DNA of 64,000 bases from a virus. Taxonomy: Duplodnaviria > Caudoviricetes. Location: the IMG/VR virus record IMGVR_UViG_643692013_000008, positions 43,573 to 107,572 of that record. One strand, given 5' to 3'. The notes beneath the pieces are model-generated. The model ran no database searches. It was not told where the DNA came from and saw nothing but the letters and a program-made list of their open reading frames with translations. Position 1 is the first letter of the stretch. Each line of letters starts with the position of its first letter. A program made the translations under genes and the position numbers. Shown piece by piece: positions 1 through 64,000 of the stretch.

Positions 1-410
1 GTGATCACTCCGGCGGCCTGATCGGCCCAACGGAATCGGCTGAATTTCAGCTCGAAGGTTCGGTCAGTCCACTTGACGTCGTACTTAGCAAGTTTGGTGA
101 CTGGATTTTTACAGTACACGCTGGCGCCGACTATGCCCTTGTCGCCAAGGCACTGCAGATCGGTCTTGGCGCAGTCCGAAGCGCTTTCCTTCGTGCCTGA
201 CCTCTCCGCCGCTGCCGGCGGTGCTCCGCCCTCCTGCTTCGGCGCGGTCACCGCAAGGTAAGCAGCCACGCCGCACACGACGACAACTCCAGCCGTGATC
301 CAGGCGGCCCGCTTCGAGAGATTTTTCTTGATCGGAGCGCCGCAGCGCACGCACGCGTCCGCCTTGTCGCTTATCTCTGCTCCGCACTCCCCACATTTCA
401 CCAGCGCCAT
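1..410 (-). CDS. Zinc-ribbon membrane protein, 3' end off-window (not in ORF track)
   Basis: Translated by hand from ATG 410: MALVKCGECGAEISDKADACVRCGAP (two CxxC), then TM WITAGVVVVCGVAAYLAV; open to position 1. Confidence 0.75.
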   Translation of the reverse strand, partial: MALVKCGECGAEISDKADACVRCGAPIKKNLSKRAAWITAGVVVVCGVAAYLAVTAPKQEGGAPPAAAERSGTKESASDCAKTDLQCLGDKGIVGASVYCKNPVTKLAKYDVKWTDRTFELKFSRFRWADQAAGVI

Positions 411-517
411 CCGGCCACCCCGTCGAGTTTCGTTGTCCAGGAAGCATACCGAACCGTCTATTTCAGGCCAACGCTGCGCCTTGTGCTGTCGATCGGCTGT
501 TACAAATTTTCCTCGAA

Positions 518-563
518 AATATTAGAAGTTCTCTTGCTTTGAAAAAGAAGAACTTCTAATATT
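518..563 (+). promoter_or_regulatory. sigma70 early (pL-like) promoter inside a 15-bp perfect inverted repeat (operator)
   Basis: TTGCTT 534-539, 17 bp, TAATAT 557-562; AATATTAGAAGTTCT 518-532 / AGAACTTCTAATATT 549-563. Confidence 0.8.
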
Positions 564-606
564 CGGTCCATCGCAGCACACAACACGCTGCACGGCGGAA
601 GCCGGC

Positions 607-619
607 GATCTTTGACAAC
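607..619 (+). promoter_or_regulatory. boxA-like antitermination element
   Basis: CGATCTTTGACAA about 40 nt after the predicted start; resembles boxA GCTCTTTAACA. Confidence 0.5.
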
Positions 620-1136
620 TTGGGGATTCGAGAGAGGGCGTGGCGGTGCTGGCGAGTTGCTGGCTCAGTTCGCCTGCTCTGTTAGGAGGCGCGGCCCGGC
701 GCGAACCGGGCCGCAAATCCTAGGTCACGACGGTCCAGACGATCAGGAACAGGTACCAGAGGCACTTGGCCAGATCGACCTTAACGTCCACCTTCACAGT
801 TACTTTCACCATGTGTTGCGCACCGGAGAAAGCCTGTGGCCACAGGCGTTAAGCCCGTTGAGTACTTGTAGCGCGCCCTAGCTGGCGCGTGCGAGTGGCT
901 GCCTAGGATGACCACCCGCCCGACAAGTTGCTGTCGGTCGGCTCGGCGCGGGTCGGTACACCGGATTTGATACCGGCTCCGACACTGGCGTCACCTTCGG
1001 CGTCTTGCCAGACGCCGTGCTGGCGATGCAATACGCCAGCGCGCCGAGCATAGCAGAACCGTTCGCGCCCTCCCTCAAACCCCAAGTGTCGAGATCGCCT
1101 GTCTTCCGATTCGCTTTAGAAATCGAGGAGTCAGAC

Positions 1137-1451
1137 GTGATCAAGAACAGCAAGCAATCGTGGGAAGCAGGCTCGACCGTGAAGGTCGGTTTCCTGTCGC
1201 TGACCGTGAAGGCGGTCGTGCCGACGCCCGGCGACCACGCGCCGGACGCCTACATCCTCGTCAACGCTGCGGGCACGCAGCTCTACAAGTTCGTTCCCCA
1301 CAACGGCGTCGAGAAGGTCACGCCGCTCGAAGCGCGCGAGCTGCTCGACGCAGCGCACGTTGCTGCGGAGCGCGAAGCGGCGCGCGCGATCGCGCGCTCG
1401 AAGCAGACGGTGGCCGACATGGCCGCGATCAACAAGCTGGTTTTCGCCTGA
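1137..1451 (+). CDS. Phage hypothetical protein
   Basis: GAGGAG RBS then GTG 1137. Confidence 0.8.
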   Translation: MIKNSKQSWEAGSTVKVGFLSLTVKAVVPTPGDHAPDAYILVNAAGTQLYKFVPHNGVEKVTPLEARELLDAAHVAAEREAARAIARSKQTVADMAAINKLVFA

Positions 1452-1458
1452 GCCCGTG

Positions 1459-1578
1459 ATGACCTCGGACTGGTTCATTGCCGGCTTGGTCATCGTCGGG
1501 ACGATCGTCGGCTTCGTTGTACTCGGCCTGATTGGTGGCATCAAGGGCAAGCAGGACGACAACAAAGACCACAACTGA
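1459..1578 (+). CDS. Small single-TM protein
   Basis: MTSDWFIAGLVIVGTIVGFVVLGLIGG hydrophobic helix. Confidence 0.55.
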   Translation: MTSDWFIAGLVIVGTIVGFVVLGLIGGIKGKQDDNKDHN

Positions 1579-1602
1579 TTCGCGTGCCGCTCGGCACGAA
1601 GG

Positions 1603-1683
1603 CTCTCAGCTCCAGGCACGGCCCTCGGAAATGGCCTGGAGTTTTTCGGCGAGGCGGCCGGTAAGGCGCCTCCCACTTTTCGG
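1603..1683 (+). ncRNA. Conserved two-hairpin cis RNA element, copy 1
   Basis: Stem 1608-1617/1634-1643, loop with GGCCCTCGGA; bulged-G stem 1651-1672; U tract; homologous to 28235-28310 and 11135-11204. Confidence 0.65.
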
Positions 1684-1697
1684 ATCTGGGGATAGCG

Positions 1698-1961
1698 ATG
1701 CACACGGACCTCATGTCGGACCTGAAGCAAGAGTACGCCGTCGCCCGCGAGCACGGCGAGCGCAAGGCGATGGATCAACTGGCGCGCGGCATCAGCTACG
1801 CGGCGGCCGGCGAGCTCACCCTGGCGCGCGAGATCGCGCTCTACCACCGGGGCTGGCACGACGAGATGTTCGACCGGCCCGCGCCGTACGCCGAGCCGGA
1901 GCTGCATTACCTCGCGGGGCGCCTCGACGCACGCCGTCAGCGCGCCGCCGCCACGCATTAA
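1698..1961 (+). CDS. Phage hypothetical protein
   Basis: ORF with GGGG RBS, in operon. Confidence 0.75.
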   Translation: MHTDLMSDLKQEYAVAREHGERKAMDQLARGISYAAAGELTLAREIALYHRGWHDEMFDRPAPYAEPELHYLAGRLDARRQRAAATH

Positions 1962-2045
1962 CCGCTGGGCGTCGCGGCGAATGCGCCGCGGGTCGAACTC
2001 CGGGCCTTCAGCAAGCCCGCTTCGAAATCACCACGAGAGGTAGAC

Positions 2046-2348
2046 ATGCAAGCCACGGCAACCGCAGCAGTGTCCACGGCCCCCATCGCCGTGAAGGAAG
2101 TCGAATCGTCGCAGATCTTCGCGATCGGCCATGACGCCGCAACGAACACGCTGGCGATCCGCTTCCGCAGCTACAAAACGAACGGCCCGACGTCGCTCTA
2201 CCACTACGCGAACGTGCCGGCCGCCTTGTTCGCCGAGTTCGCGTCGGCCGAGTCGATCGGCACGTACTTCAGCCAGAACATCAAGCCGTACGACAAGAAG
2301 TACCCGTACGTGCAGATCGAGAAGATGCCGGCGACCGCGCCGGCGTAA
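2046..2348 (+). CDS. KTSC domain protein
   Basis: VESSQIFAIGHD...LAIRF...YHYANVP...SIGTYF KTSC signature. Confidence 0.9.
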   Translation: MQATATAAVSTAPIAVKEVESSQIFAIGHDAATNTLAIRFRSYKTNGPTSLYHYANVPAALFAEFASAESIGTYFSQNIKPYDKKYPYVQIEKMPATAPA

Positions 2349-2725
2349 CGCAACCCCCGGAGGGCCGCACGCCGCAGAAGTTTGCGGCGGCCGCATCAAG
2401 CGCGAGAGCTGCGCGACATGCGGTTAGGCCCATAGCGCTGCAGGTCGGCTGAGCCTCCAGTCGGTTGGAAACACCCTGCTTCACCCCGCGGCGAGCGCGG
2501 GGCACCTGACTAGCAGTGGCGCGTCATGTGGCGCGTGGCTGGCGAGTCGCCGGACGCGAGTACCCGGCACCTTGATGGGAGCCCACTGCCGCAACAGACG
2601 ACACGAGGTCTAGCTCGTGAGCGCGGTGAGCGGGCTAGACAGCGGGCTCCCATCAGGAGTCAGAACACGACGCCGGCCAGGTCATCGCAGTCGGCGCCCA
2701 CACAGGCGATTCACCGAGGTGCGAC

Positions 2726-3025
2726 ATGAAAGTAACCATCAATGGCTTCATCTTCGCGCGGCCGGCGCGTGACGGTTCGTTGAATTTCGAGTTCTCGGAA
2801 TACGACGTGACGAAGTACGACAACCACGCCGCCAAAGTCCGGGAGCACTCGATCGAGGTCGACGTGCCCGACGACTTCGACCCGCGCCCGGGCATCGTCG
2901 AGAACCTCGAGCGCGAGAAGACCCAGATCCTCGCCGAGGCCAATCTCAAGGTCACCGACATCAATCGGCTGATCCAGACGCTGCTCGCGATCGACAACGC
3001 CCCGACGGACAGGACGCCGGCATGA
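2726..3025 (+). CDS. Phage hypothetical protein
   Basis: GAGG RBS; C-terminal coiled coil. Confidence 0.8.
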   Translation: MKVTINGFIFARPARDGSLNFEFSEYDVTKYDNHAAKVREHSIEVDVPDDFDPRPGIVENLEREKTQILAEANLKVTDINRLIQTLLAIDNAPTDRTPA

Positions 3026-3195
3026 GCCCGATGTCCCTTCGCCCCTCCCTGCGCCGCTACGGCGCGCACCTCAACCGCGAGCAGCGGCGCGCCTGGATGG
3101 TTCAGCGCCTCACGCGCTCGCCGCGCGTGCCCATCAGCTCCGGCTTTGTGCCGCGCGGGATCGCGCGCGTCTACACCTACTGCAAGGTCGCCTGA
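3022..3195 (+). CDS. Small basic hypothetical protein (57 aa, below ORF-track cut-off)
   Basis: ATGA overlap with the upstream stop; fills the gap to the next gene. Confidence 0.55.
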   Translation: MSPMSLRPSLRRYGAHLNREQRRAWMVQRLTRSPRVPISSGFVPRGIARVYTYCKVA

Positions 3196-3196
3196 C

Positions 3197-3481
3197 ATGA
3201 CCACCGACAAACGGAAAAAACGCGTCCCGATGCCGAAGATGGTCGATCGCAAATGCAACCGGTGCGGCAGGTCGTTTCAAGCGCGCGCTGCTGACGTAAA
3301 GCGCGGCTGGGGCCGCTTTTGCTCGAAGTCGTGCAAAGCGATCAAGCAAGAGCAGCGCACCGGGCAGCACCGGGCGTTCGTGGATCGCCGCGACGCCTAC
3401 GAAGACGGCGAAGGCCCTACCGAGTTTTCCGACGCGCACTTGTTCAGCAACGAAGAACACGACTGCAACAAGGACCTGTGA
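3197..3481 (+). CDS. Zinc-finger protein
   Basis: CNRCG...RFCSKSC motif. Confidence 0.75.
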   Translation: MTTDKRKKRVPMPKMVDRKCNRCGRSFQARAADVKRGWGRFCSKSCKAIKQEQRTGQHRAFVDRRDAYEDGEGPTEFSDAHLFSNEEHDCNKDL

Positions 3482-3636
3482 TGCGCTGGCTCGACCGACT
3501 CCACTCCAAGCACCCTCGCCTGACGATGGCAGCGGCGATCCTGATCGCCTTCGCCGTCCTCTACGTCGCACGCGAGATCGACCACACCAACTCCGACCTG
3601 CTGCGCTGGCAACTGGCCAGCGTGCGCCAGGTGTAA
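3481..3636 (+). CDS. Small membrane protein
   Basis: Coupled start; TM MAAAILIAFAVLYVA. Confidence 0.6.
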   Translation: MRWLDRLHSKHPRLTMAAAILIAFAVLYVAREIDHTNSDLLRWQLASVRQV

Positions 3637-3653
3637 CCGCCCCGGAGCATTTC

Positions 3654-4556
3654 ATGCAGACCGCCACCATGGCCGACGTCATCGACGCCGACATCACCGC
3701 CCCACGCCCCGAGCAGCCCCTGGCCAACGTCCAGTCGTCGCCGCCCGCGCCAGTTCGCGCCGCTTCGACCATCACGGCGCGGGATCTCCTCCGCCTGTCG
3801 GTCGAACGCGGGGCGAGCCTCGAGCAGATCGAGAAGCTGATGGATCTGCTGGATCGAAACGAAGCGCGCGACGCACGGCTCGCGTTCGTTGAGGCGATGG
3901 CCGCCTTCAAGAAGGAACCGCTCGATATCTTCAAGCGCAAGCAGGTCGAGTTCCAGACTCGGGACGGCGAATGGACGCGCTACAAGCACGCCGAGCTGTC
4001 GGACATCACCGACGTCGTCGGGCCGGCCATGGCGAAGTATGGCCTGTCGTTCGACTGGGACATCCACCAGAGTAACGGCCTCATTACCGTCGACTGCGTC
4101 GTGACGCACGTTCAGGGACATTTCAAGAAGGTCACGATGTCCGGCGCACCAGACGCGAGCGGCAAGAAGAACGCCATCCAGCAGGCGGCCAGCACGATCA
4201 CTTATCTGCAGCGCTACACGCTGCTCGCCGCGACTGGCATGTCCACGAAGGGCGAGGACGACGACGGCGCAGGCGGCGCAGATCCCGACGGCGATCCTGG
4301 CGCCGGCCAGCAGCCGGCCGGCGAGGCCCAGCAAAACGGCGCCCGGAGCGCGCGCGCCGCAGGCCAGAACCAGCCCGCTCGCCCTGCCTTCTACGACCAG
4401 GCGAAGTTCGACGCCAACAAAGCCGAATGGAGAAAGGTCGTCACGTCGAAGCGTAAGACCCCGGCCAAGATGATCGCCTTCATCGAATCCCGTGGCGCCC
4501 CGCTCACTGAAGCCCAGAAGAACACCATCGACTCTTGGAGCCATGAAAATGACTGA
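3654..4556 (+). CDS. ERF-family single-strand annealing protein
   Basis: YKHAELSDI...ASTITYLQRYTLLAATG..EDDDG ERF motifs; next to exonuclease. Confidence 0.85.
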   Translation: MQTATMADVIDADITAPRPEQPLANVQSSPPAPVRAASTITARDLLRLSVERGASLEQIEKLMDLLDRNEARDARLAFVEAMAAFKKEPLDIFKRKQVEFQTRDGEWTRYKHAELSDITDVVGPAMAKYGLSFDWDIHQSNGLITVDCVVTHVQGHFKKVTMSGAPDASGKKNAIQQAASTITYLQRYTLLAATGMSTKGEDDDGAGGADPDGDPGAGQQPAGEAQQNGARSARAAGQNQPARPAFYDQAKFDANKAEWRKVVTSKRKTPAKMIAFIESRGAPLTEAQKNTIDSWSHEND

Positions 4557-6183
4557 ACGCATCATCCACGACCTCATCCAAGGTACTCCCGAATGGGAGG
4601 CTTTCCGCCTCGAACACTTCGGCGCCAGCGAGGCGGCCGCCATGCTCGGCATCTCGCCGAAGGTCAAGCGCAACGAGCTGCTGCACATGAAGCACACAGG
4701 CACGCCGAAGGAATTCAGCGACTGGGTGCAGGAGCACATCCTCGATCGCGGCCACGAAGTCGAAGCGCTCGCGCGCCCATTCGCCGAGGAAGTAATCGGC
4801 GAAGACCTGTATCCCGTGACCTGCTCGTTCGGCGTGCCGTCGGCATCCTGCGACGGCCTGACGATGGACCACAGCACCGCGTGGGAACACAAGCAATGGA
4901 ATGAGGATCTGGCGAAATCGCTGCGCGCCGGCGTGCTTCCCGACGAGCACCAGCCGCAGGTGCAGCAGAACATGCACGTCACCGGTGCGTCCCGCCTGCT
5001 GTTCACCTGCTCCAATGGCACCGAAGAGAAGATGGTCCACCTGTGGGTGGCACCCGATCCGGAATGGGTCGCGCGCATCAACGCCGGCTGGGAACAGTTC
5101 GCGAAGGATCTCGCCACGTACCAACCGCGCGATATCCGCGAAGCCCCGAAGGGCGAAGCGATTCTCAGCCTGCCGACGCTGGCCGTGCAGATTCGCGGCG
5201 AAGTGGTGTCGAGCAACCTGCCCCGCTTCAAGGCGGCGGCCGAATCGTTCATCGCCAACATCAAGACCGACCTCAAGACCGACGAGGACTTTGCCAACGC
5301 CGCGTCGACGGTTTCGTTCTGCGAGAAAGCCGAGAAGGAACTGGAGATGGCGAAGAACGCGGCCATCGGCCAGACGGCGAGTATCGACGAGCTGATGCGC
5401 ACGCTCGACCACATCAGCGCGCAGCTGCGCGAAAAGCGCTTGGCGCTCGACAAGCTCGTGACGAAGCGCAAGGGCGAGATCAAGGACGAGATCATCCTCG
5501 GTGGCAAAAGCGCCTACGCCGCCCACATCAAGTCGCTGAACGACGAGCTGGCCGACGTGACGCTCGTCGTCGCCGTACCGGATTTCGTCACCGCCGCGAA
5601 GAACAAGCGCACGCTGGCCAGCCTGCACGAAGCGATCGACACCGCCGTGGCCAACGGCAAGATCGCCGCCGACGCGGCCGCGCGCGACATGCGCGCCAAG
5701 CTCGACTGGTACCGCAAGCAGGCCGCCGAGCACACCTTCCTGTTCCGCGACCTGCAGCAGCTCATCCAGAAGCCGGCTGAGGACTTCCACCTCGCCGTCG
5801 ACGCCCGCATCGAGCAGCACAAGAAGCAGCAGGCCGAGGAAGCCGAACGCAAGCGCGCCGCTGAGCGGGCAGCAGCCGATGAGGCAGCGGCGGCCGCAGC
5901 AGCGAAGGCGAACGCCGCCCCCGCGGTTGACGAGCCGGCTCCCGCAGCCGCCCAGGCGACCCGGCAACCGGCACCGCAGACCACGTCGGTTCCTGCAGCA
6001 GCGTCTGCCGGCCCTCGGCGCGGCACCGGCGGCTCCATGCGTACCCAGCCGTCGCGCCCGAGCGACGACGAGATTGTCGGCGTGCTCGCCCTGCACTACC
6101 GCCAGCACGAATCGAAGATCGTCGAATGGCTCCTCGCCATGGACCTGAAAGCGGCGAGCGAGCGGCTTGCCGCTGCGTTCTAA
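4543..6183 (+). CDS. YqaJ/lambda-exonuclease family protein with long C-terminal extension
   Basis: QGTPEWEAFR..GASEAAAM...SCDG..EHK..QVQQ. Confidence 0.85.
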   Translation: MKMTERIIHDLIQGTPEWEAFRLEHFGASEAAAMLGISPKVKRNELLHMKHTGTPKEFSDWVQEHILDRGHEVEALARPFAEEVIGEDLYPVTCSFGVPSASCDGLTMDHSTAWEHKQWNEDLAKSLRAGVLPDEHQPQVQQNMHVTGASRLLFTCSNGTEEKMVHLWVAPDPEWVARINAGWEQFAKDLATYQPRDIREAPKGEAILSLPTLAVQIRGEVVSSNLPRFKAAAESFIANIKTDLKTDEDFANAASTVSFCEKAEKELEMAKNAAIGQTASIDELMRTLDHISAQLREKRLALDKLVTKRKGEIKDEIILGGKSAYAAHIKSLNDELADVTLVVAVPDFVTAAKNKRTLASLHEAIDTAVANGKIAADAAARDMRAKLDWYRKQAAEHTFLFRDLQQLIQKPAEDFHLAVDARIEQHKKQQAEEAERKRAAERAAADEAAAAAAAKANAAPAVDEPAPAAAQATRQPAPQTTSVPAAASAGPRRGTGGSMRTQPSRPSDDEIVGVLALHYRQHESKIVEWLLAMDLKAASERLAAAF

Positions 6184-6219
6184 CCCCCGCTCGCCGCCAT
6201 CACCGAAGGAGTCATCGAC

Positions 6220-6864
6220 ATGCCGGAATTCCGTTTCACCAAGATCAAGATGAAGGTCACCAGCATCAACGTGCGCCAGGAGCTGCACGGCGAGGAGCAC
6301 TGCCTCGCGATGGACATTCATCTGGAATTCAACCAGTCGAACCGCGCGCTGGACAAGCTCGACGGGCGGCTGGTCGAGGCCTTCTACTGGAAGAGTCCGA
6401 CGGGCAACACCGAGGCGCTCGAAGGCGTCGAGCGCGTCACCGATTTGCCGAACCTGCGCTTCGAGCACCTGGTCACGCCGCTTAAGTGGGCCGAGAAGTA
6501 CGAGGAGGGTCTGTTCCGCGTCCACCACGGAAACAAACCGTCCGACGACATCGTCATGCTGGAAGCGAAGATCAACGAGATCAAGTTCCACCCGAAGGAA
6601 GGCGGCACGACGCTCTTCAATGTGCGCGTCCAGTGCAACCCCGACGAGGCGCAAGTCGCGCGGATGTGCGCTCTCCTGCAGAGCGAGATCACCGGAACGA
6701 TCGACAGCGACCCGGATGAGGACGACACCGCGCCGCCGACCGACGCTGAGAAGCTTGAAAAGCCGGCCGCCGCGAAGACCGGTCGCAAGCCGCGCCGAGG
6801 CAAGCAGACGGACGCCTTTGCCGACGCCGCACAGCAGATCGCCGACGGCGCCAGCGCCGAGTAA
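6220..6864 (+). CDS. Conserved phage protein (homolog of 24909-25478)
   Basis: Shared E.HG.E, L..LRF..L.W..KYE, I.F.P.EGG motifs. Confidence 0.8.
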   Translation: MPEFRFTKIKMKVTSINVRQELHGEEHCLAMDIHLEFNQSNRALDKLDGRLVEAFYWKSPTGNTEALEGVERVTDLPNLRFEHLVTPLKWAEKYEEGLFRVHHGNKPSDDIVMLEAKINEIKFHPKEGGTTLFNVRVQCNPDEAQVARMCALLQSEITGTIDSDPDEDDTAPPTDAEKLEKPAAAKTGRKPRRGKQTDAFADAAQQIADGASAE

Positions 6865-6957
6865 CCGAACGGGCGAAGCCGCCGGCCGACCGGAATTGGC
6901 GCCAGGCGCGGTTCTCCGACAGAGCCGGCGGCAGAGCCCCCTATCCCCTTCAGGAGC

Positions 6958-7629
6958 ATGACCATGAGGGACGAAATCGTGAAGTACTTGGGCACGGTGA
7001 TGGACTCCACGGCCAAGACGATCGCCGCGCGGATCGCGCAACCCCACTTCGACGTCGCGAAGGAACTGAACAAGATGCACGCCGACGGCGTCGTCGAGCG
7101 GCAGAAGCGAACCGGCGGCGGCAACGAATACCTGTATTGGCTCGCCGGCACCCCGCGCGCTACCGGCCCGTCGCCGGCCGAACTCGCCGCGAAGAACTCT
7201 GTCCCGTTCCCGCCTGCCGCGCCTGCCGCCGCAATTCCGATCGCCGGCGAGCAACCGCCGGCCGATCCCGTCGTCGTTCAGGAGCTGCTCGCCGAGCTCG
7301 AGGCGGAGCGCAGCACCAGCGCGCGGCTGCGGCAAGAAGCCGAGACCGCCCTCACCAGCCTCCAAGCCGCGATCGCGACCGTCGAGCGCCTCAAGCAGAA
7401 CAACGCCCAGCTCGAGCGAAAGATCGACGATCTGACGCTCGGGCCTCCCGGTTCTAAGGGCCCGGTGTTCTTTACCGTCGGCCGCAACTGCGACAGCAAG
7501 CGCCACACCTCGATCGAGAAGGCCCGCAAGCGCGCGAACGCCCTGGTGCGAAGCGAGCGCGAGACCGAGGTCCACGTCTGCGCTCCGGTGGGCCGCGTCG
7601 TCCGTGGCGTCGAATGGGTGGGCAAATGA
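6958..7629 (+). CDS. Winged-HTH plus coiled-coil protein
   Basis: N-terminal wHTH-like TAKTIA..VAKELNKMHADGVVER. Confidence 0.65.
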   Translation: MTMRDEIVKYLGTVMDSTAKTIAARIAQPHFDVAKELNKMHADGVVERQKRTGGGNEYLYWLAGTPRATGPSPAELAAKNSVPFPPAAPAAAIPIAGEQPPADPVVVQELLAELEAERSTSARLRQEAETALTSLQAAIATVERLKQNNAQLERKIDDLTLGPPGSKGPVFFTVGRNCDSKRHTSIEKARKRANALVRSERETEVHVCAPVGRVVRGVEWVGK

Positions 7630-8093
7630 CCCAGCTCGCCGAAGCCTTCGACCGGGCCACGGGCGACAAGACCCCGTGGAACCCCTCGCGGCGCGCCGTC
7701 CGCCGCGTTCTCAACCCGCTGCCGGCGCCCACCGTCTGCCGCTTCTGCGGCGGCTCCGTGCACATCGTCCGGAACAGCGAAATCTATGGCCGCGAATACG
7801 GGGAATGGCCGTGGGCCTTCCTGTGCCGTAAATGCGGGGCCTATGTCGGCATGCATCCGCAAACCGGCATCCCGCTCGGCACGCTCGCCGACGGTCCGAC
7901 GCGTGCGGCGCGCAAGCGCGCGAAGGCAGCGTTTCAGCCCCTCTGGCAAACGCGCGTCATGACCAGATCCGCTGCGTACTCGTGGCTCGCAGGGCGTCTC
8001 GGGATAGCCGTCGGCGAGTGCCACGTCGGCTGGTTCGATGTCGCCATGTGCGACCGCGTCGTCGAGATCATCAACGAGGGACGCCCGCAATGA
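7626..8093 (+). CDS. DUF3268-type zinc-finger protein
   Basis: CRFCGG...CRKCGAYVGMH...PLGTLAD...AYSWLA..LGI..CHVGWF. Confidence 0.8.
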   Translation: MTQLAEAFDRATGDKTPWNPSRRAVRRVLNPLPAPTVCRFCGGSVHIVRNSEIYGREYGEWPWAFLCRKCGAYVGMHPQTGIPLGTLADGPTRAARKRAKAAFQPLWQTRVMTRSAAYSWLAGRLGIAVGECHVGWFDVAMCDRVVEIINEGRPQ

Positions 8094-8284
8094 CCGCGAC
8101 CCAAGAACCCGTGTGGCGCGCCCTGCTGCGCCTTGAGCACGCCGACCTGGCCGACGCCGATCGCAACCTGCTCCGTCCCGCGTTCGCGGTGATGCACGTC
8201 AGCCACGCGATGCAACTCCCCGAGCGCGTGGTGGCCCGCATCCGGCACCTCGACGCCACGTTACCGAAGTCCAAGGAGGCTTGA
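8090..8284 (+). CDS. Hypothetical protein
   Basis: Coupled to both neighbours. Confidence 0.6.
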   Translation: MTATQEPVWRALLRLEHADLADADRNLLRPAFAVMHVSHAMQLPERVVARIRHLDATLPKSKEA

Positions 8285-8697
8285 CCATGCTGCTCAACAA
8301 GATCGAAGGCGCGGACGCTGCCTATCGCGGCCACATCGAGAAAACGTACTGGGGTGGTCCTGTCGGAACCGAGCCGGACCCGACTCGGCATTACGGCTGC
8401 GACATGCTCCCGAGCGGTTGGGTCGAGATCACCTGGGAGGAATTCGCGAAGTCGAAGTTCTTCATGTACACGCCGAAGGCCGTGGGCTGGATCCGCACGA
8501 CGATCGGTGACGCCAAGCTGTTCTTCATGCACGACCAGAACGGCTACGCCCTGATCAACGACTACTGGGCCGGCACGGTGAAGGTGTTCCGGTTCGGTTG
8601 CGAGCACCAGATGAAGTCCGAGACCGTCGGCAACTGCCTGCACCGTTACACGTGCCAGGCCTGCGGCTTCTCCGAAGTCGTGGATTCGTCCGACTGA
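8281..8697 (+). CDS. Hypothetical protein with C-terminal Zn ribbon
   Basis: GGAGG RBS; CEH...CQACG. Confidence 0.75.
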   Translation: MTMLLNKIEGADAAYRGHIEKTYWGGPVGTEPDPTRHYGCDMLPSGWVEITWEEFAKSKFFMYTPKAVGWIRTTIGDAKLFFMHDQNGYALINDYWAGTVKVFRFGCEHQMKSETVGNCLHRYTCQACGFSEVVDSSD

Positions 8698-8712
8698 CCG
8701 CCGAGGGCCGAC

Positions 8713-10623
8713 ATGCATAGGGTCTACAACAACTTCAGTTTCTGCGCCGGCCTCGGCGGCGGCGCCAAGGGCTTCACGAAGGCGATGTCGCGCGTCGGCG
8801 CGATGACGGCCTCGTGGCGTTGCATCGGCGGTATCGACAACGATCCCGCCGCGGCTCGCGATTTCCGGCGCTTGGTCGGTACCGACTGCACCGTGATGGA
8901 CCTGTTCACGCGCGAGCAGTACACGGCGTTCCACGGCGCGCCGCCGCCGGCCGGCTGGAAGGAAGCGACGGCCGCCGACGTGCGCGCCGCTGCCGGCCAC
9001 GAGCATCCGCACTGCGTGTTCATCTCGTCGCCGTGTAAGGGTGCCTCCGGGCTACTGTCGGAGACGCTCAGTCGAACGCCGAAGTACCAGGCGCTCAACG
9101 AGCTGACGCTGCGCTGCGTGTGGCTCATGTGCGAAGCCTGGAAAGACGATCCGGTCGAGCTGATCGTGTTCGAGAACGTGCCGCGGCTCGCGACGCGCGC
9201 CGGCCACCTGCTCAGCCAGATCGACCAACTGTTTCAGCACTACGGGTATGTCACTGCCGACACGACGCACGACTGCGGCAAGATCGCGAAGCGCGGCATG
9301 GCACAAAGCCGGAAACGCTATCTGAAAGTCGCGCGGCACGTCGCGAAGGTGCCAGCGTTCTTGTACGAGCCGGAGCAGAATCGCCTGCAGGGAGTCGGCA
9401 CGCTGCTCGGCCGCATGCCGCTGCCCGGTGATCCGGCGGCCGGCCCCATGCACCGCATCCCGTCGTTGCAGTGGAAGACCTGGGTGCGCTTGGCCTTCGT
9501 CGAGGCCGGCAGCGACTGGCGCAGCCTCAATAAGCTCGCCGTCGAGAACGGCCAGCTGCGCGACTACCTGATTGTGCCGGAGCGTCGCGGTGGCCACCTC
9601 GGGGTGGTCGACTGGAGCGAGCCGGCAGGCACCGTCGCCGGCGAGTCGCTGCCGACGAACGGCTCCTTCAGCGTCGCCGATCCGAGGTTCACCCAGAGCG
9701 CGAAGTGGAACGACGGACACGCATACGGCGTGCTCCCCTGGGACGATCACAGCGGCACGATCGCCGGCCAGCAGACCCCGGGCCAAGGCTATTACAGCGT
9801 CGCTGATCCGCGCCACGCTGGCCCGGCGAAGCACAACAACGAATTCCGCATCATCCCGTGGTCCGATGCCGCTGGCGCGGTCACCAGCGCGCACGGTACC
9901 GGCCAGTGCGTGCAGGATCCCCGCGCCGCCAGCGAGTACCACGCGAACGCGTATCGCGTCACCCCGTGGGATTCCCACTCGGGCACCGTGACGGGCGATT
10001 TCAAAGCGTCTGGTGGTGGCGGTGTCGCCGATCCACGCCCAGCGCCCGGGCCGCTGTTCAGCAAATACGCGGTGACGCACTTCGACGAGCCGGCCGGCAC
10101 AGTGATCGCGCGCAGCGACAGCGGCCAGGGCGCTTTCGCTGTCGCCGACCCGCGCCCGGGCATGCGCCGCGAACGCGGCGATGCCTACCTGACCGGCGGA
10201 CATTACGGCGTGGTCGGTTGGAGCGAGCCCAGCGGCGCCGTTTCGGCCGCCGCCGGCCACGACAACGGCCGATGGTCCGTTGCCGATCCGAGATTGCCGG
10301 CGCAGAACGAGAAGATCGTCGCCATCATCCGCGCGCTCGACGGCACCTGGCATCGCCCGTTCACGACTCTGGATCTCGCCGTCCTGCAGTCGCTCGTCGA
10401 GCCGGAGGAATACCTGCAGCTCGACGGCCTGTCCGACCAAGCCTGGCGCGAACGCATCGGCAACGCGGTGCCGCCGGATGCCGCCGAGGCAATCGGCGAG
10501 GTCATGGGCACAACGCTGCTGCTCGCCGAATCCGGCGAGACCTTTCGCCTGTCATCGACGCCGATCTGGGTCCGCGACATCGCGATCGCTCTGTCCGTCA
10601 CGCCCCTCCCCGCCAACGTCTAG
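8713..10623 (+). CDS. C5-cytosine DNA methyltransferase with six tandem TRD-like repeats
   Basis: Motifs I FCAGLGG, IV SPCKG, VI ENV, VIII QSRKR, IX RPFTTLDL, X IGNAVPP. Confidence 0.9.
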   Translation: MHRVYNNFSFCAGLGGGAKGFTKAMSRVGAMTASWRCIGGIDNDPAAARDFRRLVGTDCTVMDLFTREQYTAFHGAPPPAGWKEATAADVRAAAGHEHPHCVFISSPCKGASGLLSETLSRTPKYQALNELTLRCVWLMCEAWKDDPVELIVFENVPRLATRAGHLLSQIDQLFQHYGYVTADTTHDCGKIAKRGMAQSRKRYLKVARHVAKVPAFLYEPEQNRLQGVGTLLGRMPLPGDPAAGPMHRIPSLQWKTWVRLAFVEAGSDWRSLNKLAVENGQLRDYLIVPERRGGHLGVVDWSEPAGTVAGESLPTNGSFSVADPRFTQSAKWNDGHAYGVLPWDDHSGTIAGQQTPGQGYYSVADPRHAGPAKHNNEFRIIPWSDAAGAVTSAHGTGQCVQDPRAASEYHANAYRVTPWDSHSGTVTGDFKASGGGGVADPRPAPGPLFSKYAVTHFDEPAGTVIARSDSGQGAFAVADPRPGMRRERGDAYLTGGHYGVVGWSEPSGAVSAAAGHDNGRWSVADPRLPAQNEKIVAIIRALDGTWHRPFTTLDLAVLQSLVEPEEYLQLDGLSDQAWRERIGNAVPPDAAEAIGEVMGTTLLLAESGETFRLSSTPIWVRDIAIALSVTPLPANV

Positions 10624-10636
10624 CCAGGAGCCAACC

Positions 10637-11116
10637 ATGAGACGCGTTCTCTACGCCATCAGCAGCCGACTGCCCTGCCGGATCATCGCCGACGGCAATA
10701 AACCGTACCTCGAAAGGTACTACCTGGCGACGGTGTTCGGCGTGCGCTTCTACCTGCACCGGTTCGTCGCCAGCGACCCGGATCGAGGCCTGCACGACCA
10801 TCCGTGGCCCTGGGCCTTCTCCGTGATCCTGGCCGGCTGGTATTGGGAGGTCACACGCGGAAATTGCGCGCGCGTGCGCTGGTTCAACTTCCTGATCGGC
10901 GACAGCTTCCACCGCGTCGTGCTGCCGCTCGACCGCGGCGTAGACAACGTCTGGACGCTGTTCGCTCACCGCGCCAAGCGCTCGAAGCCCTGGGGCTTCC
11001 TCCGTGACAAAGGGCAGATCGGCACGATCTACGTCGAGCACCGACGGTCGCCCGAAGACGCGTGGTGGAAGTCGGCACCGCGCGGGCGCCACGAGCCGCG
11101 CCGCATGCCCCGCTGA
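10637..11116 (+). CDS. Cupin-fold protein
   Basis: YLHRF..LHDHPW..SVIL.G.Y.E..FHRV..WTLF. Confidence 0.7.
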   Translation: MRRVLYAISSRLPCRIIADGNKPYLERYYLATVFGVRFYLHRFVASDPDRGLHDHPWPWAFSVILAGWYWEVTRGNCARVRWFNFLIGDSFHRVVLPLDRGVDNVWTLFAHRAKRSKPWGFLRDKGQIGTIYVEHRRSPEDAWWKSAPRGRHEPRRMPR

Positions 11117-11134
11117 ACTACTGAACAGAGCCTC

Positions 11135-11204
11135 CCGCGTAGGTTTCCTCGACCGCGCGGTTACGTGAGGCGGCCAGCAACGGCGCCTCATCTTTTTCGG
11201 ATAC
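11135..11204 (+). ncRNA. Two-hairpin cis RNA element, copy 2
   Basis: CCGCG stem with CCTCG loop; TGAGGCG-G-CC-AGCAAC-GG-CGCCTCA; TTTTTCGGATAC. Confidence 0.55.
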
Positions 11205-11217
11205 CTGAGACACCATC

Positions 11218-12816
11218 ATGACCGATCCCAACACCACCACGCCCGCGACTCTCCGAGCCGATGCGCTCGATCTGCTTCGCGAGATCGCCGCGCGCAAGCG
11301 ATACGACCCGAACGTCCCGGCGCCTTGGGGCAACAACTCCGGTTGGAATACGATCATCTTGAAGAGCGAACTGCTCGCCCGTGTCGATGCGCTGCTCGAC
11401 GCGACTGCTGCCGCCCCAGCCGTCGAGCCGATCCGGCTCGTCCACGTCGCCTTGGCCGAGGATGGTGGGAATCTTCGCTGGATGACGGGACGCAAGCCGC
11501 GGGACTGCGAGCTGTACATGATGCCTGACGGCGGCCGGGCGCCGGCTGTCGTGTACGCCACTCGCTCCGCCCCGGTCGCCGAGGCCGAGCCGATCGATAA
11601 GCTTGAGCCGGCATTGATCCTCACCGGAGCGCAGTTGCTCGAAGCGCTGGATCTCGTCGCGCCGGATCGCACGGCTGACCAGTTCGAAAGCGAGGTGTCG
11701 TTCCAATACGGGAATGGCCATTCCGGCAAGGGCATGTACTGCTGGATCACCGACTATCCCGACGAAGGCGCGTCGCTGCTCGACGGCTCGACCGTCGCCG
11801 CTCAGGCTGTCGCCGCTGATGGGGATGCGTTGAAAGAAGCCGTGACGCGCACGATCGATACGATCAGACGGCAGCTTGAATTGATTTTTGAACGCGCCCC
11901 GGGAAACTTCCTCGACAAGGTGCCAGTCGTGCAGTCGTTGACCGCACACAAACATCGCTTGGAGAAGGCCCTCGCGATCACCGTGCCGCGCGCAGCAGTA
12001 TCGCCGGCCACGGCTGAGACCTCCACGGGGATGCCCGACGAGGTGCGCGAGTCGCTGATGGACAGCCAATACCTCGCGGGCGTCAAAGCGGGCTGGAATG
12101 CTGCGAACGCAGCCGATCCGAATGCGGCGCTGGAGAAGATTCACGCCAGCCGCGCCGGCTACTTGCGGCCCCTGCGTGATTGGCAGAAAGCCGGACGCCC
12201 CGGCGTTCCCGCGACGCCGGCCACGGCCGACGAGCGGGCGGCGCTGCTCCAATGGGCCACGGAGCGATGGGATGCGGAAGTGAAGCACCGGCCGCTCATC
12301 AACGTCCATCGCCGCTCCCTTGACGATACGTGGCGTCAGGTCATCCGGCATTGCGGCGGCGATGACGTGTCGCTGCTCGGGCCGCGACACGATGCCCTGC
12401 TCGCGGCAAATCCGATCAATACGACCGAGCGCGATCCCGCGTTCATCGATAACGACCTCGATTTCGAGCCGGATGCGCAGCACGCCGTCGCGGACATGGC
12501 GAACATCGGCTACGCGCTGATGCAGACGATCGAGCGCATGGTGCCGGGCTACTGCTGGAACGAATCGCCGACCGAAATCGTGAGCGACCTCCTCAACGAA
12601 CGCGACGAGGCCCGCGCATCGCAGGCCCCCGCACCGGCCGATACGCGCGACGTAGCGGCGTTCATCCGTGAAGTAGCTACGCAGAAGCCGGAGAAGCCAG
12701 ATCACTGGAGCCCGTGTGGTCAGTGCCAGCGCAATGCAGAGCGCGCTCAGGATTTGCTCGATGCCGCCTGCGCACAGAGTATCGACCTGCCGGACAGCGA
12801 AGGGGGTGAAGCGTGA
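11218..12816 (+). CDS. Mosaic multi-cassette early protein (Ea-region type)
   Basis: Short unrelated domains separated by Ala/Pro linkers shared with 21250-23160. Confidence 0.8.
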   Translation: MTDPNTTTPATLRADALDLLREIAARKRYDPNVPAPWGNNSGWNTIILKSELLARVDALLDATAAAPAVEPIRLVHVALAEDGGNLRWMTGRKPRDCELYMMPDGGRAPAVVYATRSAPVAEAEPIDKLEPALILTGAQLLEALDLVAPDRTADQFESEVSFQYGNGHSGKGMYCWITDYPDEGASLLDGSTVAAQAVAADGDALKEAVTRTIDTIRRQLELIFERAPGNFLDKVPVVQSLTAHKHRLEKALAITVPRAAVSPATAETSTGMPDEVRESLMDSQYLAGVKAGWNAANAADPNAALEKIHASRAGYLRPLRDWQKAGRPGVPATPATADERAALLQWATERWDAEVKHRPLINVHRRSLDDTWRQVIRHCGGDDVSLLGPRHDALLAANPINTTERDPAFIDNDLDFEPDAQHAVADMANIGYALMQTIERMVPGYCWNESPTEIVSDLLNERDEARASQAPAPADTRDVAAFIREVATQKPEKPDHWSPCGQCQRNAERAQDLLDAACAQSIDLPDSEGGEA

Positions 12817-13082
12817 TCCCTCCGATGACCGATCCGCTGGGGCGGCACTGGCGGCATCCGTCGCCCCAAGAAATCCTCGTTGACGACGAGCACGCCGTTA
12901 TGTCGCGCTTGACCTACGACGAGCTGCTCGAGTACTCCACCACCATCCCCGCCGGGGTCTATCCGGGAAAGATGTGGAAGGCCGTCTACGGCGACCGCGC
13001 CTTTCTCCGCTGGTTCGGCATCGTCGACGGCCGGACCGACGTGTGCTCGAACAACCAGCGCTTGATCCTGCTCTGCGACTAG
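12813..13082 (+). CDS. Phage hypothetical protein
   Basis: GTGA coupling; DPLGRHW..P...EYSTTIP.GVY.GKMWK. Confidence 0.75.
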   Translation: MIPPMTDPLGRHWRHPSPQEILVDDEHAVMSRLTYDELLEYSTTIPAGVYPGKMWKAVYGDRAFLRWFGIVDGRTDVCSNNQRLILLCD

Positions 13083-13091
13083 GAGGACCTC

Positions 13092-13484
13092 ATGAACGAC
13101 CAACTCATCGAGGCGCGCAAGTTGATCGCACACGCCAGCGAGTACGCGATCTCGGCTTTGGGAAACGACTGGCACGAGCGCGCGACCGCCCTGCTCGCCC
13201 GGCCTGCGCCCGCTATCTCGGAAAGTCCCGAGGCGCACGACGAGGCAACACCAGCCTGGATGACGTGCGAATCGCGGCGCCCGTTCGTAGTCAACAGCCT
13301 GCGCTCACGTGCTGAAGACCTGCGCGCCGCCGAGAAACGCTGCCGGAACGCTTATCGCAAGGACTTCATGGGCTCCCCGGCGTGCTATCTCGCAGATGCC
13401 TACGGCGAAGCGGCCACGGCGCTGGAGGCGCGGCTCGCCGCGATCGACTCTGTCCTCGGAGGAGGTAGCCGTGCGGACCGCTGA
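13092..13484 (+). CDS. Modular hypothetical protein with APAISES linker
   Basis: AGGAGG RBS; linker shared with 20238-20930. Confidence 0.75.
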   Translation: MNDQLIEARKLIAHASEYAISALGNDWHERATALLARPAPAISESPEAHDEATPAWMTCESRRPFVVNSLRSRAEDLRAAEKRCRNAYRKDFMGSPACYLADAYGEAATALEARLAAIDSVLGGGSRADR

Positions 13485-13581
13485 AGTAAATGCCGCGCTA
13501 CGCGCTTCCGCTCACCCGAATGGGTGCTCCCATTCGAAGTGGCCGACGCCACCGGCGCGCGACCCGGATGCTGGTCCGACG

Positions 13582-13809
13582 TTAAAAAAGGCCTTCGTCC
13601 TGCTTCTTCTGCTCTGGCACCAAGTTGATCGTAATCGCTGCGTCAGTCGCGTACTTCCCGACAAGCGTTTCAACTGCCGAGGTCGGCTGAATAGCCAACT
13701 GCGTTATCGCCGCCTGGTATTTGTGCCCTGTCAAATCGCTTATCGCCTTCGCCAGCGCTTGTTCAAGGTCTTCAATCGAAACCGACTTCAATGGATTCAC
13801 ATTGGACAT
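13582..13809 (-). CDS. Antisense accessory (moron) protein, 75 aa
   Basis: AGGAG RBS, lower GC, protein-like composition. Confidence 0.65.
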   Translation of the reverse strand: MSNVNPLKSVSIEDLEQALAKAISDLTGHKYQAAITQLAIQPTSAVETLVGKYATDAAITINLVPEQKKQDEGLF

Positions 13810-13844
13810 GAACTGCTCCTCCAGAAATTTCGGGACATCCTAAC

Positions 13845-14789
13845 ATGAGCGAGAACAGCAAAATCGAGTGGTGCGACCACACATTCAACCCGTGGATCGG
13901 TTGCACGAAGATTTCACCCGGCTGCGATAACTGCTACGCCGAGGCGATGATGGACAAGAGAATGCACAAGGTGAAGTGGGGAGCGTCAGCACTGCGCGCC
14001 CGCACGACCCCCGAGAACTGGCGGCTGCCGGTGCGGTGGAACGCGCGACACGACGAGTTCATGGCCGCTCACGGGCGCCGGCAGCGCGTCTTCTGCTCAT
14101 CGCTTGCCGATGTATTCGATAACCGCGTGCCGTCCTCCTGGCGTCGCGACCTTTTCGCGCTGATCAAGGCCACCCCGAATCTCGACTGGCTCCTTCTGAC
14201 GAAGAGAACCGGCAACGCGCGCGAAATGCTCATCGGCAGCCCGCTATCGCCCATCCCGGACAACGTCTGGCTCGGCGCGACGATCGTCAACCAGGAGGAA
14301 GCTGACCGCGATATCCCGAAGCTCCTCGCGGTGCCAGCGCGCGTGCGCTTCCTGTCGATCGAGCCGATGCTCGGGCCGATCGATCTCAACCAGGCGCTCC
14401 CGCCGTTTCATTGTGACACCTGCGACGCCGACTATGGCGCGCTGTCGGCCCACGCATCTGGAACGCCGATTGGCATCGACTGGGTGATCGCTGGCGGCGA
14501 AAGCGGCCACCGCGCGCGGCCCGCCCATCCCGACTGGTTCCGGTCGCTGCGCGACCAATGCGCCGAGGCGCACGTGGCGTTCTTCTTCAAGCAGTGGGGG
14601 CAATGGGCGCCAGGTTCGAACTGGCCTGAGGACGTCCCGATCCCAAGCGGCGAGCGAGCTTACCTTGACGGGCAGGAGACGGACGACAACGAATCGGTTT
14701 GGAGCGTCGGCAAGCGCGCTGCCGGCCGGCTGCTCGACGGCCGCACGCATGACGAATTCCCCGTGATCGAGGATACGAAATGCGCTTAG
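13845..14789 (+). CDS. DUF5131 / Gp37Gp68 family protein (radical-SAM-like three-Cys motif)
   Basis: SKIEWCDHTFNPWIGCTKISPGCDNCYA; LLTKR; GGESG; FFKQWG. Confidence 0.9.
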   Translation: MSENSKIEWCDHTFNPWIGCTKISPGCDNCYAEAMMDKRMHKVKWGASALRARTTPENWRLPVRWNARHDEFMAAHGRRQRVFCSSLADVFDNRVPSSWRRDLFALIKATPNLDWLLLTKRTGNAREMLIGSPLSPIPDNVWLGATIVNQEEADRDIPKLLAVPARVRFLSIEPMLGPIDLNQALPPFHCDTCDADYGALSAHASGTPIGIDWVIAGGESGHRARPAHPDWFRSLRDQCAEAHVAFFFKQWGQWAPGSNWPEDVPIPSGERAYLDGQETDDNESVWSVGKRAAGRLLDGRTHDEFPVIEDTKCA

Positions 14790-15361
14790 CTATTTGCGAC
14801 CACCGCCGCCTCGATTTCCAGAGTTTCGCTGGCCCCAACCAATTCCCTGGCCAGCTCTTTCAGCTTATCGCCCCAGCCAACGTGAAATTCCGCACTGGGC
14901 ATCGGGACAATTCCCGCGCATCCCGCGATGGCTGTCTGGACCCTCAGCAACGCGCCCACGGTATTAGGGGTAGGCGCCTGTTCTGGCCTAATCAGGCTCA
15001 CGATATTCATCGCGGCTCGCACGGCATTTACTTGGTCGGGATGCGGCCACTTCAAGCCATTGGTGGCAGGAAGCCGCTGAATCTGTTCATCCAACGTGAG
15101 CACGACGTCTCTGCACTGCGACACGAGGACCGCCACGCATTGGACTCGCTCATGCAGTTCATCACGACGCAGCTTCCTGTCGCGATCCGCCTGTTGGGAC
15201 GCGATCTTAGTCGCCGCGACGATGGCGCCGATCGAGCCCACCGCCTGAACCCATGCCGCCCAGTCCGAACTTTGCGCAGGTGGCCAGCGCAACACTGCCG
15301 TGACGAGTATCCCTGCTGCAAACGCCCCTATGAACATTGCCAGACCGGAGTAGCGACCCAT
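14786..15361 (-). CDS. Antisense membrane accessory protein
   Basis: Two N-terminal TM segments with WAAWVQAVGS; GGAG RBS before ATG 15361. Confidence 0.7.
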   Translation of the reverse strand: MGRYSGLAMFIGAFAAGILVTAVLRWPPAQSSDWAAWVQAVGSIGAIVAATKIASQQADRDRKLRRDELHERVQCVAVLVSQCRDVVLTLDEQIQRLPATNGLKWPHPDQVNAVRAAMNIVSLIRPEQAPTPNTVGALLRVQTAIAGCAGIVPMPSAEFHVGWGDKLKELARELVGASETLEIEAAVVANS

Positions 15362-15998
15362 GCGTGAACTCCCGATATTGTTTTCTGCGCCGATGGTACG
15401 GGCGATATCGCAGGGTCGCAAGTCGCAGACGCGCCGCCCGATGACCCCGCAACCGTATGACGACTACCGCCGGCTCGCCTGGATGTTCGCGAAGAACCGC
15501 GGAAGCTGGGGACCGCCCGGTGGTGCTCCCGATCCGGCATGGCTGGCTCGCTGCCCCTACGGCGGACCGGACGACCAGCTCTGGGTCCGCGAGACGTTCG
15601 TGGCATTCGGCCGCTGGGAGACGCGCTTCAGCGTGAAGAAAGGCCGGGACCAATGGCACTTCGTCGACATGACGCTCGACACCGGCCGGCAGTACCGCTA
15701 CGGCGGCGACTTGCCGAACGCGCAGCGTGCGGGCGCGACGCCGACCTGGTGGCGCCGGCCGGCGATCTTCATGCCACGCGCCGCCTCGCGCACGCAGCTC
15801 GAGGTGGTCCGCACCAGGATCGAACGCGTGCAGCAGATCAGCGAGGCCGATGCGATCGCGGAAGGAATGAGCACCGGCGACATCAATCCGGTGGGCTCAT
15901 ACGCCGAACTCTGGGATGGCCTCAACGCGGAGCGCGGCCTAGGTTGGAAGGCGAACCCGTGGGTGTGGGTGGTGGAATTTCGGAGGATGGAAGGATGA
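15360..15998 (+). CDS. ASCH/PUA-like phage protein
   Basis: PILFSAPMVRAI..GRKSQTRR...WVRETF...FMPR.ASR...NPWVWVVEF. Confidence 0.85.
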   Translation: MRELPILFSAPMVRAISQGRKSQTRRPMTPQPYDDYRRLAWMFAKNRGSWGPPGGAPDPAWLARCPYGGPDDQLWVRETFVAFGRWETRFSVKKGRDQWHFVDMTLDTGRQYRYGGDLPNAQRAGATPTWWRRPAIFMPRAASRTQLEVVRTRIERVQQISEADAIAEGMSTGDINPVGSYAELWDGLNAERGLGWKANPWVWVVEFRRMEG

Positions 15999-16243
15999 GC
16001 ACGGGACTGATGACGCCTGAGGACCTGGTGAAGGTCACCCACAAGAAACGATACAGCGCGCAAGCGAAGTGGTTCAAGGCGCAGTACGGCGTCGACGTGC
16101 CGCAGCGGACCGACGGCAGCATCGTGCTGACGTGGGAGACCCTCGACGCTCTCGCCGAGGCCAAGCTCGGGATTCGGGCTGTCGACCGGCGGATCGATGC
16201 GTCGCCCGATCGCCCACCGATCCACGTGCTGCGAAAAGCATGA
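15995..16243 (+). CDS. xis: Excisionase (DUF4224-like)
   Basis: LMTPEDLVKVT.KKRYSAQ..W....RTDG; directly before int. Confidence 0.75.
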   Translation: MSTGLMTPEDLVKVTHKKRYSAQAKWFKAQYGVDVPQRTDGSIVLTWETLDALAEAKLGIRAVDRRIDASPDRPPIHVLRKA

Positions 16244-17376
16244 CGCCCCGCCGCCGAAAGAGCCCAGATGGGCTCCCGAGCCGCGTCTACATTCGCGACG
16301 GGTCGTTCTATTGGGTCCGGCCGGACAGCAACAAGTGGATCCGGCTATGCCGCGTCAGCGAGGGCGACGCGCTGATGCTCGAGCGCCTGGCCGCTGAGAA
16401 GCGCCAGTTCACGGCGGCCGCCGGTGGCGGCAACCTGCCCAGGCTGGTCGGCGAATTCATGGACACGCACAAGATGCGCTACGCCCCATCCTTCCGCGAC
16501 GAGTGGGTGCGTCGCGGCGAGGCGGTAATCGAATCGCTCTGCGAGTGGAACGTCGAGCGCGTCGACGCTGGAGCCGTCGAGGACTTCCTCATGAAGAACT
16601 GGGCGGACCGGCTGCCAATGCAGCGGGCGATGAAAGCGTGGCTGTCGACGTTCTTCAACTGGATCATCCGCCGGAAGAAACTGATGCAGGTGAACCCCTG
16701 CCGCGAGGTCATCGTCAAGAAGCCGAAGGCCCGCGACGTCTACATCCCGGACCGGGATTTCGTCGCCATTCGCGATGCGCTGATGACCTACACCTACACG
16801 AAGAACGCCGGCACGCCGAAGGAGAAGACCTTGGTCGGTAAGGTACAGACGGGGCCGATGATGCAGTGCTTCATCGACCTCTGCTACCTGACCTGCCAGC
16901 GCTCGACGGACATCCGGCTGCTGCGGTGGGACCAGATCGACAGGGATGCCGGCGTTATCCACTTCGTGCCGACGAAGACGGAGGATTCGAGCGGCGAGGC
17001 CGTGGACTGGCCCCTGACGCCCGATATCGAGGCGGTGCTGGCGCGCGCGAAGCTGCTGGACCCGGCTTTCGGGCAGACCTACGTTATCCGGGACAGGAAA
17101 GGCAAACCGAAGACGGATCAGTCGTGCCGCGACGCGTGGGACGGGGCGATCGATCGCGTCGCCAAGCTCGACCCGAGCATCGCGGGTAAACCCTACACGA
17201 TCAAGGATATTCGCGCGAAGGCGCTGACGGACGCGAAGCGCGCCGGGTATGCAATCGAGGATCTGAGGGTGGCCGGGGCGCACACGGATACTGCGACGAC
17301 CGAGACCTACCTGAAGGCGCGGGAGGTACCCCGCTCCAAGGTCGTCCTGCACCTTCCGATGCCGAAATCGGCATAA
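16240..17376 (+). CDS. int: Tyrosine integrase, prophage A
   Basis: CQRSTDI, KDIR in the HxxR position, AHTD, TYL; next to att. Confidence 0.9.
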   Translation: MTPRRRKSPDGLPSRVYIRDGSFYWVRPDSNKWIRLCRVSEGDALMLERLAAEKRQFTAAAGGGNLPRLVGEFMDTHKMRYAPSFRDEWVRRGEAVIESLCEWNVERVDAGAVEDFLMKNWADRLPMQRAMKAWLSTFFNWIIRRKKLMQVNPCREVIVKKPKARDVYIPDRDFVAIRDALMTYTYTKNAGTPKEKTLVGKVQTGPMMQCFIDLCYLTCQRSTDIRLLRWDQIDRDAGVIHFVPTKTEDSSGEAVDWPLTPDIEAVLARAKLLDPAFGQTYVIRDRKGKPKTDQSCRDAWDGAIDRVAKLDPSIAGKPYTIKDIRAKALTDAKRAGYAIEDLRVAGAHTDTATTETYLKAREVPRSKVVLHLPMPKSA

Positions 17377-17387
17377 CCTGGGCGGCG

Positions 17388-17420
17388 ATATTGGAGAACC
17401 TCCAATATGGTCTCCAATAT
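17388..17420. repeat. Probable integrase arm-type sites, prophage A
   Basis: CTCCAATAT three times: inverted 17388-17397, direct 17399-17408 and 17411-17420. Confidence 0.6.
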
Positions 17421-17442
17421 GCACAAAAAATAGGCACAAACG

Positions 17443-17476
17443 AAAAACCCGCGTCAGCCTTAACTGACGCGGGTTT
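17443..17476 (-). terminator. Intrinsic terminator downstream of the tRNA 3' end
   Basis: AAACCCGCGTCAG/CTGACGCGGGTTT 13-bp stem followed by a U tract on the minus strand. Confidence 0.85.
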
Positions 17477-17481
17477 GATAC

Positions 17482-17528
<47 letters not shown>

Positions 17529-17547
17529 TGAATTGCATCACCAGCAC

Positions 17548-17641
17548 AATCAGATACTTAGGCCATTTTGTCTAACTTGATGCCTAATTCTTAATCAGCT
17601 TCTGGTGCGGCTTTGCGATGGGATTTCACCCCAAGTTAGAC
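17548..17641. promoter_or_regulatory. Prophage B att arm: IHF site plus inverted arm-type sites
   Basis: AATCAGATACTTA 17548-17560 fits WATCARNNNNTTR; GTCTAACTTG 17570-17579 / CAAGTTAGAC 17632-17641. Confidence 0.65.
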
Positions 17642-17649
17642 GACAAAAA

Positions 17650-18756
17650 TCAACTGGTGCGACGCATCGGAACGGGTGTCACACGCTCCACTTCGCGAGC
17701 TTTGGTGTAGTGCGCGGTCATTTCCGCCGTGGTGTGTCCTGCGAGTGCCTGCGCCGCTCTCGCACCCTCGAGCCGCTGCTTGTCGGTAAGGGCTTTCGCT
17801 CTCAGGTCATGGAAATGCATACCGACGAGAAACCGAGGATCCGGCTCCGTGCCCTTCGCAGCGCACTCGCCCTCATAGGACTTGCGCGCGCGCTTAATCG
17901 CCCGTTTCCATGCTGTCTGTGCGCCGCTGTAGGTATAGCGCGCGCCGTCCTGCGTGCAGATGATCGGTCCGATTGCTTTCACCTTGCCGGCCTTCGCCGC
18001 GTCGAGCGTGGCGCGCAAGTCCGGCGTCAATTGAATCAGGAGGCGCACGCCACTGCTGTTTACCGTTTTCGAGGGATGGAAGAAGAGTCCGTCGTTGCTG
18101 ACATCTTGCCAGTTCAGCGCAAGCAGATCGCCGATGCGTTGTGCGGTCTGATAGGCCAGGTCGATAAGGCAGACGATCGTCGTTCCGGATGCGGTCGGGC
18201 GTCCGTCCAACCCAACGAGCGCGGCAGCGCGGACAGCCTCCAGCTCCATGTCCGTGATGTAGCGGTCGCGCGCCTTCTCCTCGGCGCCGGCGACCTCGCG
18301 CGCCGGATTGCGATCGCGCAGCCCCTTGCGCACGGCGTGCGCGAAGATCAGCGACAGGAGCGCCTTGTATTTGTTGCTGGTGTTCGGTTTCGTCGAGAAG
18401 TGCTTGTCGAGGAACCGGGCGATGTCGGCCGGGCGCACGTCCTCGACTGTCCACTGCGGCCCGAACTCCGATTTGACGAATGTCGCCATGCGCCGGTATT
18501 CCTCGCGCGTCTTCAGCGCATACTTCGGGAGCTTTACCAGCAGCCAGTCGTCGATGAGCGCAGGCATCGTGTCGGCAATACCTCGTTCATCCGCCTCGCG
18601 GTTGAACTTTGCGAGTTGCTCATAGAGGCGCGTGAGCCCATCGGTCGTACTGCAAAGGCGGTGCCACTTCCGGCGCATATCGACGAAGTACCACGAACCG
18701 TGCTTCTCGTAGACGCGCGCGGGCAGCGGTGACGCCTTCTTCCGTCGCCCGATCAT
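17650..18756 (-). CDS. int: Tyrosine integrase, prophage B
   Basis: AQRIGDL, FHDLRAK, GHT, HYT catalytic set. Confidence 0.93.
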   Translation of the reverse strand: MIGRRKKASPLPARVYEKHGSWYFVDMRRKWHRLCSTTDGLTRLYEQLAKFNREADERGIADTMPALIDDWLLVKLPKYALKTREEYRRMATFVKSEFGPQWTVEDVRPADIARFLDKHFSTKPNTSNKYKALLSLIFAHAVRKGLRDRNPAREVAGAEEKARDRYITDMELEAVRAAALVGLDGRPTASGTTIVCLIDLAYQTAQRIGDLLALNWQDVSNDGLFFHPSKTVNSSGVRLLIQLTPDLRATLDAAKAGKVKAIGPIICTQDGARYTYSGAQTAWKRAIKRARKSYEGECAAKGTEPDPRFLVGMHFHDLRAKALTDKQRLEGARAAQALAGHTTAEMTAHYTKAREVERVTPVPMRRTS

Positions 18757-18984
18757 CTACGCCGCCTTCATGTCGGAAGTGAGTTGCGGACGGCGCCGGC
18801 TTCGCTCCTGATTCTTCGGGATGCTGATGCCTGCGATATGGTGTCGCCACACGCGCACGCTGCCGTCGGGCCGGCGATCTGCCGGGATGCCAGCGCGCAT
18901 CAGGGCCTGCAATTGCCGGCACGGCTGGCGGTAGCCTGTTGCCTCGACGATCTCCTGCTCGCTGAGTGTGAGAGATTCGCTCAC
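18757..18984 (-). CDS. xis: Excisionase (DUF4224-like)
   Basis: LSEQEIVEATGYRQPCRQ..L...GI...RPDG. Confidence 0.8.
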   Translation of the reverse strand: MSESLTLSEQEIVEATGYRQPCRQLQALMRAGIPADRRPDGSVRVWRHHIAGISIPKNQERSRRRPQLTSDMKAA

Positions 18985-19172
18985 TTCCCGTCCTCCGTAT
19001 TAGTGCGCGCCCGGCGTTCATAGCTCGCCCAATACGCTATTGCTTCGTCTATCGCTGGCTCGGTGTGGCCGAGTTGCGCCGCGCGTTCCCTGCATGCCTT
19101 GAGGGTCCTGATATTTTCGTTTCGGGACACGTTCACCAAAGCCTTCAGCGCGTTAAATACTTCTTCGTTCAC
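18981..19172 (-). CDS. Hypothetical protein
   Basis: Coupled on both sides. Confidence 0.7.
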   Translation of the reverse strand: MNEEVFNALKALVNVSRNENIRTLKACRERAAQLGHTEPAIDEAIAYWASYERRARTNTEDGK

Positions 19173-19537
19173 GCTTCCCCTCCGGTATCAGTAGTGCGTG
19201 CGATCTCGGCAGCAGCGCGGGTGATGGCGCGGCGCAGTGCTTCGGCCGAGTCGCCGGGCTTTTCAACGATGAACACGCGCTCGTCAGGCTCACGATGAGC
19301 GGTGACGCTGACGTAGCCCGCGTTGATGCTGATATCGATGTCCATGCGCAGCTTCACCGCCAGCCGCAGCGCGTCGCCGTCGTCGGTGAGAGGGTTCCAT
19401 CCTTCCGCAATGCCGGGCGTCTTTGAGTGCTTCGGTGAAAGAAGCATGTCACGCCAAAGCGGGTCATCCAATCGTGATCGGAGTATCTCGATCTCCGCCG
19501 CCTTCGCCGCCAGTTCCAACAGTTCTTTGTCGGTCAC
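19169..19537 (-). CDS. Phage protein
   Basis: TDKELLELAAKAA...WNPLTDDGDALRLAV...RRAITRAAA, common lambdoid early family. Confidence 0.8.
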   Translation of the reverse strand: MTDKELLELAAKAAEIEILRSRLDDPLWRDMLLSPKHSKTPGIAEGWNPLTDDGDALRLAVKLRMDIDISINAGYVSVTAHREPDERVFIVEKPGDSAEALRRAITRAAAEIARTTDTGGEA

Positions 19538-20241
19538 GATCTCTCTCCCTCGACGCGCTTGAACTCGACGACCCATACCCAGGGGTTGGCTTCCCAGAGC
19601 CCCGGACCCTTGAGGTTCCAGTTCTCGCCGCCGTGAAGTCGGTTGATAAAGTTGGCGAACGCATAGCGCGCGGAGCCCATACAACGGGTATGGCTGGTGG
19701 CGTCGCCCATGTGCCAGCCTTTGCGTTGAGTGCCGCGGACGACGGGATGGAAGGTCCGGCCGCCATCGACGCTGATGGAGCCTTTCGGCGGCTCGATACC
19801 GAAGTCGGTGAAAACTGCACCTTCGGCGATCGCATCTCCCTCGCTGATGTCATGCAACCGCTCGACGCGCACGCCGGTGATTTCGAGCGTGATGCGCGAA
19901 AGGGTGCGTGGCATGTGGATCGAGGGCGTCCACCCCGCACCCCTGGCATCGCCACTCGGATCAGAATCGGCGCGATAGATCGTATGAGCTCGACGGCAAG
20001 GGATGCTGACTGATGCTGCCCAGCAATAATCGGCCGGCTCATGAATGAACGCTTCGCGCACCCACAGGCGGTCGCCGGGCTCGCCATGCGGACATCCCTG
20101 CTGGTTCGGGAAGCGGCGCAGAATCGCGTCGAGGTTATCTTTCCCGGCGAATTCTTTCGCGACGCGCCGCGTCTGAGTCTTGCGCCCGTCGAGAATGGCG
20201 CGCACCATCGGTGCGCTGAAAATGATCGGCCGCTCTTTCAC
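19534..20241 (-). CDS. ASCH/PUA-like phage protein (homolog of 15360-15998)
   Basis: PIIFSAPMVRAILDGRKTQTRR...NPWVWVVEF. Confidence 0.85.
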   Translation of the reverse strand: MKERPIIFSAPMVRAILDGRKTQTRRVAKEFAGKDNLDAILRRFPNQQGCPHGEPGDRLWVREAFIHEPADYCWAASVSIPCRRAHTIYRADSDPSGDARGAGWTPSIHMPRTLSRITLEITGVRVERLHDISEGDAIAEGAVFTDFGIEPPKGSISVDGGRTFHPVVRGTQRKGWHMGDATSHTRCMGSARYAFANFINRLHGGENWNLKGPGLWEANPWVWVVEFKRVEGERS

Positions 20242-20930
20242 GATTGATTCTCCTTGCGTGCGGCGTCGATCACCCGATCGAGAATTGCCTCGGGCGTCTC
20301 GTCCTGAACCTTGAATACCTCGACCTGCCGGTCGAACGCGATCGACATAGCGAGATCCATGCGGTCGTCATCGGGCACGTCGGATAGGATCAGCCGATAC
20401 CGCGCAGCATCCCGCGCATCCTCGCTTTCCGAGATAGCCGGCGCAGCCTTGAGGGCGTCGTCGGTAGGATCAACCGGAAGCGGCATCCAGTGCGTGGGTA
20501 CTTGCTCGCGTTCGAGTCGATCCATGATTCCGGGGAGAGCAGTTCCGAACCAGTCCTTCTGGAACAGCGTTTCCTCATCGATATCATCGCATTCAGCCTC
20601 CGATGCCCATCGATCAAACGACGTATGCATGATCAGCAGCACGCCGCAGTCCTCACGCCAGCCGAGCAACTCCGTTTCCTTCGGCGCCGTCTCGATCGGC
20701 TGCCACCGGTCGGCAGAGATAGCCGGCGCAGGCGAGACGCGGCGGTTCCATCGCTCGACTGCCGCCTCCGGGGATGCGCTGGGAATTTGTTCAATAGCGC
20801 ATGTGCCTCCAAGGTTCAATGTATTGCGGCACTTCACGCCCCACCAATGCCTCTTGTCTATGGTTTGCTCCAAGACAACGGCGCCCCCGCAGAACGGGCA
20901 CGGCAGCAGTTCGCTCAGCTTGTCGCTCAT
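20238..20930 (-). CDS. Lar-like restriction-alleviation domain fused to DUF551-like cassette
   Basis: LLPCPFCGG...AVERWNRR; WQPIETAPK...THWMPLP. Confidence 0.8.
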   Translation of the reverse strand: MSDKLSELLPCPFCGGAVVLEQTIDKRHWWGVKCRNTLNLGGTCAIEQIPSASPEAAVERWNRRVSPAPAISADRWQPIETAPKETELLGWREDCGVLLIMHTSFDRWASEAECDDIDEETLFQKDWFGTALPGIMDRLEREQVPTHWMPLPVDPTDDALKAAPAISESEDARDAARYRLILSDVPDDDRMDLAMSIAFDRQVEVFKVQDETPEAILDRVIDAARKENQS

Positions 20931-21253
20931 CGGGTGTCTCCCTGAGATGTGACGATCGTTTCCGATTTGTGCTCGGTGATCGTCTGCTTGCCTTGGCGCC
21001 GCGATTCGGTCCAGTTGCGCTCGGTCGTCACGGTGCCGTCAGGGCAGCGGGTGAAGTAGTGCCAATTGCTATCGGCCCGGAACGCGTAGACCTTGCAGCC
21101 GTCGGCCTCGCGGATGACGTGGGGCTTTACGTCGGCTTCCGCCTGCGCATGTTCGCGCTCCATGGCACGCTTTGCCCCGTCCGAGAAAACACCCCAATAG
21201 GTGCAGCCGCCGATGGCCGACAGCAGAAGGGCGAATATGAGAAGGTTCTTCAC
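20927..21253 (-). CDS. Membrane/lipoprotein, DUF4884-like
   Basis: Hydrophobic N-terminus IGGC; DGCKVYAF....HYFTRC. Confidence 0.65.
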   Translation of the reverse strand: MKNLLIFALLLSAIGGCTYWGVFSDGAKRAMEREHAQAEADVKPHVIREADGCKVYAFRADSNWHYFTRCPDGTVTTERNWTESRRQGKQTITEHKSETIVTSQGDTR

Positions 21254-23160
21254 GCTTCGCCTCCCTTCCCACCCTGCGCGCCCTGAGACTCTTTGGCCGC
21301 ATGGGCGAGCGCCGGCAACGTATCGACGATCCCCTTGTCGGAGAAGAAGCCGGATGCGAACACGGCGTTGTCATACGTGACCGGACGACGCCCGAATTCC
21401 AACGATGACAGGAAGGCCGGCGAAACTCGCATAGCCGTCGCCATGTCCATCAGCGTTGTGCCGGCAACGATCCGAAGCGCCCGCACGAGCATCCCGTAAG
21501 GCGTCAGGGGATTCTCGATGCTCGCCACCGCCTCTCCCGCATCAGCAGGGGCGCTTCGGGGCAAATCACGGATGACTTGCTTTATCAGCGCACCTACGGC
21601 GGCCACGCTGCCGAACTCGATGTAGCCCGCTGCGTTCTCCCTGCCGCCGACGTGCTTGATGCGCTCGCCAAGGTTCATGCCGGCCGTCGGGCTCGGCTCG
21701 CGCGCCTCGGCCGGTGCGGAGGCCTGCGCGCGATAAAGCTCGACTTCCATGCGGAGCACTTCGGCGAGTCGTTTAACCAGTTCGATCTTGTTGAGCGGAT
21801 CGTCGGGATGTACGGGATCGTCGCCGCGCAGAGTCACGCACACATCTGCAAGCGTTTCGCTCAGACGGCGGATCACGTAGGCATCCTCCGACTCTTCGCC
21901 CTCGTTCGCTTGAGGTGCGGCGGCCTGCGATGTGCGCGCAACGTTGAGCACAACCTCGTCTTCCACGGCGCGGGCGAACTGCCGCCAGCCCCATTGCTTC
22001 ATGAAGCTGCCGAGGCCGCCCGGCATCGATTCGGCGATCGCGTCGATGTCGGCGTCGTCAAGCCTCGCCGCCCGCTCGTCGGACGTGGCCGGCTCACTGG
22101 CAACGGGGAGCGTCCAATCGTCACTGAGATGCGAACCAGTCAGCGGCACGCATCCGGCCTGCCGGAAGCAATCCCCTTTGCTGCCGCATTCGTGGTGGCA
22201 CTTGCCGCCGTCAATGCAATAGCCTGCATCTCGCAAGCAAGAGTGCAGCCATTTGACATGCGCTCGAACCTCGTCGGGCTCGGCCGTGGCCGGCTCGCCT
22301 TCGCCAGATTCGAGGTAGAAGCATCCCAGTTCGTTGCATGCCTGCGCCGTGCTTGATCCGCAGCGCGTGCATTTGCTCTCGGACGTGGCCGGCGATACTG
22401 CTGCGCGCTCGTCACCCATCAGCGCGGCCGTCGCGGTGACGAGGTGATAAGCGGGATCGCTGACGGCAATCTTGCCTTCAGAGCTCGCCTGATACCACGC
22501 GATCAGCAGCGACCAGATATCCGATATGAACTGGCGGGGCGTCATGCCGTCCGGGCAGCCCAACTCTTCGCACGCTTCGACGATTCCTTGCAGCTCGTCC
22601 GTGTCCGCCCCATCAGCGGCGACAGCCTGAGCGGCTATTTCCGGCACCGGCCAATCGCGAGTCGGGCAGTCTAAGGCTTGCTGGATAGTGCTGGTTGCAT
22701 CTTGCCCTTCGCCCAATGGCACAGGTCCGAAATCGCGGATCGATGCCAATCTGACCGGCGCGGCGACAGTCTGAGCGTCAAATCCCCTGGCCGAAATGAC
22801 CGCCTCGGATTGGCCCGATTCCTTGCTGGGATTGGGTTCCGTCCCGGCCGAAATCTCGTCGACCGGGGCGGCGGGAGAGGCGGCGAGCATGGCTGCGTAG
22901 ATGCCGAGCGGCGTGCAGTTACGGAACGACGTGCCTTTCGGAAGCCCGTCCCACAAGCACTCAAGCATGTCTCGCGTCGGTACGATCGGAACCAGCTTCC
23001 ACCCCTCCGGTGCGGGCACTGCTGCTCGCGGGGAGGTGAGAAGGGCGCGAAGTGCATCGCCGTACTCGTCCATCGCGAGAGGCGTCAGCACGCTGATTGC
23101 CATGTTGATTGCTGCACGCTGCTCGTCCGTCAGCGCGGCTGCGGTGGTGTTGTTCGTCAT
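21250..23160 (-). CDS. Mosaic multi-cassette early protein with terminal XRE HTH cassette
   Basis: GWKLVP..PT..ML motif; linkers shared with 11218-12816; TLMDMATAMRVSPAFLSSLEFG HTH. Confidence 0.8.
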   Translation of the reverse strand: MTNNTTAAALTDEQRAAINMAISVLTPLAMDEYGDALRALLTSPRAAVPAPEGWKLVPIVPTRDMLECLWDGLPKGTSFRNCTPLGIYAAMLAASPAAPVDEISAGTEPNPSKESGQSEAVISARGFDAQTVAAPVRLASIRDFGPVPLGEGQDATSTIQQALDCPTRDWPVPEIAAQAVAADGADTDELQGIVEACEELGCPDGMTPRQFISDIWSLLIAWYQASSEGKIAVSDPAYHLVTATAALMGDERAAVSPATSESKCTRCGSSTAQACNELGCFYLESGEGEPATAEPDEVRAHVKWLHSCLRDAGYCIDGGKCHHECGSKGDCFRQAGCVPLTGSHLSDDWTLPVASEPATSDERAARLDDADIDAIAESMPGGLGSFMKQWGWRQFARAVEDEVVLNVARTSQAAAPQANEGEESEDAYVIRRLSETLADVCVTLRGDDPVHPDDPLNKIELVKRLAEVLRMEVELYRAQASAPAEAREPSPTAGMNLGERIKHVGGRENAAGYIEFGSVAAVGALIKQVIRDLPRSAPADAGEAVASIENPLTPYGMLVRALRIVAGTTLMDMATAMRVSPAFLSSLEFGRRPVTYDNAVFASGFFSDKGIVDTLPALAHAAKESQGAQGGKGGEA

Positions 23161-23167
23161 GGTGTCC

Positions 23168-24034
23168 TCAGATCAGTTCGATGCAGGTTTCAATGAATGC
23201 GGCCGCCGGGCGCGGGTCGATCGCGTTTCCGAGGGCGCGCAGCTTAGCCACTCGGGCGGGTATCCCATTTCCCAGCCAGCGAACTCGGGGTGGAGGGAGC
23301 CGCCGCCACTTTCCATCGGGGCATTCGACGTACTGGCAACCGTCGATACTTGCGACGGCAGCGGAGAACCCCCGGCTCCGAAACTCATGTTCGGTCCACC
23401 CTTCGCCCCATCCGATGCCCGGATCGTTGACCAGAGCGCGATCACGACGTCCGAAAGATTCACTTGGTGACCGCTCGACATTCGCGCTAGAGCTTTCGAT
23501 GGATCCTTGTAGTCGCCCCCGCCCTTCTGGCGGCACTGCGCCGTCGGCCACAAACCAATAACGATCTCGAAAGTGTTCCGCACCAGCGCTCGCGGCTTCG
23601 ATAGGCATTGCCCCCACGGCGTATTCCAGGGCTTCCAGGTTATTTCGCACGAGACCGAGCCAGTCAGTCGCTGCCGCAACCTGCTCTCCAAAGATCGTTG
23701 CAGGTCGTCGCTGTTTGATGAGCCAGTACCAATGAGGCCAGAGGTGTCGCGGGTCATCAAACCCAAGTCCCTTGCCTGCGACGGAGAAAGGTTGGCAAGG
23801 ACAGGAACCGGTCCAAACAGGTCTGTCATCGGGCCAGCCTGCGAGGCGGAGGGCTCTTGACCATCCGCCAAGGCCGGCGAAGAAATGGCACTGCGTGTAT
23901 CCGCGCAGGTCGTCAGGTCGGACATCCTCGATACTCCGTTCGTCGACGTCGCCAGGCGCGATGTGGCCGGCGGCGATCAGGTTGCGAAGCCACTGCGCCG
24001 CATACGGGTCAATCTCGTTGTAATAGGCGCTCAT
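23168..24034 (-). CDS. C5 DNA methyltransferase alpha subunit (motifs I-VIII and X, no IX)
   Basis: FFAGLGG, CPCQPFS, GEQV, HFRDR, LGNAI. Confidence 0.88.
   Translation of the reverse strand: MSAYYNEIDPYAAQWLRNLIAAGHIAPGDVDERSIEDVRPDDLRGYTQCHFFAGLGGWSRALRLAGWPDDRPVWTGSCPCQPFSVAGKGLGFDDPRHLWPHWYWLIKQRRPATIFGEQVAAATDWLGLVRNNLEALEYAVGAMPIEAASAGAEHFRDRYWFVADGAVPPEGRGRLQGSIESSSANVERSPSESFGRRDRALVNDPGIGWGEGWTEHEFRSRGFSAAVASIDGCQYVECPDGKWRRLPPPRVRWLGNGIPARVAKLRALGNAIDPRPAAAFIETCIELI
23173..23925 (-). CDS. Nested alternative-frame C5 MTase beta subunit (TRD + motif IX)
   Basis: 250-codon ORF wholly inside alpha on the same strand; GGAG 8 nt before ATG; LWPT/LWST repeats and LHPEFAGWEMGYP. Confidence 0.75.
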   Translation of the reverse strand: MSDLTTCADTRSAISSPALADGQEPSASQAGPMTDLFGPVPVLANLSPSQARDLGLMTRDTSGLIGTGSSNSDDLQRSLESRLRQRLTGSVSCEITWKPWNTPWGQCLSKPRALVRNTFEIVIGLWPTAQCRQKGGGDYKDPSKALARMSSGHQVNLSDVVIALWSTIRASDGAKGGPNMSFGAGGSPLPSQVSTVASTSNAPMESGGGSLHPEFAGWEMGYPPEWLSCAPSETRSTRARRPHSLKPASN

Positions 24035-24783
24035 ATCGTTTCCAAGATCAGCGGGCTTTGCTGCAGCCGCTGCGCCTGCATATCGCGGCAATCCGGATCG
24101 AGCTCGCAGCCGATCCAGTGTCTGCCGTTTCGGATGGCGGCGAGCGCTGTACTGCCGCTGCCGAGGAAAGGGTCGAGCACGATGCCGCCAGGTGGCACGC
24201 TGTAGCGCACCATCAGCTCGATCAGATCGACGGGTTTCTGTGTAGGGTGAAGCGCATGGCCGTGCTCATTCCTCATGTCGATCACGCTCGTGCGCAGGCG
24301 CGGGCCGCCGTCCACGCTGGTGTAATGGCCGCGGTCGATGTCGCCCCAGTGAGCTGCTCGAGTCTTGCGGCGCACCTGTTTTTTGCGCGCGTCGTGCGTG
24401 ACCTGCGGGCACTTGTAGACGTCGGACCAAGCGCCGCGATAGAACAGCACCGCATGCTCGTGGACGCGCCGAAAGCGATCATTGTGGAAGCCAGTGCCGT
24501 TCTGCTTGCGCCACACGATGTCCTGCGAGTACCGGAACCCGGCGCGCTCCATCAGTTCGAACGTGGGCGCGATGAACCGGAGACTGCCGAATACCCAAAT
24601 CGATCCGGCTGGTTTCAGGGTTCGCGCGCATGCATCGATCCAGCCGTCGACCACGCGATCCCACTTCAGGGAAGTGTCGCCATAGGGCGGATCGGCAATG
24701 ACGGCATCAGCCACGCCGGCCGGGATCATCGGCAGCAGCTCGCGGCAGTCTCCGAAGTGGCATCGGTCAAGCCAGTCGCTCAT
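24031..24783 (-). CDS. N6A/N4C DNA methyltransferase, beta class
   Basis: DPPY...HPTQKP...DPFLGSGST. Confidence 0.9.
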   Translation of the reverse strand: MSDWLDRCHFGDCRELLPMIPAGVADAVIADPPYGDTSLKWDRVVDGWIDACARTLKPAGSIWVFGSLRFIAPTFELMERAGFRYSQDIVWRKQNGTGFHNDRFRRVHEHAVLFYRGAWSDVYKCPQVTHDARKKQVRRKTRAAHWGDIDRGHYTSVDGGPRLRTSVIDMRNEHGHALHPTQKPVDLIELMVRYSVPPGGIVLDPFLGSGSTALAAIRNGRHWIGCELDPDCRDMQAQRLQQSPLILETI

Positions 24784-24908
24784 GGTCAAATCCAGTAGGT
24801 CAGTTGCATCGAAGGGCGCGCGGCTCGATGCACGCGGCTTTCGATGAAGCCGGAAAAAGACCGGCCCGTACTGGCGCCGGCTCAAAGACACGCTACGGGG
24901 GTAGCGAT

Positions 24909-25478
24909 TCAGTCCTGCTCTTGCTGCTCGAGGTCAGATCCTTCGAACGGTACGTAGTCGGGCTCCGGAGTGCCGAACAAACCCGGGTCGACGTAGTCGT
25001 CCGGCGGCGTCAGCGTGATACCGATCTCCTGCTGCAGGCGCGTGGCGACCTTGCCGTGATCGATTTCGTCCTTCGGGTGCGCGGTGATCTTGAAGTGCAC
25101 GCCGACGCTACCGCCCTCCTGAGTCGTGAAGCGGATGTCCTTCAGGCCGCACTCGGACAACAGCACATCCTCGACGCCACTCGCTCCGATGTGGAAGCGC
25201 AGCAAGTACCCTTCGTATTTACGCTCCCAGGCCATCTGACGCATGAACGGGAAGCGCAGCTCGGTCAGGCCGTCGTGATCCATCGGCAATTCGCCCGGCT
25301 TCGGCAGCGGCTTGCGATAGAGCGCGTTGCGCAGCGCCGAGTCGAACATCTCGAGCACTTCGCCGCCTTGCACGACGTAGAGGCCGATCGAGATCGCGGC
25401 GACGCGCTCAGCGCCGTGCTTCTCGCTCACGTTGGTGCACGACACGATTTTCGCGAGGGTGTTGTCGAGTGAGAACAT
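24909..25478 (-). CDS. Conserved phage protein (homolog of 6220-6864)
   Basis: AGGAG RBS; shared motifs. Confidence 0.8.
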   Translation of the reverse strand: MFSLDNTLAKIVSCTNVSEKHGAERVAAISIGLYVVQGGEVLEMFDSALRNALYRKPLPKPGELPMDHDGLTELRFPFMRQMAWERKYEGYLLRFHIGASGVEDVLLSECGLKDIRFTTQEGGSVGVHFKITAHPKDEIDHGKVATRLQQEIGITLTPPDDYVDPGLFGTPEPDYVPFEGSDLEQQEQD

Positions 25479-25525
25479 GGTGGCTCCTGGAATATTTCCG
25501 GAATAATTTGTCGACGGTTTTGTCG

Positions 25526-26575
25526 TTACGCGCCGAGAAGCGTTTCGCGGCGCTGGTTGTAGGCCTCGTCGATGCGCGCGCGGTCAGCGTCGGACAGACC
25601 TTCTTCGCCGCGGAAGCCATCCATCGCGAGGTCGAGCACGTCAACGTCAGTGCATTTGCCGATCTCGGCGAGAATGGCGTCGATCGTCGGCATGACCGGT
25701 TCTTTCTGCTCTTGCTTCGGCTTCGTCGCCTTGCGCGCGGCCGCGCCGGCGGCGATGTCCTTGAGGTTCGTCGTCTCGCCAGCAGATACAGGCTGCTCGC
25801 CCATGTCGAACCATTCTTCCGGGCCGCTCATGCCGTCGCGCAGGCTCGCGTAGATGCGCTTGAGGGTGACAACTTGCGCGGGCGTGATCGCGTCCAGACG
25901 GCGCTGGATACGCTTCTCGATGTGCTCCTTTGTCACACCGAATCCGTCGAACGCGGCGATGATCTTCTGCACGGCCTCGGGCGACGTGTCGGCCTTCGCG
26001 TTCAGCGTCACGGCCGCCTGCTGCATGGCCGCGTCGACGACGTCGCCGGGAATCAGCGCGAGGATGCACGCTCGCACGCGGCGCTGCGCCTGGTTGGCGA
26101 TCAGCTCGTAAATGTCTCGCTCGTCTTTGATCTGGTATCCGCCTTGCCGCGTGTCGCGCCAGTGACGCACGATGAACTGCAGGCGCTTCGTCGTGCGGCT
26201 TTCCAAATCGACGCAGAACGCTTCGACTTCCGAGAACGGGACGCCCTTCGCATCGACGCCGCGCGAGCGCTCGCGGAAACCCTGTTCGATGTTCCCCCAC
26301 TGCTGCGCCATCGCCTCGGCCGCGCGGATGCTTGGGCCGCTGATGTCGCTGCCGCCGCGCGAGAACTGGTATTGCGATTGCTCGGCAAGCGTCGGGCGCG
26401 TGAACGCGTTCAGGATCTTGTCGGTATTCGCGATGACGTCGCGCGGGAACTGCTGCGCCATCAGGTACTTGACTTGCGTTTCCGCGAGCTCGCGGCTCTG
26501 GTCCTGGCGAGCCCCGGCGGTATCAGCAACGGCCGTGCTGCGGCCACCGAAGGGGGATGCGACGAGATCGTTCAT
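25526..26575 (-). CDS. Putative single-strand annealing protein
   Basis: FPRD...YQFSRGG..ISGPSIRAAE...WGN; sits beside the RecE-like gene. Confidence 0.6.
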   Translation of the reverse strand: MNDLVASPFGGRSTAVADTAGARQDQSRELAETQVKYLMAQQFPRDVIANTDKILNAFTRPTLAEQSQYQFSRGGSDISGPSIRAAEAMAQQWGNIEQGFRERSRGVDAKGVPFSEVEAFCVDLESRTTKRLQFIVRHWRDTRQGGYQIKDERDIYELIANQAQRRVRACILALIPGDVVDAAMQQAAVTLNAKADTSPEAVQKIIAAFDGFGVTKEHIEKRIQRRLDAITPAQVVTLKRIYASLRDGMSGPEEWFDMGEQPVSAGETTNLKDIAAGAAARKATKPKQEQKEPVMPTIDAILAEIGKCTDVDVLDLAMDGFRGEEGLSDADRARIDEAYNQRRETLLGA

Positions 26576-26578
26576 GGT

Positions 26579-27385
26579 TCAGTCCTGAAAGGCCCATTGG
26601 GGCAAAGAGATGAGGGAAATATCGCGCGAGTAGCCGGGCCACTCGTTAGCTGCCGAGCAGCGTGCGTAGGTGGCGAGGTTGCGTCGGTAGTCCGCGCGGC
26701 CTTGCTCGAGCGAAATCTGGTCGAGCATCACGGCACTGGCCGCGTAGGGCCATTCCGTCTCGACTGCGACGAAAATGAACGCAGCGACGTCCAGGCCGGA
26801 CGCAGCGGCATATCCGTCCGTGTAGTACGCCGCCTGGACGTGATAGCGCTTGCGTGCGGCCTGGCGACGGAATTCGTCGGGGTCAGCGCTACTGAACGTC
26901 TTCACGTCGAGCAGCACCACGGACGTGTTGTCGAGGTCATGCGCGAAGTCGGGCCGGCAACGGCACTCGACACCCGTCTCGGGATCGGTCCAGAATGCCG
27001 ACACTTCAGCGTGGCCGCGGGACAGTGCATCGCGCACGTCAGGTAGCGCGCGAACCGAATCCGATTGACGCCATGCGACGTCGGCTTGGTCCTGCTGGAT
27101 CGCAATGCGGTCCGGATGAGCTTCGACGAACTCCGTCCACACCTTCGTGTTCCGGCGCACGCTCGGGCCGATGACGTAGCGCTTGCCGAACTCGTCAGGC
27201 TCGAGGATCGCGCAATGCGCAAGCTGGCCCTCCAGTTGCCCAGACTTCGTCTCGCGCGCCGGCCGGTTGGGATCGCGGTGCCGCGCATAGAAATGGAACG
27301 GAGACACGTCGATGTCATCCAGCTGCGACTTGCTCACCGGCGCCATGGCGTGATACGCCTCGATCGACAGGTTGTATTCGAGCAT
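26579..27385 (-). CDS. RecE/ExoVIII-like PD-(D/E)XK exonuclease (DUF3799)
   Basis: YH....SKSQL; CRCRPD; DVKT; YHVQAAYY. Confidence 0.88.
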   Translation of the reverse strand: MLEYNLSIEAYHAMAPVSKSQLDDIDVSPFHFYARHRDPNRPARETKSGQLEGQLAHCAILEPDEFGKRYVIGPSVRRNTKVWTEFVEAHPDRIAIQQDQADVAWRQSDSVRALPDVRDALSRGHAEVSAFWTDPETGVECRCRPDFAHDLDNTSVVLLDVKTFSSADPDEFRRQAARKRYHVQAAYYTDGYAAASGLDVAAFIFVAVETEWPYAASAVMLDQISLEQGRADYRRNLATYARCSAANEWPGYSRDISLISLPQWAFQD

Positions 27386-27558
27386 CACGCCACCTTCGCA
27401 GACGTGGGTTGAATGGGTTGCGGCGCCGACTCGTGCGACACACCGAGATTCGGCAGCACGAGCCAGAGGAACAGGAGCAGTGCGAGCGCAGCGGTAATGC
27501 CGAGCCAGAGCGCGACGAGCTGCGCGACGTTGCGCGCGGTGGTGCGAAGACGGTTCAC
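27385..27558 (-). CDS. Small membrane protein
   Basis: GGAGG RBS, GTG start, TM helix. Confidence 0.6.
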   Translation of the reverse strand: MNRLRTTARNVAQLVALWLGITAALALLLFLWLVLPNLGVSHESAPQPIQPTSAKVA

Positions 27559-27698
27559 AGCCAGCCTCCCGCGCGAAGTTGCACGCCGAGATACCATCCG
27601 AGGCCAATCACGACGCCGTAGCCGATCGCGAACAGCCACGCGAGGCCGCGGTTCACGCGCGCGGCTGCCAGAAGGTCGTTGTCGTTGGCGATTCGCAT
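27555..27698 (-). CDS. Small membrane protein (47 aa, not in track)
   Basis: MRIANDND...LAWLFAIGYGVVIGLGWYLG; coupled to the next gene. Confidence 0.6.
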   Translation of the reverse strand: MRIANDNDLLAAARVNRGLAWLFAIGYGVVIGLGWYLGVQLRAGGWL

Positions 27699-27699
27699 C

Positions 27700-28059
27700 T
27701 CAGGCTCCTGCCTTCTCGAGCGCGGCTTGTGTCACCTCTATCGCACTCGTCATCAACTGGCCGACGAGACTGTTTTGATCGCCGTCGTCCATGTTGATGA
27801 CATAAACTTCGATAGCTTCATGCGCTTTGCGCAGAGCCTCGACCAGCTCCGGCGCGGCCGCGAATTGGCGCGCAAGCGAAATGGTTTCTTGGACCGCTGC
27901 ATCAAGCGCAGGTCCTATGCGTGTGCGCATATCAATCCAAGCCTCTCCGGGGAGCCTCGTTTCGTCTGGGCGACGCGCCCATACGGTCGCGACAAGCTCC
28001 CCGTCTTGATCCCAAACGCGCTCTTTCTCGGCGATCAACTGCTGCTTGCTCTCGCTCAT
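27700..28059 (-). CDS. Phage hypothetical protein
   Basis: AAAPELVEAL motif common in phage early genes. Confidence 0.75.
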   Translation of the reverse strand: MSESKQQLIAEKERVWDQDGELVATVWARRPDETRLPGEAWIDMRTRIGPALDAAVQETISLARQFAAAPELVEALRKAHEAIEVYVINMDDGDQNSLVGQLMTSAIEVTQAALEKAGA

Positions 28060-28083
28060 AAATCCCCCGGTGGTGTCAGTTGG

Positions 28084-28221
28084 TCAGTCGTCGTTGAGCG
28101 CTTCGATCAACGTTTCGATCTCGTCGATGAGCGAACGCAGATCATCTTTCGTTTCTTCTTGCGATCGAGTCGTGTTTGAAAAGTAGTCCCGAACGGTTTC
28201 AATCAATTCGTCGTAGCTCAT
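28084..28221 (-). CDS. Small acidic helical protein
   Basis: AGGT RBS; MSYDELIETVRDYFS... Confidence 0.6.
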   Translation of the reverse strand: MSYDELIETVRDYFSNTTRSQEETKDDLRSLIDEIETLIEALNDD

Positions 28222-28234
28222 AGCTAACCTGTAT

Positions 28235-28310
28235 TCGAAAAAGGGAGGCGCCATACAGGCCGCCACCGAAGAACGCCGCGCAATCCGAGGGCCACGCGCG
28301 GCGCTGAGAG
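28235..28310 (-). ncRNA. Two-hairpin cis RNA element, copy 3
   Basis: Aligns end to end with 1603-1683, with three compensatory base-pair changes in stem 1. Confidence 0.65.
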
Positions 28311-28315
28311 TCGAT

Positions 28316-28447
28316 TCAGCCGCGGTGGTGTTCGTCGTTCTGAATGCGATTGATAGCTCGCATGCCGGACCAGCAGATCAGCCCGAGCACGCCAGCAATG
28401 AGCGCGAAGGCGCCAACGCACGCGAGGAATTCGTCGAGATCTGTCAT
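28316..28447 (-). CDS. Small membrane protein (43 aa, not in track)
   Basis: MTDLDEFLACVGAFALIAGVLGLICWSG; ATGA coupling. Confidence 0.55.
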   Translation of the reverse strand: MTDLDEFLACVGAFALIAGVLGLICWSGMRAINRIQNDEHHRG

Positions 28448-28791
28448 GATTCGTCGCGAAGTCTGACACCGCGGCGCGCTCTCGCCTCACGCGTCAGCCG
28501 GTCGTTTTCGTTGTCGATTTCTCGCTGCACGAGGACGGCGAACTGGTTCCACAGGAGCGCGCCGATCGCTTTGAGATTCGCGTCGCTATCGTCCCTCGTG
28601 AGCAGATCGAAGAGCTCGCGCTCGACGTCCGGACGCTCATCAAGCAGGTCGTACAGTTCGTGCGGCAGGATCTTCTTCGCGAGGTATTCGGCCAGCGCAT
28701 CGATGTCATCGTCCATCGCATCGTTGAACTGCGCGTGCTGGCGACCGATCACGAACTCGCCAAGGCTCTCGGTGTGAGTGAGCGGGCGCAT
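28444..28791 (-). CDS. Hypothetical protein
   Basis: GAGG RBS. Confidence 0.7.
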   Translation of the reverse strand: MRPLTHTESLGEFVIGRQHAQFNDAMDDDIDALAEYLAKKILPHELYDLLDERPDVERELFDLLTRDDSDANLKAIGALLWNQFAVLVQREIDNENDRLTREARARRGVRLRDES

Positions 28792-28792
28792 G

Positions 28793-29311
28793 TCAGCCTC
28801 GCGCCTCTTCAAGCGCCTCGATCGCTGCCTCGACGGCGCACTCCATCGCGATACGCTCCCCCTGCGCATACTCGGCAGGCAGACCGTGATCCCAGTTTTG
28901 TCGGTAGCTGCGCAACGCATCGATCGCAACATCAAACGCGTCGCGCTTCGACGCGCGGATCATGTCGTCGAGCCAGTCGATGCCGCTGTTGGGCACGCGC
29001 AGCGCGATCGCGGCGTAAGCACGGACGGACATCCCTGTCTGCGAGCAGTTGCCATTTCTTGATCCGTTGTAATCGCCCGCTGCTCGTGGAAACGCTGGGC
29101 CGCCGTCGGCCGGCTTGCTGAGGCCCTCAGGGATTTCGCCGAGGTTCTTGCGCGCGACTTCCCGGTGGAAGAAGTTCTGCGCGGTCAGCTTCATGTTGAT
29201 CGCGTCTTGGTTGAACTGGTCGGCGACCGGAAACTCGGCGATTGCGCGCAGAGTCGTCACGGCATCGACCGCCGGGTCGATGTGTTTGCTGCTCTCGTTG
29301 GTGGTGGTCAT
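28793..29311 (-). CDS. First gene of the pL operon, modular phage protein
   Basis: DGGPAFP...GMSVRAYAA motif. Confidence 0.7.
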   Translation of the reverse strand: MTTTNESSKHIDPAVDAVTTLRAIAEFPVADQFNQDAINMKLTAQNFFHREVARKNLGEIPEGLSKPADGGPAFPRAAGDYNGSRNGNCSQTGMSVRAYAAIALRVPNSGIDWLDDMIRASKRDAFDVAIDALRSYRQNWDHGLPAEYAQGERIAMECAVEAAIEALEEARG

Positions 29312-29331
29312 CGCTGCCTCGTGTCGGTGGT

Positions 29332-29383
29332 GTGAAGTGTCGCTACACAGGAACGAGTATAGCGATACTTCTCCACGTGTCGA
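29332..29383 (-). promoter_or_regulatory. pL promoter with two 17-bp operators
   Basis: TCGACA-16-TATACT on minus; GTGAAG-N5-CTACAC 29332-29348, GTATAG-N5-CTTCTC 29357-29373. Confidence 0.75.
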
Positions 29384-29460
29384 GCCTCGCTTCTCTTTTG
29401 AGCGCGATATGCGTGCGGCGCGACGGTCGCGCATCACATGGCGATGAGGAGGGAGCGAGG

Positions 29461-29488
29461 AAAGAAAAAGCCCCGCGCGGGGCGGGGC
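29461..29488 (-). terminator. Terminator of the cI operon
   Basis: GCCCCGC/GCGGGGC stem + TTTTTCTTT. Confidence 0.7.
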
Positions 29489-29517
29489 CTACCATTGCAA
29501 ATCGTCGGAAGATCAGT

Positions 29518-30186
29518 TCAGTGGCAGCGCGGTCGAAGCCGTCGCTCTACATCTTGGGAGGAAACCTTCGTTCGATAAACCTGCTGGACTTCGCCATACC
29601 AGGCGGAATAGTCAGATGCGGCAGCATGATTACTTTCAAGCGCTTCGCGCATTCTGTTCATCGCGACATTCTGCGGTACGCCGTTGTCGCGCCACGTGGT
29701 AGCTAAAGATACTATCCCTATCGCGAGATTGCACTTCTGCTGCTGCTCGCTGGGAAAGGATGGGATCCCTGAAGGCGCAGCGTCAGCGGCCAAGTTTGCG
29801 GCCTCCGGGCCACCGAGATAGCCGGCGCGCATATCGTCGATCACCGCCTTCAGAAGACTCCCGTCGCGCGGCCGAAATGTCTGTGGTCTTCCTCCATTAT
29901 AAATATCCACAAATTCGCAATTGGCTTCACACTCGATGTACATTGCCGTGCCGCCAGCAACCTCTAGCAATTGATGCTTTCCATTCGACACTCCGGAATA
30001 GCGGAAAAACACAACCTGTCCTGAATCGGCGTCGGTATAGCCATACATGCCATTCTTGACAAGGTCGTAGTGATAGGCTGTATGGATTGCCGACGATTCC
30101 GATTGATCTGATTTCGCATGCGATGCACCAGCGTAGAAAATTGCAAAAATTCCGATCAAAAGGCTACCTATCCTATTCTTTTTCAT
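29518..30186 (-). CDS. Exported accessory protein co-oriented downstream of cI
   Basis: Signal peptide ending ASHA; AT-rich; 22 bp after the cI stop. Confidence 0.75.
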   Translation of the reverse strand: MKKNRIGSLLIGIFAIFYAGASHAKSDQSESSAIHTAYHYDLVKNGMYGYTDADSGQVVFFRYSGVSNGKHQLLEVAGGTAMYIECEANCEFVDIYNGGRPQTFRPRDGSLLKAVIDDMRAGYLGGPEAANLAADAAPSGIPSFPSEQQQKCNLAIGIVSLATTWRDNGVPQNVAMNRMREALESNHAAASDYSAWYGEVQQVYRTKVSSQDVERRLRPRCH

Positions 30187-30208
30187 TCTGACTACCCCCG
30201 GAATGTTG

Positions 30209-30934
30209 TTAGAAATCCTCGCTCCGCCACACCTTCAGCACGCGGCCGAGCACCTCGAAATTCATCCGCGGCGTAATGTCCCATGTCTCGTAGCTTGCGT
30301 TCTCAGATCGAGCACGAAGCACGAGGCCGCCTTCAGTCGGGATACGTTGCAGCCGCTTTATAAATCCTTCCCCGTCGACGCGAAAGAAATAAATCGCATC
30401 ATACTCGACCAATTTGATCCCAACATCAATTATCAAAGGATCACCAGGATTAAACATTGGACGCATCGAATCGCCGAATCCGGTAACTACGCATAAGTTT
30501 TCGACCGAACTGTAATTCTTCAGATTTTTATTGATCCACTCATGGCTAACGCGGAGTGTCTCAATAATTCCCGGTTGATCTCTCAGTTCAATTCCGCTAC
30601 CCATGGCGCCGCCCGTGTCGAATCTGGAAATTTGGACGATATCAGATCGCAGGGGCGGCGCATCCAAGGTGTATCCATTATCTTCAGTAACCTCGTCATC
30701 GTCTGTAGGGGAGTCAGAACCGCCGATATCGTGGCGGCGTTCGCCACTTAACAAAAACGCGATCGACGTCTTCAAGATGCGCGCGAGGCGCGGCAACTTG
30801 TCTTGATCAGGCCGTGTGGCACCACGCTCCCAAGACGCCACTGCGCTCCTCGAGATGCCGAACATGTCGCCGACCTGTTGAAGGGTCAGTCCGTGCGCCA
30901 GGCGCTTTTCACGAATTCTCGAACCAATATCCAT
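30209..30934 (-). CDS. cI: CI repressor (XRE HTH + S24 peptidase)
   Basis: LTLQQVG..GISRSAVASWERG; GDSM Ser and IKRL Lys. Confidence 0.93.
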   Translation of the reverse strand: MDIGSRIREKRLAHGLTLQQVGDMFGISRSAVASWERGATRPDQDKLPRLARILKTSIAFLLSGERRHDIGGSDSPTDDDEVTEDNGYTLDAPPLRSDIVQISRFDTGGAMGSGIELRDQPGIIETLRVSHEWINKNLKNYSSVENLCVVTGFGDSMRPMFNPGDPLIIDVGIKLVEYDAIYFFRVDGEGFIKRLQRIPTEGGLVLRARSENASYETWDITPRMNFEVLGRVLKVWRSEDF

Positions 30935-30935
30935 A

Positions 30936-31001
30936 GTGCAGTAAAACTTAACACTTGCTTGTGTAGTGTTGCTTCGCCTATCATGTGTAGCAACCCTTCA
31001 C
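30936..31001. promoter_or_regulatory. OR: three 17-bp operators and pR
   Basis: GTGCAG-N5-CTTAAC 30936, GTGTAG-N5-CTTCGC 30961, GTGTAG-N5-CTTCAC 30985; TTGCTT-18-TATCAT. Confidence 0.8.
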
Positions 31002-31018
31002 ATACGAGGTGAAATGCC

Positions 31019-31300
31019 ATGGACGCAGAAGTCCACAACGACGAGCGCCAAGCCGAACTCAAGGACGCCGTGAAACAGGCCGGCGGCGCGTCCGCGCTTG
31101 CCGAGCATCTCGGCCTCTCGCGCGGCGCCATCTACGACTTCATCCGTCGCGGCAACTTCAACCCCGAGCACTGCCCGGAGATCGAGAAGTTCTCGCAGGG
31201 CAAGGTGAGGTGCGAGGTGCTAAACAACCGCGTCGACTGGGCCTTCATTCGCGCCGCCGACGCCGCCAAGGCCGACGCCGCGGCAGGGGTGGGCGTATGA
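31019..31300 (+). CDS. cro: Cro/YdaS-like repressor
   Basis: AGGASALAEHLGLSRGAIY; IEKFSQGKVRCEVL; divergent from cI. Confidence 0.85.
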   Translation: MDAEVHNDERQAELKDAVKQAGGASALAEHLGLSRGAIYDFIRRGNFNPEHCPEIEKFSQGKVRCEVLNNRVDWAFIRAADAAKADAAAGVGV

Positions 31301-31521
31301 GCGGCGTCCACTTCCTGTCTCGCGAAGAAGCAGCACGGATCCATGATCGGTGCCGCCCGCCCGAATACGTTCAGGTCCGCAGCATCACTGCTTCGTGGTT
31401 GGCGGGTCGAATGCTGCGATGGGCATACCCAGGAATTTCTCGACATCTCGAAGACGGGACGCCAGTTCTCGTAAAGCTTCCGGAGTCAGGGCAACTCCTA
31501 TTGCTAATTTCTGAGCGCTAG
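31297..31521 (+). CDS. Hypothetical protein; 3' half overlaps an antisense gene
   Basis: ATGA coupling to cro. Confidence 0.45.
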   Translation: MSGVHFLSREEAARIHDRCRPPEYVQVRSITASWLAGRMLRWAYPGISRHLEDGTPVLVKLPESGQLLLLISER

Positions 31522-31657
31522 GTCCGATCGACACGTTGCCTTCGATGACAGCGTCCTTCTCGTAGGGGTTGAAATGAATAGTTATCGGCGCATCAAGCCG
31601 GATCGCAATCGACAAGTCGCCCAGACGGGTCGACGGTTTGCTTTCGTCATCAGTCAC
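31385..31657 (-). CDS. Antisense accessory protein, 90 aa
   Basis: AAGGGGA RBS + GTG; TAGAAT -10 at 31701-31706. Confidence 0.6.
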   Translation of the reverse strand: MTDDESKPSTRLGDLSIAIRLDAPITIHFNPYEKDAVIEGNVSIGPSAQKLAIGVALTPEALRELASRLRDVEKFLGMPIAAFDPPTTKQ

Positions 31658-31749
31658 GGGAATCCCCTTGGTTGTGGGTTGAAAGGTTGTGGCGACCTCG
31701 ATTCTACGACTGGGCGGGATTCCCACCTCGACGCGGCGGGAGCGGCGGT

Positions 31750-31998
31750 ATGAAGCGCGCATACGCCCGACTCGTTCTGTTTCTGATTCGCCCAGCCCTG
31801 GTCGAGCTCGAGCGTGAGCGCCTCGCCGAAAGCTCCAGGTCCTTCGAGGAATGGTGCGCGCGACTTGCTGCCGAGACCGTTATCGACCGCGCATCGGATC
31901 CGCTTGGGATCCGTTCTACCGAAGCATATCGATCAGCCTTCTCGCGTGCGGCGAGAGGCGTTCTGACCAAGTTATCGGATTCGTCATGTTCCGGCTGA
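31750..31998 (+). CDS. Hypothetical protein
   Basis: GGGAG RBS; MKRAYARLVLFLIRPAL. Confidence 0.55.
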   Translation: MKRAYARLVLFLIRPALVELERERLAESSRSFEEWCARLAAETVIDRASDPLGIRSTEAYRSAFSRAARGVLTKLSDSSCSG

Positions 31999-32161
31999 CC
32001 GATTCGCGGGACTGCACCGCTGCGTTGAAGTGTTCCCTGAACACCTTTCGCTGTTCTGGCGTCTGCTGCCGGAGCACGACAGCCAAGGCCAGTTCCAAGA
32101 CATCTACCTGGGCCGATAGCGCGGCGATCTGCAGAGATTCTGGGGATCGATCTTCGTTCAT
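31916..32161 (-). CDS. Antisense accessory protein, 81 aa
   Basis: AAAGGAGG RBS; helical composition. Confidence 0.6.
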   Translation of the reverse strand: MNEDRSPESLQIAALSAQVDVLELALAVVLRQQTPEQRKVFREHFNAAVQSRESVSRNMTNPITWSERLSPHARRLIDMLR

Positions 32162-32241
32162 AGGAGCCTCCTTTCATGGGCTGGATTGACGTAGGGGTAC
32201 GCGATTCTGACATGGCTGGAGGCTCCTCCTTTTGACGGTCG

Positions 32242-32266
32242 GCCGGGCGTTTCCCGGCTTTTATTT
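32242..32266 (+). terminator. tR1-like terminator
   Basis: GCCGGG/CCCGGC stem + TTTTATTT. Confidence 0.65.
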
Positions 32267-32327
32267 CGCCCGCGCGCCAACTGGGTAGGCAAGTGGGTAC
32301 TCAACCGGGTCACGATTGATTTTTCGT

Positions 32328-32705
32328 ATGAAACAGACCGAATTCAGGATGTTCGCGCCGTGGGTTGATCCGGCCCGGCTGCCCGAGGCCGAGATCGAGG
32401 CGATGACGTTCGAAGAATGCCTCGCGGCTGCGCTGAAGATCGGCCTGCAGCGCTTCGATCGCAAAACGCTCGCGCGCTACTGCCGCATCCACTACCCACA
32501 CTTCGCAGACACGATCGCCGGCAAGCGGCCGTTCCACGCAGTGAAGCTGAACGACTTCTGCATGTTCACCGGCTGCGATTACCCGCGGCAGTGGCTCGAG
32601 ATCCAGGCTCGCCGGGCCGAGGAGCGCTACAGAAACCTGAGCCAAGCCGCGGTCGGCGACTACGTTCAGCAGCTCTTTGGCGCGCGCGCCCTGGTGGCAG
32701 CATGA
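32328..32705 (+). CDS. CII-like regulator
   Basis: Position between cro and replication; HTH-like segment. Confidence 0.55.
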   Translation: MKQTEFRMFAPWVDPARLPEAEIEAMTFEECLAAALKIGLQRFDRKTLARYCRIHYPHFADTIAGKRPFHAVKLNDFCMFTGCDYPRQWLEIQARRAEERYRNLSQAAVGDYVQQLFGARALVAA

Positions 32706-32911
32706 CGCTCACACACCTCTCGCCGCGCGACGTCGGCAAGCCCTTCGCGATCAAGCTCGGCCGGCCGATGGTCTACCAGGGCTTCGAGCGCGGTCATCAC
32801 CTGTTCATCTACCGCGACCCGCCGCGCGACCACGTCGCCTATCGTCCCGACGAGCTCTGGATGATCGAGCGCGTGCGCCCGGCGGCCGCGCCTGTTCTCC
32901 CGGAGGCATGA
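32702..32911 (+). CDS. Hypothetical protein
   Basis: ATGA coupling. Confidence 0.6.
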   Translation: MTLTHLSPRDVGKPFAIKLGRPMVYQGFERGHHLFIYRDPPRDHVAYRPDELWMIERVRPAAAPVLPEA

Positions 32912-32914
32912 ACC

Positions 32915-33007
32915 ATGGACCCGAAGATCATTGTCATCGCGGGCGCCGTCGGCGTGTTCGCAGCGCTTTGCGGCGCGCTCATGCGCGTGTTGCGGGGTCG
33001 GGCGTGA
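32915..33007 (+). CDS. 30-aa membrane peptide
   Basis: MDPKIIVIAGAVGVFAALCGALMR; coupled to the next gene. Confidence 0.45.
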   Translation: MDPKIIVIAGAVGVFAALCGALMRVLRGRA

Positions 33008-33180
33008 GCCGCTGGCAGCCGACCGAAGTGCAGATGCTGGTGCGCGAGACGCCGCGCGCGCGGTCCGCCGCGCACGTCTGCTGCCTGTTTCCCCGCCATT
33101 CCGAAGACGGCGTGCGTCGCAAGGCGTATCGCCTCGGCTTGCCGTGGCCGCGCGCGCGCCGCGCAGGAAAGAAATCATGA
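33004..33180 (+). CDS. Small Myb/HTH-like protein
   Basis: RWQPTE..L....PRHS..VRRKAYRLGL. Confidence 0.55.
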   Translation: MSRWQPTEVQMLVRETPRARSAAHVCCLFPRHSEDGVRRKAYRLGLPWPRARRAGKKS

Positions 33181-34208
33181 ACGACCTCCCGAATCCCCTC
33201 ACCCCGGCAGATTGCGACCTGCGCGATTTCCCGTTCATGCCGCTCGATGTGCAGCGGCTGTGCGACAGCGATCTCGCCGCGCTGGAATCGCCGGAAGCAT
33301 GCTGGGCCGCGCTGCTGCTCTGGAGTAAATCGTGGCACCAGGTGCCGGCTGCCAGCCTGCCGGACGACGACCGCGTGCTCGCCAAGTTCACCGGTTACCA
33401 GCGCGCACCCGCCGCATGGCAAGCGATCCGCGAAGGCGCGCTGCGCGGTTGGATCAAGTGCAGCGACGGCCGGCTCTATCACCCCGTCGTCGCCGAGAAG
33501 GCGAACGAGGGATGGTTCGCGAAGCACCGCCAGGCACACGACAAGCTCTGCGAGCGCGTGCGGAAGCGCAACAAGACGCGGGCCGAAGCCGGCCTAGTTC
33601 CGCTGGAAGTCCCTGAACTTGAACAGTGGATCGACGCCGGCTGTCCTCTGGAAAAGGCTTTGTTTCCTGAGGAATTTAGGACTGCTTCCGTCGGAAAGCC
33701 GGATGCTTCCACCGGAACGAAGAAAGATTTCCAGCGGAACGGCGACGGAATTCCGCCGGAAAACGCTCTTAAAGGAAAGGAAGGGAAGGGACAGGGAGAA
33801 GTAAACCCCAGTGGTTCTAGCACGCGCAGTACCGACAACCTCGCGGGCGAGCGTGTGAGACCCGGCGAATTGTCGGCCGCCATGCGCCGCCACAGCATCG
33901 AAGCGCAGCCCGGCGATCCGCGTGTGATCGCGGCTGCTGACGCTGGCGTGACGGTCGAGACGATCGAGGCTGCGTGCTTCGAGGCAAAGGCCTCGAAGCC
34001 GAATGAGCGCATCCCGGCCGCCTACGTGCTGTCGATCGCCACGCGCTGGACGGCCGACGCAACGAAGCCACCGGCTGCCCGCTCGCCGCAGCACCCTCCC
34101 CGCCAGACCCCCGAAGAGCGCCGCCGCGCGATCAGCGAGGCGAACGCAGCCGCATTCCTCGCCGGTGTCCCGACCGACGATCCCAACGTCATCGACATGG
34201 AGAGCTGA
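33177..34208 (+). CDS. Replication initiator, DUF1376/YdaU-like
   Basis: DFPFMPLDV.RL..S; SWHQVPAASLPDDD; DGRLYHPVV. Confidence 0.85.
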   Translation: MNDLPNPLTPADCDLRDFPFMPLDVQRLCDSDLAALESPEACWAALLLWSKSWHQVPAASLPDDDRVLAKFTGYQRAPAAWQAIREGALRGWIKCSDGRLYHPVVAEKANEGWFAKHRQAHDKLCERVRKRNKTRAEAGLVPLEVPELEQWIDAGCPLEKALFPEEFRTASVGKPDASTGTKKDFQRNGDGIPPENALKGKEGKGQGEVNPSGSSTRSTDNLAGERVRPGELSAAMRRHSIEAQPGDPRVIAAADAGVTVETIEAACFEAKASKPNERIPAAYVLSIATRWTADATKPPAARSPQHPPRQTPEERRRAISEANAAAFLAGVPTDDPNVIDMES

Positions 34209-34211
34209 CCC

Positions 34212-34955
34212 ATGAACGACCACGACAAGCGCGAATTCATGGCCGAGCTGAACCTCGCCTTCGAAGCCGCCCGCCAGCCACTGCCGAGCCCCCAGGTGCT
34301 CCGGCTGTTCTTCGACCGCCTGATGCCCTATCCGCTGCCGATGGTCGTGAACGCGATCCACCGGCACATCGACACGTGCGAGTTCGCCCCGACCCCCGCC
34401 GGCCTGCTCAAGCACCTCCCGAAGCCATCCGACGGCCGGCCCGGACCCGACGAAGCCTGGGCGATCGCCATCCGCAGCGCCGACGAGCGCGAGACGGTCG
34501 TGTGGACCCAGGAGATCGCCGAGGCCTGGACCATCGCGCAGCCCGTGTTCGACGGTGACGAGATCGGTGGCCGAATGGCCTTCAAGGACGCCTATACGCG
34601 CATTTGCGAGCGAAATCGGCAGCTTGGCGTGGCCCCGCAGTGGTCGGTGAGCCAGGGATTCGACGCCGAGCGACGCCTCGAAGTCGTCCAGCAAGCCGTG
34701 CAGGCCGGACGCCTCGCGCTGCCCCAGGCGCAGGCCGCTGTTCCCCTCCTGGCCGGGGAAAGCGATCCGGCACCAACTGTCGATGTCGAGGCGAATCTGG
34801 CGCGGTTGAAAGCGATGGTGGCGGGGATTGGGAGCGCGCGCGACCGTTCCGCCGCCCAGAAAGCGGCCCTCGCACGTGAGGGCGCCGAGGACCTGGCCGA
34901 CGCGAAGCGCGAGACGGCGCGGCGCGTGGCGGCTTACGAAGGAGCTCAGGCATGA
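34212..34955 (+). CDS. Replication accessory protein (helicase loader-like)
   Basis: FAPTPA...RPGPDEAW...RMAFKDAY; follows the initiator. Confidence 0.65.
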   Translation: MNDHDKREFMAELNLAFEAARQPLPSPQVLRLFFDRLMPYPLPMVVNAIHRHIDTCEFAPTPAGLLKHLPKPSDGRPGPDEAWAIAIRSADERETVVWTQEIAEAWTIAQPVFDGDEIGGRMAFKDAYTRICERNRQLGVAPQWSVSQGFDAERRLEVVQQAVQAGRLALPQAQAAVPLLAGESDPAPTVDVEANLARLKAMVAGIGSARDRSAAQKAALAREGAEDLADAKRETARRVAAYEGAQA

Positions 34956-35218
34956 ACTGCAAATCTGGGGATCTGGCGATTGTGGTGCATAGCCCATGGG
35001 CTCCCGAGAATATCGGGCGCGTTGTCCAAGTGGTACGTCGAAGGGTCGGAGAAAAACAAGGCCCTTCATGGCTTGTAAGGGCCGATCGAGTTTTGGTTGA
35101 GCGCTGGGAAGACGGCCGAGTCCGGATGGTGTACGAGCGTTTTTATCTCGATGCGTGTCTTCGCCCGATCGCGGGCATCCCCATGACCGACGACGTGACG
35201 GATGAGGTGACGACATGA
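34952..35218 (+). CDS. Hypothetical protein
   Basis: NCKSGDLAIV...D..LRPI family. Confidence 0.7.
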   Translation: MNCKSGDLAIVVHSPWAPENIGRVVQVVRRRVGEKQGPSWLVRADRVLVERWEDGRVRMVYERFYLDACLRPIAGIPMTDDVTDEVTT

Positions 35219-35424
35219 AGCGCGCCGCCATCCTCTGCGCTCTGCTGGCGCTGGCCGGCTGCGACCCACTCGCGAACAACCTGACCGGCAACGTGAAGGT
35301 CAGCGTGGTGACGGCTGACAACGGCGTGCCGTGCGTACTGGCCGTCGGCGGTGGTCAGGGCGGCCTCGCCATCTCGTGCGACTGGTCCGCGTCGCACGCT
35401 CCTTCGGTAGCGGTACCGCGATGA
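35215..35424 (+). CDS. Small lipoprotein
   Basis: Lipobox LAGC. Confidence 0.75.
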   Translation: MKRAAILCALLALAGCDPLANNLTGNVKVSVVTADNGVPCVLAVGGGQGGLAISCDWSASHAPSVAVPR

Positions 35425-35756
35425 GCACCGACGGCGTGATGGTCGACACCTGCAGCGTCTACGGCTGCCCGCTGCTTGGCTCGTTCGGCGAGTCGGGCAA
35501 GTGGGTGTGCGCGTGCCACTTCCGCGCCGCCGCAGCGCGTCACAACGCCATCACCGCCGTCTTGAACCAGCACTCCGGCCTCGCCGAGCGCGCAGTCTTC
35601 CTGTGCCGTTCCTTCGCGCCGGCAGCCGACATCCTGAGCGCCGAAGCCGAACTGATCGAGCTGACCCGCGAAACCGGCACGCAGACGCAGATCCCCACTG
35701 CGGGCGTCACTGGACCAAGGTCGGCTGCGCCCTACTTCGCCGAGGTGGACGAGTGA
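35421..35756 (+). CDS. Hypothetical Zn-binding protein
   Basis: CSVYGC...WVCACH. Confidence 0.65.
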   Translation: MSTDGVMVDTCSVYGCPLLGSFGESGKWVCACHFRAAAARHNAITAVLNQHSGLAERAVFLCRSFAPAADILSAEAELIELTRETGTQTQIPTAGVTGPRSAAPYFAEVDE

Positions 35757-35998
35757 GCCCGCGCGCTTACCCGGCCGCTCTCACGCCGGCCCTGGGCCGC
35801 GTGCTCGGGATGATGGTCTGGGAAACCGGGCCAATCGCCCACGCGCTGCGCGCCGCAGGCTTCGACATCGCACCGACGGCGGCCGCTGAGCACGCCGCGG
35901 TGCTGCACTGGCTGACCGGATTCGCGCTCGACCACGGCGCGGACTGGGAGCGGCACGCTGCCGCCGAGCTGTACCGACTCACGCAACAACGGGGATGA
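35753..35998 (+). CDS. Hypothetical protein
   Basis: GTGA coupling. Confidence 0.65.
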   Translation: MSPRAYPAALTPALGRVLGMMVWETGPIAHALRAAGFDIAPTAAAEHAAVLHWLTGFALDHGADWERHAAAELYRLTQQRG

Positions 35999-36375
35999 CC
36001 ATCATGGGACGCGGACGACCACGCATGCACTCCGACATGCTCCTCAGCACTGACAACGTGTTCGCTCGGATGCTGCCGGGCAAGACCTACCGGGCGGACG
36101 TGATTGCCGCGAAGTTCAAGGTTCAGACCGCAGAGATCCGGCCGTTCCTCGATCACCTCGTGGGCGCCGGCCGCATCGAGTACTCGCATGCGAAGCCGAA
36201 GGTGCTCGGTTTTCGCCGGCCGGGCGAGGCACCGAAGCCCGTCGAGCCTGCACCGGTTTACGAAACCTCGATCGCCGGCCCGGCCATCCCGCCCGACCTC
36301 ACGTCGACGCTGACCGGCTACGAAGCCGCGCTGCGCCGCCAATTCGAACTCTCCAAGCTCTCGAGGACGCGATGA
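35995..36375 (+). CDS. wHTH-like hypothetical protein
   Basis: Coupled; IAAKF..LDHLVGAGRI. Confidence 0.65.
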   Translation: MTIMGRGRPRMHSDMLLSTDNVFARMLPGKTYRADVIAAKFKVQTAEIRPFLDHLVGAGRIEYSHAKPKVLGFRRPGEAPKPVEPAPVYETSIAGPAIPPDLTSTLTGYEAALRRQFELSKLSRTR

Positions 36376-36818
36376 TCACCGTCACCCTTCCCTATCCGAT
36401 CTCGGCGAACCGCTACTGGCGCCCAGTGAAACTCGGTCCGCGCATCTCGATCGTGCCTACCAAGGAAGCGAAAGCGTACAAAGCCGACGTCGGCCAGATC
36501 CTGCGCGCCGCCGGCGTGAAGCCGATAAGCGGACGAGTGCGCGTCCACATCGACCTCTACCCTCAGCGTCCTCAGGACTGGCAAAAGCGCCAGCGCCTTC
36601 ACGGCGCGCAGTGGGACAACACCGTGCGCTGCCTCGACATCGACAACGCGCGGAAAGTCGTCTACGACGCGCTGAACGACGTGGCATTCGACGACGACGG
36701 CTGGATCTGGTCGGATAGCGCCACGCGGCGAGAGCCCGACGGCGAGGCCCGCGTCGTGGTGACGATCACGCCGATCGCCGTCGCGCAGCCGCAGGTCGGC
36801 CTGTTCGCGGAGGTGTGA
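36372..36818 (+). CDS. rusA: RusA Holliday junction resolvase
   Basis: LPYPISANRYWR; DIDNARKVVYDAL; DD. Confidence 0.9.
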   Translation: MITVTLPYPISANRYWRPVKLGPRISIVPTKEAKAYKADVGQILRAAGVKPISGRVRVHIDLYPQRPQDWQKRQRLHGAQWDNTVRCLDIDNARKVVYDALNDVAFDDDGWIWSDSATRREPDGEARVVVTITPIAVAQPQVGLFAEV

Positions 36819-36820
36819 CG

Positions 36821-37069
36821 ATGGACAACGAAGATCTTCCGGTTCGAATCATCGGCCCGGCGCGCAAGTTCGATATCGAGGTCGCAACCGCGGATCCTTT
36901 CGCCGCGCTGCGCATGCTCGGCGCCCGGCCTAGATTCGATGGCGTTGACATCGACGCCGTGCACGCAAGGTTGGCCCGACTCCGCCGGGCGCGGAGACGT
37001 GAGGCGTGCGGCGCGGTTGAGATGATCTGCTGCTGCGATGAAACTGAGGAACTCGGAGGCGACGAATGA
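36821..37069 (+). CDS. Hypothetical protein
   Basis: GGAGG RBS. Confidence 0.55.
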   Translation: MDNEDLPVRIIGPARKFDIEVATADPFAALRMLGARPRFDGVDIDAVHARLARLRRARRREACGAVEMICCCDETEELGGDE

Positions 37070-37245
37070 CCGACAGCTACACCATCAACGTTCACTGCCG
37101 CACGGCTTGGTGGCTGCGCCCGGTCATCGTTGCGCTCAAGGCATGGGTGTTTATCACCGGTTGCGAGCCCAGCAACGAGTCGATCGAGCGCATCGCGCGC
37201 CGAGCTGTCCGAACCTCGATCGTCACCAAGCGGAGTGGGCAATGA
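37066..37245 (+). CDS. Hypothetical protein (59 aa, not in track)
   Basis: ATGA-coupled at both ends. Confidence 0.55.
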   Translation: MTDSYTINVHCRTAWWLRPVIVALKAWVFITGCEPSNESIERIARRAVRTSIVTKRSGQ

Positions 37246-37499
37246 CCGATGATCCGCGCCTCTCCACGTTCCAGCTTTCCTGCTCGCTGCCGTCCGACCC
37301 GCAGTTCCGCGAGTGGGCCGGCCTGCAGTCAAGCAGTGAGCCGCTGACCGTCAAGCAGGCTGGCGATTTCGTCAAGGCGGTGTGCGGGATTGTCAGCCGC
37401 AACGACCTGAAAACGAACGTAGGCGCCGAGCAGCGTTTCCACCAGCACCTGCGCCGGCCTTTCGTGGCTTGGCGCCGGCAGCATGAGGTGAACTCATGA
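37242..37499 (+). CDS. Hypothetical protein
   Basis: DPQFREW...CGIVSRNDL family. Confidence 0.7.
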   Translation: MTDDPRLSTFQLSCSLPSDPQFREWAGLQSSSEPLTVKQAGDFVKAVCGIVSRNDLKTNVGAEQRFHQHLRRPFVAWRRQHEVNS

Positions 37500-37822
37500 A
37501 GCCCACGACCATCAATCGGAAACCGGCCGGCGAAACGGCGAGCGAAATCCTCAACCTTCTCGAGTTCGCTCCCCTATCACAGGCCGAACTCGCTGAGATC
37601 CTTGGTTTCAGCTGCCCCACGGTCAATTACCACGTCAAGCGCCTGCTTGACGAACAGCGCATCCGAATCTTCGAGCGCGTTCGTCTTGGAAAGGCGCCTC
37701 ATCCGACGACCCGTTACGTGGCGGCCCGCCGCCAGACGGCCGTCCAGGAAAACCCATTTCTCACTGCGGCCGGACTCGTTGCCGCGCCGAGCGGCCACGG
37801 CCGCGCCAACCAGCATCACTGA
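37496..37822 (+). CDS. Winged-HTH regulator (candidate late regulator)
   Basis: LSQAELAEILGFSCPTVNYHVKRL; just upstream of terS. Confidence 0.7.
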   Translation: MKPTTINRKPAGETASEILNLLEFAPLSQAELAEILGFSCPTVNYHVKRLLDEQRIRIFERVRLGKAPHPTTRYVAARRQTAVQENPFLTAAGLVAAPSGHGRANQHH

Positions 37823-37852
37823 TCAACCGAAGATTACGGAGAATTTACGGTC

Positions 37853-38296
37853 ATGGGAAAGGAAGCCACACAGTTCTCGAGCGAGCGCCAACCCCGCAAG
37901 CGCACGCCCCGCAGCAAGTCGCAGCGCACGATGCTGCTCGACGCCCTCAAGGCCGAGACTGGCCTCAACGAGAAGGGCTACTACCGGAAGATGGTCAAGC
38001 TCGCGATGGGCGACGACACCACTCGCGGCGATATCGTCCTCGCGAAAGAGGTGTTCATGCGCATCGCGCCGCCGGCGAAGCCCGTCGCGCCCATGGTCGA
38101 GTTCGCGTTCCCGGAGAAGGGAACGCCGGTCGAGCAGGTCAACGCGATCGTGGCCGGCGTAGCCGCAGGCAAGGTGTCTCCTGATGTTGGCCAGCAGCTC
38201 GTCAACATGATCCGGGCCAAGCTCGACGTGCTCGAAATCAGCGAGCTCGCCGACCGCCTGGCCGCGATCGAGAAACAGCTCGCCGAGGGGCAATGA
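37853..38296 (+). CDS. terS: Terminase small subunit
   Basis: Position and size; coupled to terL. Confidence 0.7.
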   Translation: MGKEATQFSSERQPRKRTPRSKSQRTMLLDALKAETGLNEKGYYRKMVKLAMGDDTTRGDIVLAKEVFMRIAPPAKPVAPMVEFAFPEKGTPVEQVNAIVAGVAAGKVSPDVGQQLVNMIRAKLDVLEISELADRLAAIEKQLAEGQ

Positions 38297-39762
38297 GCCG
38301 ACGCCGGATCTCGCGCGGCGCCATTGATCGCGTCGAGCGCTACTTCAAGGGCATCGCCACGAAGGCCGAGCCGGCCGTGTTCGGCATTTGCAACATGCAG
38401 CGCGAGGTCATCAAGCGCGTCGACGTGGCCGGCCGCGAGACGGATGCAGAGCCGACGGTGCTGATCCCGCAGAAGCTCGAGAGGCTGATCTACCCGAAGC
38501 GCCTCAAGATCGTCTGGGGCGGCCGCGGCTCTGCGAAGACGCGCACTATCGTCTCGATCCTGACCGCCCAAGCGTCGACGCAGCGCGAGCGCATCCTTTG
38601 TCTGCGCGAGGTGCAGAATTCGATCGAGGAGTCGAGCCACGCCGAGCTCGCCGAGGAGATCGAGCGGCGCGACCTGGGCGGCTCATTCGTCGTCGGCCGC
38701 AAGGTCATCCGCGTGCCGGCCACCCGCAGCAGCTTTTCCTTTCGCGGCCTCTACCGCAACGTCACCGGTGTGAAAGGCTTTGCGAAAGCAACGAAGGCAT
38801 GGGTGGACGAGGCCGAGAACGTGTCTCGCGAATCCTGGGACGTGCTGCTGCCGACCATCCGCGAGCCGGGCTCCGAGATCATCGTCTCGTTCAACCCGAA
38901 CCGCGAGAACGACCCGACCTGGGCTGATCTCGTTGGCCCCTACGTCGATCGCCTCGACGAGGACGGCTGCTACGAGGACGCCGACACTCTCATCATCCGC
39001 GCCAACTACACCGACAACCCCTGGTTCACGGAGGAGCTGGAACTGGAGCGCGCCAAGATGGAGCGCACCGACCTCGACCGCTACCGGTGGATCTGGCTGG
39101 GTAAGTTCAACCGCCGCTCCGACGAGCTCATCTTCGCCGGGAAGTGGCGCGTCGAGGACATTGAGGCCCCGCCGAACACGCGGTTCTTCTTCGGTGCCGA
39201 CTGGGGGTTCGCCGTCGACCCGACCACGCTCAATCGCTGCTGGGTGCGCGGCAACGACCTGATCATCGACTACGAGGCCCACGGCAAGCAGGTCGACCTT
39301 GACGAGATCTGGAAGCTGTTTGCTGGCCGAGAAGGAATGCGGCCCGAGCAGATCAAGCAGTGGAAGCCCGTTGACGAGTTCAAGTACCCCGGCATCCCTG
39401 GCGCCCGGAAGTGGAAGATCAAAGCCGACTGCGCGCGGCCCGAGACGATCTCCCACGTCGCCAAGCAGGGCTTCAACATCGACGCGGCGAAGAAATGGGG
39501 CGGCTCCGTAGAAGATGGAATCGCATTTTTACGTGGTTTTGACGCGATTATCATCCATTCACGGTGCGTTAAAACAAAAGAGGAATTCGAGAATTATTCG
39601 TACAAAGTCGACAAAGCCACCGGAGACGTGTTGCCTATAATCGTCGACAAGTGGAATCACCATATCGACGGCATCCGTTACTCGATGGACGGCTATATCA
39701 GGGGCCGCGGAACGGGCCTGAACATCTCGCCGGATGCACTGCGCGCATTGATGACCGCTTAA
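38293..39762 (+). CDS. terL: Terminase large subunit, PBSX-type
   Basis: GGRGSAKT, WVDEAE, SFNP, DWGF, NHHIDGIRY. Confidence 0.95.
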   Translation: MSRRRISRGAIDRVERYFKGIATKAEPAVFGICNMQREVIKRVDVAGRETDAEPTVLIPQKLERLIYPKRLKIVWGGRGSAKTRTIVSILTAQASTQRERILCLREVQNSIEESSHAELAEEIERRDLGGSFVVGRKVIRVPATRSSFSFRGLYRNVTGVKGFAKATKAWVDEAENVSRESWDVLLPTIREPGSEIIVSFNPNRENDPTWADLVGPYVDRLDEDGCYEDADTLIIRANYTDNPWFTEELELERAKMERTDLDRYRWIWLGKFNRRSDELIFAGKWRVEDIEAPPNTRFFFGADWGFAVDPTTLNRCWVRGNDLIIDYEAHGKQVDLDEIWKLFAGREGMRPEQIKQWKPVDEFKYPGIPGARKWKIKADCARPETISHVAKQGFNIDAAKKWGGSVEDGIAFLRGFDAIIIHSRCVKTKEEFENYSYKVDKATGDVLPIIVDKWNHHIDGIRYSMDGYIRGRGTGLNISPDALRALMTA

Positions 39763-39808
39763 ATCCGATTATTCACGGCTTAAAGGCCAATTTCCCGGAG
39801 TTTCAGAA

Positions 39809-40264
39809 ATGACACGGTCCATTCTGCGCGTTCTGCTCGGCGCCGCGTTCGCGCCGCTTGCCATCACCGAAGATGCACCGAGCGCCGCCGGCGCGCCCAC
39901 CGACGACGCGGCGGCCGGTGCCGCGAGTGCATCGGGGGAAGCGAACGGCAGTGCATCCGATGCGGACGGCGCCCCCGCAAGCGGTACGGATTCGCCTGCC
40001 GAGGATGCGCCGCGTACTTCCGCGGCGGCCGGCGCAGGTAGCGCGGCGGCGGACCAGTTGCCCGCCGTGTCGTTCGACGTGGAGGATCACGCCGAGGCGC
40101 GCGAGCGCTTCGCCGGAGCGCTCGCCGCGCTGCACGGTATCGAGGGCGACGCGGCCGCCGCGCTGCGCGCCGAGATCGACGCGATCGGCACGCTGCTGCA
40201 CCTGCACTCGTTTGCTTCCTCGCAGGCCGGCGCTACGGGCTCGTACAGCCCGGCCGATCTCTGA
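39809..40264 (+). CDS. Ala/Asp-rich hypothetical protein
   Basis: GGAG RBS. Confidence 0.65.
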   Translation: MTRSILRVLLGAAFAPLAITEDAPSAAGAPTDDAAAGAASASGEANGSASDADGAPASGTDSPAEDAPRTSAAAGAGSAAADQLPAVSFDVEDHAEARERFAGALAALHGIEGDAAAALRAEIDAIGTLLHLHSFASSQAGATGSYSPADL

Positions 40265-40266
40265 CA

Positions 40267-40452
40267 ATGGTCACCCTAGTTCCTATGCCGCCGCGGCTTT
40301 TCAGCGATGCCAAGGCAGCAGAACTCGCCGGCACGGATGTTTCGTACACCCCTGACCAAGTGCGAATGATCGCTGAAATCTGGCATCAAGATCGCGAGAA
40401 GATCCAATACCTCGAAGGCTTGATCATCCGGATGGGCCGCCATGCTGAGTAA
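40267..40452 (+). CDS. Hypothetical protein
   Basis: Fills the gap and overlaps the portal start. Confidence 0.5.
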   Translation: MVTLVPMPPRLFSDAKAAELAGTDVSYTPDQVRMIAEIWHQDREKIQYLEGLIIRMGRHAE

Positions 40453-42064
40453 AATCCGCTCCCTCATCGGCGGCATGCCGCTTGCCCCGAACTCACCGGC
40501 CGTTGCGACGGATTCCGCGCCGCGCGCTGAGCCGCACTGGCCTGTGCTCGAAGGGCCGCGCCGCGGCCTGGAGATTTCGCCGGAGCTGATTGAGCAACTC
40601 AACAAGGCGGACCGCGCGCGCGGCGCGCAGATCGAATGGGCCGACAGGTTCAAGCCGCCCGCAGTCATGCCCGGCACGTTCTCCAAGGGCGAAGGCGCGC
40701 CGGTCGTCGCGATGGATTCGGTCTGCGACAACCTGGCCGGCACGCTCGGAACCTGTTCCGGGTTCAACCAGATTGCTGGCGTCGACTTCATCGGCTACGC
40801 GGCGCTGTCGCTGCTCTCCCAGCACCCCCTGATTCGCGCGATGGTCGAGACGCTCGCCGACGAGATGACGCGGAAGTGGATCGAGTTCGGCGGCCAGGGC
40901 AGCGAGGAGTCGGATGGCGAGCGCGTTAAAGCTCTGCAGGCGGCCACCGAGCGCTTTCACCTGAAGGCGCACTTCAACGCGGCCATGAAGAAGACCGGCT
41001 ACTTCGGCGGCTGCATGCTGTTCATGGACTTCGGCGACGACACGAACACGGAAGCTGGCCGGCGCGAGGTCGAGACGCCGATCACGCTCGACAGCGCGAA
41101 GATCACGAAGAACTCGTTCAAGGGCTTCCGCCTCATCGAGCCGATCAACTGCTACCCGGCGCCGTACAACGCCAACAACCCGCTCGCGCCCGGCTACTAC
41201 CGGCCCGATGCGTGGCTGGTGCAGGGGCGCAAGGTACACGCCTCGCGCATGCTCCACTTCGTCCAGAACGATCCGCCGGTGCTGCTTCGTCCGGCCTACA
41301 ACTTCTTCGGCATCCCACTCGCACAGCAGGCGCTCGATTATGTCGACCGGTTCGACACTGTGCGCATCGCTGTCGCGAAGCTCGTGAAGCGATTCAGCAC
41401 GTCGATCCTGAAGACGGACATGAGCCAGATTCTTCAGGGCGGTGGTTACAACGATGCGTCGTCTCTGCAGGGGCGGGCACTTCTCTGGTCGCTGGCCGGA
41501 TCAAACGAAGGCCTGCTCATGCTCGACAAGGAAGCCGAGGATTTCGCCCAGCAGAACACGCCTCTGTCCGGCCTGGCCGAGATTGTCTCGCAGCAGCTCG
41601 AGCTGCTCGCCGCGATCAGCCGCACGCCTGCCGTCAAGCTCCTCGGCATCGCGCCAAGCGGCTTCAACTCGACCGGCGAGTACGACGAGGCGAACTGGTA
41701 CGACCATGTCGCCAGCCAGCAGTCGATCGTGTTCGGCGACAACCTCGACCGAGCGATCAAGGTGATCCAGCTCAGCGAGACTGGCGCGATCGATGAGGAT
41801 CTGACGCACCGCTTCGTTCCGCTGCACGAGCAGTCGGAGGTTGAGAAGTCGGCCATCCGCAAGCAGAACGCCGACGCGTTCGCGATCTACTACGACCGCG
41901 GCGTGCTGTCGAACGAGGAGGAGCGCACGCGCCTGGCGGCCGACCCCGATAGCGGCTACGACTCGATCGACGTCGACGATCTGCCCGAACCGCCAGGCGG
42001 CGCCGGTGGCGAAGGTGAGGAAAGCGAAGACGTCGACACGGACAGCGCCGGCAAGGTGTCCTGA
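40442..42064 (+). CDS. Portal protein, DUF1073 type
   Basis: FIGY..LS.LSQ; ADEMTRKW; KLLGIAPSGFNSTGE. Confidence 0.88.
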   Translation: MLSKIRSLIGGMPLAPNSPAVATDSAPRAEPHWPVLEGPRRGLEISPELIEQLNKADRARGAQIEWADRFKPPAVMPGTFSKGEGAPVVAMDSVCDNLAGTLGTCSGFNQIAGVDFIGYAALSLLSQHPLIRAMVETLADEMTRKWIEFGGQGSEESDGERVKALQAATERFHLKAHFNAAMKKTGYFGGCMLFMDFGDDTNTEAGRREVETPITLDSAKITKNSFKGFRLIEPINCYPAPYNANNPLAPGYYRPDAWLVQGRKVHASRMLHFVQNDPPVLLRPAYNFFGIPLAQQALDYVDRFDTVRIAVAKLVKRFSTSILKTDMSQILQGGGYNDASSLQGRALLWSLAGSNEGLLMLDKEAEDFAQQNTPLSGLAEIVSQQLELLAAISRTPAVKLLGIAPSGFNSTGEYDEANWYDHVASQQSIVFGDNLDRAIKVIQLSETGAIDEDLTHRFVPLHEQSEVEKSAIRKQNADAFAIYYDRGVLSNEEERTRLAADPDSGYDSIDVDDLPEPPGGAGGEGEESEDVDTDSAGKVS

Positions 42065-42873
42065 TGCCGGCCCGCGCGCCGAAAGCCAAGGGCGAGATGC
42101 GCCCCACCCGGCCGAGCGCGGCGGTGCGCATCGCCTATCAGCGGTCGCTCGACAATCTGATTGCCGAGATGCACGCCTCGACGCTCTACTGGCTGCGGGC
42201 TACCTACCGCGCCAACGAGGCCGAAATCGCAATGGATGCGTCGCCCACCTCGGCCCTGGCCGCTCAGCTCGCGCGCCGGGCCGCGCAGTGGCGTAAGCGC
42301 TTTGCCGAGGAGGCGTCAACACTCGCCCGCCAGTTCATCGCGAAGGTCGATCGGCACGCCACCCAGGCGACGCGGCAGACGGCCGTCGCCATGACCGGCC
42401 TGTCTGTTTCCGTGAAGGACACGCTGACCTCGAAGACTGTCATGCAGGCGTCGATCCAGCAGAACGTCTCCCTGATCAGGTCGATCCAGTCCGAATATGC
42501 GACAGAGGTCGAGGGCCTGGTGATGCGCAGCGTCACGGCGGGCCGCGACCTGGGCGCGCTCACCGACGAGCTTGAGAAGCGCTACGCGATCACGCGGCGC
42601 CGAGCGGCGTTCATCGCCACCGACCAGAACAACAAGGCGACCGCTCAGATGGCGCGCGTCCGGCAACTCGATCTTGGCATCACGAAGGCGCGCTGGCTGC
42701 ACGTGGGTGGAGGCAAAAAACCGCGCCACTCGCACGTCCAGGCCAACGGCAAGGTTTTCGACTTGAAACGGGGGCTTATGATCGACGGCGAATACATTTT
42801 CCCCGGCGAGTTGCCGAAGTGCGGATGCGTGGGTGCTCCGATTATTCCGGGTGTGGATGATGAAGACGAGTAA
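42064..42873 (+). CDS. Minor head protein (Mu F/SPP1 gp7 family)
   Basis: RAAFIATDQ..K; RHSH; PGE...C.C. Confidence 0.85.
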   Translation: MPARAPKAKGEMRPTRPSAAVRIAYQRSLDNLIAEMHASTLYWLRATYRANEAEIAMDASPTSALAAQLARRAAQWRKRFAEEASTLARQFIAKVDRHATQATRQTAVAMTGLSVSVKDTLTSKTVMQASIQQNVSLIRSIQSEYATEVEGLVMRSVTAGRDLGALTDELEKRYAITRRRAAFIATDQNNKATAQMARVRQLDLGITKARWLHVGGGKKPRHSHVQANGKVFDLKRGLMIDGEYIFPGELPKCGCVGAPIIPGVDDEDE

Positions 42874-44098
42874 AGACGAAATTCTGGTCGCTTTTGACAA
42901 GGCGACGGTGCGATCTTTCGATAAAGACGGTCGCATGCGTGTGTCGATCAGCCGGATCTCAAAAGCTGGCGTGAACCCGTATTGGGGAAAGGAGATCGTC
43001 GGTGGCGAGGAGCTCGGCCTCGACCCGGAGCGCGTCTACTACGTGTTCCGGCCGCCAGAGGAGCTGGAGAAGGCCGCGCCGACGTTCAACAATCTGCCCA
43101 TCCTTGCCGAGCACAAGTTCGTCAGTGCGGATTCGCCAGAAAAAGACCTAATTATCGGAACAACTGGTTCAAATGCGCGATTTGACGGTGAATATCTCAC
43201 GAACGATTTAGCGTTCTGGGACGGCGAATACATCGGAAAAATCGAGTCCGACGAGCAACGCGAACTGTCCAGTTCCTACCGATATACCGCTATTAAAAAA
43301 AGTGGAACCTATAATGGCGCGCATTACGACATCGTGATGACGGACATTATCGGGAATCACGTTGCCACCGTTGTCGAGGGGCGCGCCGGCCCTAATGTGC
43401 TGGTCGCGGATTCCCGATTTCAACCTACCGGAAGGGTACGAACCGTGAAGCTGAATCCGAAACAGATGGCGGCCCTCAAGGCCCGGCTGCCGAAGCTGAA
43501 GGTCGCGATGGACGAAGGGCTTGACACCGACGGCGTCGTCCAGGCGCTCGAGCAAGTCGTCGAGGAAGTGCAGGAACTGGCCGAGCCGAGCGCCGCCGCA
43601 GCAGCCCAGGACGAAGAAGGCTCGTTGCTCGCGAAGCTCAAGGCGCTGATCGACGAGGCCGGCGCCAGCAAGGCGGCGGCTGACGAGAAAGACGACGACG
43701 CGAAGAAGGCAGCGGCCGACGAGGTAGCCGCGCGCGCCGCCGAGGCGAAGAAGGCCGAGGATGCCAAGAACGCCGCCGCGATGGACGCGAAGATCAAGGC
43801 CGCCGCCGACGGCGCGCGCCAGTCGATCGAAAGCCGCTTCCGCGCGGCGGATAAGGTCGCGCCGATCACCGGCCGCGTCGACGCGATGGCGTTCGACTCG
43901 GCCGAGGCAATCTACGCCCACGCGCTGAAGGTCGGCGGCATGGACCCCGAGAAGCACGACAAGGCGGCCTACGCGGGCATCGTCGATGTGCTGATCACGA
44001 CGAAGTCGCAGCCGTCGCCGCACGTTGCGCATGATGCCGCCGGCAGTGCCAAGTTGCTGGAGATGTTCCCGGCACTCGGCAAGATCAACCACGCGTAA
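42860..44098 (+). CDS. DUF2213 prohead protease/scaffold
   Basis: GVNPY.G; RPPEEL; ELSSSY; NHVATV..GRAG. Confidence 0.88.
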   Translation: MKTSKDEILVAFDKATVRSFDKDGRMRVSISRISKAGVNPYWGKEIVGGEELGLDPERVYYVFRPPEELEKAAPTFNNLPILAEHKFVSADSPEKDLIIGTTGSNARFDGEYLTNDLAFWDGEYIGKIESDEQRELSSSYRYTAIKKSGTYNGAHYDIVMTDIIGNHVATVVEGRAGPNVLVADSRFQPTGRVRTVKLNPKQMAALKARLPKLKVAMDEGLDTDGVVQALEQVVEEVQELAEPSAAAAAQDEEGSLLAKLKALIDEAGASKAAADEKDDDAKKAAADEVAARAAEAKKAEDAKNAAAMDAKIKAAADGARQSIESRFRAADKVAPITGRVDAMAFDSAEAIYAHALKVGGMDPEKHDKAAYAGIVDVLITTKSQPSPHVAHDAAGSAKLLEMFPALGKINHA

Positions 44099-44112
44099 AG
44101 GAGCGCGACACC

Positions 44113-44805
44113 ATGGGCTTCCCCAACGCAGTACGTCTTCAGCCCGAGGTCGGCGTGCCGGGCACGCGTGCCTCGATGAATCCGATCTCGGTCATCTCGC
44201 GCGTCGCGCAGACGCCCGTTACCGTGGGCCGCTTCGTCTGGCCCGGTACCGACACCGACGGTCAGGTGCAGAACACCGGCGCCGGCAAGGTGCTTGGCTT
44301 CGCGATCACCGACCAGGTTGGCGTCATCCCGAACTACCTGCAGGAATACAGCATGGTCGTGCCCGCAGGCATGGCCGTGCAGGTGGCCGAACAGGGTGAG
44401 TGGTTCGCCTCGTCGGCCAACGTCGCCACGCTCGGCCAGAAGGTCTACGCGAACTACGGCGACGGCTCGCTGTCGTTCGGCGCGACCGGCTCCGCGTCGA
44501 CTAACGCCGGCATCACCGCGAACACGGCATCCAACACGACGCTGACCGTGACGGCCAATACCGGCGCGCCGATCCAGGTCGGGCAACCGGTCAGCGGGTC
44601 CGGCATCCCGGCCGGCACGTACATCGCGGCCTTCGGAACGGGCACCGGCGGCGCCGGCACCTACACGCTCAGCCAAGCCGCCACGGCGACCGCGACGGGC
44701 GTCACCGTCACTTCGACGACGAACGTCGAAACGCAGTTCGTCGTGACGCGCGGCGGCGCGGCGAATGCGGTGATCAAGATCTCGACCTGGAGCAACCTCG
44801 CATGA
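44113..44805 (+). CDS. Capsid cement/decoration protein
   Basis: Between scaffold and MCP; inserted Thr/Gly-rich beta domain. Confidence 0.7.
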   Translation: MGFPNAVRLQPEVGVPGTRASMNPISVISRVAQTPVTVGRFVWPGTDTDGQVQNTGAGKVLGFAITDQVGVIPNYLQEYSMVVPAGMAVQVAEQGEWFASSANVATLGQKVYANYGDGSLSFGATGSASTNAGITANTASNTTLTVTANTGAPIQVGQPVSGSGIPAGTYIAAFGTGTGGAGTYTLSQAATATATGVTVTSTTNVETQFVVTRGGAANAVIKISTWSNLA

Positions 44806-45818
44806 AGCTCGCCCAACTGACCGATTACGGGATTCACCTCGCGCATGGCGCCGAGCTGCTGACTCCCGAGGTGCGCGCCCGCGTCGTCGCCGCGATGGAC
44901 GCGGCCGGCCCGCTCGTCACGCAGCCGAACAACGGCATCCCGCAGATGCTGACAAACTACTTCGACCCGCGCGTGATCGAGGTGCTGGTCGCGCCGATGA
45001 ACGCCGAGTTGCTCTACCCGGTCGTGCAAAAGGGCGACTGGACGACGACGACGGCCACCTTCATGGCAGTCGAATCGACCGGTGAGACGGCCACCTATGG
45101 CGACTACAGCCAGAACGGCATGTCCGGCCACAACGTCAACTTCCCGCAGCGCCAGAACTACGGGTTCCAGACGAACACGCAGTGGGGCGACAAGCAGATG
45201 GCCGTGGCCGCCAAGGCGCGCCTGGACTACGCCGGCCGCCAGCAGATCGCCTCGGCGCTGATCCTGCGCAAGAAGGAAAACGCCATCTTCCTGTTCGGCG
45301 TGTCGGGCCTGCAGAACTACGGCCTGATGAACGACCCCGCGCTGGCCGCGCCGGTCGCGCCGACCACAGGCGCCACGACCAGCGCGACCACCTGGGCACT
45401 GAAGACGTCGGACGAGATCTACGCCGACTTCGTCGCGCTCTGGACGCTGCTCATCACCGCCGGCAACGGCCTGATCAACACCAAGTCGCGCGTGAAGGTC
45501 GGCATCCCCAACATCGTCGAGCAGTATCTGACGAAGCAGAACACCTACGGCCAGGTGCTGCGCGACCGGCTGAAGCTGGCGTACCCGAACATGGAGATCG
45601 AGACGATCCCCGAGTTCGCCACGCAGAGCGGCAACCTCGTGCAGATGATCGCGCAGGACGTCGAGGGCCAGCCGACGGGCGAACTCGCCTACGCCGAGCG
45701 CATGCGCGCCCATGGCGTCGTGCGTCACGCGTCGTCGTACTCGGAAAAGAAGTCGGGGCACGCGATGGGCGCCGTCATCTACTACCCGAACTTCATCGTC
45801 CAAATGCTGGGGGTCTGA
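44802..45818 (+). CDS. Major capsid protein (DUF2184/linocin-like)
   Basis: NNGIPQML; KGDW; YGD; YGLMNDP. Confidence 0.88.
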   Translation: MKLAQLTDYGIHLAHGAELLTPEVRARVVAAMDAAGPLVTQPNNGIPQMLTNYFDPRVIEVLVAPMNAELLYPVVQKGDWTTTTATFMAVESTGETATYGDYSQNGMSGHNVNFPQRQNYGFQTNTQWGDKQMAVAAKARLDYAGRQQIASALILRKKENAIFLFGVSGLQNYGLMNDPALAAPVAPTTGATTSATTWALKTSDEIYADFVALWTLLITAGNGLINTKSRVKVGIPNIVEQYLTKQNTYGQVLRDRLKLAYPNMEIETIPEFATQSGNLVQMIAQDVEGQPTGELAYAERMRAHGVVRHASSYSEKKSGHAMGAVIYYPNFIVQMLGV

Positions 45819-45819
45819 G

Positions 45820-46227
45820 ATGGCTGAAGCGCAAGAGAAAGTTCTGAAGCCGGTCAAGGTGTACTGCAAACTGCCGCACGGCATCGCCTACCAGATGCCC
45901 GACGGCCGCACCGTCACGCTGGTGGGCTTCTATGGCGCGCGGCGCGCCGATGGCACACCGTCAGGCGTGCCGGGCACCGACACGTTCCTCGGCTTCGGCA
46001 TGACCATGATCGAGGCCGAGGACTGGGCCAAGATCGTCGAGCTGCACGGCAAGTCGGCGGCCCACGTGAACGGCTTCGTTTTCGCGGAGAAGGACGACAA
46101 GTCGTCCGAGTCGAAGGCCCGCGAGATCGAGAACGAAAAGACCGGCTTCGAATCGTATGACCCGAACGCGGCCCGCGAGGACCGCACCGTCGACGGCACG
46201 AAGAACGGCGAAATTCAACGCCAGTGA
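45820..46227 (+). CDS. Virion-associated protein
   Basis: VYCKLPHG family following MCP. Confidence 0.7.
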   Translation: MAEAQEKVLKPVKVYCKLPHGIAYQMPDGRTVTLVGFYGARRADGTPSGVPGTDTFLGFGMTMIEAEDWAKIVELHGKSAAHVNGFVFAEKDDKSSESKAREIENEKTGFESYDPNAAREDRTVDGTKNGEIQRQ

Positions 46228-46643
46228 GCACGCCGCCCGGAGTCGTCCTCTTCGATCCAGCCGCCTTCAAGGCGGCTTTTTCTGCTTTCGCGAACGTCGA
46301 CGACGGAGTGCTGGCCGGCTACTTCGCGATGGCCGAAATGTTCCTGAACAACTCGCCGGCGTCCGCAGTCCAGAACCTCGCGATGCGTGCACAGCTGCTC
46401 AACCTGATCACGGCGCACCTCGCGTTTCTCATGGGCCGGGCGGCGGCCGGCGACGGCTCCCAGGCTGCGATCGTCGGCCAGATGGTCTCGGCCGCCGAAG
46501 GTTCGGTCAACGCATCGTTCGCGCAGTCGCAATCGCAGAGCGCGGCATTCTGGGCGCAGAGCCAGTACGGCATCACGTTCTGGCAGATGGCGCTGCCCTT
46601 CCGCACCTTCCGCTACATGGCGGCCCCGTATGTGTGCCGCTAA
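46224..46643 (+). CDS. Head-tail adaptor, DUF4054-like
   Basis: FDPAAF; LITAH; EGSV; QSQYG..FW. Confidence 0.8.
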   Translation: MSTPPGVVLFDPAAFKAAFSAFANVDDGVLAGYFAMAEMFLNNSPASAVQNLAMRAQLLNLITAHLAFLMGRAAAGDGSQAAIVGQMVSAAEGSVNASFAQSQSQSAAFWAQSQYGITFWQMALPFRTFRYMAAPYVCR

Positions 46644-47127
46644 GGTTGCCGGCGGCGCCAAGCTCGACGCCGCGCTCGCGCGCTATCTCGACGGCTCGAC
46701 GAAGACGATGCGCGCCGGCCTGCTGGAAGGTTCGACCGAGCCCGACGGCACGCCGACTGCGTTGGTCGGCTTCTGGAACGAGTACGGCACGACGCGCACC
46801 ACCGACACCGGCGCCGTCGAGCACGTGCCGCCCCGCCCCTTCATGCGCACCACCTCGATCGACAAGGCCGCGCGCTGGGCGAAGATCGTCGGCGCGATGC
46901 TCCAGCGCAACGGCGGCGACTTCGATGCGGCGCTGCGCGCAGCCGGCGAGGCCGCGGTGACCGACATCCAAAAGACGATCGGCGACTGGAGCAATCCGCC
47001 GAACGCGCCCTCCACGATCGCGAAAAAGGGCTTCGACGGCCCGCTGCGCGGCTCGGCCGCCGCGCCGATGCAGCACGCGGTCGCCTACGACATCGTCGAC
47101 GGACCTGTCACCGATGAATCTGCATAA
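46630..47127 (+). CDS. Neck/tail completion protein
   Basis: NEYGT..PPRPFMR..PNAPSTIAKKG. Confidence 0.8.
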   Translation: MCAAKVAGGAKLDAALARYLDGSTKTMRAGLLEGSTEPDGTPTALVGFWNEYGTTRTTDTGAVEHVPPRPFMRTTSIDKAARWAKIVGAMLQRNGGDFDAALRAAGEAAVTDIQKTIGDWSNPPNAPSTIAKKGFDGPLRGSAAAPMQHAVAYDIVDGPVTDESA

Positions 47128-47521
47128 TCTCGTCGCCGGCGTGATCGGCGCCGTCAATCCCCACGTCCCAGTCACGCTGCAGCAGCAGAACGCTGGCTAC
47201 ACGACGGCGCCTGATGGCGGCCGCACGCCGCTCTACACGGCCTCGCCGCAGATCGCTCAGGTGCAGGCGCTGTCCGCGCGCGAGATCGCGCACCTTGACG
47301 GCCTGAACATCCAGGGCGTGCTGCGCAAGGCATACCTGACCGGCAACTGGCAAGGCGTCTACCGGCCCGGCAACCAAGGCGGCGACCTGCTGGTGTTCGG
47401 CAGCACGGCTGACGTGCCGGCCAACCTGCAGGGCACCACGTGGCGCGTCGTGCAGGTGCTCGAGACGTGGGCCGACTGGTGCGCGCTGGCCGTGCAACTG
47501 CAGAACGTCTCGGCGAACTGA
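47114..47521 (+). CDS. Head-closure protein
   Basis: MNLH..V...IGAVNP; QVQAL; ETWADW. Confidence 0.7.
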   Translation: MNLHNLVAGVIGAVNPHVPVTLQQQNAGYTTAPDGGRTPLYTASPQIAQVQALSAREIAHLDGLNIQGVLRKAYLTGNWQGVYRPGNQGGDLLVFGSTADVPANLQGTTWRVVQVLETWADWCALAVQLQNVSAN

Positions 47522-47523
47522 CG

Positions 47524-48081
47524 ATGGCCGTCACCATCTCCCTCACTGAATCGGACGTCTACGCGGCGCTGCGCATCTTCCTGCTCGGCGTGCTGCCCAC
47601 CGGCGTCGAGGTCGTGAAGGCTCAGGACAACGGCGTCGGCGAGCCGGTCGGCGCGGACTTCGTCACGATCAACTCGATCGCCGCGCCGCGGCTCGCGACG
47701 AACGTCGTCACCTATGACGACCCGGTGGGCGCCGGCGGCAGCGGGCCCGGCACGCGCAGCGCCATGCAGGCAATCCAGATGCGCCTGCAGCTCGACGTCC
47801 ACGGCCCGAACTCGGCCGACAACGCGGCGATCATCTCGACGCTGTTTCGCGACGAATACGCATGCGTTGCAATCGGCACCGTCAATTCAAATATTCAACC
47901 GTTGTATTGCGAAAATCCCCGTCAAATGCCGTTTATTAACGGGGAAAACCAATATGAGCAGCGTTGGATAATTGAACTGGCTCTGCAATACAATCCAATC
48001 ACGCAATCGCCGCAGGATTTTTTCGACGAAATCACACCAGAAATCGTCAATGTCGACGCGGCATATCCTCCCGGAGCTTAA
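47524..48081 (+). CDS. Tail terminator protein
   Basis: Directly before sheath; QLDVHG; YEQRW; LQYNP. Confidence 0.7.
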   Translation: MAVTISLTESDVYAALRIFLLGVLPTGVEVVKAQDNGVGEPVGADFVTINSIAAPRLATNVVTYDDPVGAGGSGPGTRSAMQAIQMRLQLDVHGPNSADNAAIISTLFRDEYACVAIGTVNSNIQPLYCENPRQMPFINGENQYEQRWIIELALQYNPITQSPQDFFDEITPEIVNVDAAYPPGA

Positions 48082-48084
48082 GTC

Positions 48085-49581
48085 ATGTCGATCCCGGCAT
48101 CCGTCATCGCGTCAGCAACCCCGAGCGTCATCAGCGCGGGCGGCACAGCGCTCGATCTCGTCGGGATTATCCTGACGACCAATACCCGAGTTCCTATCGG
48201 CTCGGTTCCGAGTTTCCCCAATCAGGCCGCCGTCGCCAATTATTTCGGTCCGACGTCAACGGAAGCCGCGCTTGCTTCGAAATATTTCGGCGGATTCGAT
48301 AATTCCGACGTAAAGCCGGGCGCGCTGCGTTTCTCGCAATATCCGACAGCATCGGTCGGCGCGTATCTGCGCGGCGGTTCGCTGGCCGGCATGACGCTGC
48401 AGCAGCTTCAGGCGCTGACCGGCACGCTCACCGTGACGGTGGACGGCGTCGCGAAGACCTCGAGCACGATCAACCTGTCGGCGGCCACCAGTTTTTCGAA
48501 CGCAGCGACGATCATCGCCGCGGCATTCACGAGCGGGCCGACCGTCGCCTACGACAGCCAGTCGTCGGCGTTCATCATCGGCTCGACCACCACCGGCACC
48601 TCGTCGACGCTCGGCTTCGCGACCGGCACGCTTGCCGCGCCGCTGCTGCTGACCTCGGCCACCGGCGCCGTCACGTCGCAGGGCGCGGCCGCGACGACAC
48701 CGGCCGCCGCCATGACCGCGATCGTGGCGCTGACCACGAACTGGGTGTCGTTCATGACGGCATTCGATCCGGACAACGGGACGGGCAACGCGAACAAGCT
48801 CGCGTTCTCGCAGTGGACGTCGGCGCAGGGCAATCGTTACCTCTACGCGGCCTGGGATACCGATGCTGCGCCGGCGGCCAGCAACGCCGCAACATCGTCG
48901 CTGGGCGCGCTGGTCAAGCAAGGTTCGCTCAGCGGTGTCGTCCCGATCTGGGGACCGGCCGACAAGGCAGCGTTCCTGATGGGCGCGATCGCGTCGATCA
49001 ATTTCTCGGCGACGAACGGCCGTATCACGCTCGACCTCAAGGGCCAGTCGGGGCTGATGGCCGACGTCACCGATGCCACCACCTACGCGAACCTGATCGC
49101 CAACGGCTACAACATGTACGCCGACTTCGCGACGGCGAACGACGAGTTCAGATTCTTCACGCCTGGCAGCATCGGCGGCCAATACGACTGGATCGACTCC
49201 TACGTCAACCAGATCTGGCTGAACAACGCGTTCCAGCTCGCGATCATGAACGGCTTCACGCAGTCGAAATCGGTGCCGTACAACGCGGGCGGCGACGCGC
49301 TCATCGAAGCGTGGCTCGGCGACCCGATCACGGCGGCCGCGAACTTCGGCGCCATCCAGTCGGGCGTCACCCTGTCCGCCGCGCAGGCCGCCGAGGTCAA
49401 CCAGGCCGCCGCCCGCAAGATCGACAGCGTGCTCTCCTCCCGCGGCTGGTATCTGCAAGTGCTCGCCTCGCAGGCCACCGCGCAGACGCGCGCGGCCCGC
49501 ACGTCGCCGCCGTGCTCGTTCTGGTACATGGACGGCGGCTCGGTTCAACAGCTCAACCTCGCCTCGGTGATGGTCCAGTAA
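48085..49581 (+). CDS. Tail sheath protein (DUF3383)
   Basis: [14 protein letters not shown]; YFG..STEA; WYMDGGSVQ. Confidence 0.88.
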
Positions 49582-49591
49582 GGGAGCAATC

Positions 49592-50026
49592 ATGTCAGGA
49601 ACGATTACCAGCGCGAACAGCGTGATCATGCTCGGTGTGAGCACGATTTTCCCGATCGCGCAGCAGATCCAGGGCTACACGGCCGACGACATCTTCGATA
49701 CCGACGACGTCGACATGGCTGAGGTCGTCATGGGCCTGGACGGCAAGCAGTCGGCCGGCTGGGTGCCGTACAACGTGAAGTGGCGCATCTCCCTGATGCC
49801 GAACTCCGACGCGATCCTCATCTTCGACGCGGTGATCACCGCCGAGCGCGTCGCGCAGGACAAGTTCACCTGGAACGGCGTGGTGACGCTGAAGGGCCCT
49901 GGCACCAAGTACACGATGAGCAACGGTGTGCTGACGCGCGGCAAGATCATGCCCGACGCCAAGAAGACCCTGCAGCCGCAGACCTACGAAATCACCTGGG
50001 AGTCGGTGCTTCCGTCGCCGATGTGA
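49592..50026 (+). CDS. Tail tube protein
   Basis: TITSANS; MGLDGK.SAG; PDAKKTLQP. Confidence 0.85.
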   Translation: MSGTITSANSVIMLGVSTIFPIAQQIQGYTADDIFDTDDVDMAEVVMGLDGKQSAGWVPYNVKWRISLMPNSDAILIFDAVITAERVAQDKFTWNGVVTLKGPGTKYTMSNGVLTRGKIMPDAKKTLQPQTYEITWESVLPSPM

Positions 50027-50027
50027 C

Positions 50028-50465
50028 ATGCCGAGAAAAACCGCCACCTTCATTGCTACCGACGGCCGCGACGCCGGCAAGCGCTTCCTGATCACCGAAA
50101 TGTCGGCGGCCCGCTCCGAGGAGTGGGCCGCGCGCGCTTTGTTCGCCGTCATGAGCAGCGGCGTCGAGGTGCCCGAGGACGTGCTCGGCGCTGGCCTGGC
50201 CGGCGTGGCCGCGCTCGGTATCCAGTCGCTCGGCCGCGTGCCGTTCGAGATCGCGAAACCCCTGTTCGACGAAATGATGACCTGCGTGCAGTTCGCCTAC
50301 GGCGATGGCGGCGGCGCGGCGCGGCAGCTGATCGACGACGACACCGAGGAAGTGGCGACGCGCCTGCGGCTGAGAAAGGTCGTGCTCGACCTTCACCTCG
50401 AGGGTTTTCTCGGCGCCGCCCAATCCGCGCAGGCCACTGGGGCGGCGCCAACACCGGGCGCCTGA
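50028..50465 (+). CDS. Tail assembly chaperone
   Basis: Between tube and tape measure. Confidence 0.8.
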   Translation: MPRKTATFIATDGRDAGKRFLITEMSAARSEEWAARALFAVMSSGVEVPEDVLGAGLAGVAALGIQSLGRVPFEIAKPLFDEMMTCVQFAYGDGGGAARQLIDDDTEEVATRLRLRKVVLDLHLEGFLGAAQSAQATGAAPTPGA

Positions 50466-50632
50466 TCGACTATCCGAACGTGCCGCGCGCGATCGGCGCG
50501 GTCGTTTCCCGCCGGCTCGCCACCCCGGCGGAGCTGAACACCGTCTACGGCCAGGATGACCTGCATGACCTGCTCGAAATAATCGCCGTCGACAGCTACA
50601 ACGAGCGCGTCGCGGCAGAACGGAGGAACTGA
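50402..50632 (+). CDS. -1 frameshift extension of the tail chaperone (G-T type)
   Basis: Slippery G GGT TTT 50402-50408; -1 frame open to 50632. Confidence 0.7.
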   Translation, partial: GFSRRRPIRAGHWGGANTGRLIDYPNVPRAIGAVVSRRLATPAELNTVYGQDDLHDLLEIIAVDSYNERVAAERRN

Positions 50633-50634
50633 CC

Positions 50635-52614
50635 GTGGCAACCATCGTCGACGCGCTCGTCGTCACTCTCGGCCTCGACGCGGCCGCTTTCAAGCGCAGC
50701 AAGGCCGAGGCCAGCCAGGCCACCAAGAAGCTCACCGCGGAGGAGCTGGCCGCGGCCAAGAAGATCGAGGCGAACAACAAGATCGCCGCCGAATCGTTCA
50801 AGCGCGTGCGCACCGAAGTCTTGGCGCTCGTCGGCCTGTTCACCGCCGGCCTCGGCTTGACCGCCTTCACCGTCAACACCATCAAGACCGCAGCCGCGCT
50901 CGACCGCATGTCGAACAACCTCGGCATGAGCGCGCGCGACCTCGCGTCGTGGCAGCTCGCCGCGCGCAACGCCGGCAGCAGCGCGGAGGGCATCACTGCA
51001 GCGTTGGCGGAGTCGCAGAACGAGATCGCCCGGATGCGCTTCACCGGACCATCGGAGGGCATGCAATGGTTCTTCCGTCTGGGCGGAAAAACCGAAGACC
51101 TGAAGGACGGCAACACCTACCTGCTCGCGCGCTCGCGCATCATCGCGAACATGTTCAAGGTGGACCCGGGCCGGGCGCGCTTCATCGCGCAGCAAATGGG
51201 GATCAGCGACGACGCGTTCAACCTGCTCAAGCAAGGCCCGGAGGCCGTCCAGCGCTACCGCGACCAGCAGGCCGCCCTGGCCGATGAGATGGCGCGCGCC
51301 GCGCCGCCGGCCGAAGCCCTGCGCAAGCAGTTCGACCTGCTTGAGACGAAGCTCCAGAGCGTGGGCGTCGCGGTGCTCACCGATCTCATGCCGATGTTCG
51401 AACGTCTGCTACGCCAGCTCGACAGCATGGCTACGTGGGTATCGGATCACAAAGAGGACATCAATCAGTGGGTCGACAATGCCGTCAAGGCCGTCGGACG
51501 CTTCATCGAATGGGCGGACAGGGCAGCTGATTCGGTGGGCGGATGGAAAAACGTGCTGGCAGGGTTGCTCGCACTGAAGATTCTCTCGATCGTCGCGCCA
51601 CTCCTCCAACTTGGCGCCGCATTAGCTGGTGTCGGCGCCGGACTCGGGTTGATCGGACGCGTCGGCGTAGCCGGCGTCGCGGTGATGGCGGCTCTCTGGG
51701 CCGCAAAGAAGCTGGGGCTGCCCGACGTCGACGCGCAGAAGGGCATCGACGACGTGCGCCGCGGAGACTTCCTTGCAGCCTCCACCCATTTGCCGGCCAT
51801 GGACCTGATTCGAGCCTTTGCGGCGCGAATGGGCGGCAAGTCGAACGAGGACATCGCGAAGGATCTCGAATCGAGTCTCGGTGCGTCGAAATCCGGTGAC
51901 GACGGTTTCGCCCAGCAGATCGCCGCCCTGCTCTCGGGAACCGCCAACGCGGCAGAGCCTAGCGAGAACGGCATCCCCGCCGATCTCGCGCGCAAGGCTG
52001 GGCCGGCGGCCGTGGCTGCTGCGCTGCGCACTCAGCAGCTCTACGGCGTGCCCGCTGCTGTGACGCTCGCGCAGTACGGCTTGGAGAGCGGTTTCGGCTC
52101 GAAGATGCCGCCCGGCAGCAACAACCCCTTCGGCATCCACGCGCGTGCTGGTCAGGCATCAGTTATGGGCTATGACTGGGACGCCTCCGGCAACCGCGTG
52201 CCGACGAAATTCGCGAAGTACGCGTCCATCGATGAGGCATTCGAGGCGCACGGCAAGCTTCTGGCAACCGGCTCGGCCTACGCGGCCGCCCGCCGCAACC
52301 AGGGCGACCCACTCGCCTATGCGATGGCGCTTACCGGCACATACGCTACCGATCCGCAGTACGGCCAAAAGCTCGCCGCGATGATGGGCATGGGAGGCGC
52401 CAACGCCTACCAGATCGCGCAGCAGACCGCAGCCGTGGCGCGCTCTGGAGGTCGCGAGAGCGGCTCAACTTCGATGTCCACTTCCGAGACGAATATCGGA
52501 TCGATCAACGTCAACTCTCAGGCTACTGATGCCGCCGGCATCGCGCGTGACATCGGCAGCGCGCTCAAGCGCTACAACTTCACCGTGGCCCAGGCCAACA
52601 CCGGATCGTTCTGA
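50635..52614 (+). CDS. Tape measure protein with GH73/FlgJ-like muralytic domain
   Basis: ATIVDALVVTLGLD; AQYGLESG..NNPFGI..YATDPQY. Confidence 0.88.
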   Translation: MATIVDALVVTLGLDAAAFKRSKAEASQATKKLTAEELAAAKKIEANNKIAAESFKRVRTEVLALVGLFTAGLGLTAFTVNTIKTAAALDRMSNNLGMSARDLASWQLAARNAGSSAEGITAALAESQNEIARMRFTGPSEGMQWFFRLGGKTEDLKDGNTYLLARSRIIANMFKVDPGRARFIAQQMGISDDAFNLLKQGPEAVQRYRDQQAALADEMARAAPPAEALRKQFDLLETKLQSVGVAVLTDLMPMFERLLRQLDSMATWVSDHKEDINQWVDNAVKAVGRFIEWADRAADSVGGWKNVLAGLLALKILSIVAPLLQLGAALAGVGAGLGLIGRVGVAGVAVMAALWAAKKLGLPDVDAQKGIDDVRRGDFLAASTHLPAMDLIRAFAARMGGKSNEDIAKDLESSLGASKSGDDGFAQQIAALLSGTANAAEPSENGIPADLARKAGPAAVAAALRTQQLYGVPAAVTLAQYGLESGFGSKMPPGSNNPFGIHARAGQASVMGYDWDASGNRVPTKFAKYASIDEAFEAHGKLLATGSAYAAARRNQGDPLAYAMALTGTYATDPQYGQKLAAMMGMGGANAYQIAQQTAAVARSGGRESGSTSMSTSETNIGSINVNSQATDAAGIARDIGSALKRYNFTVAQANTGSF

Positions 52615-52616
52615 CC

Positions 52617-53321
52617 ATGCCGCTCCCGAATCTCCCGGTCCCCGACTTCCCGAACGTTCCGCCTCTGCCCGGCGTGCCGGCTCTGCCGCGCGCGCCCGGC
52701 GAGTCGCTGGGCTCGTTCGCGATCAGCACTGTGCTCTCCGACGCGGTCAGCTTCCTGCAATCGATCTTCCGGCCGCAGTGGGGCATCTTCGACAGCACTG
52801 GCGCACCGGTCGCGCCGGCTGACACCGCCCTGTCGATCGAGTACCGCGGCGACTCGCACATCTCCGGCTACCCGCAGGAGGAAGGCGGTTTTGCTGCCTA
52901 CAACAAGGTGCAGGCGCCCTACGAGGCGCGCGTGCAGCTCGTGTGCTCAAAATCGGAAGCGCAGCGACAGGAATTCCTTGCGCAGATCGAGGCGGCCAAG
53001 CAGTCGACCATGCTATTTCGCGTCGTGACGCCGGATGCCGTCTACGAAAACGCAAACGTCATCTCGTACAACTATCGACGCACGTCGCGCGCGGGTGTGA
53101 CGTTGCTCGTGGTCGAAGTGTTCGTCGAGGAAGTCCGGCAGACGGTGACAGCTCAATACGCGAACACCAAGAATCCGAGCGCCTCCGATCCGATCAGCCT
53201 GGGTCAGGTCCAGGTGCAGCCGCCCTCGGCCGGGCAGGCCGCGCTGTTCGGTCCGGTGTCCGTGGTGGGTGGAACGTCGAATTCGGTCAATCAGTTGATC
53301 CAATCAAGCGGGGTGCAATGA
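52617..53321 (+). CDS. Baseplate/tail tube initiator protein
   Basis: QWGIFD; YPQEEG.F..YNKV. Confidence 0.7.
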   Translation: MPLPNLPVPDFPNVPPLPGVPALPRAPGESLGSFAISTVLSDAVSFLQSIFRPQWGIFDSTGAPVAPADTALSIEYRGDSHISGYPQEEGGFAAYNKVQAPYEARVQLVCSKSEAQRQEFLAQIEAAKQSTMLFRVVTPDAVYENANVISYNYRRTSRAGVTLLVVEVFVEEVRQTVTAQYANTKNPSASDPISLGQVQVQPPSAGQAALFGPVSVVGGTSNSVNQLIQSSGVQ

Positions 53322-53623
53322 TGCAGATCATCCCGCTTTCCGCTGTGCCCTCGCAGAAGCTGAGCGTGATGCTCGCTCAGCAGAACTGCCAGATCGCCGT
53401 CTACCAGACGACAACGGGTCTCTACCTCGACCTCTCGATCAACAATGCGGCGCTGCGCACCGGCGTTCTCTGCCGCGACCGCGTGCTGCTCGTGCGCTTT
53501 GCCTATCTCGGCTTCGTGGGCGACCTCGCTTTCTTCGACACACAGGGCGTCGACGATCCCGACTACACCGGGCTTGGCGCGCGCTTCCAACTCGTCTACC
53601 TTGAGGCATCGGACTTGTCATGA
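53318..53623 (+). CDS. Small baseplate protein
   Basis: IPLSAVPSQ; F.DTQG..DP. Confidence 0.7.
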   Translation: MMQIIPLSAVPSQKLSVMLAQQNCQIAVYQTTTGLYLDLSINNAALRTGVLCRDRVLLVRFAYLGFVGDLAFFDTQGVDDPDYTGLGARFQLVYLEASDLS

Positions 53624-54481
53624 GCTTCACGCGGAAACGGATCGACGTCACGATCCAACTGGGCACAGGTCAGTTCGGCGACACCGGATCGAGCAAGGTG
53701 ACCATCACTGGACTGCGCGTGCAGGCGCTGCTGAATTCATATGGCAGCGAGGCTATGTCCGATGTGCAGGCTCGCATCTACGGCTTGCCGCTGTCGATGA
53801 TCAACCAGCTCACGACGGTCGGCCCGATCAACACCGCCTATCGCAACAACACGCTTGAGCTCGCGGCAGGTGACGACGAACACGGTATGTCGGTCGTCTA
53901 CAGCGGCACGATCGGCGAAGCCTGGGGCGACTTCGCGGGTGCGCCCGAGGTTGCGTTAAATGTCATCGGCTGGGCCGGCCTCTTCCAAGCCGTGAAGCCG
54001 GTTGGCGCAAGCAGCTACCTTGGCTCCGTCGACGCGGCTACTGTGATGCAGGACCTCGCGAATATGATGGGGCTCGCGTTCGAGAACAACGGTGTCTCGG
54101 TGCAGTTGGCCTACCCCTACTTCCCTGGCACGGCGCTTGCCCAGGTCCCGCGCGTGCGCGCGCGCCGCAGACATCAACTACTCGATCGAGCGCGGCACGC
54201 TCGCGATCTGGCCTCGTAACGGCGCGCGCGCCGGCGACATCCCGACCATCTCGACGGCGACCGGCATGGTCGGCTACCCCCGCTTTACCAGCAAGGGCAT
54301 CGCGGTCCAGTGCGAGTTTAATCGGTCGATCCGGCAGGGCGGCCAGGTGAAGGTCGAGAGCATCCTGCAGGTCGCCTCCGGCACGTGGAACGTCTTCGGC
54401 GTCACGCATGCGCTCGAGAGCGAAACGCCGAACGGATCCTGGTACACAACCTTCGAGGGGTTTCCGCAGAATGGAGAATGA
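53620..54481 (+). pseudogene. Baseplate hub protein split by a +1 frameshift (mutation or sequencing error)
   Basis: Removing one C from CCC 54147-54149 joins ...LAQV to RACARAADINYSIER... Confidence 0.75.
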
Positions 54482-55226
54482 TGCTTTCGGCTACCGCGGG
54501 CTGCAGAAGCCATCGAGCGGGACGTCCGACTTCAACGCCCAATCCTTCCTCATCTGGCAGATCCTGCGCCAGATCAGCGGCGCGCGCCTCGTGAAGGTCA
54601 TGTCGGTGACGAGCGCGGGCGACGTGGCGCCGGTCGGCTTCGTTGACGTGCAGCCGCTTGTGAACCAGCTCGACGGCAGCGACCAGGCCGTGCCGCACGG
54701 CACGATCTACCACCTGCCGTTCTTCCGGCTGCAGGGCGGCGCGAACGCCGTGATCATCGACCCGCAGGTCGGAGATATCGGCGTGGCCGTGATTGAGGAC
54801 CGCGACATCTCGTCGGCCAAGGCGAACCGCGGCTTCGCGAACCCCGGCTCGAAACGCATCTTCGACATGGCCGACGGGCTCTACATCGGCGGGTTCCTGA
54901 ACGGCGCGCCGCAGCAGATCGTCCAGTTCAATGCCGCCGGCATCACGATCTCGTCGCCCACGCAGATCCGGCTGGCCGCGCCGACCATCGTGATCCAGGC
55001 GACGCAGACGGTCGGCATCACGGCCGGCCAGGAGATCACGAACTCGGCGCCGATCGTGGAGGTCGACGGGCAGATGACTCAAGGCGAGGGACCGCTCGGC
55101 GGCAATGCGTCGATGCAAGGCCCCCTATTCGTCCAGCAGGACGTCACGGCCGCCGGCACGAGCCTGCATTCTCACACGCACCCGGGCGTGCAACCGGGCG
55201 ACGGCAATACGGGAGCGCCGAACTGA
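54471..55226 (+). CDS. Baseplate spike (gpV/Gp138-like)
   Basis: VDVQPLV; DPQVGDIG; C-terminal HSHTH metal site. Confidence 0.85.
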   Translation: MENDAFGYRGLQKPSSGTSDFNAQSFLIWQILRQISGARLVKVMSVTSAGDVAPVGFVDVQPLVNQLDGSDQAVPHGTIYHLPFFRLQGGANAVIIDPQVGDIGVAVIEDRDISSAKANRGFANPGSKRIFDMADGLYIGGFLNGAPQQIVQFNAAGITISSPTQIRLAAPTIVIQATQTVGITAGQEITNSAPIVEVDGQMTQGEGPLGGNASMQGPLFVQQDVTAAGTSLHSHTHPGVQPGDGNTGAPN

Positions 55227-55720
55227 TGAAGATCGAACTGACCGCAGAGCGCGCGCGCGAGCTGCTTAATTACGACCAGGCAACAGGTATTTTCACGTGG
55301 GTGAAGTCACGGGGAAGCGTGCGCGCCGGCAGTCAAGCAGGCAATGCCGATGCTTCCGGGTATATACGAATTCGTCTTGATCGATATCTGCATCATGCGC
55401 ACCGCATCGCATGGTTGATGGTTCACGGCACTTTCCCCATCTTTGAAATCGACCACAGAAATGGAGTTCGGTCCGACAATCGAATCGTCAATCTCCGCGA
55501 AGCGACGCGCACGCAACAAATGCGCAACAAGGCGATTCAGTCCAACAATCAATCCGGGTTCAAGGGCGTCACTTTCTACCGGCGCGATGCGGTTTGGGTA
55601 GCGACAATATCGTATGAAGGAAGGTCCCATCACCTGGGCCGCTTCCCCACTGCAGAAACCGCACATGCAGCATATGCCGACAGGGCGCGACAAGTTTTCG
55701 GTGAGTTTGCGAGGATCTGA
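55226..55720 (+). CDS. HNH-AP2 homing endonuclease
   Basis: AHRIAW; IDHRNG..DNRI.NLR; SGFKGV..W.A.I..LGRF. Confidence 0.92.
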   Translation: MKIELTAERARELLNYDQATGIFTWVKSRGSVRAGSQAGNADASGYIRIRLDRYLHHAHRIAWLMVHGTFPIFEIDHRNGVRSDNRIVNLREATRTQQMRNKAIQSNNQSGFKGVTFYRRDAVWVATISYEGRSHHLGRFPTAETAHAAYADRARQVFGEFARI

Positions 55721-55722
55721 AA

Positions 55723-56076
55723 ATGCCTTCTACGCTGCTTCTTGATCAGCAAACCTGGGATCTCTGCGTTGACGCCGCCGGCAACATCGCGGTGGCCGAC
55801 GAGCCCTATGCGATCGCGCAGGACGCCGCAAGCGCGGTGCGCACGTTCCAAGGCGAATGCTGGTTCAACACCACCATCGGCGTGCCGTACTGGTCCGACA
55901 TCCTCGGCCACCGGCCACCGCTTCAGCTTGTGAAGTCGAGCATCGTCACGGAAGCAAAGCGCGTGCAGAACGTGGTGGGCGCGCAGTGCTTCCTGACCGG
56001 CTTCGTCGATCGCAAGCTCACCGGCCAGTTGCAGGTCGCCACCGCAGCCGGCGTGCTGCCGCCCATCAACTTCTGA
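55723..56076 (+). CDS. Baseplate wedge protein (gpW/gp25-like)
   Basis: WDL..D..GNIA; GECWF...GVPY. Confidence 0.75.
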   Translation: MPSTLLLDQQTWDLCVDAAGNIAVADEPYAIAQDAASAVRTFQGECWFNTTIGVPYWSDILGHRPPLQLVKSSIVTEAKRVQNVVGAQCFLTGFVDRKLTGQLQVATAAGVLPPINF

Positions 56077-56083
56077 GGCTCAC

Positions 56084-57322
56084 ATGTCCACTCCCGCTAC
56101 CTCGAGCGTCCCGGCGATTTCATGGACCCCGGCCGGCCCGGTTGTGCCGGACCAGTCGGCCATCGTGGCCGGCGCGCTGGCCGACATCAATGCCGCGTTC
56201 GGCGGCAAGCTGAACATCGTCAACGAGGACGGCACGCCCAACCTGACAACCTCGCAAGGCCAGTTTGCGACGAGCCAGGCCGCCGTCGTCGCCGAGAAGA
56301 ACGACGACATCCTGGCCGTAGTGAATGGTGTCGATCCGGATCTGGCCGACGGCCGGTTTCAGGACGCAATCGGGCGCATCTACTACATCGAGCGCAACCC
56401 GGCACTGCCGACCGCAGTCACCGTCACCTGCACTGGCCTGCAGGGCACTGTCATTCCGGTGGGCGCGAAGATCCAGGCCACCGACGGCAACGTCTATCTT
56501 TGCACGCAGGCCGGCACGATCCCGGCAGGCGGCAGCATCGATCTGTCGTTCGCCTGCAGCGTGACGGGTCCCATCGCGTGCCCGGCGGGCTCGTTCAGCA
56601 AGCCGTACCAAGCTATTCCAGGCTGGGACACCGCCACGAACTCCGTCGCTGGCGTGGCCGGCCGCAACGTCGAATCGCGCGCCGACTTCGAGGCGCGCCG
56701 TCGCGCGTCTGTCGCGCTGAACTCGCGAGGCTCGATCGTCGCCGTGCGCGGCGCCGTCCTGTCGGTCGCCAACGTGCTCGACGCCTACGTCACCGACAAC
56801 CCGAGCGGCTCACCGGCCACGGTCGGAAGCTATGTGCTGAAGCCGCATTCGCTCTACGTCGGCGTGTACGGCGGCGCCGCGGCCGACATCGCGCAGGCGA
56901 TCTGGACGAAGAAGTCGCCGGGGTGCGACTACAACGGAAACACGACGGTGACGGTCTACGACACGTCGATCGGATCGCAGCCCTACCCGTCGTACAACGT
57001 GACTTTTCAGACGCTCACGCCGACGCCGATCCTATTTTCCGTTCAGATCGTTAATAACCAGAATTTGCCGTCAAACATAATCCAGTTGGCGAGAAACGCG
57101 ATTATTTCTGCATTTAACGGTTCTGACGGCGGAGCGCGCGCTCGCAGTGGCGGCACCATTTATAGTGGCCGATACTTCCCGGGATTGATGGCGATTGACC
57201 CGTCTGTCGAGCCCCTTTCGGTACAAATGGGGTTCACGACCGCAAACCAGAATTCGCTGCAGATGGGCATCGATCAAACCCCGACGATTTCCCCATCGAA
57301 TATCAGCGTAACCCTGGTTTAA
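56084..57322 (+). CDS. Baseplate J-like protein
   Basis: GRFQDAIG; GRNVESRADF. Confidence 0.88.
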   Translation: MSTPATSSVPAISWTPAGPVVPDQSAIVAGALADINAAFGGKLNIVNEDGTPNLTTSQGQFATSQAAVVAEKNDDILAVVNGVDPDLADGRFQDAIGRIYYIERNPALPTAVTVTCTGLQGTVIPVGAKIQATDGNVYLCTQAGTIPAGGSIDLSFACSVTGPIACPAGSFSKPYQAIPGWDTATNSVAGVAGRNVESRADFEARRRASVALNSRGSIVAVRGAVLSVANVLDAYVTDNPSGSPATVGSYVLKPHSLYVGVYGGAAADIAQAIWTKKSPGCDYNGNTTVTVYDTSIGSQPYPSYNVTFQTLTPTPILFSVQIVNNQNLPSNIIQLARNAIISAFNGSDGGARARSGGTIYSGRYFPGLMAIDPSVEPLSVQMGFTTANQNSLQMGIDQTPTISPSNISVTLV

Positions 57323-58048
57323 ATGAAGAATGTTGAACAGACCATTCTCAGTCAGTATGCGAACAGCCCGACTCTTTGCCAGCTGATTGAGAATTTCGAT
57401 CAGTACATCGACCCCACGGCCGATATCGACGCGTTCTACGACAATGTCTGGAATATCGATACGGCCGTGGGCGCGGGCCTCGACGCGTGGGGAAAAATCG
57501 TCGGCCTCGACAGTGGCCGCTACCTGCGCATCCCCTACAGCGAATTGAGCCTCGGCTTTTCCGAGGCCGGCACGTTCAGCGCGACACCTTTCGGCTCCGG
57601 GACGCTGTATTCCGGCTCGACGCTCACGCGCAACTTCGCGCTCGAAGACACGCCGTTCCGCACGCTGATCCTCGTCAAGGCGCTTGCCAACATCTCCGAC
57701 GGATCGATCCCCGGCTACAACCAGTTGCTGCGCAACCTGTTCGCGGGCCGCGGCCGCTGCTACGTCAACGACCTGGGCAACATGCAGTTGCGCTACACGT
57801 TCGAATTCTTCCTCGAGCCGTATGAGGTCGCGATTCTCACCCAGTCCGGCGCATTGCCGCGCCCCACCGGCGTGCTCTCGTCTGTGATGCAGATCCAGAT
57901 TGGCAGCACGTTCGGCTTCTCCGAGGCCGGCGAATTCCAGCCGTTCGGCCAGGGCACGTTCTACACCGGTGTAACCAACGTGTTCTCGCCGATTGGCGCC
58001 TTTTTCCTCGACGTGAATTTCATCCTCAACCAGTCGACGCTCAACTGA
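57323..58048 (+). CDS. Baseplate protein, DUF2612
   Basis: SQYANSP; WNIDTA.G.GLDAWGKIVG; LPRPTGV. Confidence 0.85.
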   Translation: MKNVEQTILSQYANSPTLCQLIENFDQYIDPTADIDAFYDNVWNIDTAVGAGLDAWGKIVGLDSGRYLRIPYSELSLGFSEAGTFSATPFGSGTLYSGSTLTRNFALEDTPFRTLILVKALANISDGSIPGYNQLLRNLFAGRGRCYVNDLGNMQLRYTFEFFLEPYEVAILTQSGALPRPTGVLSSVMQIQIGSTFGFSEAGEFQPFGQGTFYTGVTNVFSPIGAFFLDVNFILNQSTLN

Positions 58049-58061
58049 CTAGGGACACTCT

Positions 58062-59468
58062 ATGCAGAGCACCCAGACACCTACCCTCGTGCCACTGGCC
58101 TTTGCCGCCAACGGCACGAAGAATGCCATTCCTGAAAACTCCCAGATCGAAATCACACCGGGGGCAGCGTCGCTGAATGACGGCTTCCCGCCGCTGACGA
58201 TGACACCGATCGCCGCCGGTGGAGTGCCGCCTTCTGGCGCCGACGTCAACGGTGTGCTGAACCTGATCACGCAATCGATCCGCTGGGCACACGGAGGCGG
58301 CAGCTACGCTTGGAACAGCGGCTTCGCGAACGACGCCAACGTGGCCGGCTACCCGAAAGGCTCGGTGCTGATGCGCGCCGATCTGACGGGCTTCTGGATC
58401 AGCACCACCGAAGGAAACGCGACGAATCCCGATGCGACCGACGGCTCGGCCGCCGGATGGGTGCCCGGCTACAACTACGGCGTGACCGTGGTATCGGGCC
58501 TGACGAACGCCAATGTGACGCTCTCGCCGCTGCAGGCCGCGAAGTCACGCATTCTGGTCTCGGGCGCGCTCACCGGCAACGTCAGCATGATTTTTCCGGC
58601 CTGGACAAAGGAATGGGAGGTCGTGAACAACACGACCGGCGCGTTCTCGCTCACGGCGACCACGGCAGCGGGCACCGGCGTGACGCTGCCGGCCGGCTCG
58701 ACCATCATCACCGGCGACGGCACGAACATCGTTCAGCCGTCGCGGAACATCGCCGTGCCGCCGGCGGGCGACAGCAGCCAGAAAGGCGCAACGACCGCGT
58801 TCGTGCAGGGCTTCGCCGGTGGCCGCAAGGTGGTCATTCTCTCCGCGATGAACTGGACCGTTCCTGCCGGCGTGACGCTCATTTGGATCAGCGCGTGCGC
58901 GGCAGGCGGCGGCAGCGCGGGATCACCCAATATTCCCGCGAACAACATCGTAGCCGGCGGCGCAGGCGGCGGGGCGGGCCAGTTCGTGCTGCGCTACCCG
59001 ATGGCAGTCACACCCGGGCAAGTTCTTTCATGCGTCCCTGGCGCCGCTGGTGTCGCGGGTGCAATCGGGGGCGCCGGCGGGAACGGCAGCAACACCATCG
59101 TCGGCAGTCTCACTCTGAACGCAGGTGCGGGCGGCCAGGTCGGCAGCAGTGGAGCGCCTACGCAAGCATGGCCCGGCCAACCAGGCGGCAACGGCTTCCC
59201 GAATGGCGAGTACGGCCAAGACACGTCTCAGTATGGGCCTGGCGCCACTGGCGGCCGAGGCGGTTGCGGCCCGTTCGGCGCGAGCGGCGCGCCGGGCCGC
59301 GGCGCAATCGGTGGTGTCGCGAGCCTGATTGCGCCGTCTGCGTCATACGGCTACGGCGTTGGCGGCTCGGGTGCGGGCGGCTGTTACGGCCCGACGACGG
59401 CATCGGGAACCACGAGCGGTAGTGTCGGCGCGGCCGGCATGCCGGGTTTGATCGTCATCGAATATTGA
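58062..59468 (+). CDS. Tail fibre with glycine-rich C-terminal domain
   Basis: ASLNDGFPP.TM..GGVPP..DVNG; GYPKG; C-terminal GxGG repeats ending LIVIEY. Confidence 0.85.
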   Translation: MQSTQTPTLVPLAFAANGTKNAIPENSQIEITPGAASLNDGFPPLTMTPIAAGGVPPSGADVNGVLNLITQSIRWAHGGGSYAWNSGFANDANVAGYPKGSVLMRADLTGFWISTTEGNATNPDATDGSAAGWVPGYNYGVTVVSGLTNANVTLSPLQAAKSRILVSGALTGNVSMIFPAWTKEWEVVNNTTGAFSLTATTAAGTGVTLPAGSTIITGDGTNIVQPSRNIAVPPAGDSSQKGATTAFVQGFAGGRKVVILSAMNWTVPAGVTLIWISACAAGGGSAGSPNIPANNIVAGGAGGGAGQFVLRYPMAVTPGQVLSCVPGAAGVAGAIGGAGGNGSNTIVGSLTLNAGAGGQVGSSGAPTQAWPGQPGGNGFPNGEYGQDTSQYGPGATGGRGGCGPFGASGAPGRGAIGGVASLIAPSASYGYGVGGSGAGGCYGPTTASGTTSGSVGAAGMPGLIVIEY

Positions 59469-59478
59469 GGGGAACCAC

Positions 59479-59709
59479 ATGGCGCGCTACGCCTATTTCG
59501 ACAAGCAAGTGAAAGCGGTACTGGGCTGGATCGACACCGTTGCGTGGGGCTACAACGAAGACCCGACCAAGACGCTCCCCGCAGACCAGATGATGCCGAT
59601 CACCGACGATGCCGATTGGCACGCCGGAGACGGGCAGCAATGGTACGTCGTCAATGGATCGCTGACGAGAACGGCTCCTCCTTCTTCCCCTCCGAGCAAC
59701 ATCACCTGA
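59479..59709 (+). CDS. Putative tail fibre assembly protein
   Basis: Position; GAGGGG RBS. Confidence 0.55.
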   Translation: MARYAYFDKQVKAVLGWIDTVAWGYNEDPTKTLPADQMMPITDDADWHAGDGQQWYVVNGSLTRTAPPSSPPSNIT

Positions 59710-59721
59710 AGCGAAACCGAC

Positions 59722-61686
59722 ATGAAACGGATCTTCTCGACCCTCGCTGCAGCGTTCGCGCTGCATTTTTCTTTGCTGCCGCACACTGCTGACGCTCAGG
59801 TCATTCAGTTCGTTCCCGGTCAGATGCTCACGGCCGAGCTACTCAACTCCGCATTCGCGCGCGTCACGGCCAACGTCCTATCTGTCACCGGCGGCACGCT
59901 GACAGGGCCGCTACAGGGCACAGCAGCGACATTCAACTCGGGTAGCTTCGCGAGCCTATCAAGCAGCGGCCCGGTGACGTTCTCGACGCCCCTCGCGTTC
60001 GCTTCCGGTGGCACCGGCGCCACGACGGCGCTCGGCGCCACCAGCAATCTGCAGTTTCAGGCGTCGCTGTCCGGCGCCGGCGGCCGCTCTGTCTCGAGCA
60101 AGCTGAGCGACGTCGTCAGCATCCTAGATTTTCCGGGCTGCGATAAAACGGGGGTCGCCGACAGCACCGGTTGCATCCAGGCCGCGCTGAACTCGGGCGC
60201 GCGCACGGTCTACGTCCCGGCGGGCCAGTATCGCGAAAGCGGCCTCACGCTGCCGCAGACGCAGGGCTTCACGCTCTACGGCGACGGCCCGAACAGCGTC
60301 CTGATCCAGACGGGCGGCTCGATCAGCTATCCGGCGATCGCGGGGGCCTTCACGTTCGACTCGCATTCGACGATTCGCGACCTGAAGTTCGACGGCACCG
60401 CCGGCACCGCGAACACGCTCGATACCACGTTCGCGCAGACGCTCGACCTGCTGAACCTGGCGTTCAACAACGTCCCGGTCGGCTACTCGTCGATCAAGAT
60501 CGACGGCAACCCGACGACGGGCGTCTACATGCACGACGTGCGGCTGAAGAACATCCGCATCTACTCGACGACGGCGGGCAAGGCCGGGATCGAACTGGGG
60601 GCATTCGCGTCCGACTCGACGATCGACGGCTTCATCATGAACGGCGGGTTCGTCGTGAACTACTGCATCTACGCCAACCCTGGCGCGCAGACAACGATGG
60701 TGCAGAACTCGCACCCGTACAACGCCGCGATCAACGTCGTCCGGCTGGCCGGCAACAACAACGATTTCGGGTTCGTCGGCGACACGATCGACAACGCGCT
60801 CGGCGATGTCTTCTACATCAAGAACTCCACGCACACGCGCATCTCATCGACTTGGATCGAGTCGATCAACAGCTTTCAGCGCGGACTCGTGCTGGATGGC
60901 TCGTCGAACAACATTGCGATGGGGCTCGGCTGCCAGACCTACGGTGTGACGAATGCGACGTCATGTGTTGCTGAGATCAATGGCGCCGCGGGCAACAAGA
61001 TATTCGGGGCTCAGCTCGACAGCGCATCGAACTACGCAACGCCCTTCAACTTGACCGGCGCCGGCAGCCTGTATCAAGCCACGAACAGCGGAAACTCGCT
61101 GAATACGATGAGCGTGGCGGCAGGCGGTTCGCCATCGCTGAGCGCGTCCGGAACGGATAGCTCGATCCCAATCACGTTGAACCCGAAGGGCAACGGTGGC
61201 GTGGTCCTGAACTTCAGCAACTCGATCACCGCAGCGTACTACTCGGACACGGCTGGTGAGCTGGCGCTCGAGGTCTACAACGGATCGACGCCCACCACGA
61301 AATACAACCTGAATCTCGTGAAGTACGGAGGGCGCTTGCTGCTTGGCGGCGCCGACGACGGCACGAACAAACTGCAGGTCGGTGGCTCTGCGGCCGTCTA
61401 CGGGAACCTGACTGTAACCGGCGCCGGCGCGATGCCGCTCTACTCGACGTCTGGCACGGCTGCCAGCGCGCCGCACATGGTGAAGGGTTCGGTGACGCTG
61501 GCAAGCGGCTCAGCAACGATCACGCTCACCGGCGCCGCGGCGTTCTCGTCGTCCTCGAGCTACGTCTGTACGGCGATTGATACGACTGCATCGAATGCCG
61601 TTCGCGTGTCGCAGACATCCGGCACGTCGTTCTCGCTTAGTGGCACTGGTACCGACACGGCGCAGTTCCTCTGCGCCGGCAACTAG
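59722..61686 (+). CDS. Tailspike-like beta-helix depolymerase with N-terminal signal peptide
   Basis: KLSDVVSILDF..D.TGVADST..IQAAL..VYVPAG.Y pectate-lyase-3 cap; MKR + hydrophobic core + ADA. Confidence 0.8.
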   Translation: MKRIFSTLAAAFALHFSLLPHTADAQVIQFVPGQMLTAELLNSAFARVTANVLSVTGGTLTGPLQGTAATFNSGSFASLSSSGPVTFSTPLAFASGGTGATTALGATSNLQFQASLSGAGGRSVSSKLSDVVSILDFPGCDKTGVADSTGCIQAALNSGARTVYVPAGQYRESGLTLPQTQGFTLYGDGPNSVLIQTGGSISYPAIAGAFTFDSHSTIRDLKFDGTAGTANTLDTTFAQTLDLLNLAFNNVPVGYSSIKIDGNPTTGVYMHDVRLKNIRIYSTTAGKAGIELGAFASDSTIDGFIMNGGFVVNYCIYANPGAQTTMVQNSHPYNAAINVVRLAGNNNDFGFVGDTIDNALGDVFYIKNSTHTRISSTWIESINSFQRGLVLDGSSNNIAMGLGCQTYGVTNATSCVAEINGAAGNKIFGAQLDSASNYATPFNLTGAGSLYQATNSGNSLNTMSVAAGGSPSLSASGTDSSIPITLNPKGNGGVVLNFSNSITAAYYSDTAGELALEVYNGSTPTTKYNLNLVKYGGRLLLGGADDGTNKLQVGGSAAVYGNLTVTGAGAMPLYSTSGTAASAPHMVKGSVTLASGSATITLTGAAAFSSSSSYVCTAIDTTASNAVRVSQTSGTSFSLSGTGTDTAQFLCAGN

Positions 61687-61709
61687 CAATGACCACCGGC
61701 GGGGGAAAG

Positions 61710-62081
61710 ATGCGAGAGCCGACGCGCTATGAGGAACTGCCCGAAACCAAGGGCGGCGACTTTCGCGCCCTCGTCGTCGCCGTGGATCGCTTGCGCCGTG
61801 AGACGGGGCAGAGACACGTCGAGAACACCACGACGATGCAGGTTGTGGAGGAGAAGCTGAAGGTGTTGATCGGCCGCGTCGACGATCTTGCGAAAGGCTT
61901 CCCTGATAACGATCCCGACGGCCACCGCCGCGCGCACGAAGCGATGATCGCGCGCGCCGAGGCTCGGGCCAGGCTGTACGACGAGCTGCGCGCCGAGCTC
62001 GCGAAGAAGGGGTTGTGGGCGCTGTTGCTCGCAGTGGGCACGGCGCTCTGGTTCTGGACCAAGACGAAGATCTTCAATTGA
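61710..62081 (+). CDS. Holin-like/antiholin membrane protein
   Basis: Single C-terminal TM; first gene of the lysis cassette. Confidence 0.6.
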   Translation: MREPTRYEELPETKGGDFRALVVAVDRLRRETGQRHVENTTTMQVVEEKLKVLIGRVDDLAKGFPDNDPDGHRRAHEAMIARAEARARLYDELRAELAKKGLWALLLAVGTALWFWTKTKIFN

Positions 62082-62089
62082 GGTTGACT

Positions 62090-62332
62090 ATGAAACAAAT
62101 CGAACTGATCGAAGACTGGAAGCGGGCTTGGCGGCTGTACAGCGTGCACGCGATGCTGATCGCCGCCGTGCTCGGCATCGTGGAGGCCGGCCTCGCGGCC
62201 GCGCACATCGCATGGTTGCCTGAGTGGGTGTTCGGCGCGCTGACCGCGCTGATCGCCGTGTCCGGCATCGTTGGCCGCATCGTCAAGCAAGACCCAGGCG
62301 ACGCGGCCCGCATTGCGGACCTGAAGCAATGA
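62090..62332 (+). CDS. Holin (2 TM)
   Basis: LIEDWKRAWRLYSV...RIVKQ. Confidence 0.75.
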   Translation: MKQIELIEDWKRAWRLYSVHAMLIAAVLGIVEAGLAAAHIAWLPEWVFGALTALIAVSGIVGRIVKQDPGDAARIADLKQ

Positions 62333-63099
62333 ACGCCCTCTCCGCGCTGCTCGACGCTATCCGAGCGCTGTTCGCGCGCGCGCCAGTGCCGGTGCCGGCC
62401 GCGAGCCCGAATGCGGCCGTGCCGCCCGCGTCGCCGATGCAAGCACAACAGCCGGAAACCCACGCCCAGCAAGGCGGGCGAGCGCCGCTGGGGCCGGCCG
62501 AAAACGACTGGCTCACGCTTTGCCGCCCGCTGTCGCAGCACTTCGAGAGCTGCTACCTGACCGCGTACCCCGATCCAGCCTCGCCGCTCGGCAAAGCGCT
62601 CCAGGCGCGCGGCATTTGGTATCGAGTGCTGGGCGGCATGCCGATCCCGGCCGACCCGGCGCTGCGCGCGCTCTCTGGCGCGCCGTGGACGTGCGGCTGG
62701 GGCTCGACCGGGCCGGACGTGCGTGAGGGCACGACGTGGACGCAGGCGACTGCCGACGCGCGCCACGACGCGAACCTCCAGGCCGCGGCCGCGCTTGTCG
62801 ATCGTGCCGTCACTGTGGTGCTGGCGCCGCACGAAAAGGCCGCCATGGTCAGCATCGTGAACAACGTAGGGCCGGGCCGGGCGCGCGCGGCCGGCGACCC
62901 GGGACGCGACGGTATCGTGACGCTGGCGAGCGGCGCCCCGTCGACACTACTGCGCATGCTCAACGCAGGCGCGCGCCTGGCGGCCGCCGATCAGTTCCTC
63001 GTCTGGAATCGCGCTGGCGGCGTCGTCAGCGACGGCCTGAAGCGGCGGCGGGCAGCCGAACGAGAGCTTTTCCTCACCGGCCAATGGAGCCGATCATGA
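62329..63099 (+). CDS. Endolysin, GH24 lysozyme
   Basis: FESCYLTAYPDP...WTCGWGST; NVG; GLKRRRAAE. Confidence 0.88.
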   Translation: MNALSALLDAIRALFARAPVPVPAASPNAAVPPASPMQAQQPETHAQQGGRAPLGPAENDWLTLCRPLSQHFESCYLTAYPDPASPLGKALQARGIWYRVLGGMPIPADPALRALSGAPWTCGWGSTGPDVREGTTWTQATADARHDANLQAAAALVDRAVTVVLAPHEKAAMVSIVNNVGPGRARAAGDPGRDGIVTLASGAPSTLLRMLNAGARLAAADQFLVWNRAGGVVSDGLKRRRAAERELFLTGQWSRS

Positions 63100-63404
63100 G
63101 CGCTATCGCGACCCTGCTTTCCATCCTGAACGGAGCCTGGGCGCTGCTCTCCAAGCTGTTCGGGAAAAAGCCGGCGCCCGACGAAAACACGCAGGCTGTC
63201 GAAGTCGCCAACCGGGCCGGCGCGCTGTCGGCCGACGAAGCGCGGGCCGCGCGCGCGAACACCGAACAGGAGCTGGCCGCCAATGAAGCACAAACCGATG
63301 CTGATGTTGCTGCTGTGCGTGATGCTGGCGGCCTGCAAGACGGTGCCGACGCCGTCAATCGAGCAATCGCTCGCACCCGTTCATACCCTGGTACCGACCG
63401 TTGA
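63096..63404 (+). CDS. i-spanin (Rz-like)
   Basis: N-terminal hydrophobic helix + coiled coil after endolysin. Confidence 0.6.
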   Translation: MSAIATLLSILNGAWALLSKLFGKKPAPDENTQAVEVANRAGALSADEARAARANTEQELAANEAQTDADVAAVRDAGGLQDGADAVNRAIARTRSYPGTDR

Positions 63405-63609
63405 TTGCGGCGAGGACAATCCCGATGCCGAACTTCCTGACTACCCTGCTGCGCCGTCTGTCGAGACGCTCGACAATCTCCGCGCCTATTCCCGAACCCA
63501 GCAACTCTGGGCCGTCCGCGCCGCCGGCGTCGTCGCAGACGAGCACACCCTACGCCGAACCACCCGAGACTGCCTCAACGCCCTCCGCGCCCGCGGTCTC
63601 ATCAACTGA
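63283..63609 (+). CDS. o-spanin lipoprotein (Rz1-like), overlapping
   Basis: Lipobox LAAC; Pro-rich; starts inside the i-spanin gene. Confidence 0.75.
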   Translation: MKHKPMLMLLLCVMLAACKTVPTPSIEQSLAPVHTLVPTVDCGEDNPDAELPDYPAAPSVETLDNLRAYSRTQQLWAVRAAGVVADEHTLRRTTRDCLNALRARGLIN

Positions 63610-63628
63610 ACCAGAAGGAACGACAGCC

Positions 63629-64000
63629 ATGATCTCCCTCACCGCAATCGCCAGCGCCATCGTCTCTGGCGCCACCGCAATCGAAACCGCCATCAGCGAC
63701 GTCGCTACCGTCGTCGCCGACGTCAAGAAGCTGGTCGCCTACGTGCCGGACCTGATGCAGACGTTCGAAGACGCATACGCGGCCGTCGGCCAGCCGACGA
63801 ACGGCGCCGGCAAGCTGGCCGGCGTGCTCGCCGCTCTCGAAGCCGTGGCGGCCAAGATCGGCGCCGACTGGACCGACTCGATCAAGTCGATCATCGCGGG
63901 CATCATCGCGCAGGCGAAGGCGGCCTACAACGCCATCGTCTCGGTTGCAGCACCAGTCGCGGCGGCGCCGGCCACCGCAGTCACTGCACCGGCCGCTTGA
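63629..64000 (+). CDS. Ala-rich helical hypothetical protein
   Basis: AAGGA RBS; stop at the window end. Confidence 0.65.
   Translation: MISLTAIASAIVSGATAIETAISDVATVVADVKKLVAYVPDLMQTFEDAYAAVGQPTNGAGKLAGVLAALEAVAAKIGADWTDSIKSIIAGIIAQAKAAYNAIVSVAAPVAAAPATAVTAPAA

What the first reader, a model, noticed from the sequence alone, without database searches (positions are those of the whole stretch)
11218..23160. Ordered in-frame linkers shared by two unrelated prophages bracket swappable domain cassettes
Seen: genes 11218-12816(+) and 21250-23160(-) show no similarity in their domains, yet share short DNA linkers in the same order and frame. L1 GCCGCTCAGGCTGTCGCCGCTGATGGGG is 28/28 (11797-11824 vs 22608-22635; AAQAVAADG). 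L2 is 25/25 (11988-12012 vs 22384-22408; RAAVSPAT). L3 is 27/28 (12216-12243 vs 22066-22093; PATxDERAA). L4 at about 12613-12650 matches two sites in the right gene (21/23 near 21914-21936 and 28/31 near 21698-21728), as if one cassette had been gained or lost between duplicated linkers. The core GCCGGCCACG recurs five times. Identity includes synonymous positions, which points to selection or exchange at DNA level. Established: lambdoid Ea-region genes are mosaic, and ERF/RecT-type annealases use short homologies. Inference: a slot-addressed, intragenic cassette-shuffling system that builds polyproteins from a shared pool of 40-120 aa modules, possibly for counter-defence.
Basis: partly seen in the sequence, partly recalled or inferred. 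Interest (0 to 1): 0.85.

Follow-up and report, generated by a model that had tools for sequence, protein, structure and literature searches.

The report
Address-tagged domain shuffling in phage gene
Two neighbouring Burkholderia prophages each carry a long early gene made of small unrelated protein domains joined by the same ordered series of short linkers; the linker DNA is almost invariant in over 170 relatives, so the linkers probably act as fixed crossover points where phages swap domain cassettes in frame.

Summary
Genes 11218-12816(+) and 21250-23160(-) share only short in-frame DNA islands of 15-28 exact bases, all in the same order.

The pattern is general. Among 223 Burkholderia phage and prophage relatives, 170 of 173 proteins with at least two linkers keep one order: (h)-g-a-b-c-d-e-f. 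Each slot between two linkers holds 29-39 mutually unrelated module families. A given module stays in its slot (0.86 against 0.34 for shuffled labels), and neighbouring slots re-assort freely.

Conservation is at the DNA level:
- Linker DNA is nearly invariant across 17 sequenced genes, rare codons included. Codon identity is 0.88-1.00, against 0.31-0.37 expected from codon usage.
- Synonymous changes (44) are no commoner than non-synonymous ones (63).
- The exact-match islands have medians of 20-27 nt. That is close to the minimal pairing segment reported for Red-beta-type annealases. Both prophages encode such machinery (Erf; a RecE-like exonuclease).

Best reading: homologous recombination at address-like linkers shuffles domain cassettes in a gene of the exo-xis region. 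What the protein does is unknown; several early or counter-defence functions in one protein is a guess. The closest known analogue is the conserved-motif/variable-segment layout of the T-even gp38 adhesin. I found no prior description of this family. The scan had flagged this same stretch once before, in another reading of the same genome.

The parts
11218..12816 (+). Gene A (P0001, 532 aa): mosaic early gene of the left prophage, architecture N-a-b-c-(d+e)-C
   Evidence: ORF and translation. Each 40-125 aa piece matches a different phage. Linker map.
11797..11824 (+). Linker a in gene A (AAQAVAADG; GCCGCTCAGGCTGTCGCCGCTGATGGG+G)
   Evidence: 28/28 identical to gene B. Identical or one base different in most of the 17 sequenced family genes.
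11989..12012 (+). Linker b in gene A (RAAVSPAT; CGCGCAGCAGTATCGCCGGCCACG)
   Evidence: 25-nt exact match to gene B. 13 of 18 instances are identical at the DNA level, including the rare codons GCA GCA GTA.
12217..12243 (+). Linker c in gene A (PATADERAA; CCGGCCACGGCCGACGAGCGGGCGGCG)
   Evidence: It shares the core CCGGCCACGGCCGA with linker b.
12613..12651 (+). Fused d+e linker in gene A (RASQAPAPADTRD), i.e. an empty d-e slot
   Evidence: It matches both the d and the e linker of gene B (I9 and I6). A fused d+e linker occurs in 39 of 223 family proteins.
12799..12816 (+). Conserved gene end (..GGGGGTGAAGCGTGA): Shine-Dalgarno-like run plus a GTGA stop/start overlap with the next gene
   Evidence: Sequence read. 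The ORF 12813-13082 starts at the GTG. 94 of 223 proteins end in GG..EA.
21250..23160 (-). Gene B (P0002, 636 aa): mosaic early gene of the right prophage, architecture N-h-a-b-(PATAE)-c-d-e-f-C, with a C-terminal HTH module
23014..23049 (-). Linker h in gene B (ALLTSPRAAVPAP)
   Evidence: Found without prior assumption as the commonest sequence at homology breakpoints away from the seven known linkers. Present in 83 of 223 proteins. pLDDT is below 50 at residues 43-49.
22608..22635 (-). Linker a in gene B
22384..22407 (-). Linker b in gene B
   Evidence: pLDDT is below 50 at residues 249-263.
22279..22294 (-). Extra internal b/c-core linker (EPATAE) that splits two Cys-rich modules in the b-c slot of gene B
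   Evidence: 15-nt exact match to linker c of gene A. pLDDT is below 50 at residues 281-295. The two flanking modules hit different phages: phi1026b gp43 and BcepSaruman/KPP10.
22066..22092 (-). Linker c in gene B (PATSDERAA)
21913..21936 (-). Linker d in gene B (RTSQAAAP)
   Evidence: pLDDT is below 50 at residues 411-421.
21694..21728 (-). Linker e in gene B (AQASAPAEAREP)
   Evidence: The e core is identical at the DNA level in 15 of 15 instances.
21526..21549 (-). Linker f in gene B (PADAGEAV; CCTGCTGATGCGGGAGAGGCGGTG)
   Evidence: pLDDT is below 50 at residues 534-549.
3654..4556 (+). erf-type single-strand annealing protein gene of the left prophage (candidate crossover enzyme)
   Evidence: Pfam ERF hit at window 3888-4334, E 3.8e-14, above the cut-off. 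ORF listed.
26579..27607 (-). RecE-like (exonuclease VIII C-domain, DUF3799) exonuclease of the right prophage
   Evidence: NCBIfam PRK09709, E 3e-49 over the C-terminal domain, though below the whole-protein cut-off. Pfam DUF3799, E 1.8e-28.
25526..26575 (-). Unannotated 349-aa gene directly downstream of the exonuclease; possible annealase partner (inferred from position only)
   Evidence: phrog_3657, unknown function. No Pfam or NCBIfam hit.
16069..17376 (+). Integrase of the left prophage (end of the arm that carries gene A)
   Evidence: phrog_1 integrase.
17650..18984 (-). Integrase (17650-18756) and excisionase (18757-18984) of the right prophage
   Evidence: phrog_1 and phrog_1266.

Best explanation
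Genes A and B are two alleles of one hyper-mosaic gene family of Burkholderia temperate phages (the phi1026b gp43 / 'gp38' type). The gene lies in the exo-xis part of the early-left arm.

The product is a string of five to ten small, mutually unrelated domains. Between the domains lies a fixed, ordered series of at least eight different short linkers: h, g, a, b, c, d, e and f. The N-terminus is also conserved, and so is the gene end, which doubles as the ribosome-binding and start site of the next gene.

Each linker has its own 21-28 nt DNA sequence, kept almost unchanged throughout the phage pool. When two such phages or prophages meet in one cell, homologous recombination can cross over inside a shared linker. 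The most likely enzymes are the phages' own annealase/exonuclease pairs, which work on about 25 nt of identity.

Because every linker is different and in the same codon phase, each exchange keeps domain order and reading frame. It swaps everything on one side of the crossover. Repeated exchange turns each slot into a library of interchangeable cassettes. Where two linker types share a core (b/c and d/e), unequal exchange deletes or duplicates a slot.

Shown here: the linkers, their order, slot fidelity, free re-assortment, breakpoints at linkers, and conservation at the DNA level.

Inferred: the enzyme, whether the layout is selected for shuffling, and the protein's role. The role is probably several early host-directed or counter-defence activities in one polypeptide.
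For: **Order.** 170 of 173 family proteins with at least two linkers keep the order g-a-b-c-d-e-f. The MAFFT consensus of 85-150 proteins consists only of the linkers plus the two termini.

**Cassette diversity.** Each slot holds many unrelated module clusters: ab 39 clusters in 100 segments, ga 32 in 74, bc 29 in 62, cd 38 in 71, ef 36 in 82. hhalign comparisons between the larger clusters of each slot (6-10 per slot) give median probabilities of 1.2% or less.

**Slot fidelity.** 0.86-0.87 of module copies carry their cluster's usual flanking linker. Shuffled labels give 0.33-0.34, with a maximum of 0.38.

**Re-assortment.** Of modules seen at least twice, 12-14 of 13-17 per pair of adjacent slots have more than one partner in the adjacent slot. 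Slot identities between relatives are either about 100% or about 20%.

**Breakpoints.** 57% of internal ends of HSPs with at least 90% identity lie within 6 residues of a linker, against 16% at random. Most of the rest led to a further linker, h.

**DNA-level conservation.**
- In 17 genes from independent assemblies, linker codon identity is 0.88-1.00, against 0.31-0.37 expected from codon usage. Rare codons (GCT, GCA, GTA, GAT, GGA) are retained.
- Synonymous changes number 44 and non-synonymous changes 63 in 1048 linker codons.
- 120 unrelated genomic occurrences of the linker-a peptide pattern mostly differ at 3-7 of the 8 free positions. The two closest, with 1-2 differences, are chance matches in non-coding frames.

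**Island size.** Median exact-match runs are 20-27 nt. The minimal efficient pairing segment is quoted as 23-27 bp for Red-beta and 31-34 bp for RecA. Erf and RecT recombine short or diverged sequences better than RecA (PMC3945230).

**Enzymes present.** The left prophage has erf. The right prophage has a RecE-like exonuclease. A YqaJ exonuclease lies next to a relative.

**Slot loss and gain.** Fused b+c occurs in 11 proteins and fused d+e in 39. These are exactly the linker pairs that share 14-15 nt cores.

**Linkers lie between domains.** In the AlphaFold model of P0002, six of the eight linker positions (the seven named linkers plus the internal PATAE site) fall in segments with pLDDT below 50 between helical blocks.
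Against: - No recombination event was observed directly. The read-level test could not be run.
- Near-identity of the linkers could be kept up partly by other constraints, such as flexible Pro/Ala-rich linker peptides or translation. It could also simply reflect very recent spread.
- The 223 proteins were collected by similarity to A and B, so the sample is enriched for proteins sharing their modules and linkers. Related proteins also share labels, so the shuffle controls overstate independence.
- Modules at 50-95% amino-acid identity already show codon identity of 0.73-0.83 at identical residues. The contrast with the linkers is therefore real but not extreme.
- Islands of 20-27 nt are at the lower limit for efficient homologous exchange.
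- Linker e is not in a low-confidence segment of the model.
- The protein's function is untested. Pfam recognises only a minority of modules.
Confidence: 0.75

Rival explanations
1. The linkers are conserved for what they do in the protein or during translation, for example as flexible Pro/Ala-rich spacers, protease cleavage sites of a polyprotein, or pause sites. On this view recombination at them is an incidental by-product, not the reason for their form.
For: The peptides (AAPAAPV, SPATAE, SQAAAPAEAREP) look like ordinary flexible inter-domain linkers. Most lie in low-confidence, unstructured parts of the model. Linkers a, b, f and g contain rare codons, with GC3 of 0.50-0.62 against 0.72 for the genes.
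Against: Peptide-level selection predicts many synonymous and few non-synonymous changes. The observed counts are 44 synonymous and 63 non-synonymous in 1048 codons. The same peptide elsewhere uses quite different codons. Linkers c, d and e have no rare codons, so pausing is not a general explanation. This idea does not explain the checkerboard of identities or the breakpoints at linkers. It is compatible with the main explanation rather than a replacement for it.
Confidence: 0.15
2. Vertical descent from one ancestral multi-domain gene. Single domains were replaced by illegitimate (non-homologous) recombination, and the linkers are merely the parts that happened to survive.
For: All members share the N-terminus, the gene end and the position in the genome.
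Against: Illegitimate events would not land repeatedly within a few residues of the same 21-28 nt islands. They would not keep the frame in more than 200 genes. They would not keep linker DNA nearly identical while every flanking segment is unrelated. Free re-assortment of adjacent slots requires many exchanges at the same points.
Confidence: 0.05
3. A site-specific recombinase, either shufflon- or invertase-like or one of the integrases, recognises the linkers as its sites.
For: Integrases lie a few genes downstream in both arms. In this window the two genes are inverted relative to each other.
Against: At least eight different sequences without dyad symmetry would all have to be recognised. 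Each occurs once per gene in direct order, not as inverted repeats within a locus. No invertase or Rci-type gene was seen beside the family genes in ten further loci. Linker 'dialects' differ gradually between host clades, as expected for homology-dependent exchange.
Confidence: 0.03
4. The matches between A and B are chance or compositional matches in GC-rich, low-complexity coding sequence.
For: The genome has 64% G+C. The 10-mer GCCGGCCACG also occurs elsewhere in the contig.
Against: Codon-shuffled controls never exceed 15 nt and share no 16-mers, whereas the real genes share a 28-nt word and 25 16-mers. The same sequences recur in order in more than 170 proteins.
Confidence: 0

Closest known systems
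[quoted passage not shown] 2011, PMC3157838; Tetart et al. 1996 and 1998 as cited there)
   Same: A phage protein with a strictly conserved, ordered (syntenic) set of short motifs. Between them lie variable segments, each with a restricted palette. [quoted passage not shown]
   Different: In gp38 the motifs form the structural core of one domain and the variable parts are short receptor-binding loops of a virion protein. Here the conserved parts are flexible spacers. The variable units are whole, unrelated 30-170 aa domains, with dozens of families per slot. The gene is an early, non-structural one. There are at least eight addresses, each with its own DNA sequence.
Susskind-Botstein modular theory of phage evolution, with short conserved 'linker' or boundary sequences between interchangeable modules (from my own knowledge, not read here); relaxed homologous recombination by Rad52-like annealases (De Paepe et al. 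2014, PMC3945230)
   Same: Exchange of functionally analogous but unrelated modules through short flanking homologies. Phage annealases act on short or diverged identity, and small intragenic pieces of about 100 bp are exchanged.
   Different: There the modules are genes or gene blocks, and conserved junctions have mostly proved elusive. Here the junctions are explicit, numerous, lie inside one reading frame, and are conserved to the base.
[quoted passage not shown] 2020, PMC7093339; PMC10834534)
   Same: Same genomic position: the largest gene between the recombination genes and xis-int. The proteins are very diverse, with different N- and C-terminal domains and a common terminal motif (K/RGE there, GGEA here). 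Two of 85 family members carry a Pfam Ead_Ea22 module.
   Different: Ea22 has about three domains, and no ordered linker series is described for it. Neither A nor B matches Ead_Ea22. The prolysogenic role of Ea22 cannot be carried over.
Polyvalent proteins of phages and conjugative elements (Iyer et al. 2017, PMC5512222)
   Same: Many domains of disparate kind fused in one polypeptide of a mobile element, thought to act together early in infection.
   Different: Those proteins are mostly very large and packaged in the virion or transferred with the DNA. They are built around ArdC, MuF, DarB and RNAP domains and encoded with late or transfer genes. The paper never mentions linkers or shuffling (0 occurrences). 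The present genes are 300-900 aa, lie in the early-left arm, and consist mostly of unknown small domains.
Cassette systems with a conserved demarcation motif: CdiA (VENN) and Rhs polymorphic toxins, Neisseria pilE/pilS minicassettes (from my own knowledge, not read here)
   Same: Conserved coding DNA next to variable cassettes serves as the homology for cassette replacement.
   Different: Toxins have a single variable end. The pilin system works by gene conversion from silent copies within one genome, and its variable parts are variants of one fold. Here several independent slots each hold unrelated folds, and the exchange is between phages.

Membership tests
Burkholderia phage gp43/gp38-type mosaic early proteins (family defined here) | Ordered linker series (h)-g-a-b-c-d-e-f in one reading frame | tested here: met
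   A = a-b-c-(d+e); B = h-a-b-c-d-e-f. 170 of 173 relatives keep the order.
Burkholderia phage gp43/gp38-type mosaic early proteins (family defined here) | Position in the early-left arm, downstream of recombination and methyltransferase genes and a few genes upstream of xis/int | tested here: met
   Window. Relatives lie next to DNA methylases, ParB, YqaJ, Lar/DUF551 and integrases.
Burkholderia phage gp43/gp38-type mosaic early proteins (family defined here) | Conserved gene end (GG..EA plus a GTGA overlap with the next gene) | tested here: met
   Present in 94 of 223 proteins.
Polyvalent proteins (Iyer et al. 2017) | Fusion of several domains with disparate activities | tested here: inconclusive
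   There are many unrelated modules. Only a few can be assigned: HTH, VRR-NUC, DUF3850/ASCH, dATP/dGTP pyrophosphohydrolase, UPF0175, DnaJ-type Zn finger. In A and B themselves only a weak HTH is found.
Polyvalent proteins (Iyer et al. 2017) | Encoded with packaging/late or transfer genes, delivered with the DNA; marker domains such as ArdC-N, MuF, DarB, N4 RNAP | tested here: not met
   The genes lie in the early-left arm beside int/xis. None of these domains was found by Pfam.
T-even gp38-type adhesins | Glycine-rich motifs forming one specificity domain at the tail-fibre tip | tested here: not met
   There are no glycine-rich motifs. The gene is not in the tail region, which lies at about 38-62 kb of the window. 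The resemblance is in the logic of the layout only.
Lambda Ea22 / Ead family (Pfam PF13935) | Ead_Ea22 domain | tested here: not met
   No hit in P0001 or P0002 at E up to 1. Present as one module in 2 of 85 relatives.
Lambda Ea22 / Ead family (Pfam PF13935) | Location between exo-type recombination genes and xis-int | tested here: met
   Left arm: erf 3654-4556 ... gene A ... int 16069-17376. Right arm: recE-like 26579-27607 ... gene B ... xis/int 17650-18984.
Shufflon / invertase switching systems | Inverted copies of one recombination site within a locus, plus a dedicated Rci/Hin-type recombinase | tested here: not met
   Each linker occurs once per gene in direct order, and there are eight different sequences. 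No such recombinase was called in the neighbourhoods.
Diversity-generating retroelement targets | Template/variable repeat pair with adenine-specific changes and a nearby reverse transcriptase | tested here: not met
   No template copy of any cassette was found in the 12.4-kb region 11000-23400 scanned for repeats. The variable parts are unrelated sequences, not point-mutated repeats. Only one relative (L198) has an RVT_1 gene nearby.

The most novel reading that the evidence does not exclude
The linkers may be a maintained 'address code'. On this reading, Burkholderia temperate phages keep a shared set of at least eight distinct recombination addresses of about 25 nt inside one early gene. 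Any two phages that meet can then exchange single protein domains in frame, catalysed by phage annealases. This would be a prokaryotic, intron-free analogue of phase-compatible exon shuffling. It would generate a combinatorial repertoire of multi-domain early (counter-defence or host-takeover) proteins. Linker 'dialects' would define which phage populations can trade with each other.
Probability: 0.45. Interest if true: 0.85.

Novelty: new variant of a known kind. Interest (0 to 1): 0.75.

Why it matters
The idea that phages swap modules through short conserved linker sequences dates from about 1980, but explicit linkers have rarely been found. In this family they are explicit, numerous, ordered and conserved to the base, and they lie inside a single reading frame. 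That makes the idea directly testable: recode one linker, cross two phages, and read the junctions.

The family is also a natural example of combinatorial domain shuffling without introns. It is a large catalogue of small, independently folding phage domains with boundaries already marked, most of them of unknown function and some plausibly anti-defence. The conserved linkers can serve as primers or probes to harvest these cassettes from Burkholderia phage populations. The clade-specific linker dialects give a way to map which phages exchange genes with which.

Tried and rejected
- **Species-wide survey.** None of the 80 listed was a Burkholderia genome, and the two closest matches checked lie in non-coding frames. 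I used it only as an empirical null for codon choice.
- **IMG/VR.** The linker-a pattern gave only six family genes. The N-terminal domain is widespread in other phages but brought in only three more family genes.
- **Literature.** Searches for a prior description found nothing on this family. The terms tried were Burkholderia phage plus linker/mosaic/multidomain; phi1026b gp43; modular theory plus intragenic; and early genes plus recombinase. The library lacks many subscription-journal papers, for example the older Burkholderia phage genome papers.
- **Internal translation starts as a general explanation of the linkers.** Rejected: only linker f has a Shine-Dalgarno-like run plus GTG.
- **Rare-codon pausing as a general explanation.** Rejected: linkers c, d and e have GC3 of 0.86-1.0.
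- **My first composition-based gene call.** It wrongly placed a minus-strand ORF at 3561-5507. The Pfam ERF hit shows the real gene is on the plus strand.
- **Pfam on the 150-protein alignment.** This exceeded the size limit and was repeated on 85 proteins.

Full report
**1. The observation**

The two ORFs exist as described: 11218-12816(+) gives P0001 (532 aa) and 21250-23160(-) gives P0002 (636 aa).
- 28/28 at 11797-11824 vs 22608-22635
- 32 nt at 94% at 11988-12019 vs 22377-22408
- 33 nt at 91% at 12216-12248 vs 22061-22093
- 31 nt at 90% at 12620-12650 vs 21698-21728
- 31 nt at 84% at 12605-12635 vs 21914-21944

All matches are co-linear and in the same codon phase. The longest shared exact word is 28 nt and there are 25 shared 16-mers. 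In 300 codon-shuffled pairs the longest word never exceeded 15 nt and no 16-mer was shared. BLASTP between the proteins finds nothing except the linkers.

**2. Context**

The record is a 107.6-kb provirus contig, and the window is its last 64 kb. Two prophage arms meet tail to tail.
- Left arm: erf (3654-4556), DNA methyltransferase (8713-10623), gene A, a phrog_874 gene (15360-15998), integrase (16069-17376).
- Right arm, mirrored: CI-like repressor (30209-30934), RecE-like exonuclease (26579-27607), an unannotated partner gene (25526-26575), methyltransferases (23173-24891), gene B, a Lar-like gene (20238-20930), a phrog_874 gene (19534-20241), xis and int (17650-18984).

A and B therefore occupy the same slot of two arms with the same layout, between the recombination genes and xis/int. 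[quoted passage not shown] The prophages are thus not 'unrelated' in organisation, although their DNA is mostly dissimilar.

**3. Each piece of A and B has its own relatives**

tblastn against sequenced phages shows that each 40-100 aa piece hits a different set of phages.
- In A: residues 132-192 match Burkholderia vB_E192a and Magia and many Acinetobacter and Pseudomonas phages; 342-395 match BcepNY3 gp60; 408-473 match KS10 gp24.
- In B: 258-297 match phi1026b gp43; 296-352 match BcepSaruman and KPP10-like phages; 378-418 match BgManors32; 539-626 match HTH proteins of Bcep22 and others.

The ends of these hits abut the linkers.

**4. The family**

Two searches of the large protein collection gave 223 proteins. 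Nearly all are from Burkholderia: gladioli, glumae, plantarii, the pseudomallei/thailandensis group ('gp43', 'gp38') and the cepacia complex. Most share only 7-30% of the query, typically at 50-99% identity. The commonest 6-mers across the first 122 proteins are the linkers themselves:
- ADERAA: 58
- RAAVSPAT: about 49
- PADAGEA: 46
- APAEAREP: about 40
- AQAVAADG: 36-41
- ASQAAAP: 37
- AAPAAPV: 32

Labelling them g, a, b, c, d, e and f, 170 of 173 proteins with at least two linkers keep that order. A further linker, h (LLTSPRAAVPAP), emerged without prior assumption from homology breakpoints not explained by the first seven. The MAFFT consensus of 85-150 members consists only of the N-terminus (MTNNTTA), the linkers in order, and the end (QGAQGGKGGEA). 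That end is the Shine-Dalgarno run plus a GTGA stop/start overlap for the next gene.

**5. Slots hold unrelated cassettes, cassettes keep to their slot, and slots re-assort**

- Cutting all proteins at the linkers and clustering 1025 segments gives 350 clusters. Each slot holds many: ab 39 clusters in 100 segments, ga 32 in 74, bc 29 in 62, cd 38 in 71, ef 36 in 82, f-to-end 33 in 116. Only the N-terminal module is broadly conserved.
- Profile-profile comparison between the larger clusters of each slot (6-10 per slot) gives median hhalign probabilities of 1.2% or less, with 0 of 45 pairs at 80% or above in slots ab and ef. The exception is the C-terminal slot, where short alignments of 12-30 columns score high; this probably reflects the shared tail. 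The cassettes are therefore not diverged versions of one domain.
- 86-87% of module copies carry their cluster's usual flanking linker, against 33-34% after label shuffling (maximum 38% in 1000 shuffles).
- Modules seen at least twice nearly always have more than one partner in the adjacent slot: 13 of 15, 12 of 13, 12 of 13 and 14 of 17.
- Slot-by-slot identities between relatives form a checkerboard of about 100% and about 20%.
- 57% of the internal ends of HSPs with at least 90% identity lie within 6 residues of a linker, against 16% at random.

**6. Conservation is at the DNA level**

I assembled DNA for 17 family genes: the window's two, IMG/VR proviruses L001, L004-L006 and L008-L010, and eight assemblies reached through the look-up of encoding contigs, L066-L073. 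For each linker the DNA is almost invariant while both flanks change abruptly. The consensus sequences are:
- g: GACGCCGCTCCCGCCGCCCCGGTC
- a: GCCGCTCAGGCTGTCGCCGCTGATGGG
- b: CGCGCAGCAGTATCGCCGGCCACG
- c: CCGGCCACGGCCGACGAGCGGGCGGCG
- d: CGCGCATCGCAGGCCGCCGCACCGGCC
- e: GCACCGGCCGAGGCGCGCGAGCCG
- f: CCTGCTGATGCGGGAGAGGCGGTG

Pairwise codon identity is 0.88-1.00, against 0.31-0.37 expected from the genes' own codon usage, and rare codons are retained. Homologous modules at 50-95% amino-acid identity show 0.73-0.83. In 1048 linker codons there are 44 synonymous and 63 non-synonymous changes. That is not the signature of peptide-level selection, which would leave many synonymous and few non-synonymous differences. 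As an empirical null, 120 unrelated occurrences of the linker-a peptide pattern in other genomes differ from the Burkholderia DNA at 3-7 of the 8 free positions. The two closest are chance matches in non-coding frames.

Other host clades use slightly different 'dialects': PADERAA, DAPAEARE with GCA in place of GCC, APADAGEA and RAAASPAAE. These appear in phi1026b gp43, a pseudomallei-group prophage and a B. multivorans prophage. Identity within a pool and graded difference between pools is what concerted evolution through frequent exchange would give.

**7. Mechanism**

Exact-match islands through the linkers have medians of 20-27 nt. De Paepe et al. quote minimal efficient pairing segments of 23-27 bp for Red-beta and 31-34 bp for RecA. 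They also show that Red-beta, RecT and Erf outperform RecA on short or diverged homologies, and that about 100-bp pieces inside genes are often exchanged (PMC3945230). Both prophages here encode this kind of machinery.

Distinct addresses explain why order and frame are preserved. They also explain why the gene does not collapse through deletion between repeats. Where two addresses share a core, the predicted products are seen. Linkers b and c share CCGGCCACGGCCGA, and linkers d and e share GCCGCCGCACCGGCC. Fused b+c occurs in 11 proteins and fused d+e in 39, and slots are also duplicated (bb, cc, dd, ee). Gene A's 'L4' is such a fused d+e linker, while gene B has d and e with a cassette between them.

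The enzyme, and whether the layout is selected for evolvability or is a self-reinforcing by-product of recombination, remain inferences.

**8. The protein**

An AlphaFold model of P0002, built with the family alignment, has mean pLDDT 59.6. It shows helical blocks separated by segments with pLDDT below 50 at residues 43-49, 249-263, 281-295, 313-366, 411-421 and 534-549. These correspond to linkers h, b, the internal PATAE, c, d and f. Linker a lies at the end of a long low-confidence stretch, and linker e does not dip. This fits a beads-on-a-string protein.

Pfam names only a few cassettes among 85 members: UPF0175, VRR-NUC, HTH, DUF3850/ASCH, DnaJ-type zinc finger, Ead/Ea22, dATP/dGTP pyrophosphohydrolase, AlpA and DUF6197. 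PHROGs lists the rest as unknown. Neighbours include DNA methyltransferases and Lar-type restriction-alleviation genes. Several early, host-directed or counter-defence functions in one protein is therefore plausible but untested.

**9. Comparison with what is known**

- **T-even gp38** is the nearest analogue in logic. Five conserved glycine-rich motifs in strict synteny separate four hypervariable segments, each with a restricted palette, and exchanges occur at or near the conserved motifs (PMC3157838). There, however, the conserved parts are the structural core of one adhesin domain and the variable parts are loops.
- **Polyvalent proteins** (PMC5512222) share the many-domains-in-one theme. 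They are large, packaged, built from other domains, and described without linkers or shuffling.
- **Ea22** shares the position and the diversity.
- **Botstein's linker idea, polymorphic-toxin demarcation motifs and pilin minicassettes** are further conceptual relatives, cited from my own knowledge.

Five literature searches found no description of this family or of its ordered linkers. The library does not cover many subscription journals. I therefore class the finding as a new variant of a known kind rather than categorically new.

**10. Limits**

- The protein sample was gathered by similarity to A and B.
- Relatives are not independent.
- No exchange event was observed. The read-level and species-wide searches could not be run.
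It agrees with this report but is not independent evidence.

Noticed in passing
window 16069-18984: Two integrase genes face each other tail to tail (16069-17376 + and 17650-18756 -), only 273 bp apart, and no tRNA gene is found anywhere in the window. The two prophages therefore sit side by side at or near one attachment region and were merged into one 107.6-kb 'provirus' record.
   Followed up: partly
window 15360-15998 (+) and 19534-20241 (-): Both arms carry a phrog_874 gene next to the integrase. The two genes share diverged DNA similarity (inverted repeats I1 and I2, 73-80% over 45-46 nt), so the arms have some homologous genes besides the linkers.
   Followed up: partly
window 21526-21549 (-), and the same linker in other family genes: Linker f (CCTGCTGATGCGGGAGAGGCGGTG) contains a Shine-Dalgarno-like GGGAGAGG about 5 nt before an in-frame GTG. 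The C-terminal cassette (an HTH in gene B) might therefore also be translated on its own. None of the other linkers has this feature.
   Followed up: no
window 12799-12816 (+) and 21250-21270 (-): Both mosaic genes end in ..GG(A/G)GG(C/T)GAAGCGTGA. This is a ribosome-binding run plus a GTGA overlap that starts the next gene. The conserved C-terminal peptide (GGEA) is thus really a translational-coupling junction, and may serve as one more crossover point.
   Followed up: partly
window 25526-26575 (-): A 349-aa protein directly downstream of the RecE-like exonuclease has no Pfam or NCBIfam match (phrog_3657, unknown function). By position it could be an unclassified single-strand annealing protein.
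   Followed up: no
L198:1-812 (B. multivorans prophage): A reverse-transcriptase (RVT_1) gene lies about 700 bp upstream of a family member. It was not seen in the other nine loci examined, so it is probably an unrelated retron- or defence-type cargo gene.
   Followed up: no
window 8713-10623 (+): A 636-aa protein combines a phrog_32684 N-terminal part with a C5-methyltransferase-like part (Pfam DNA_methylase, only a weak partial hit). It sits upstream of gene A (about 600 bp away), in the position that methyltransferases occupy next to family members in other loci.
   Followed up: no
window 20238-20930 (-); L066:3587-4201; L072:4140-4727: Lar-type restriction-alleviation genes, sometimes fused to DUF551, recur one to four genes downstream of the mosaic gene. 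Lar also occurs as a cassette inside some family members (names given).
   Followed up: partly
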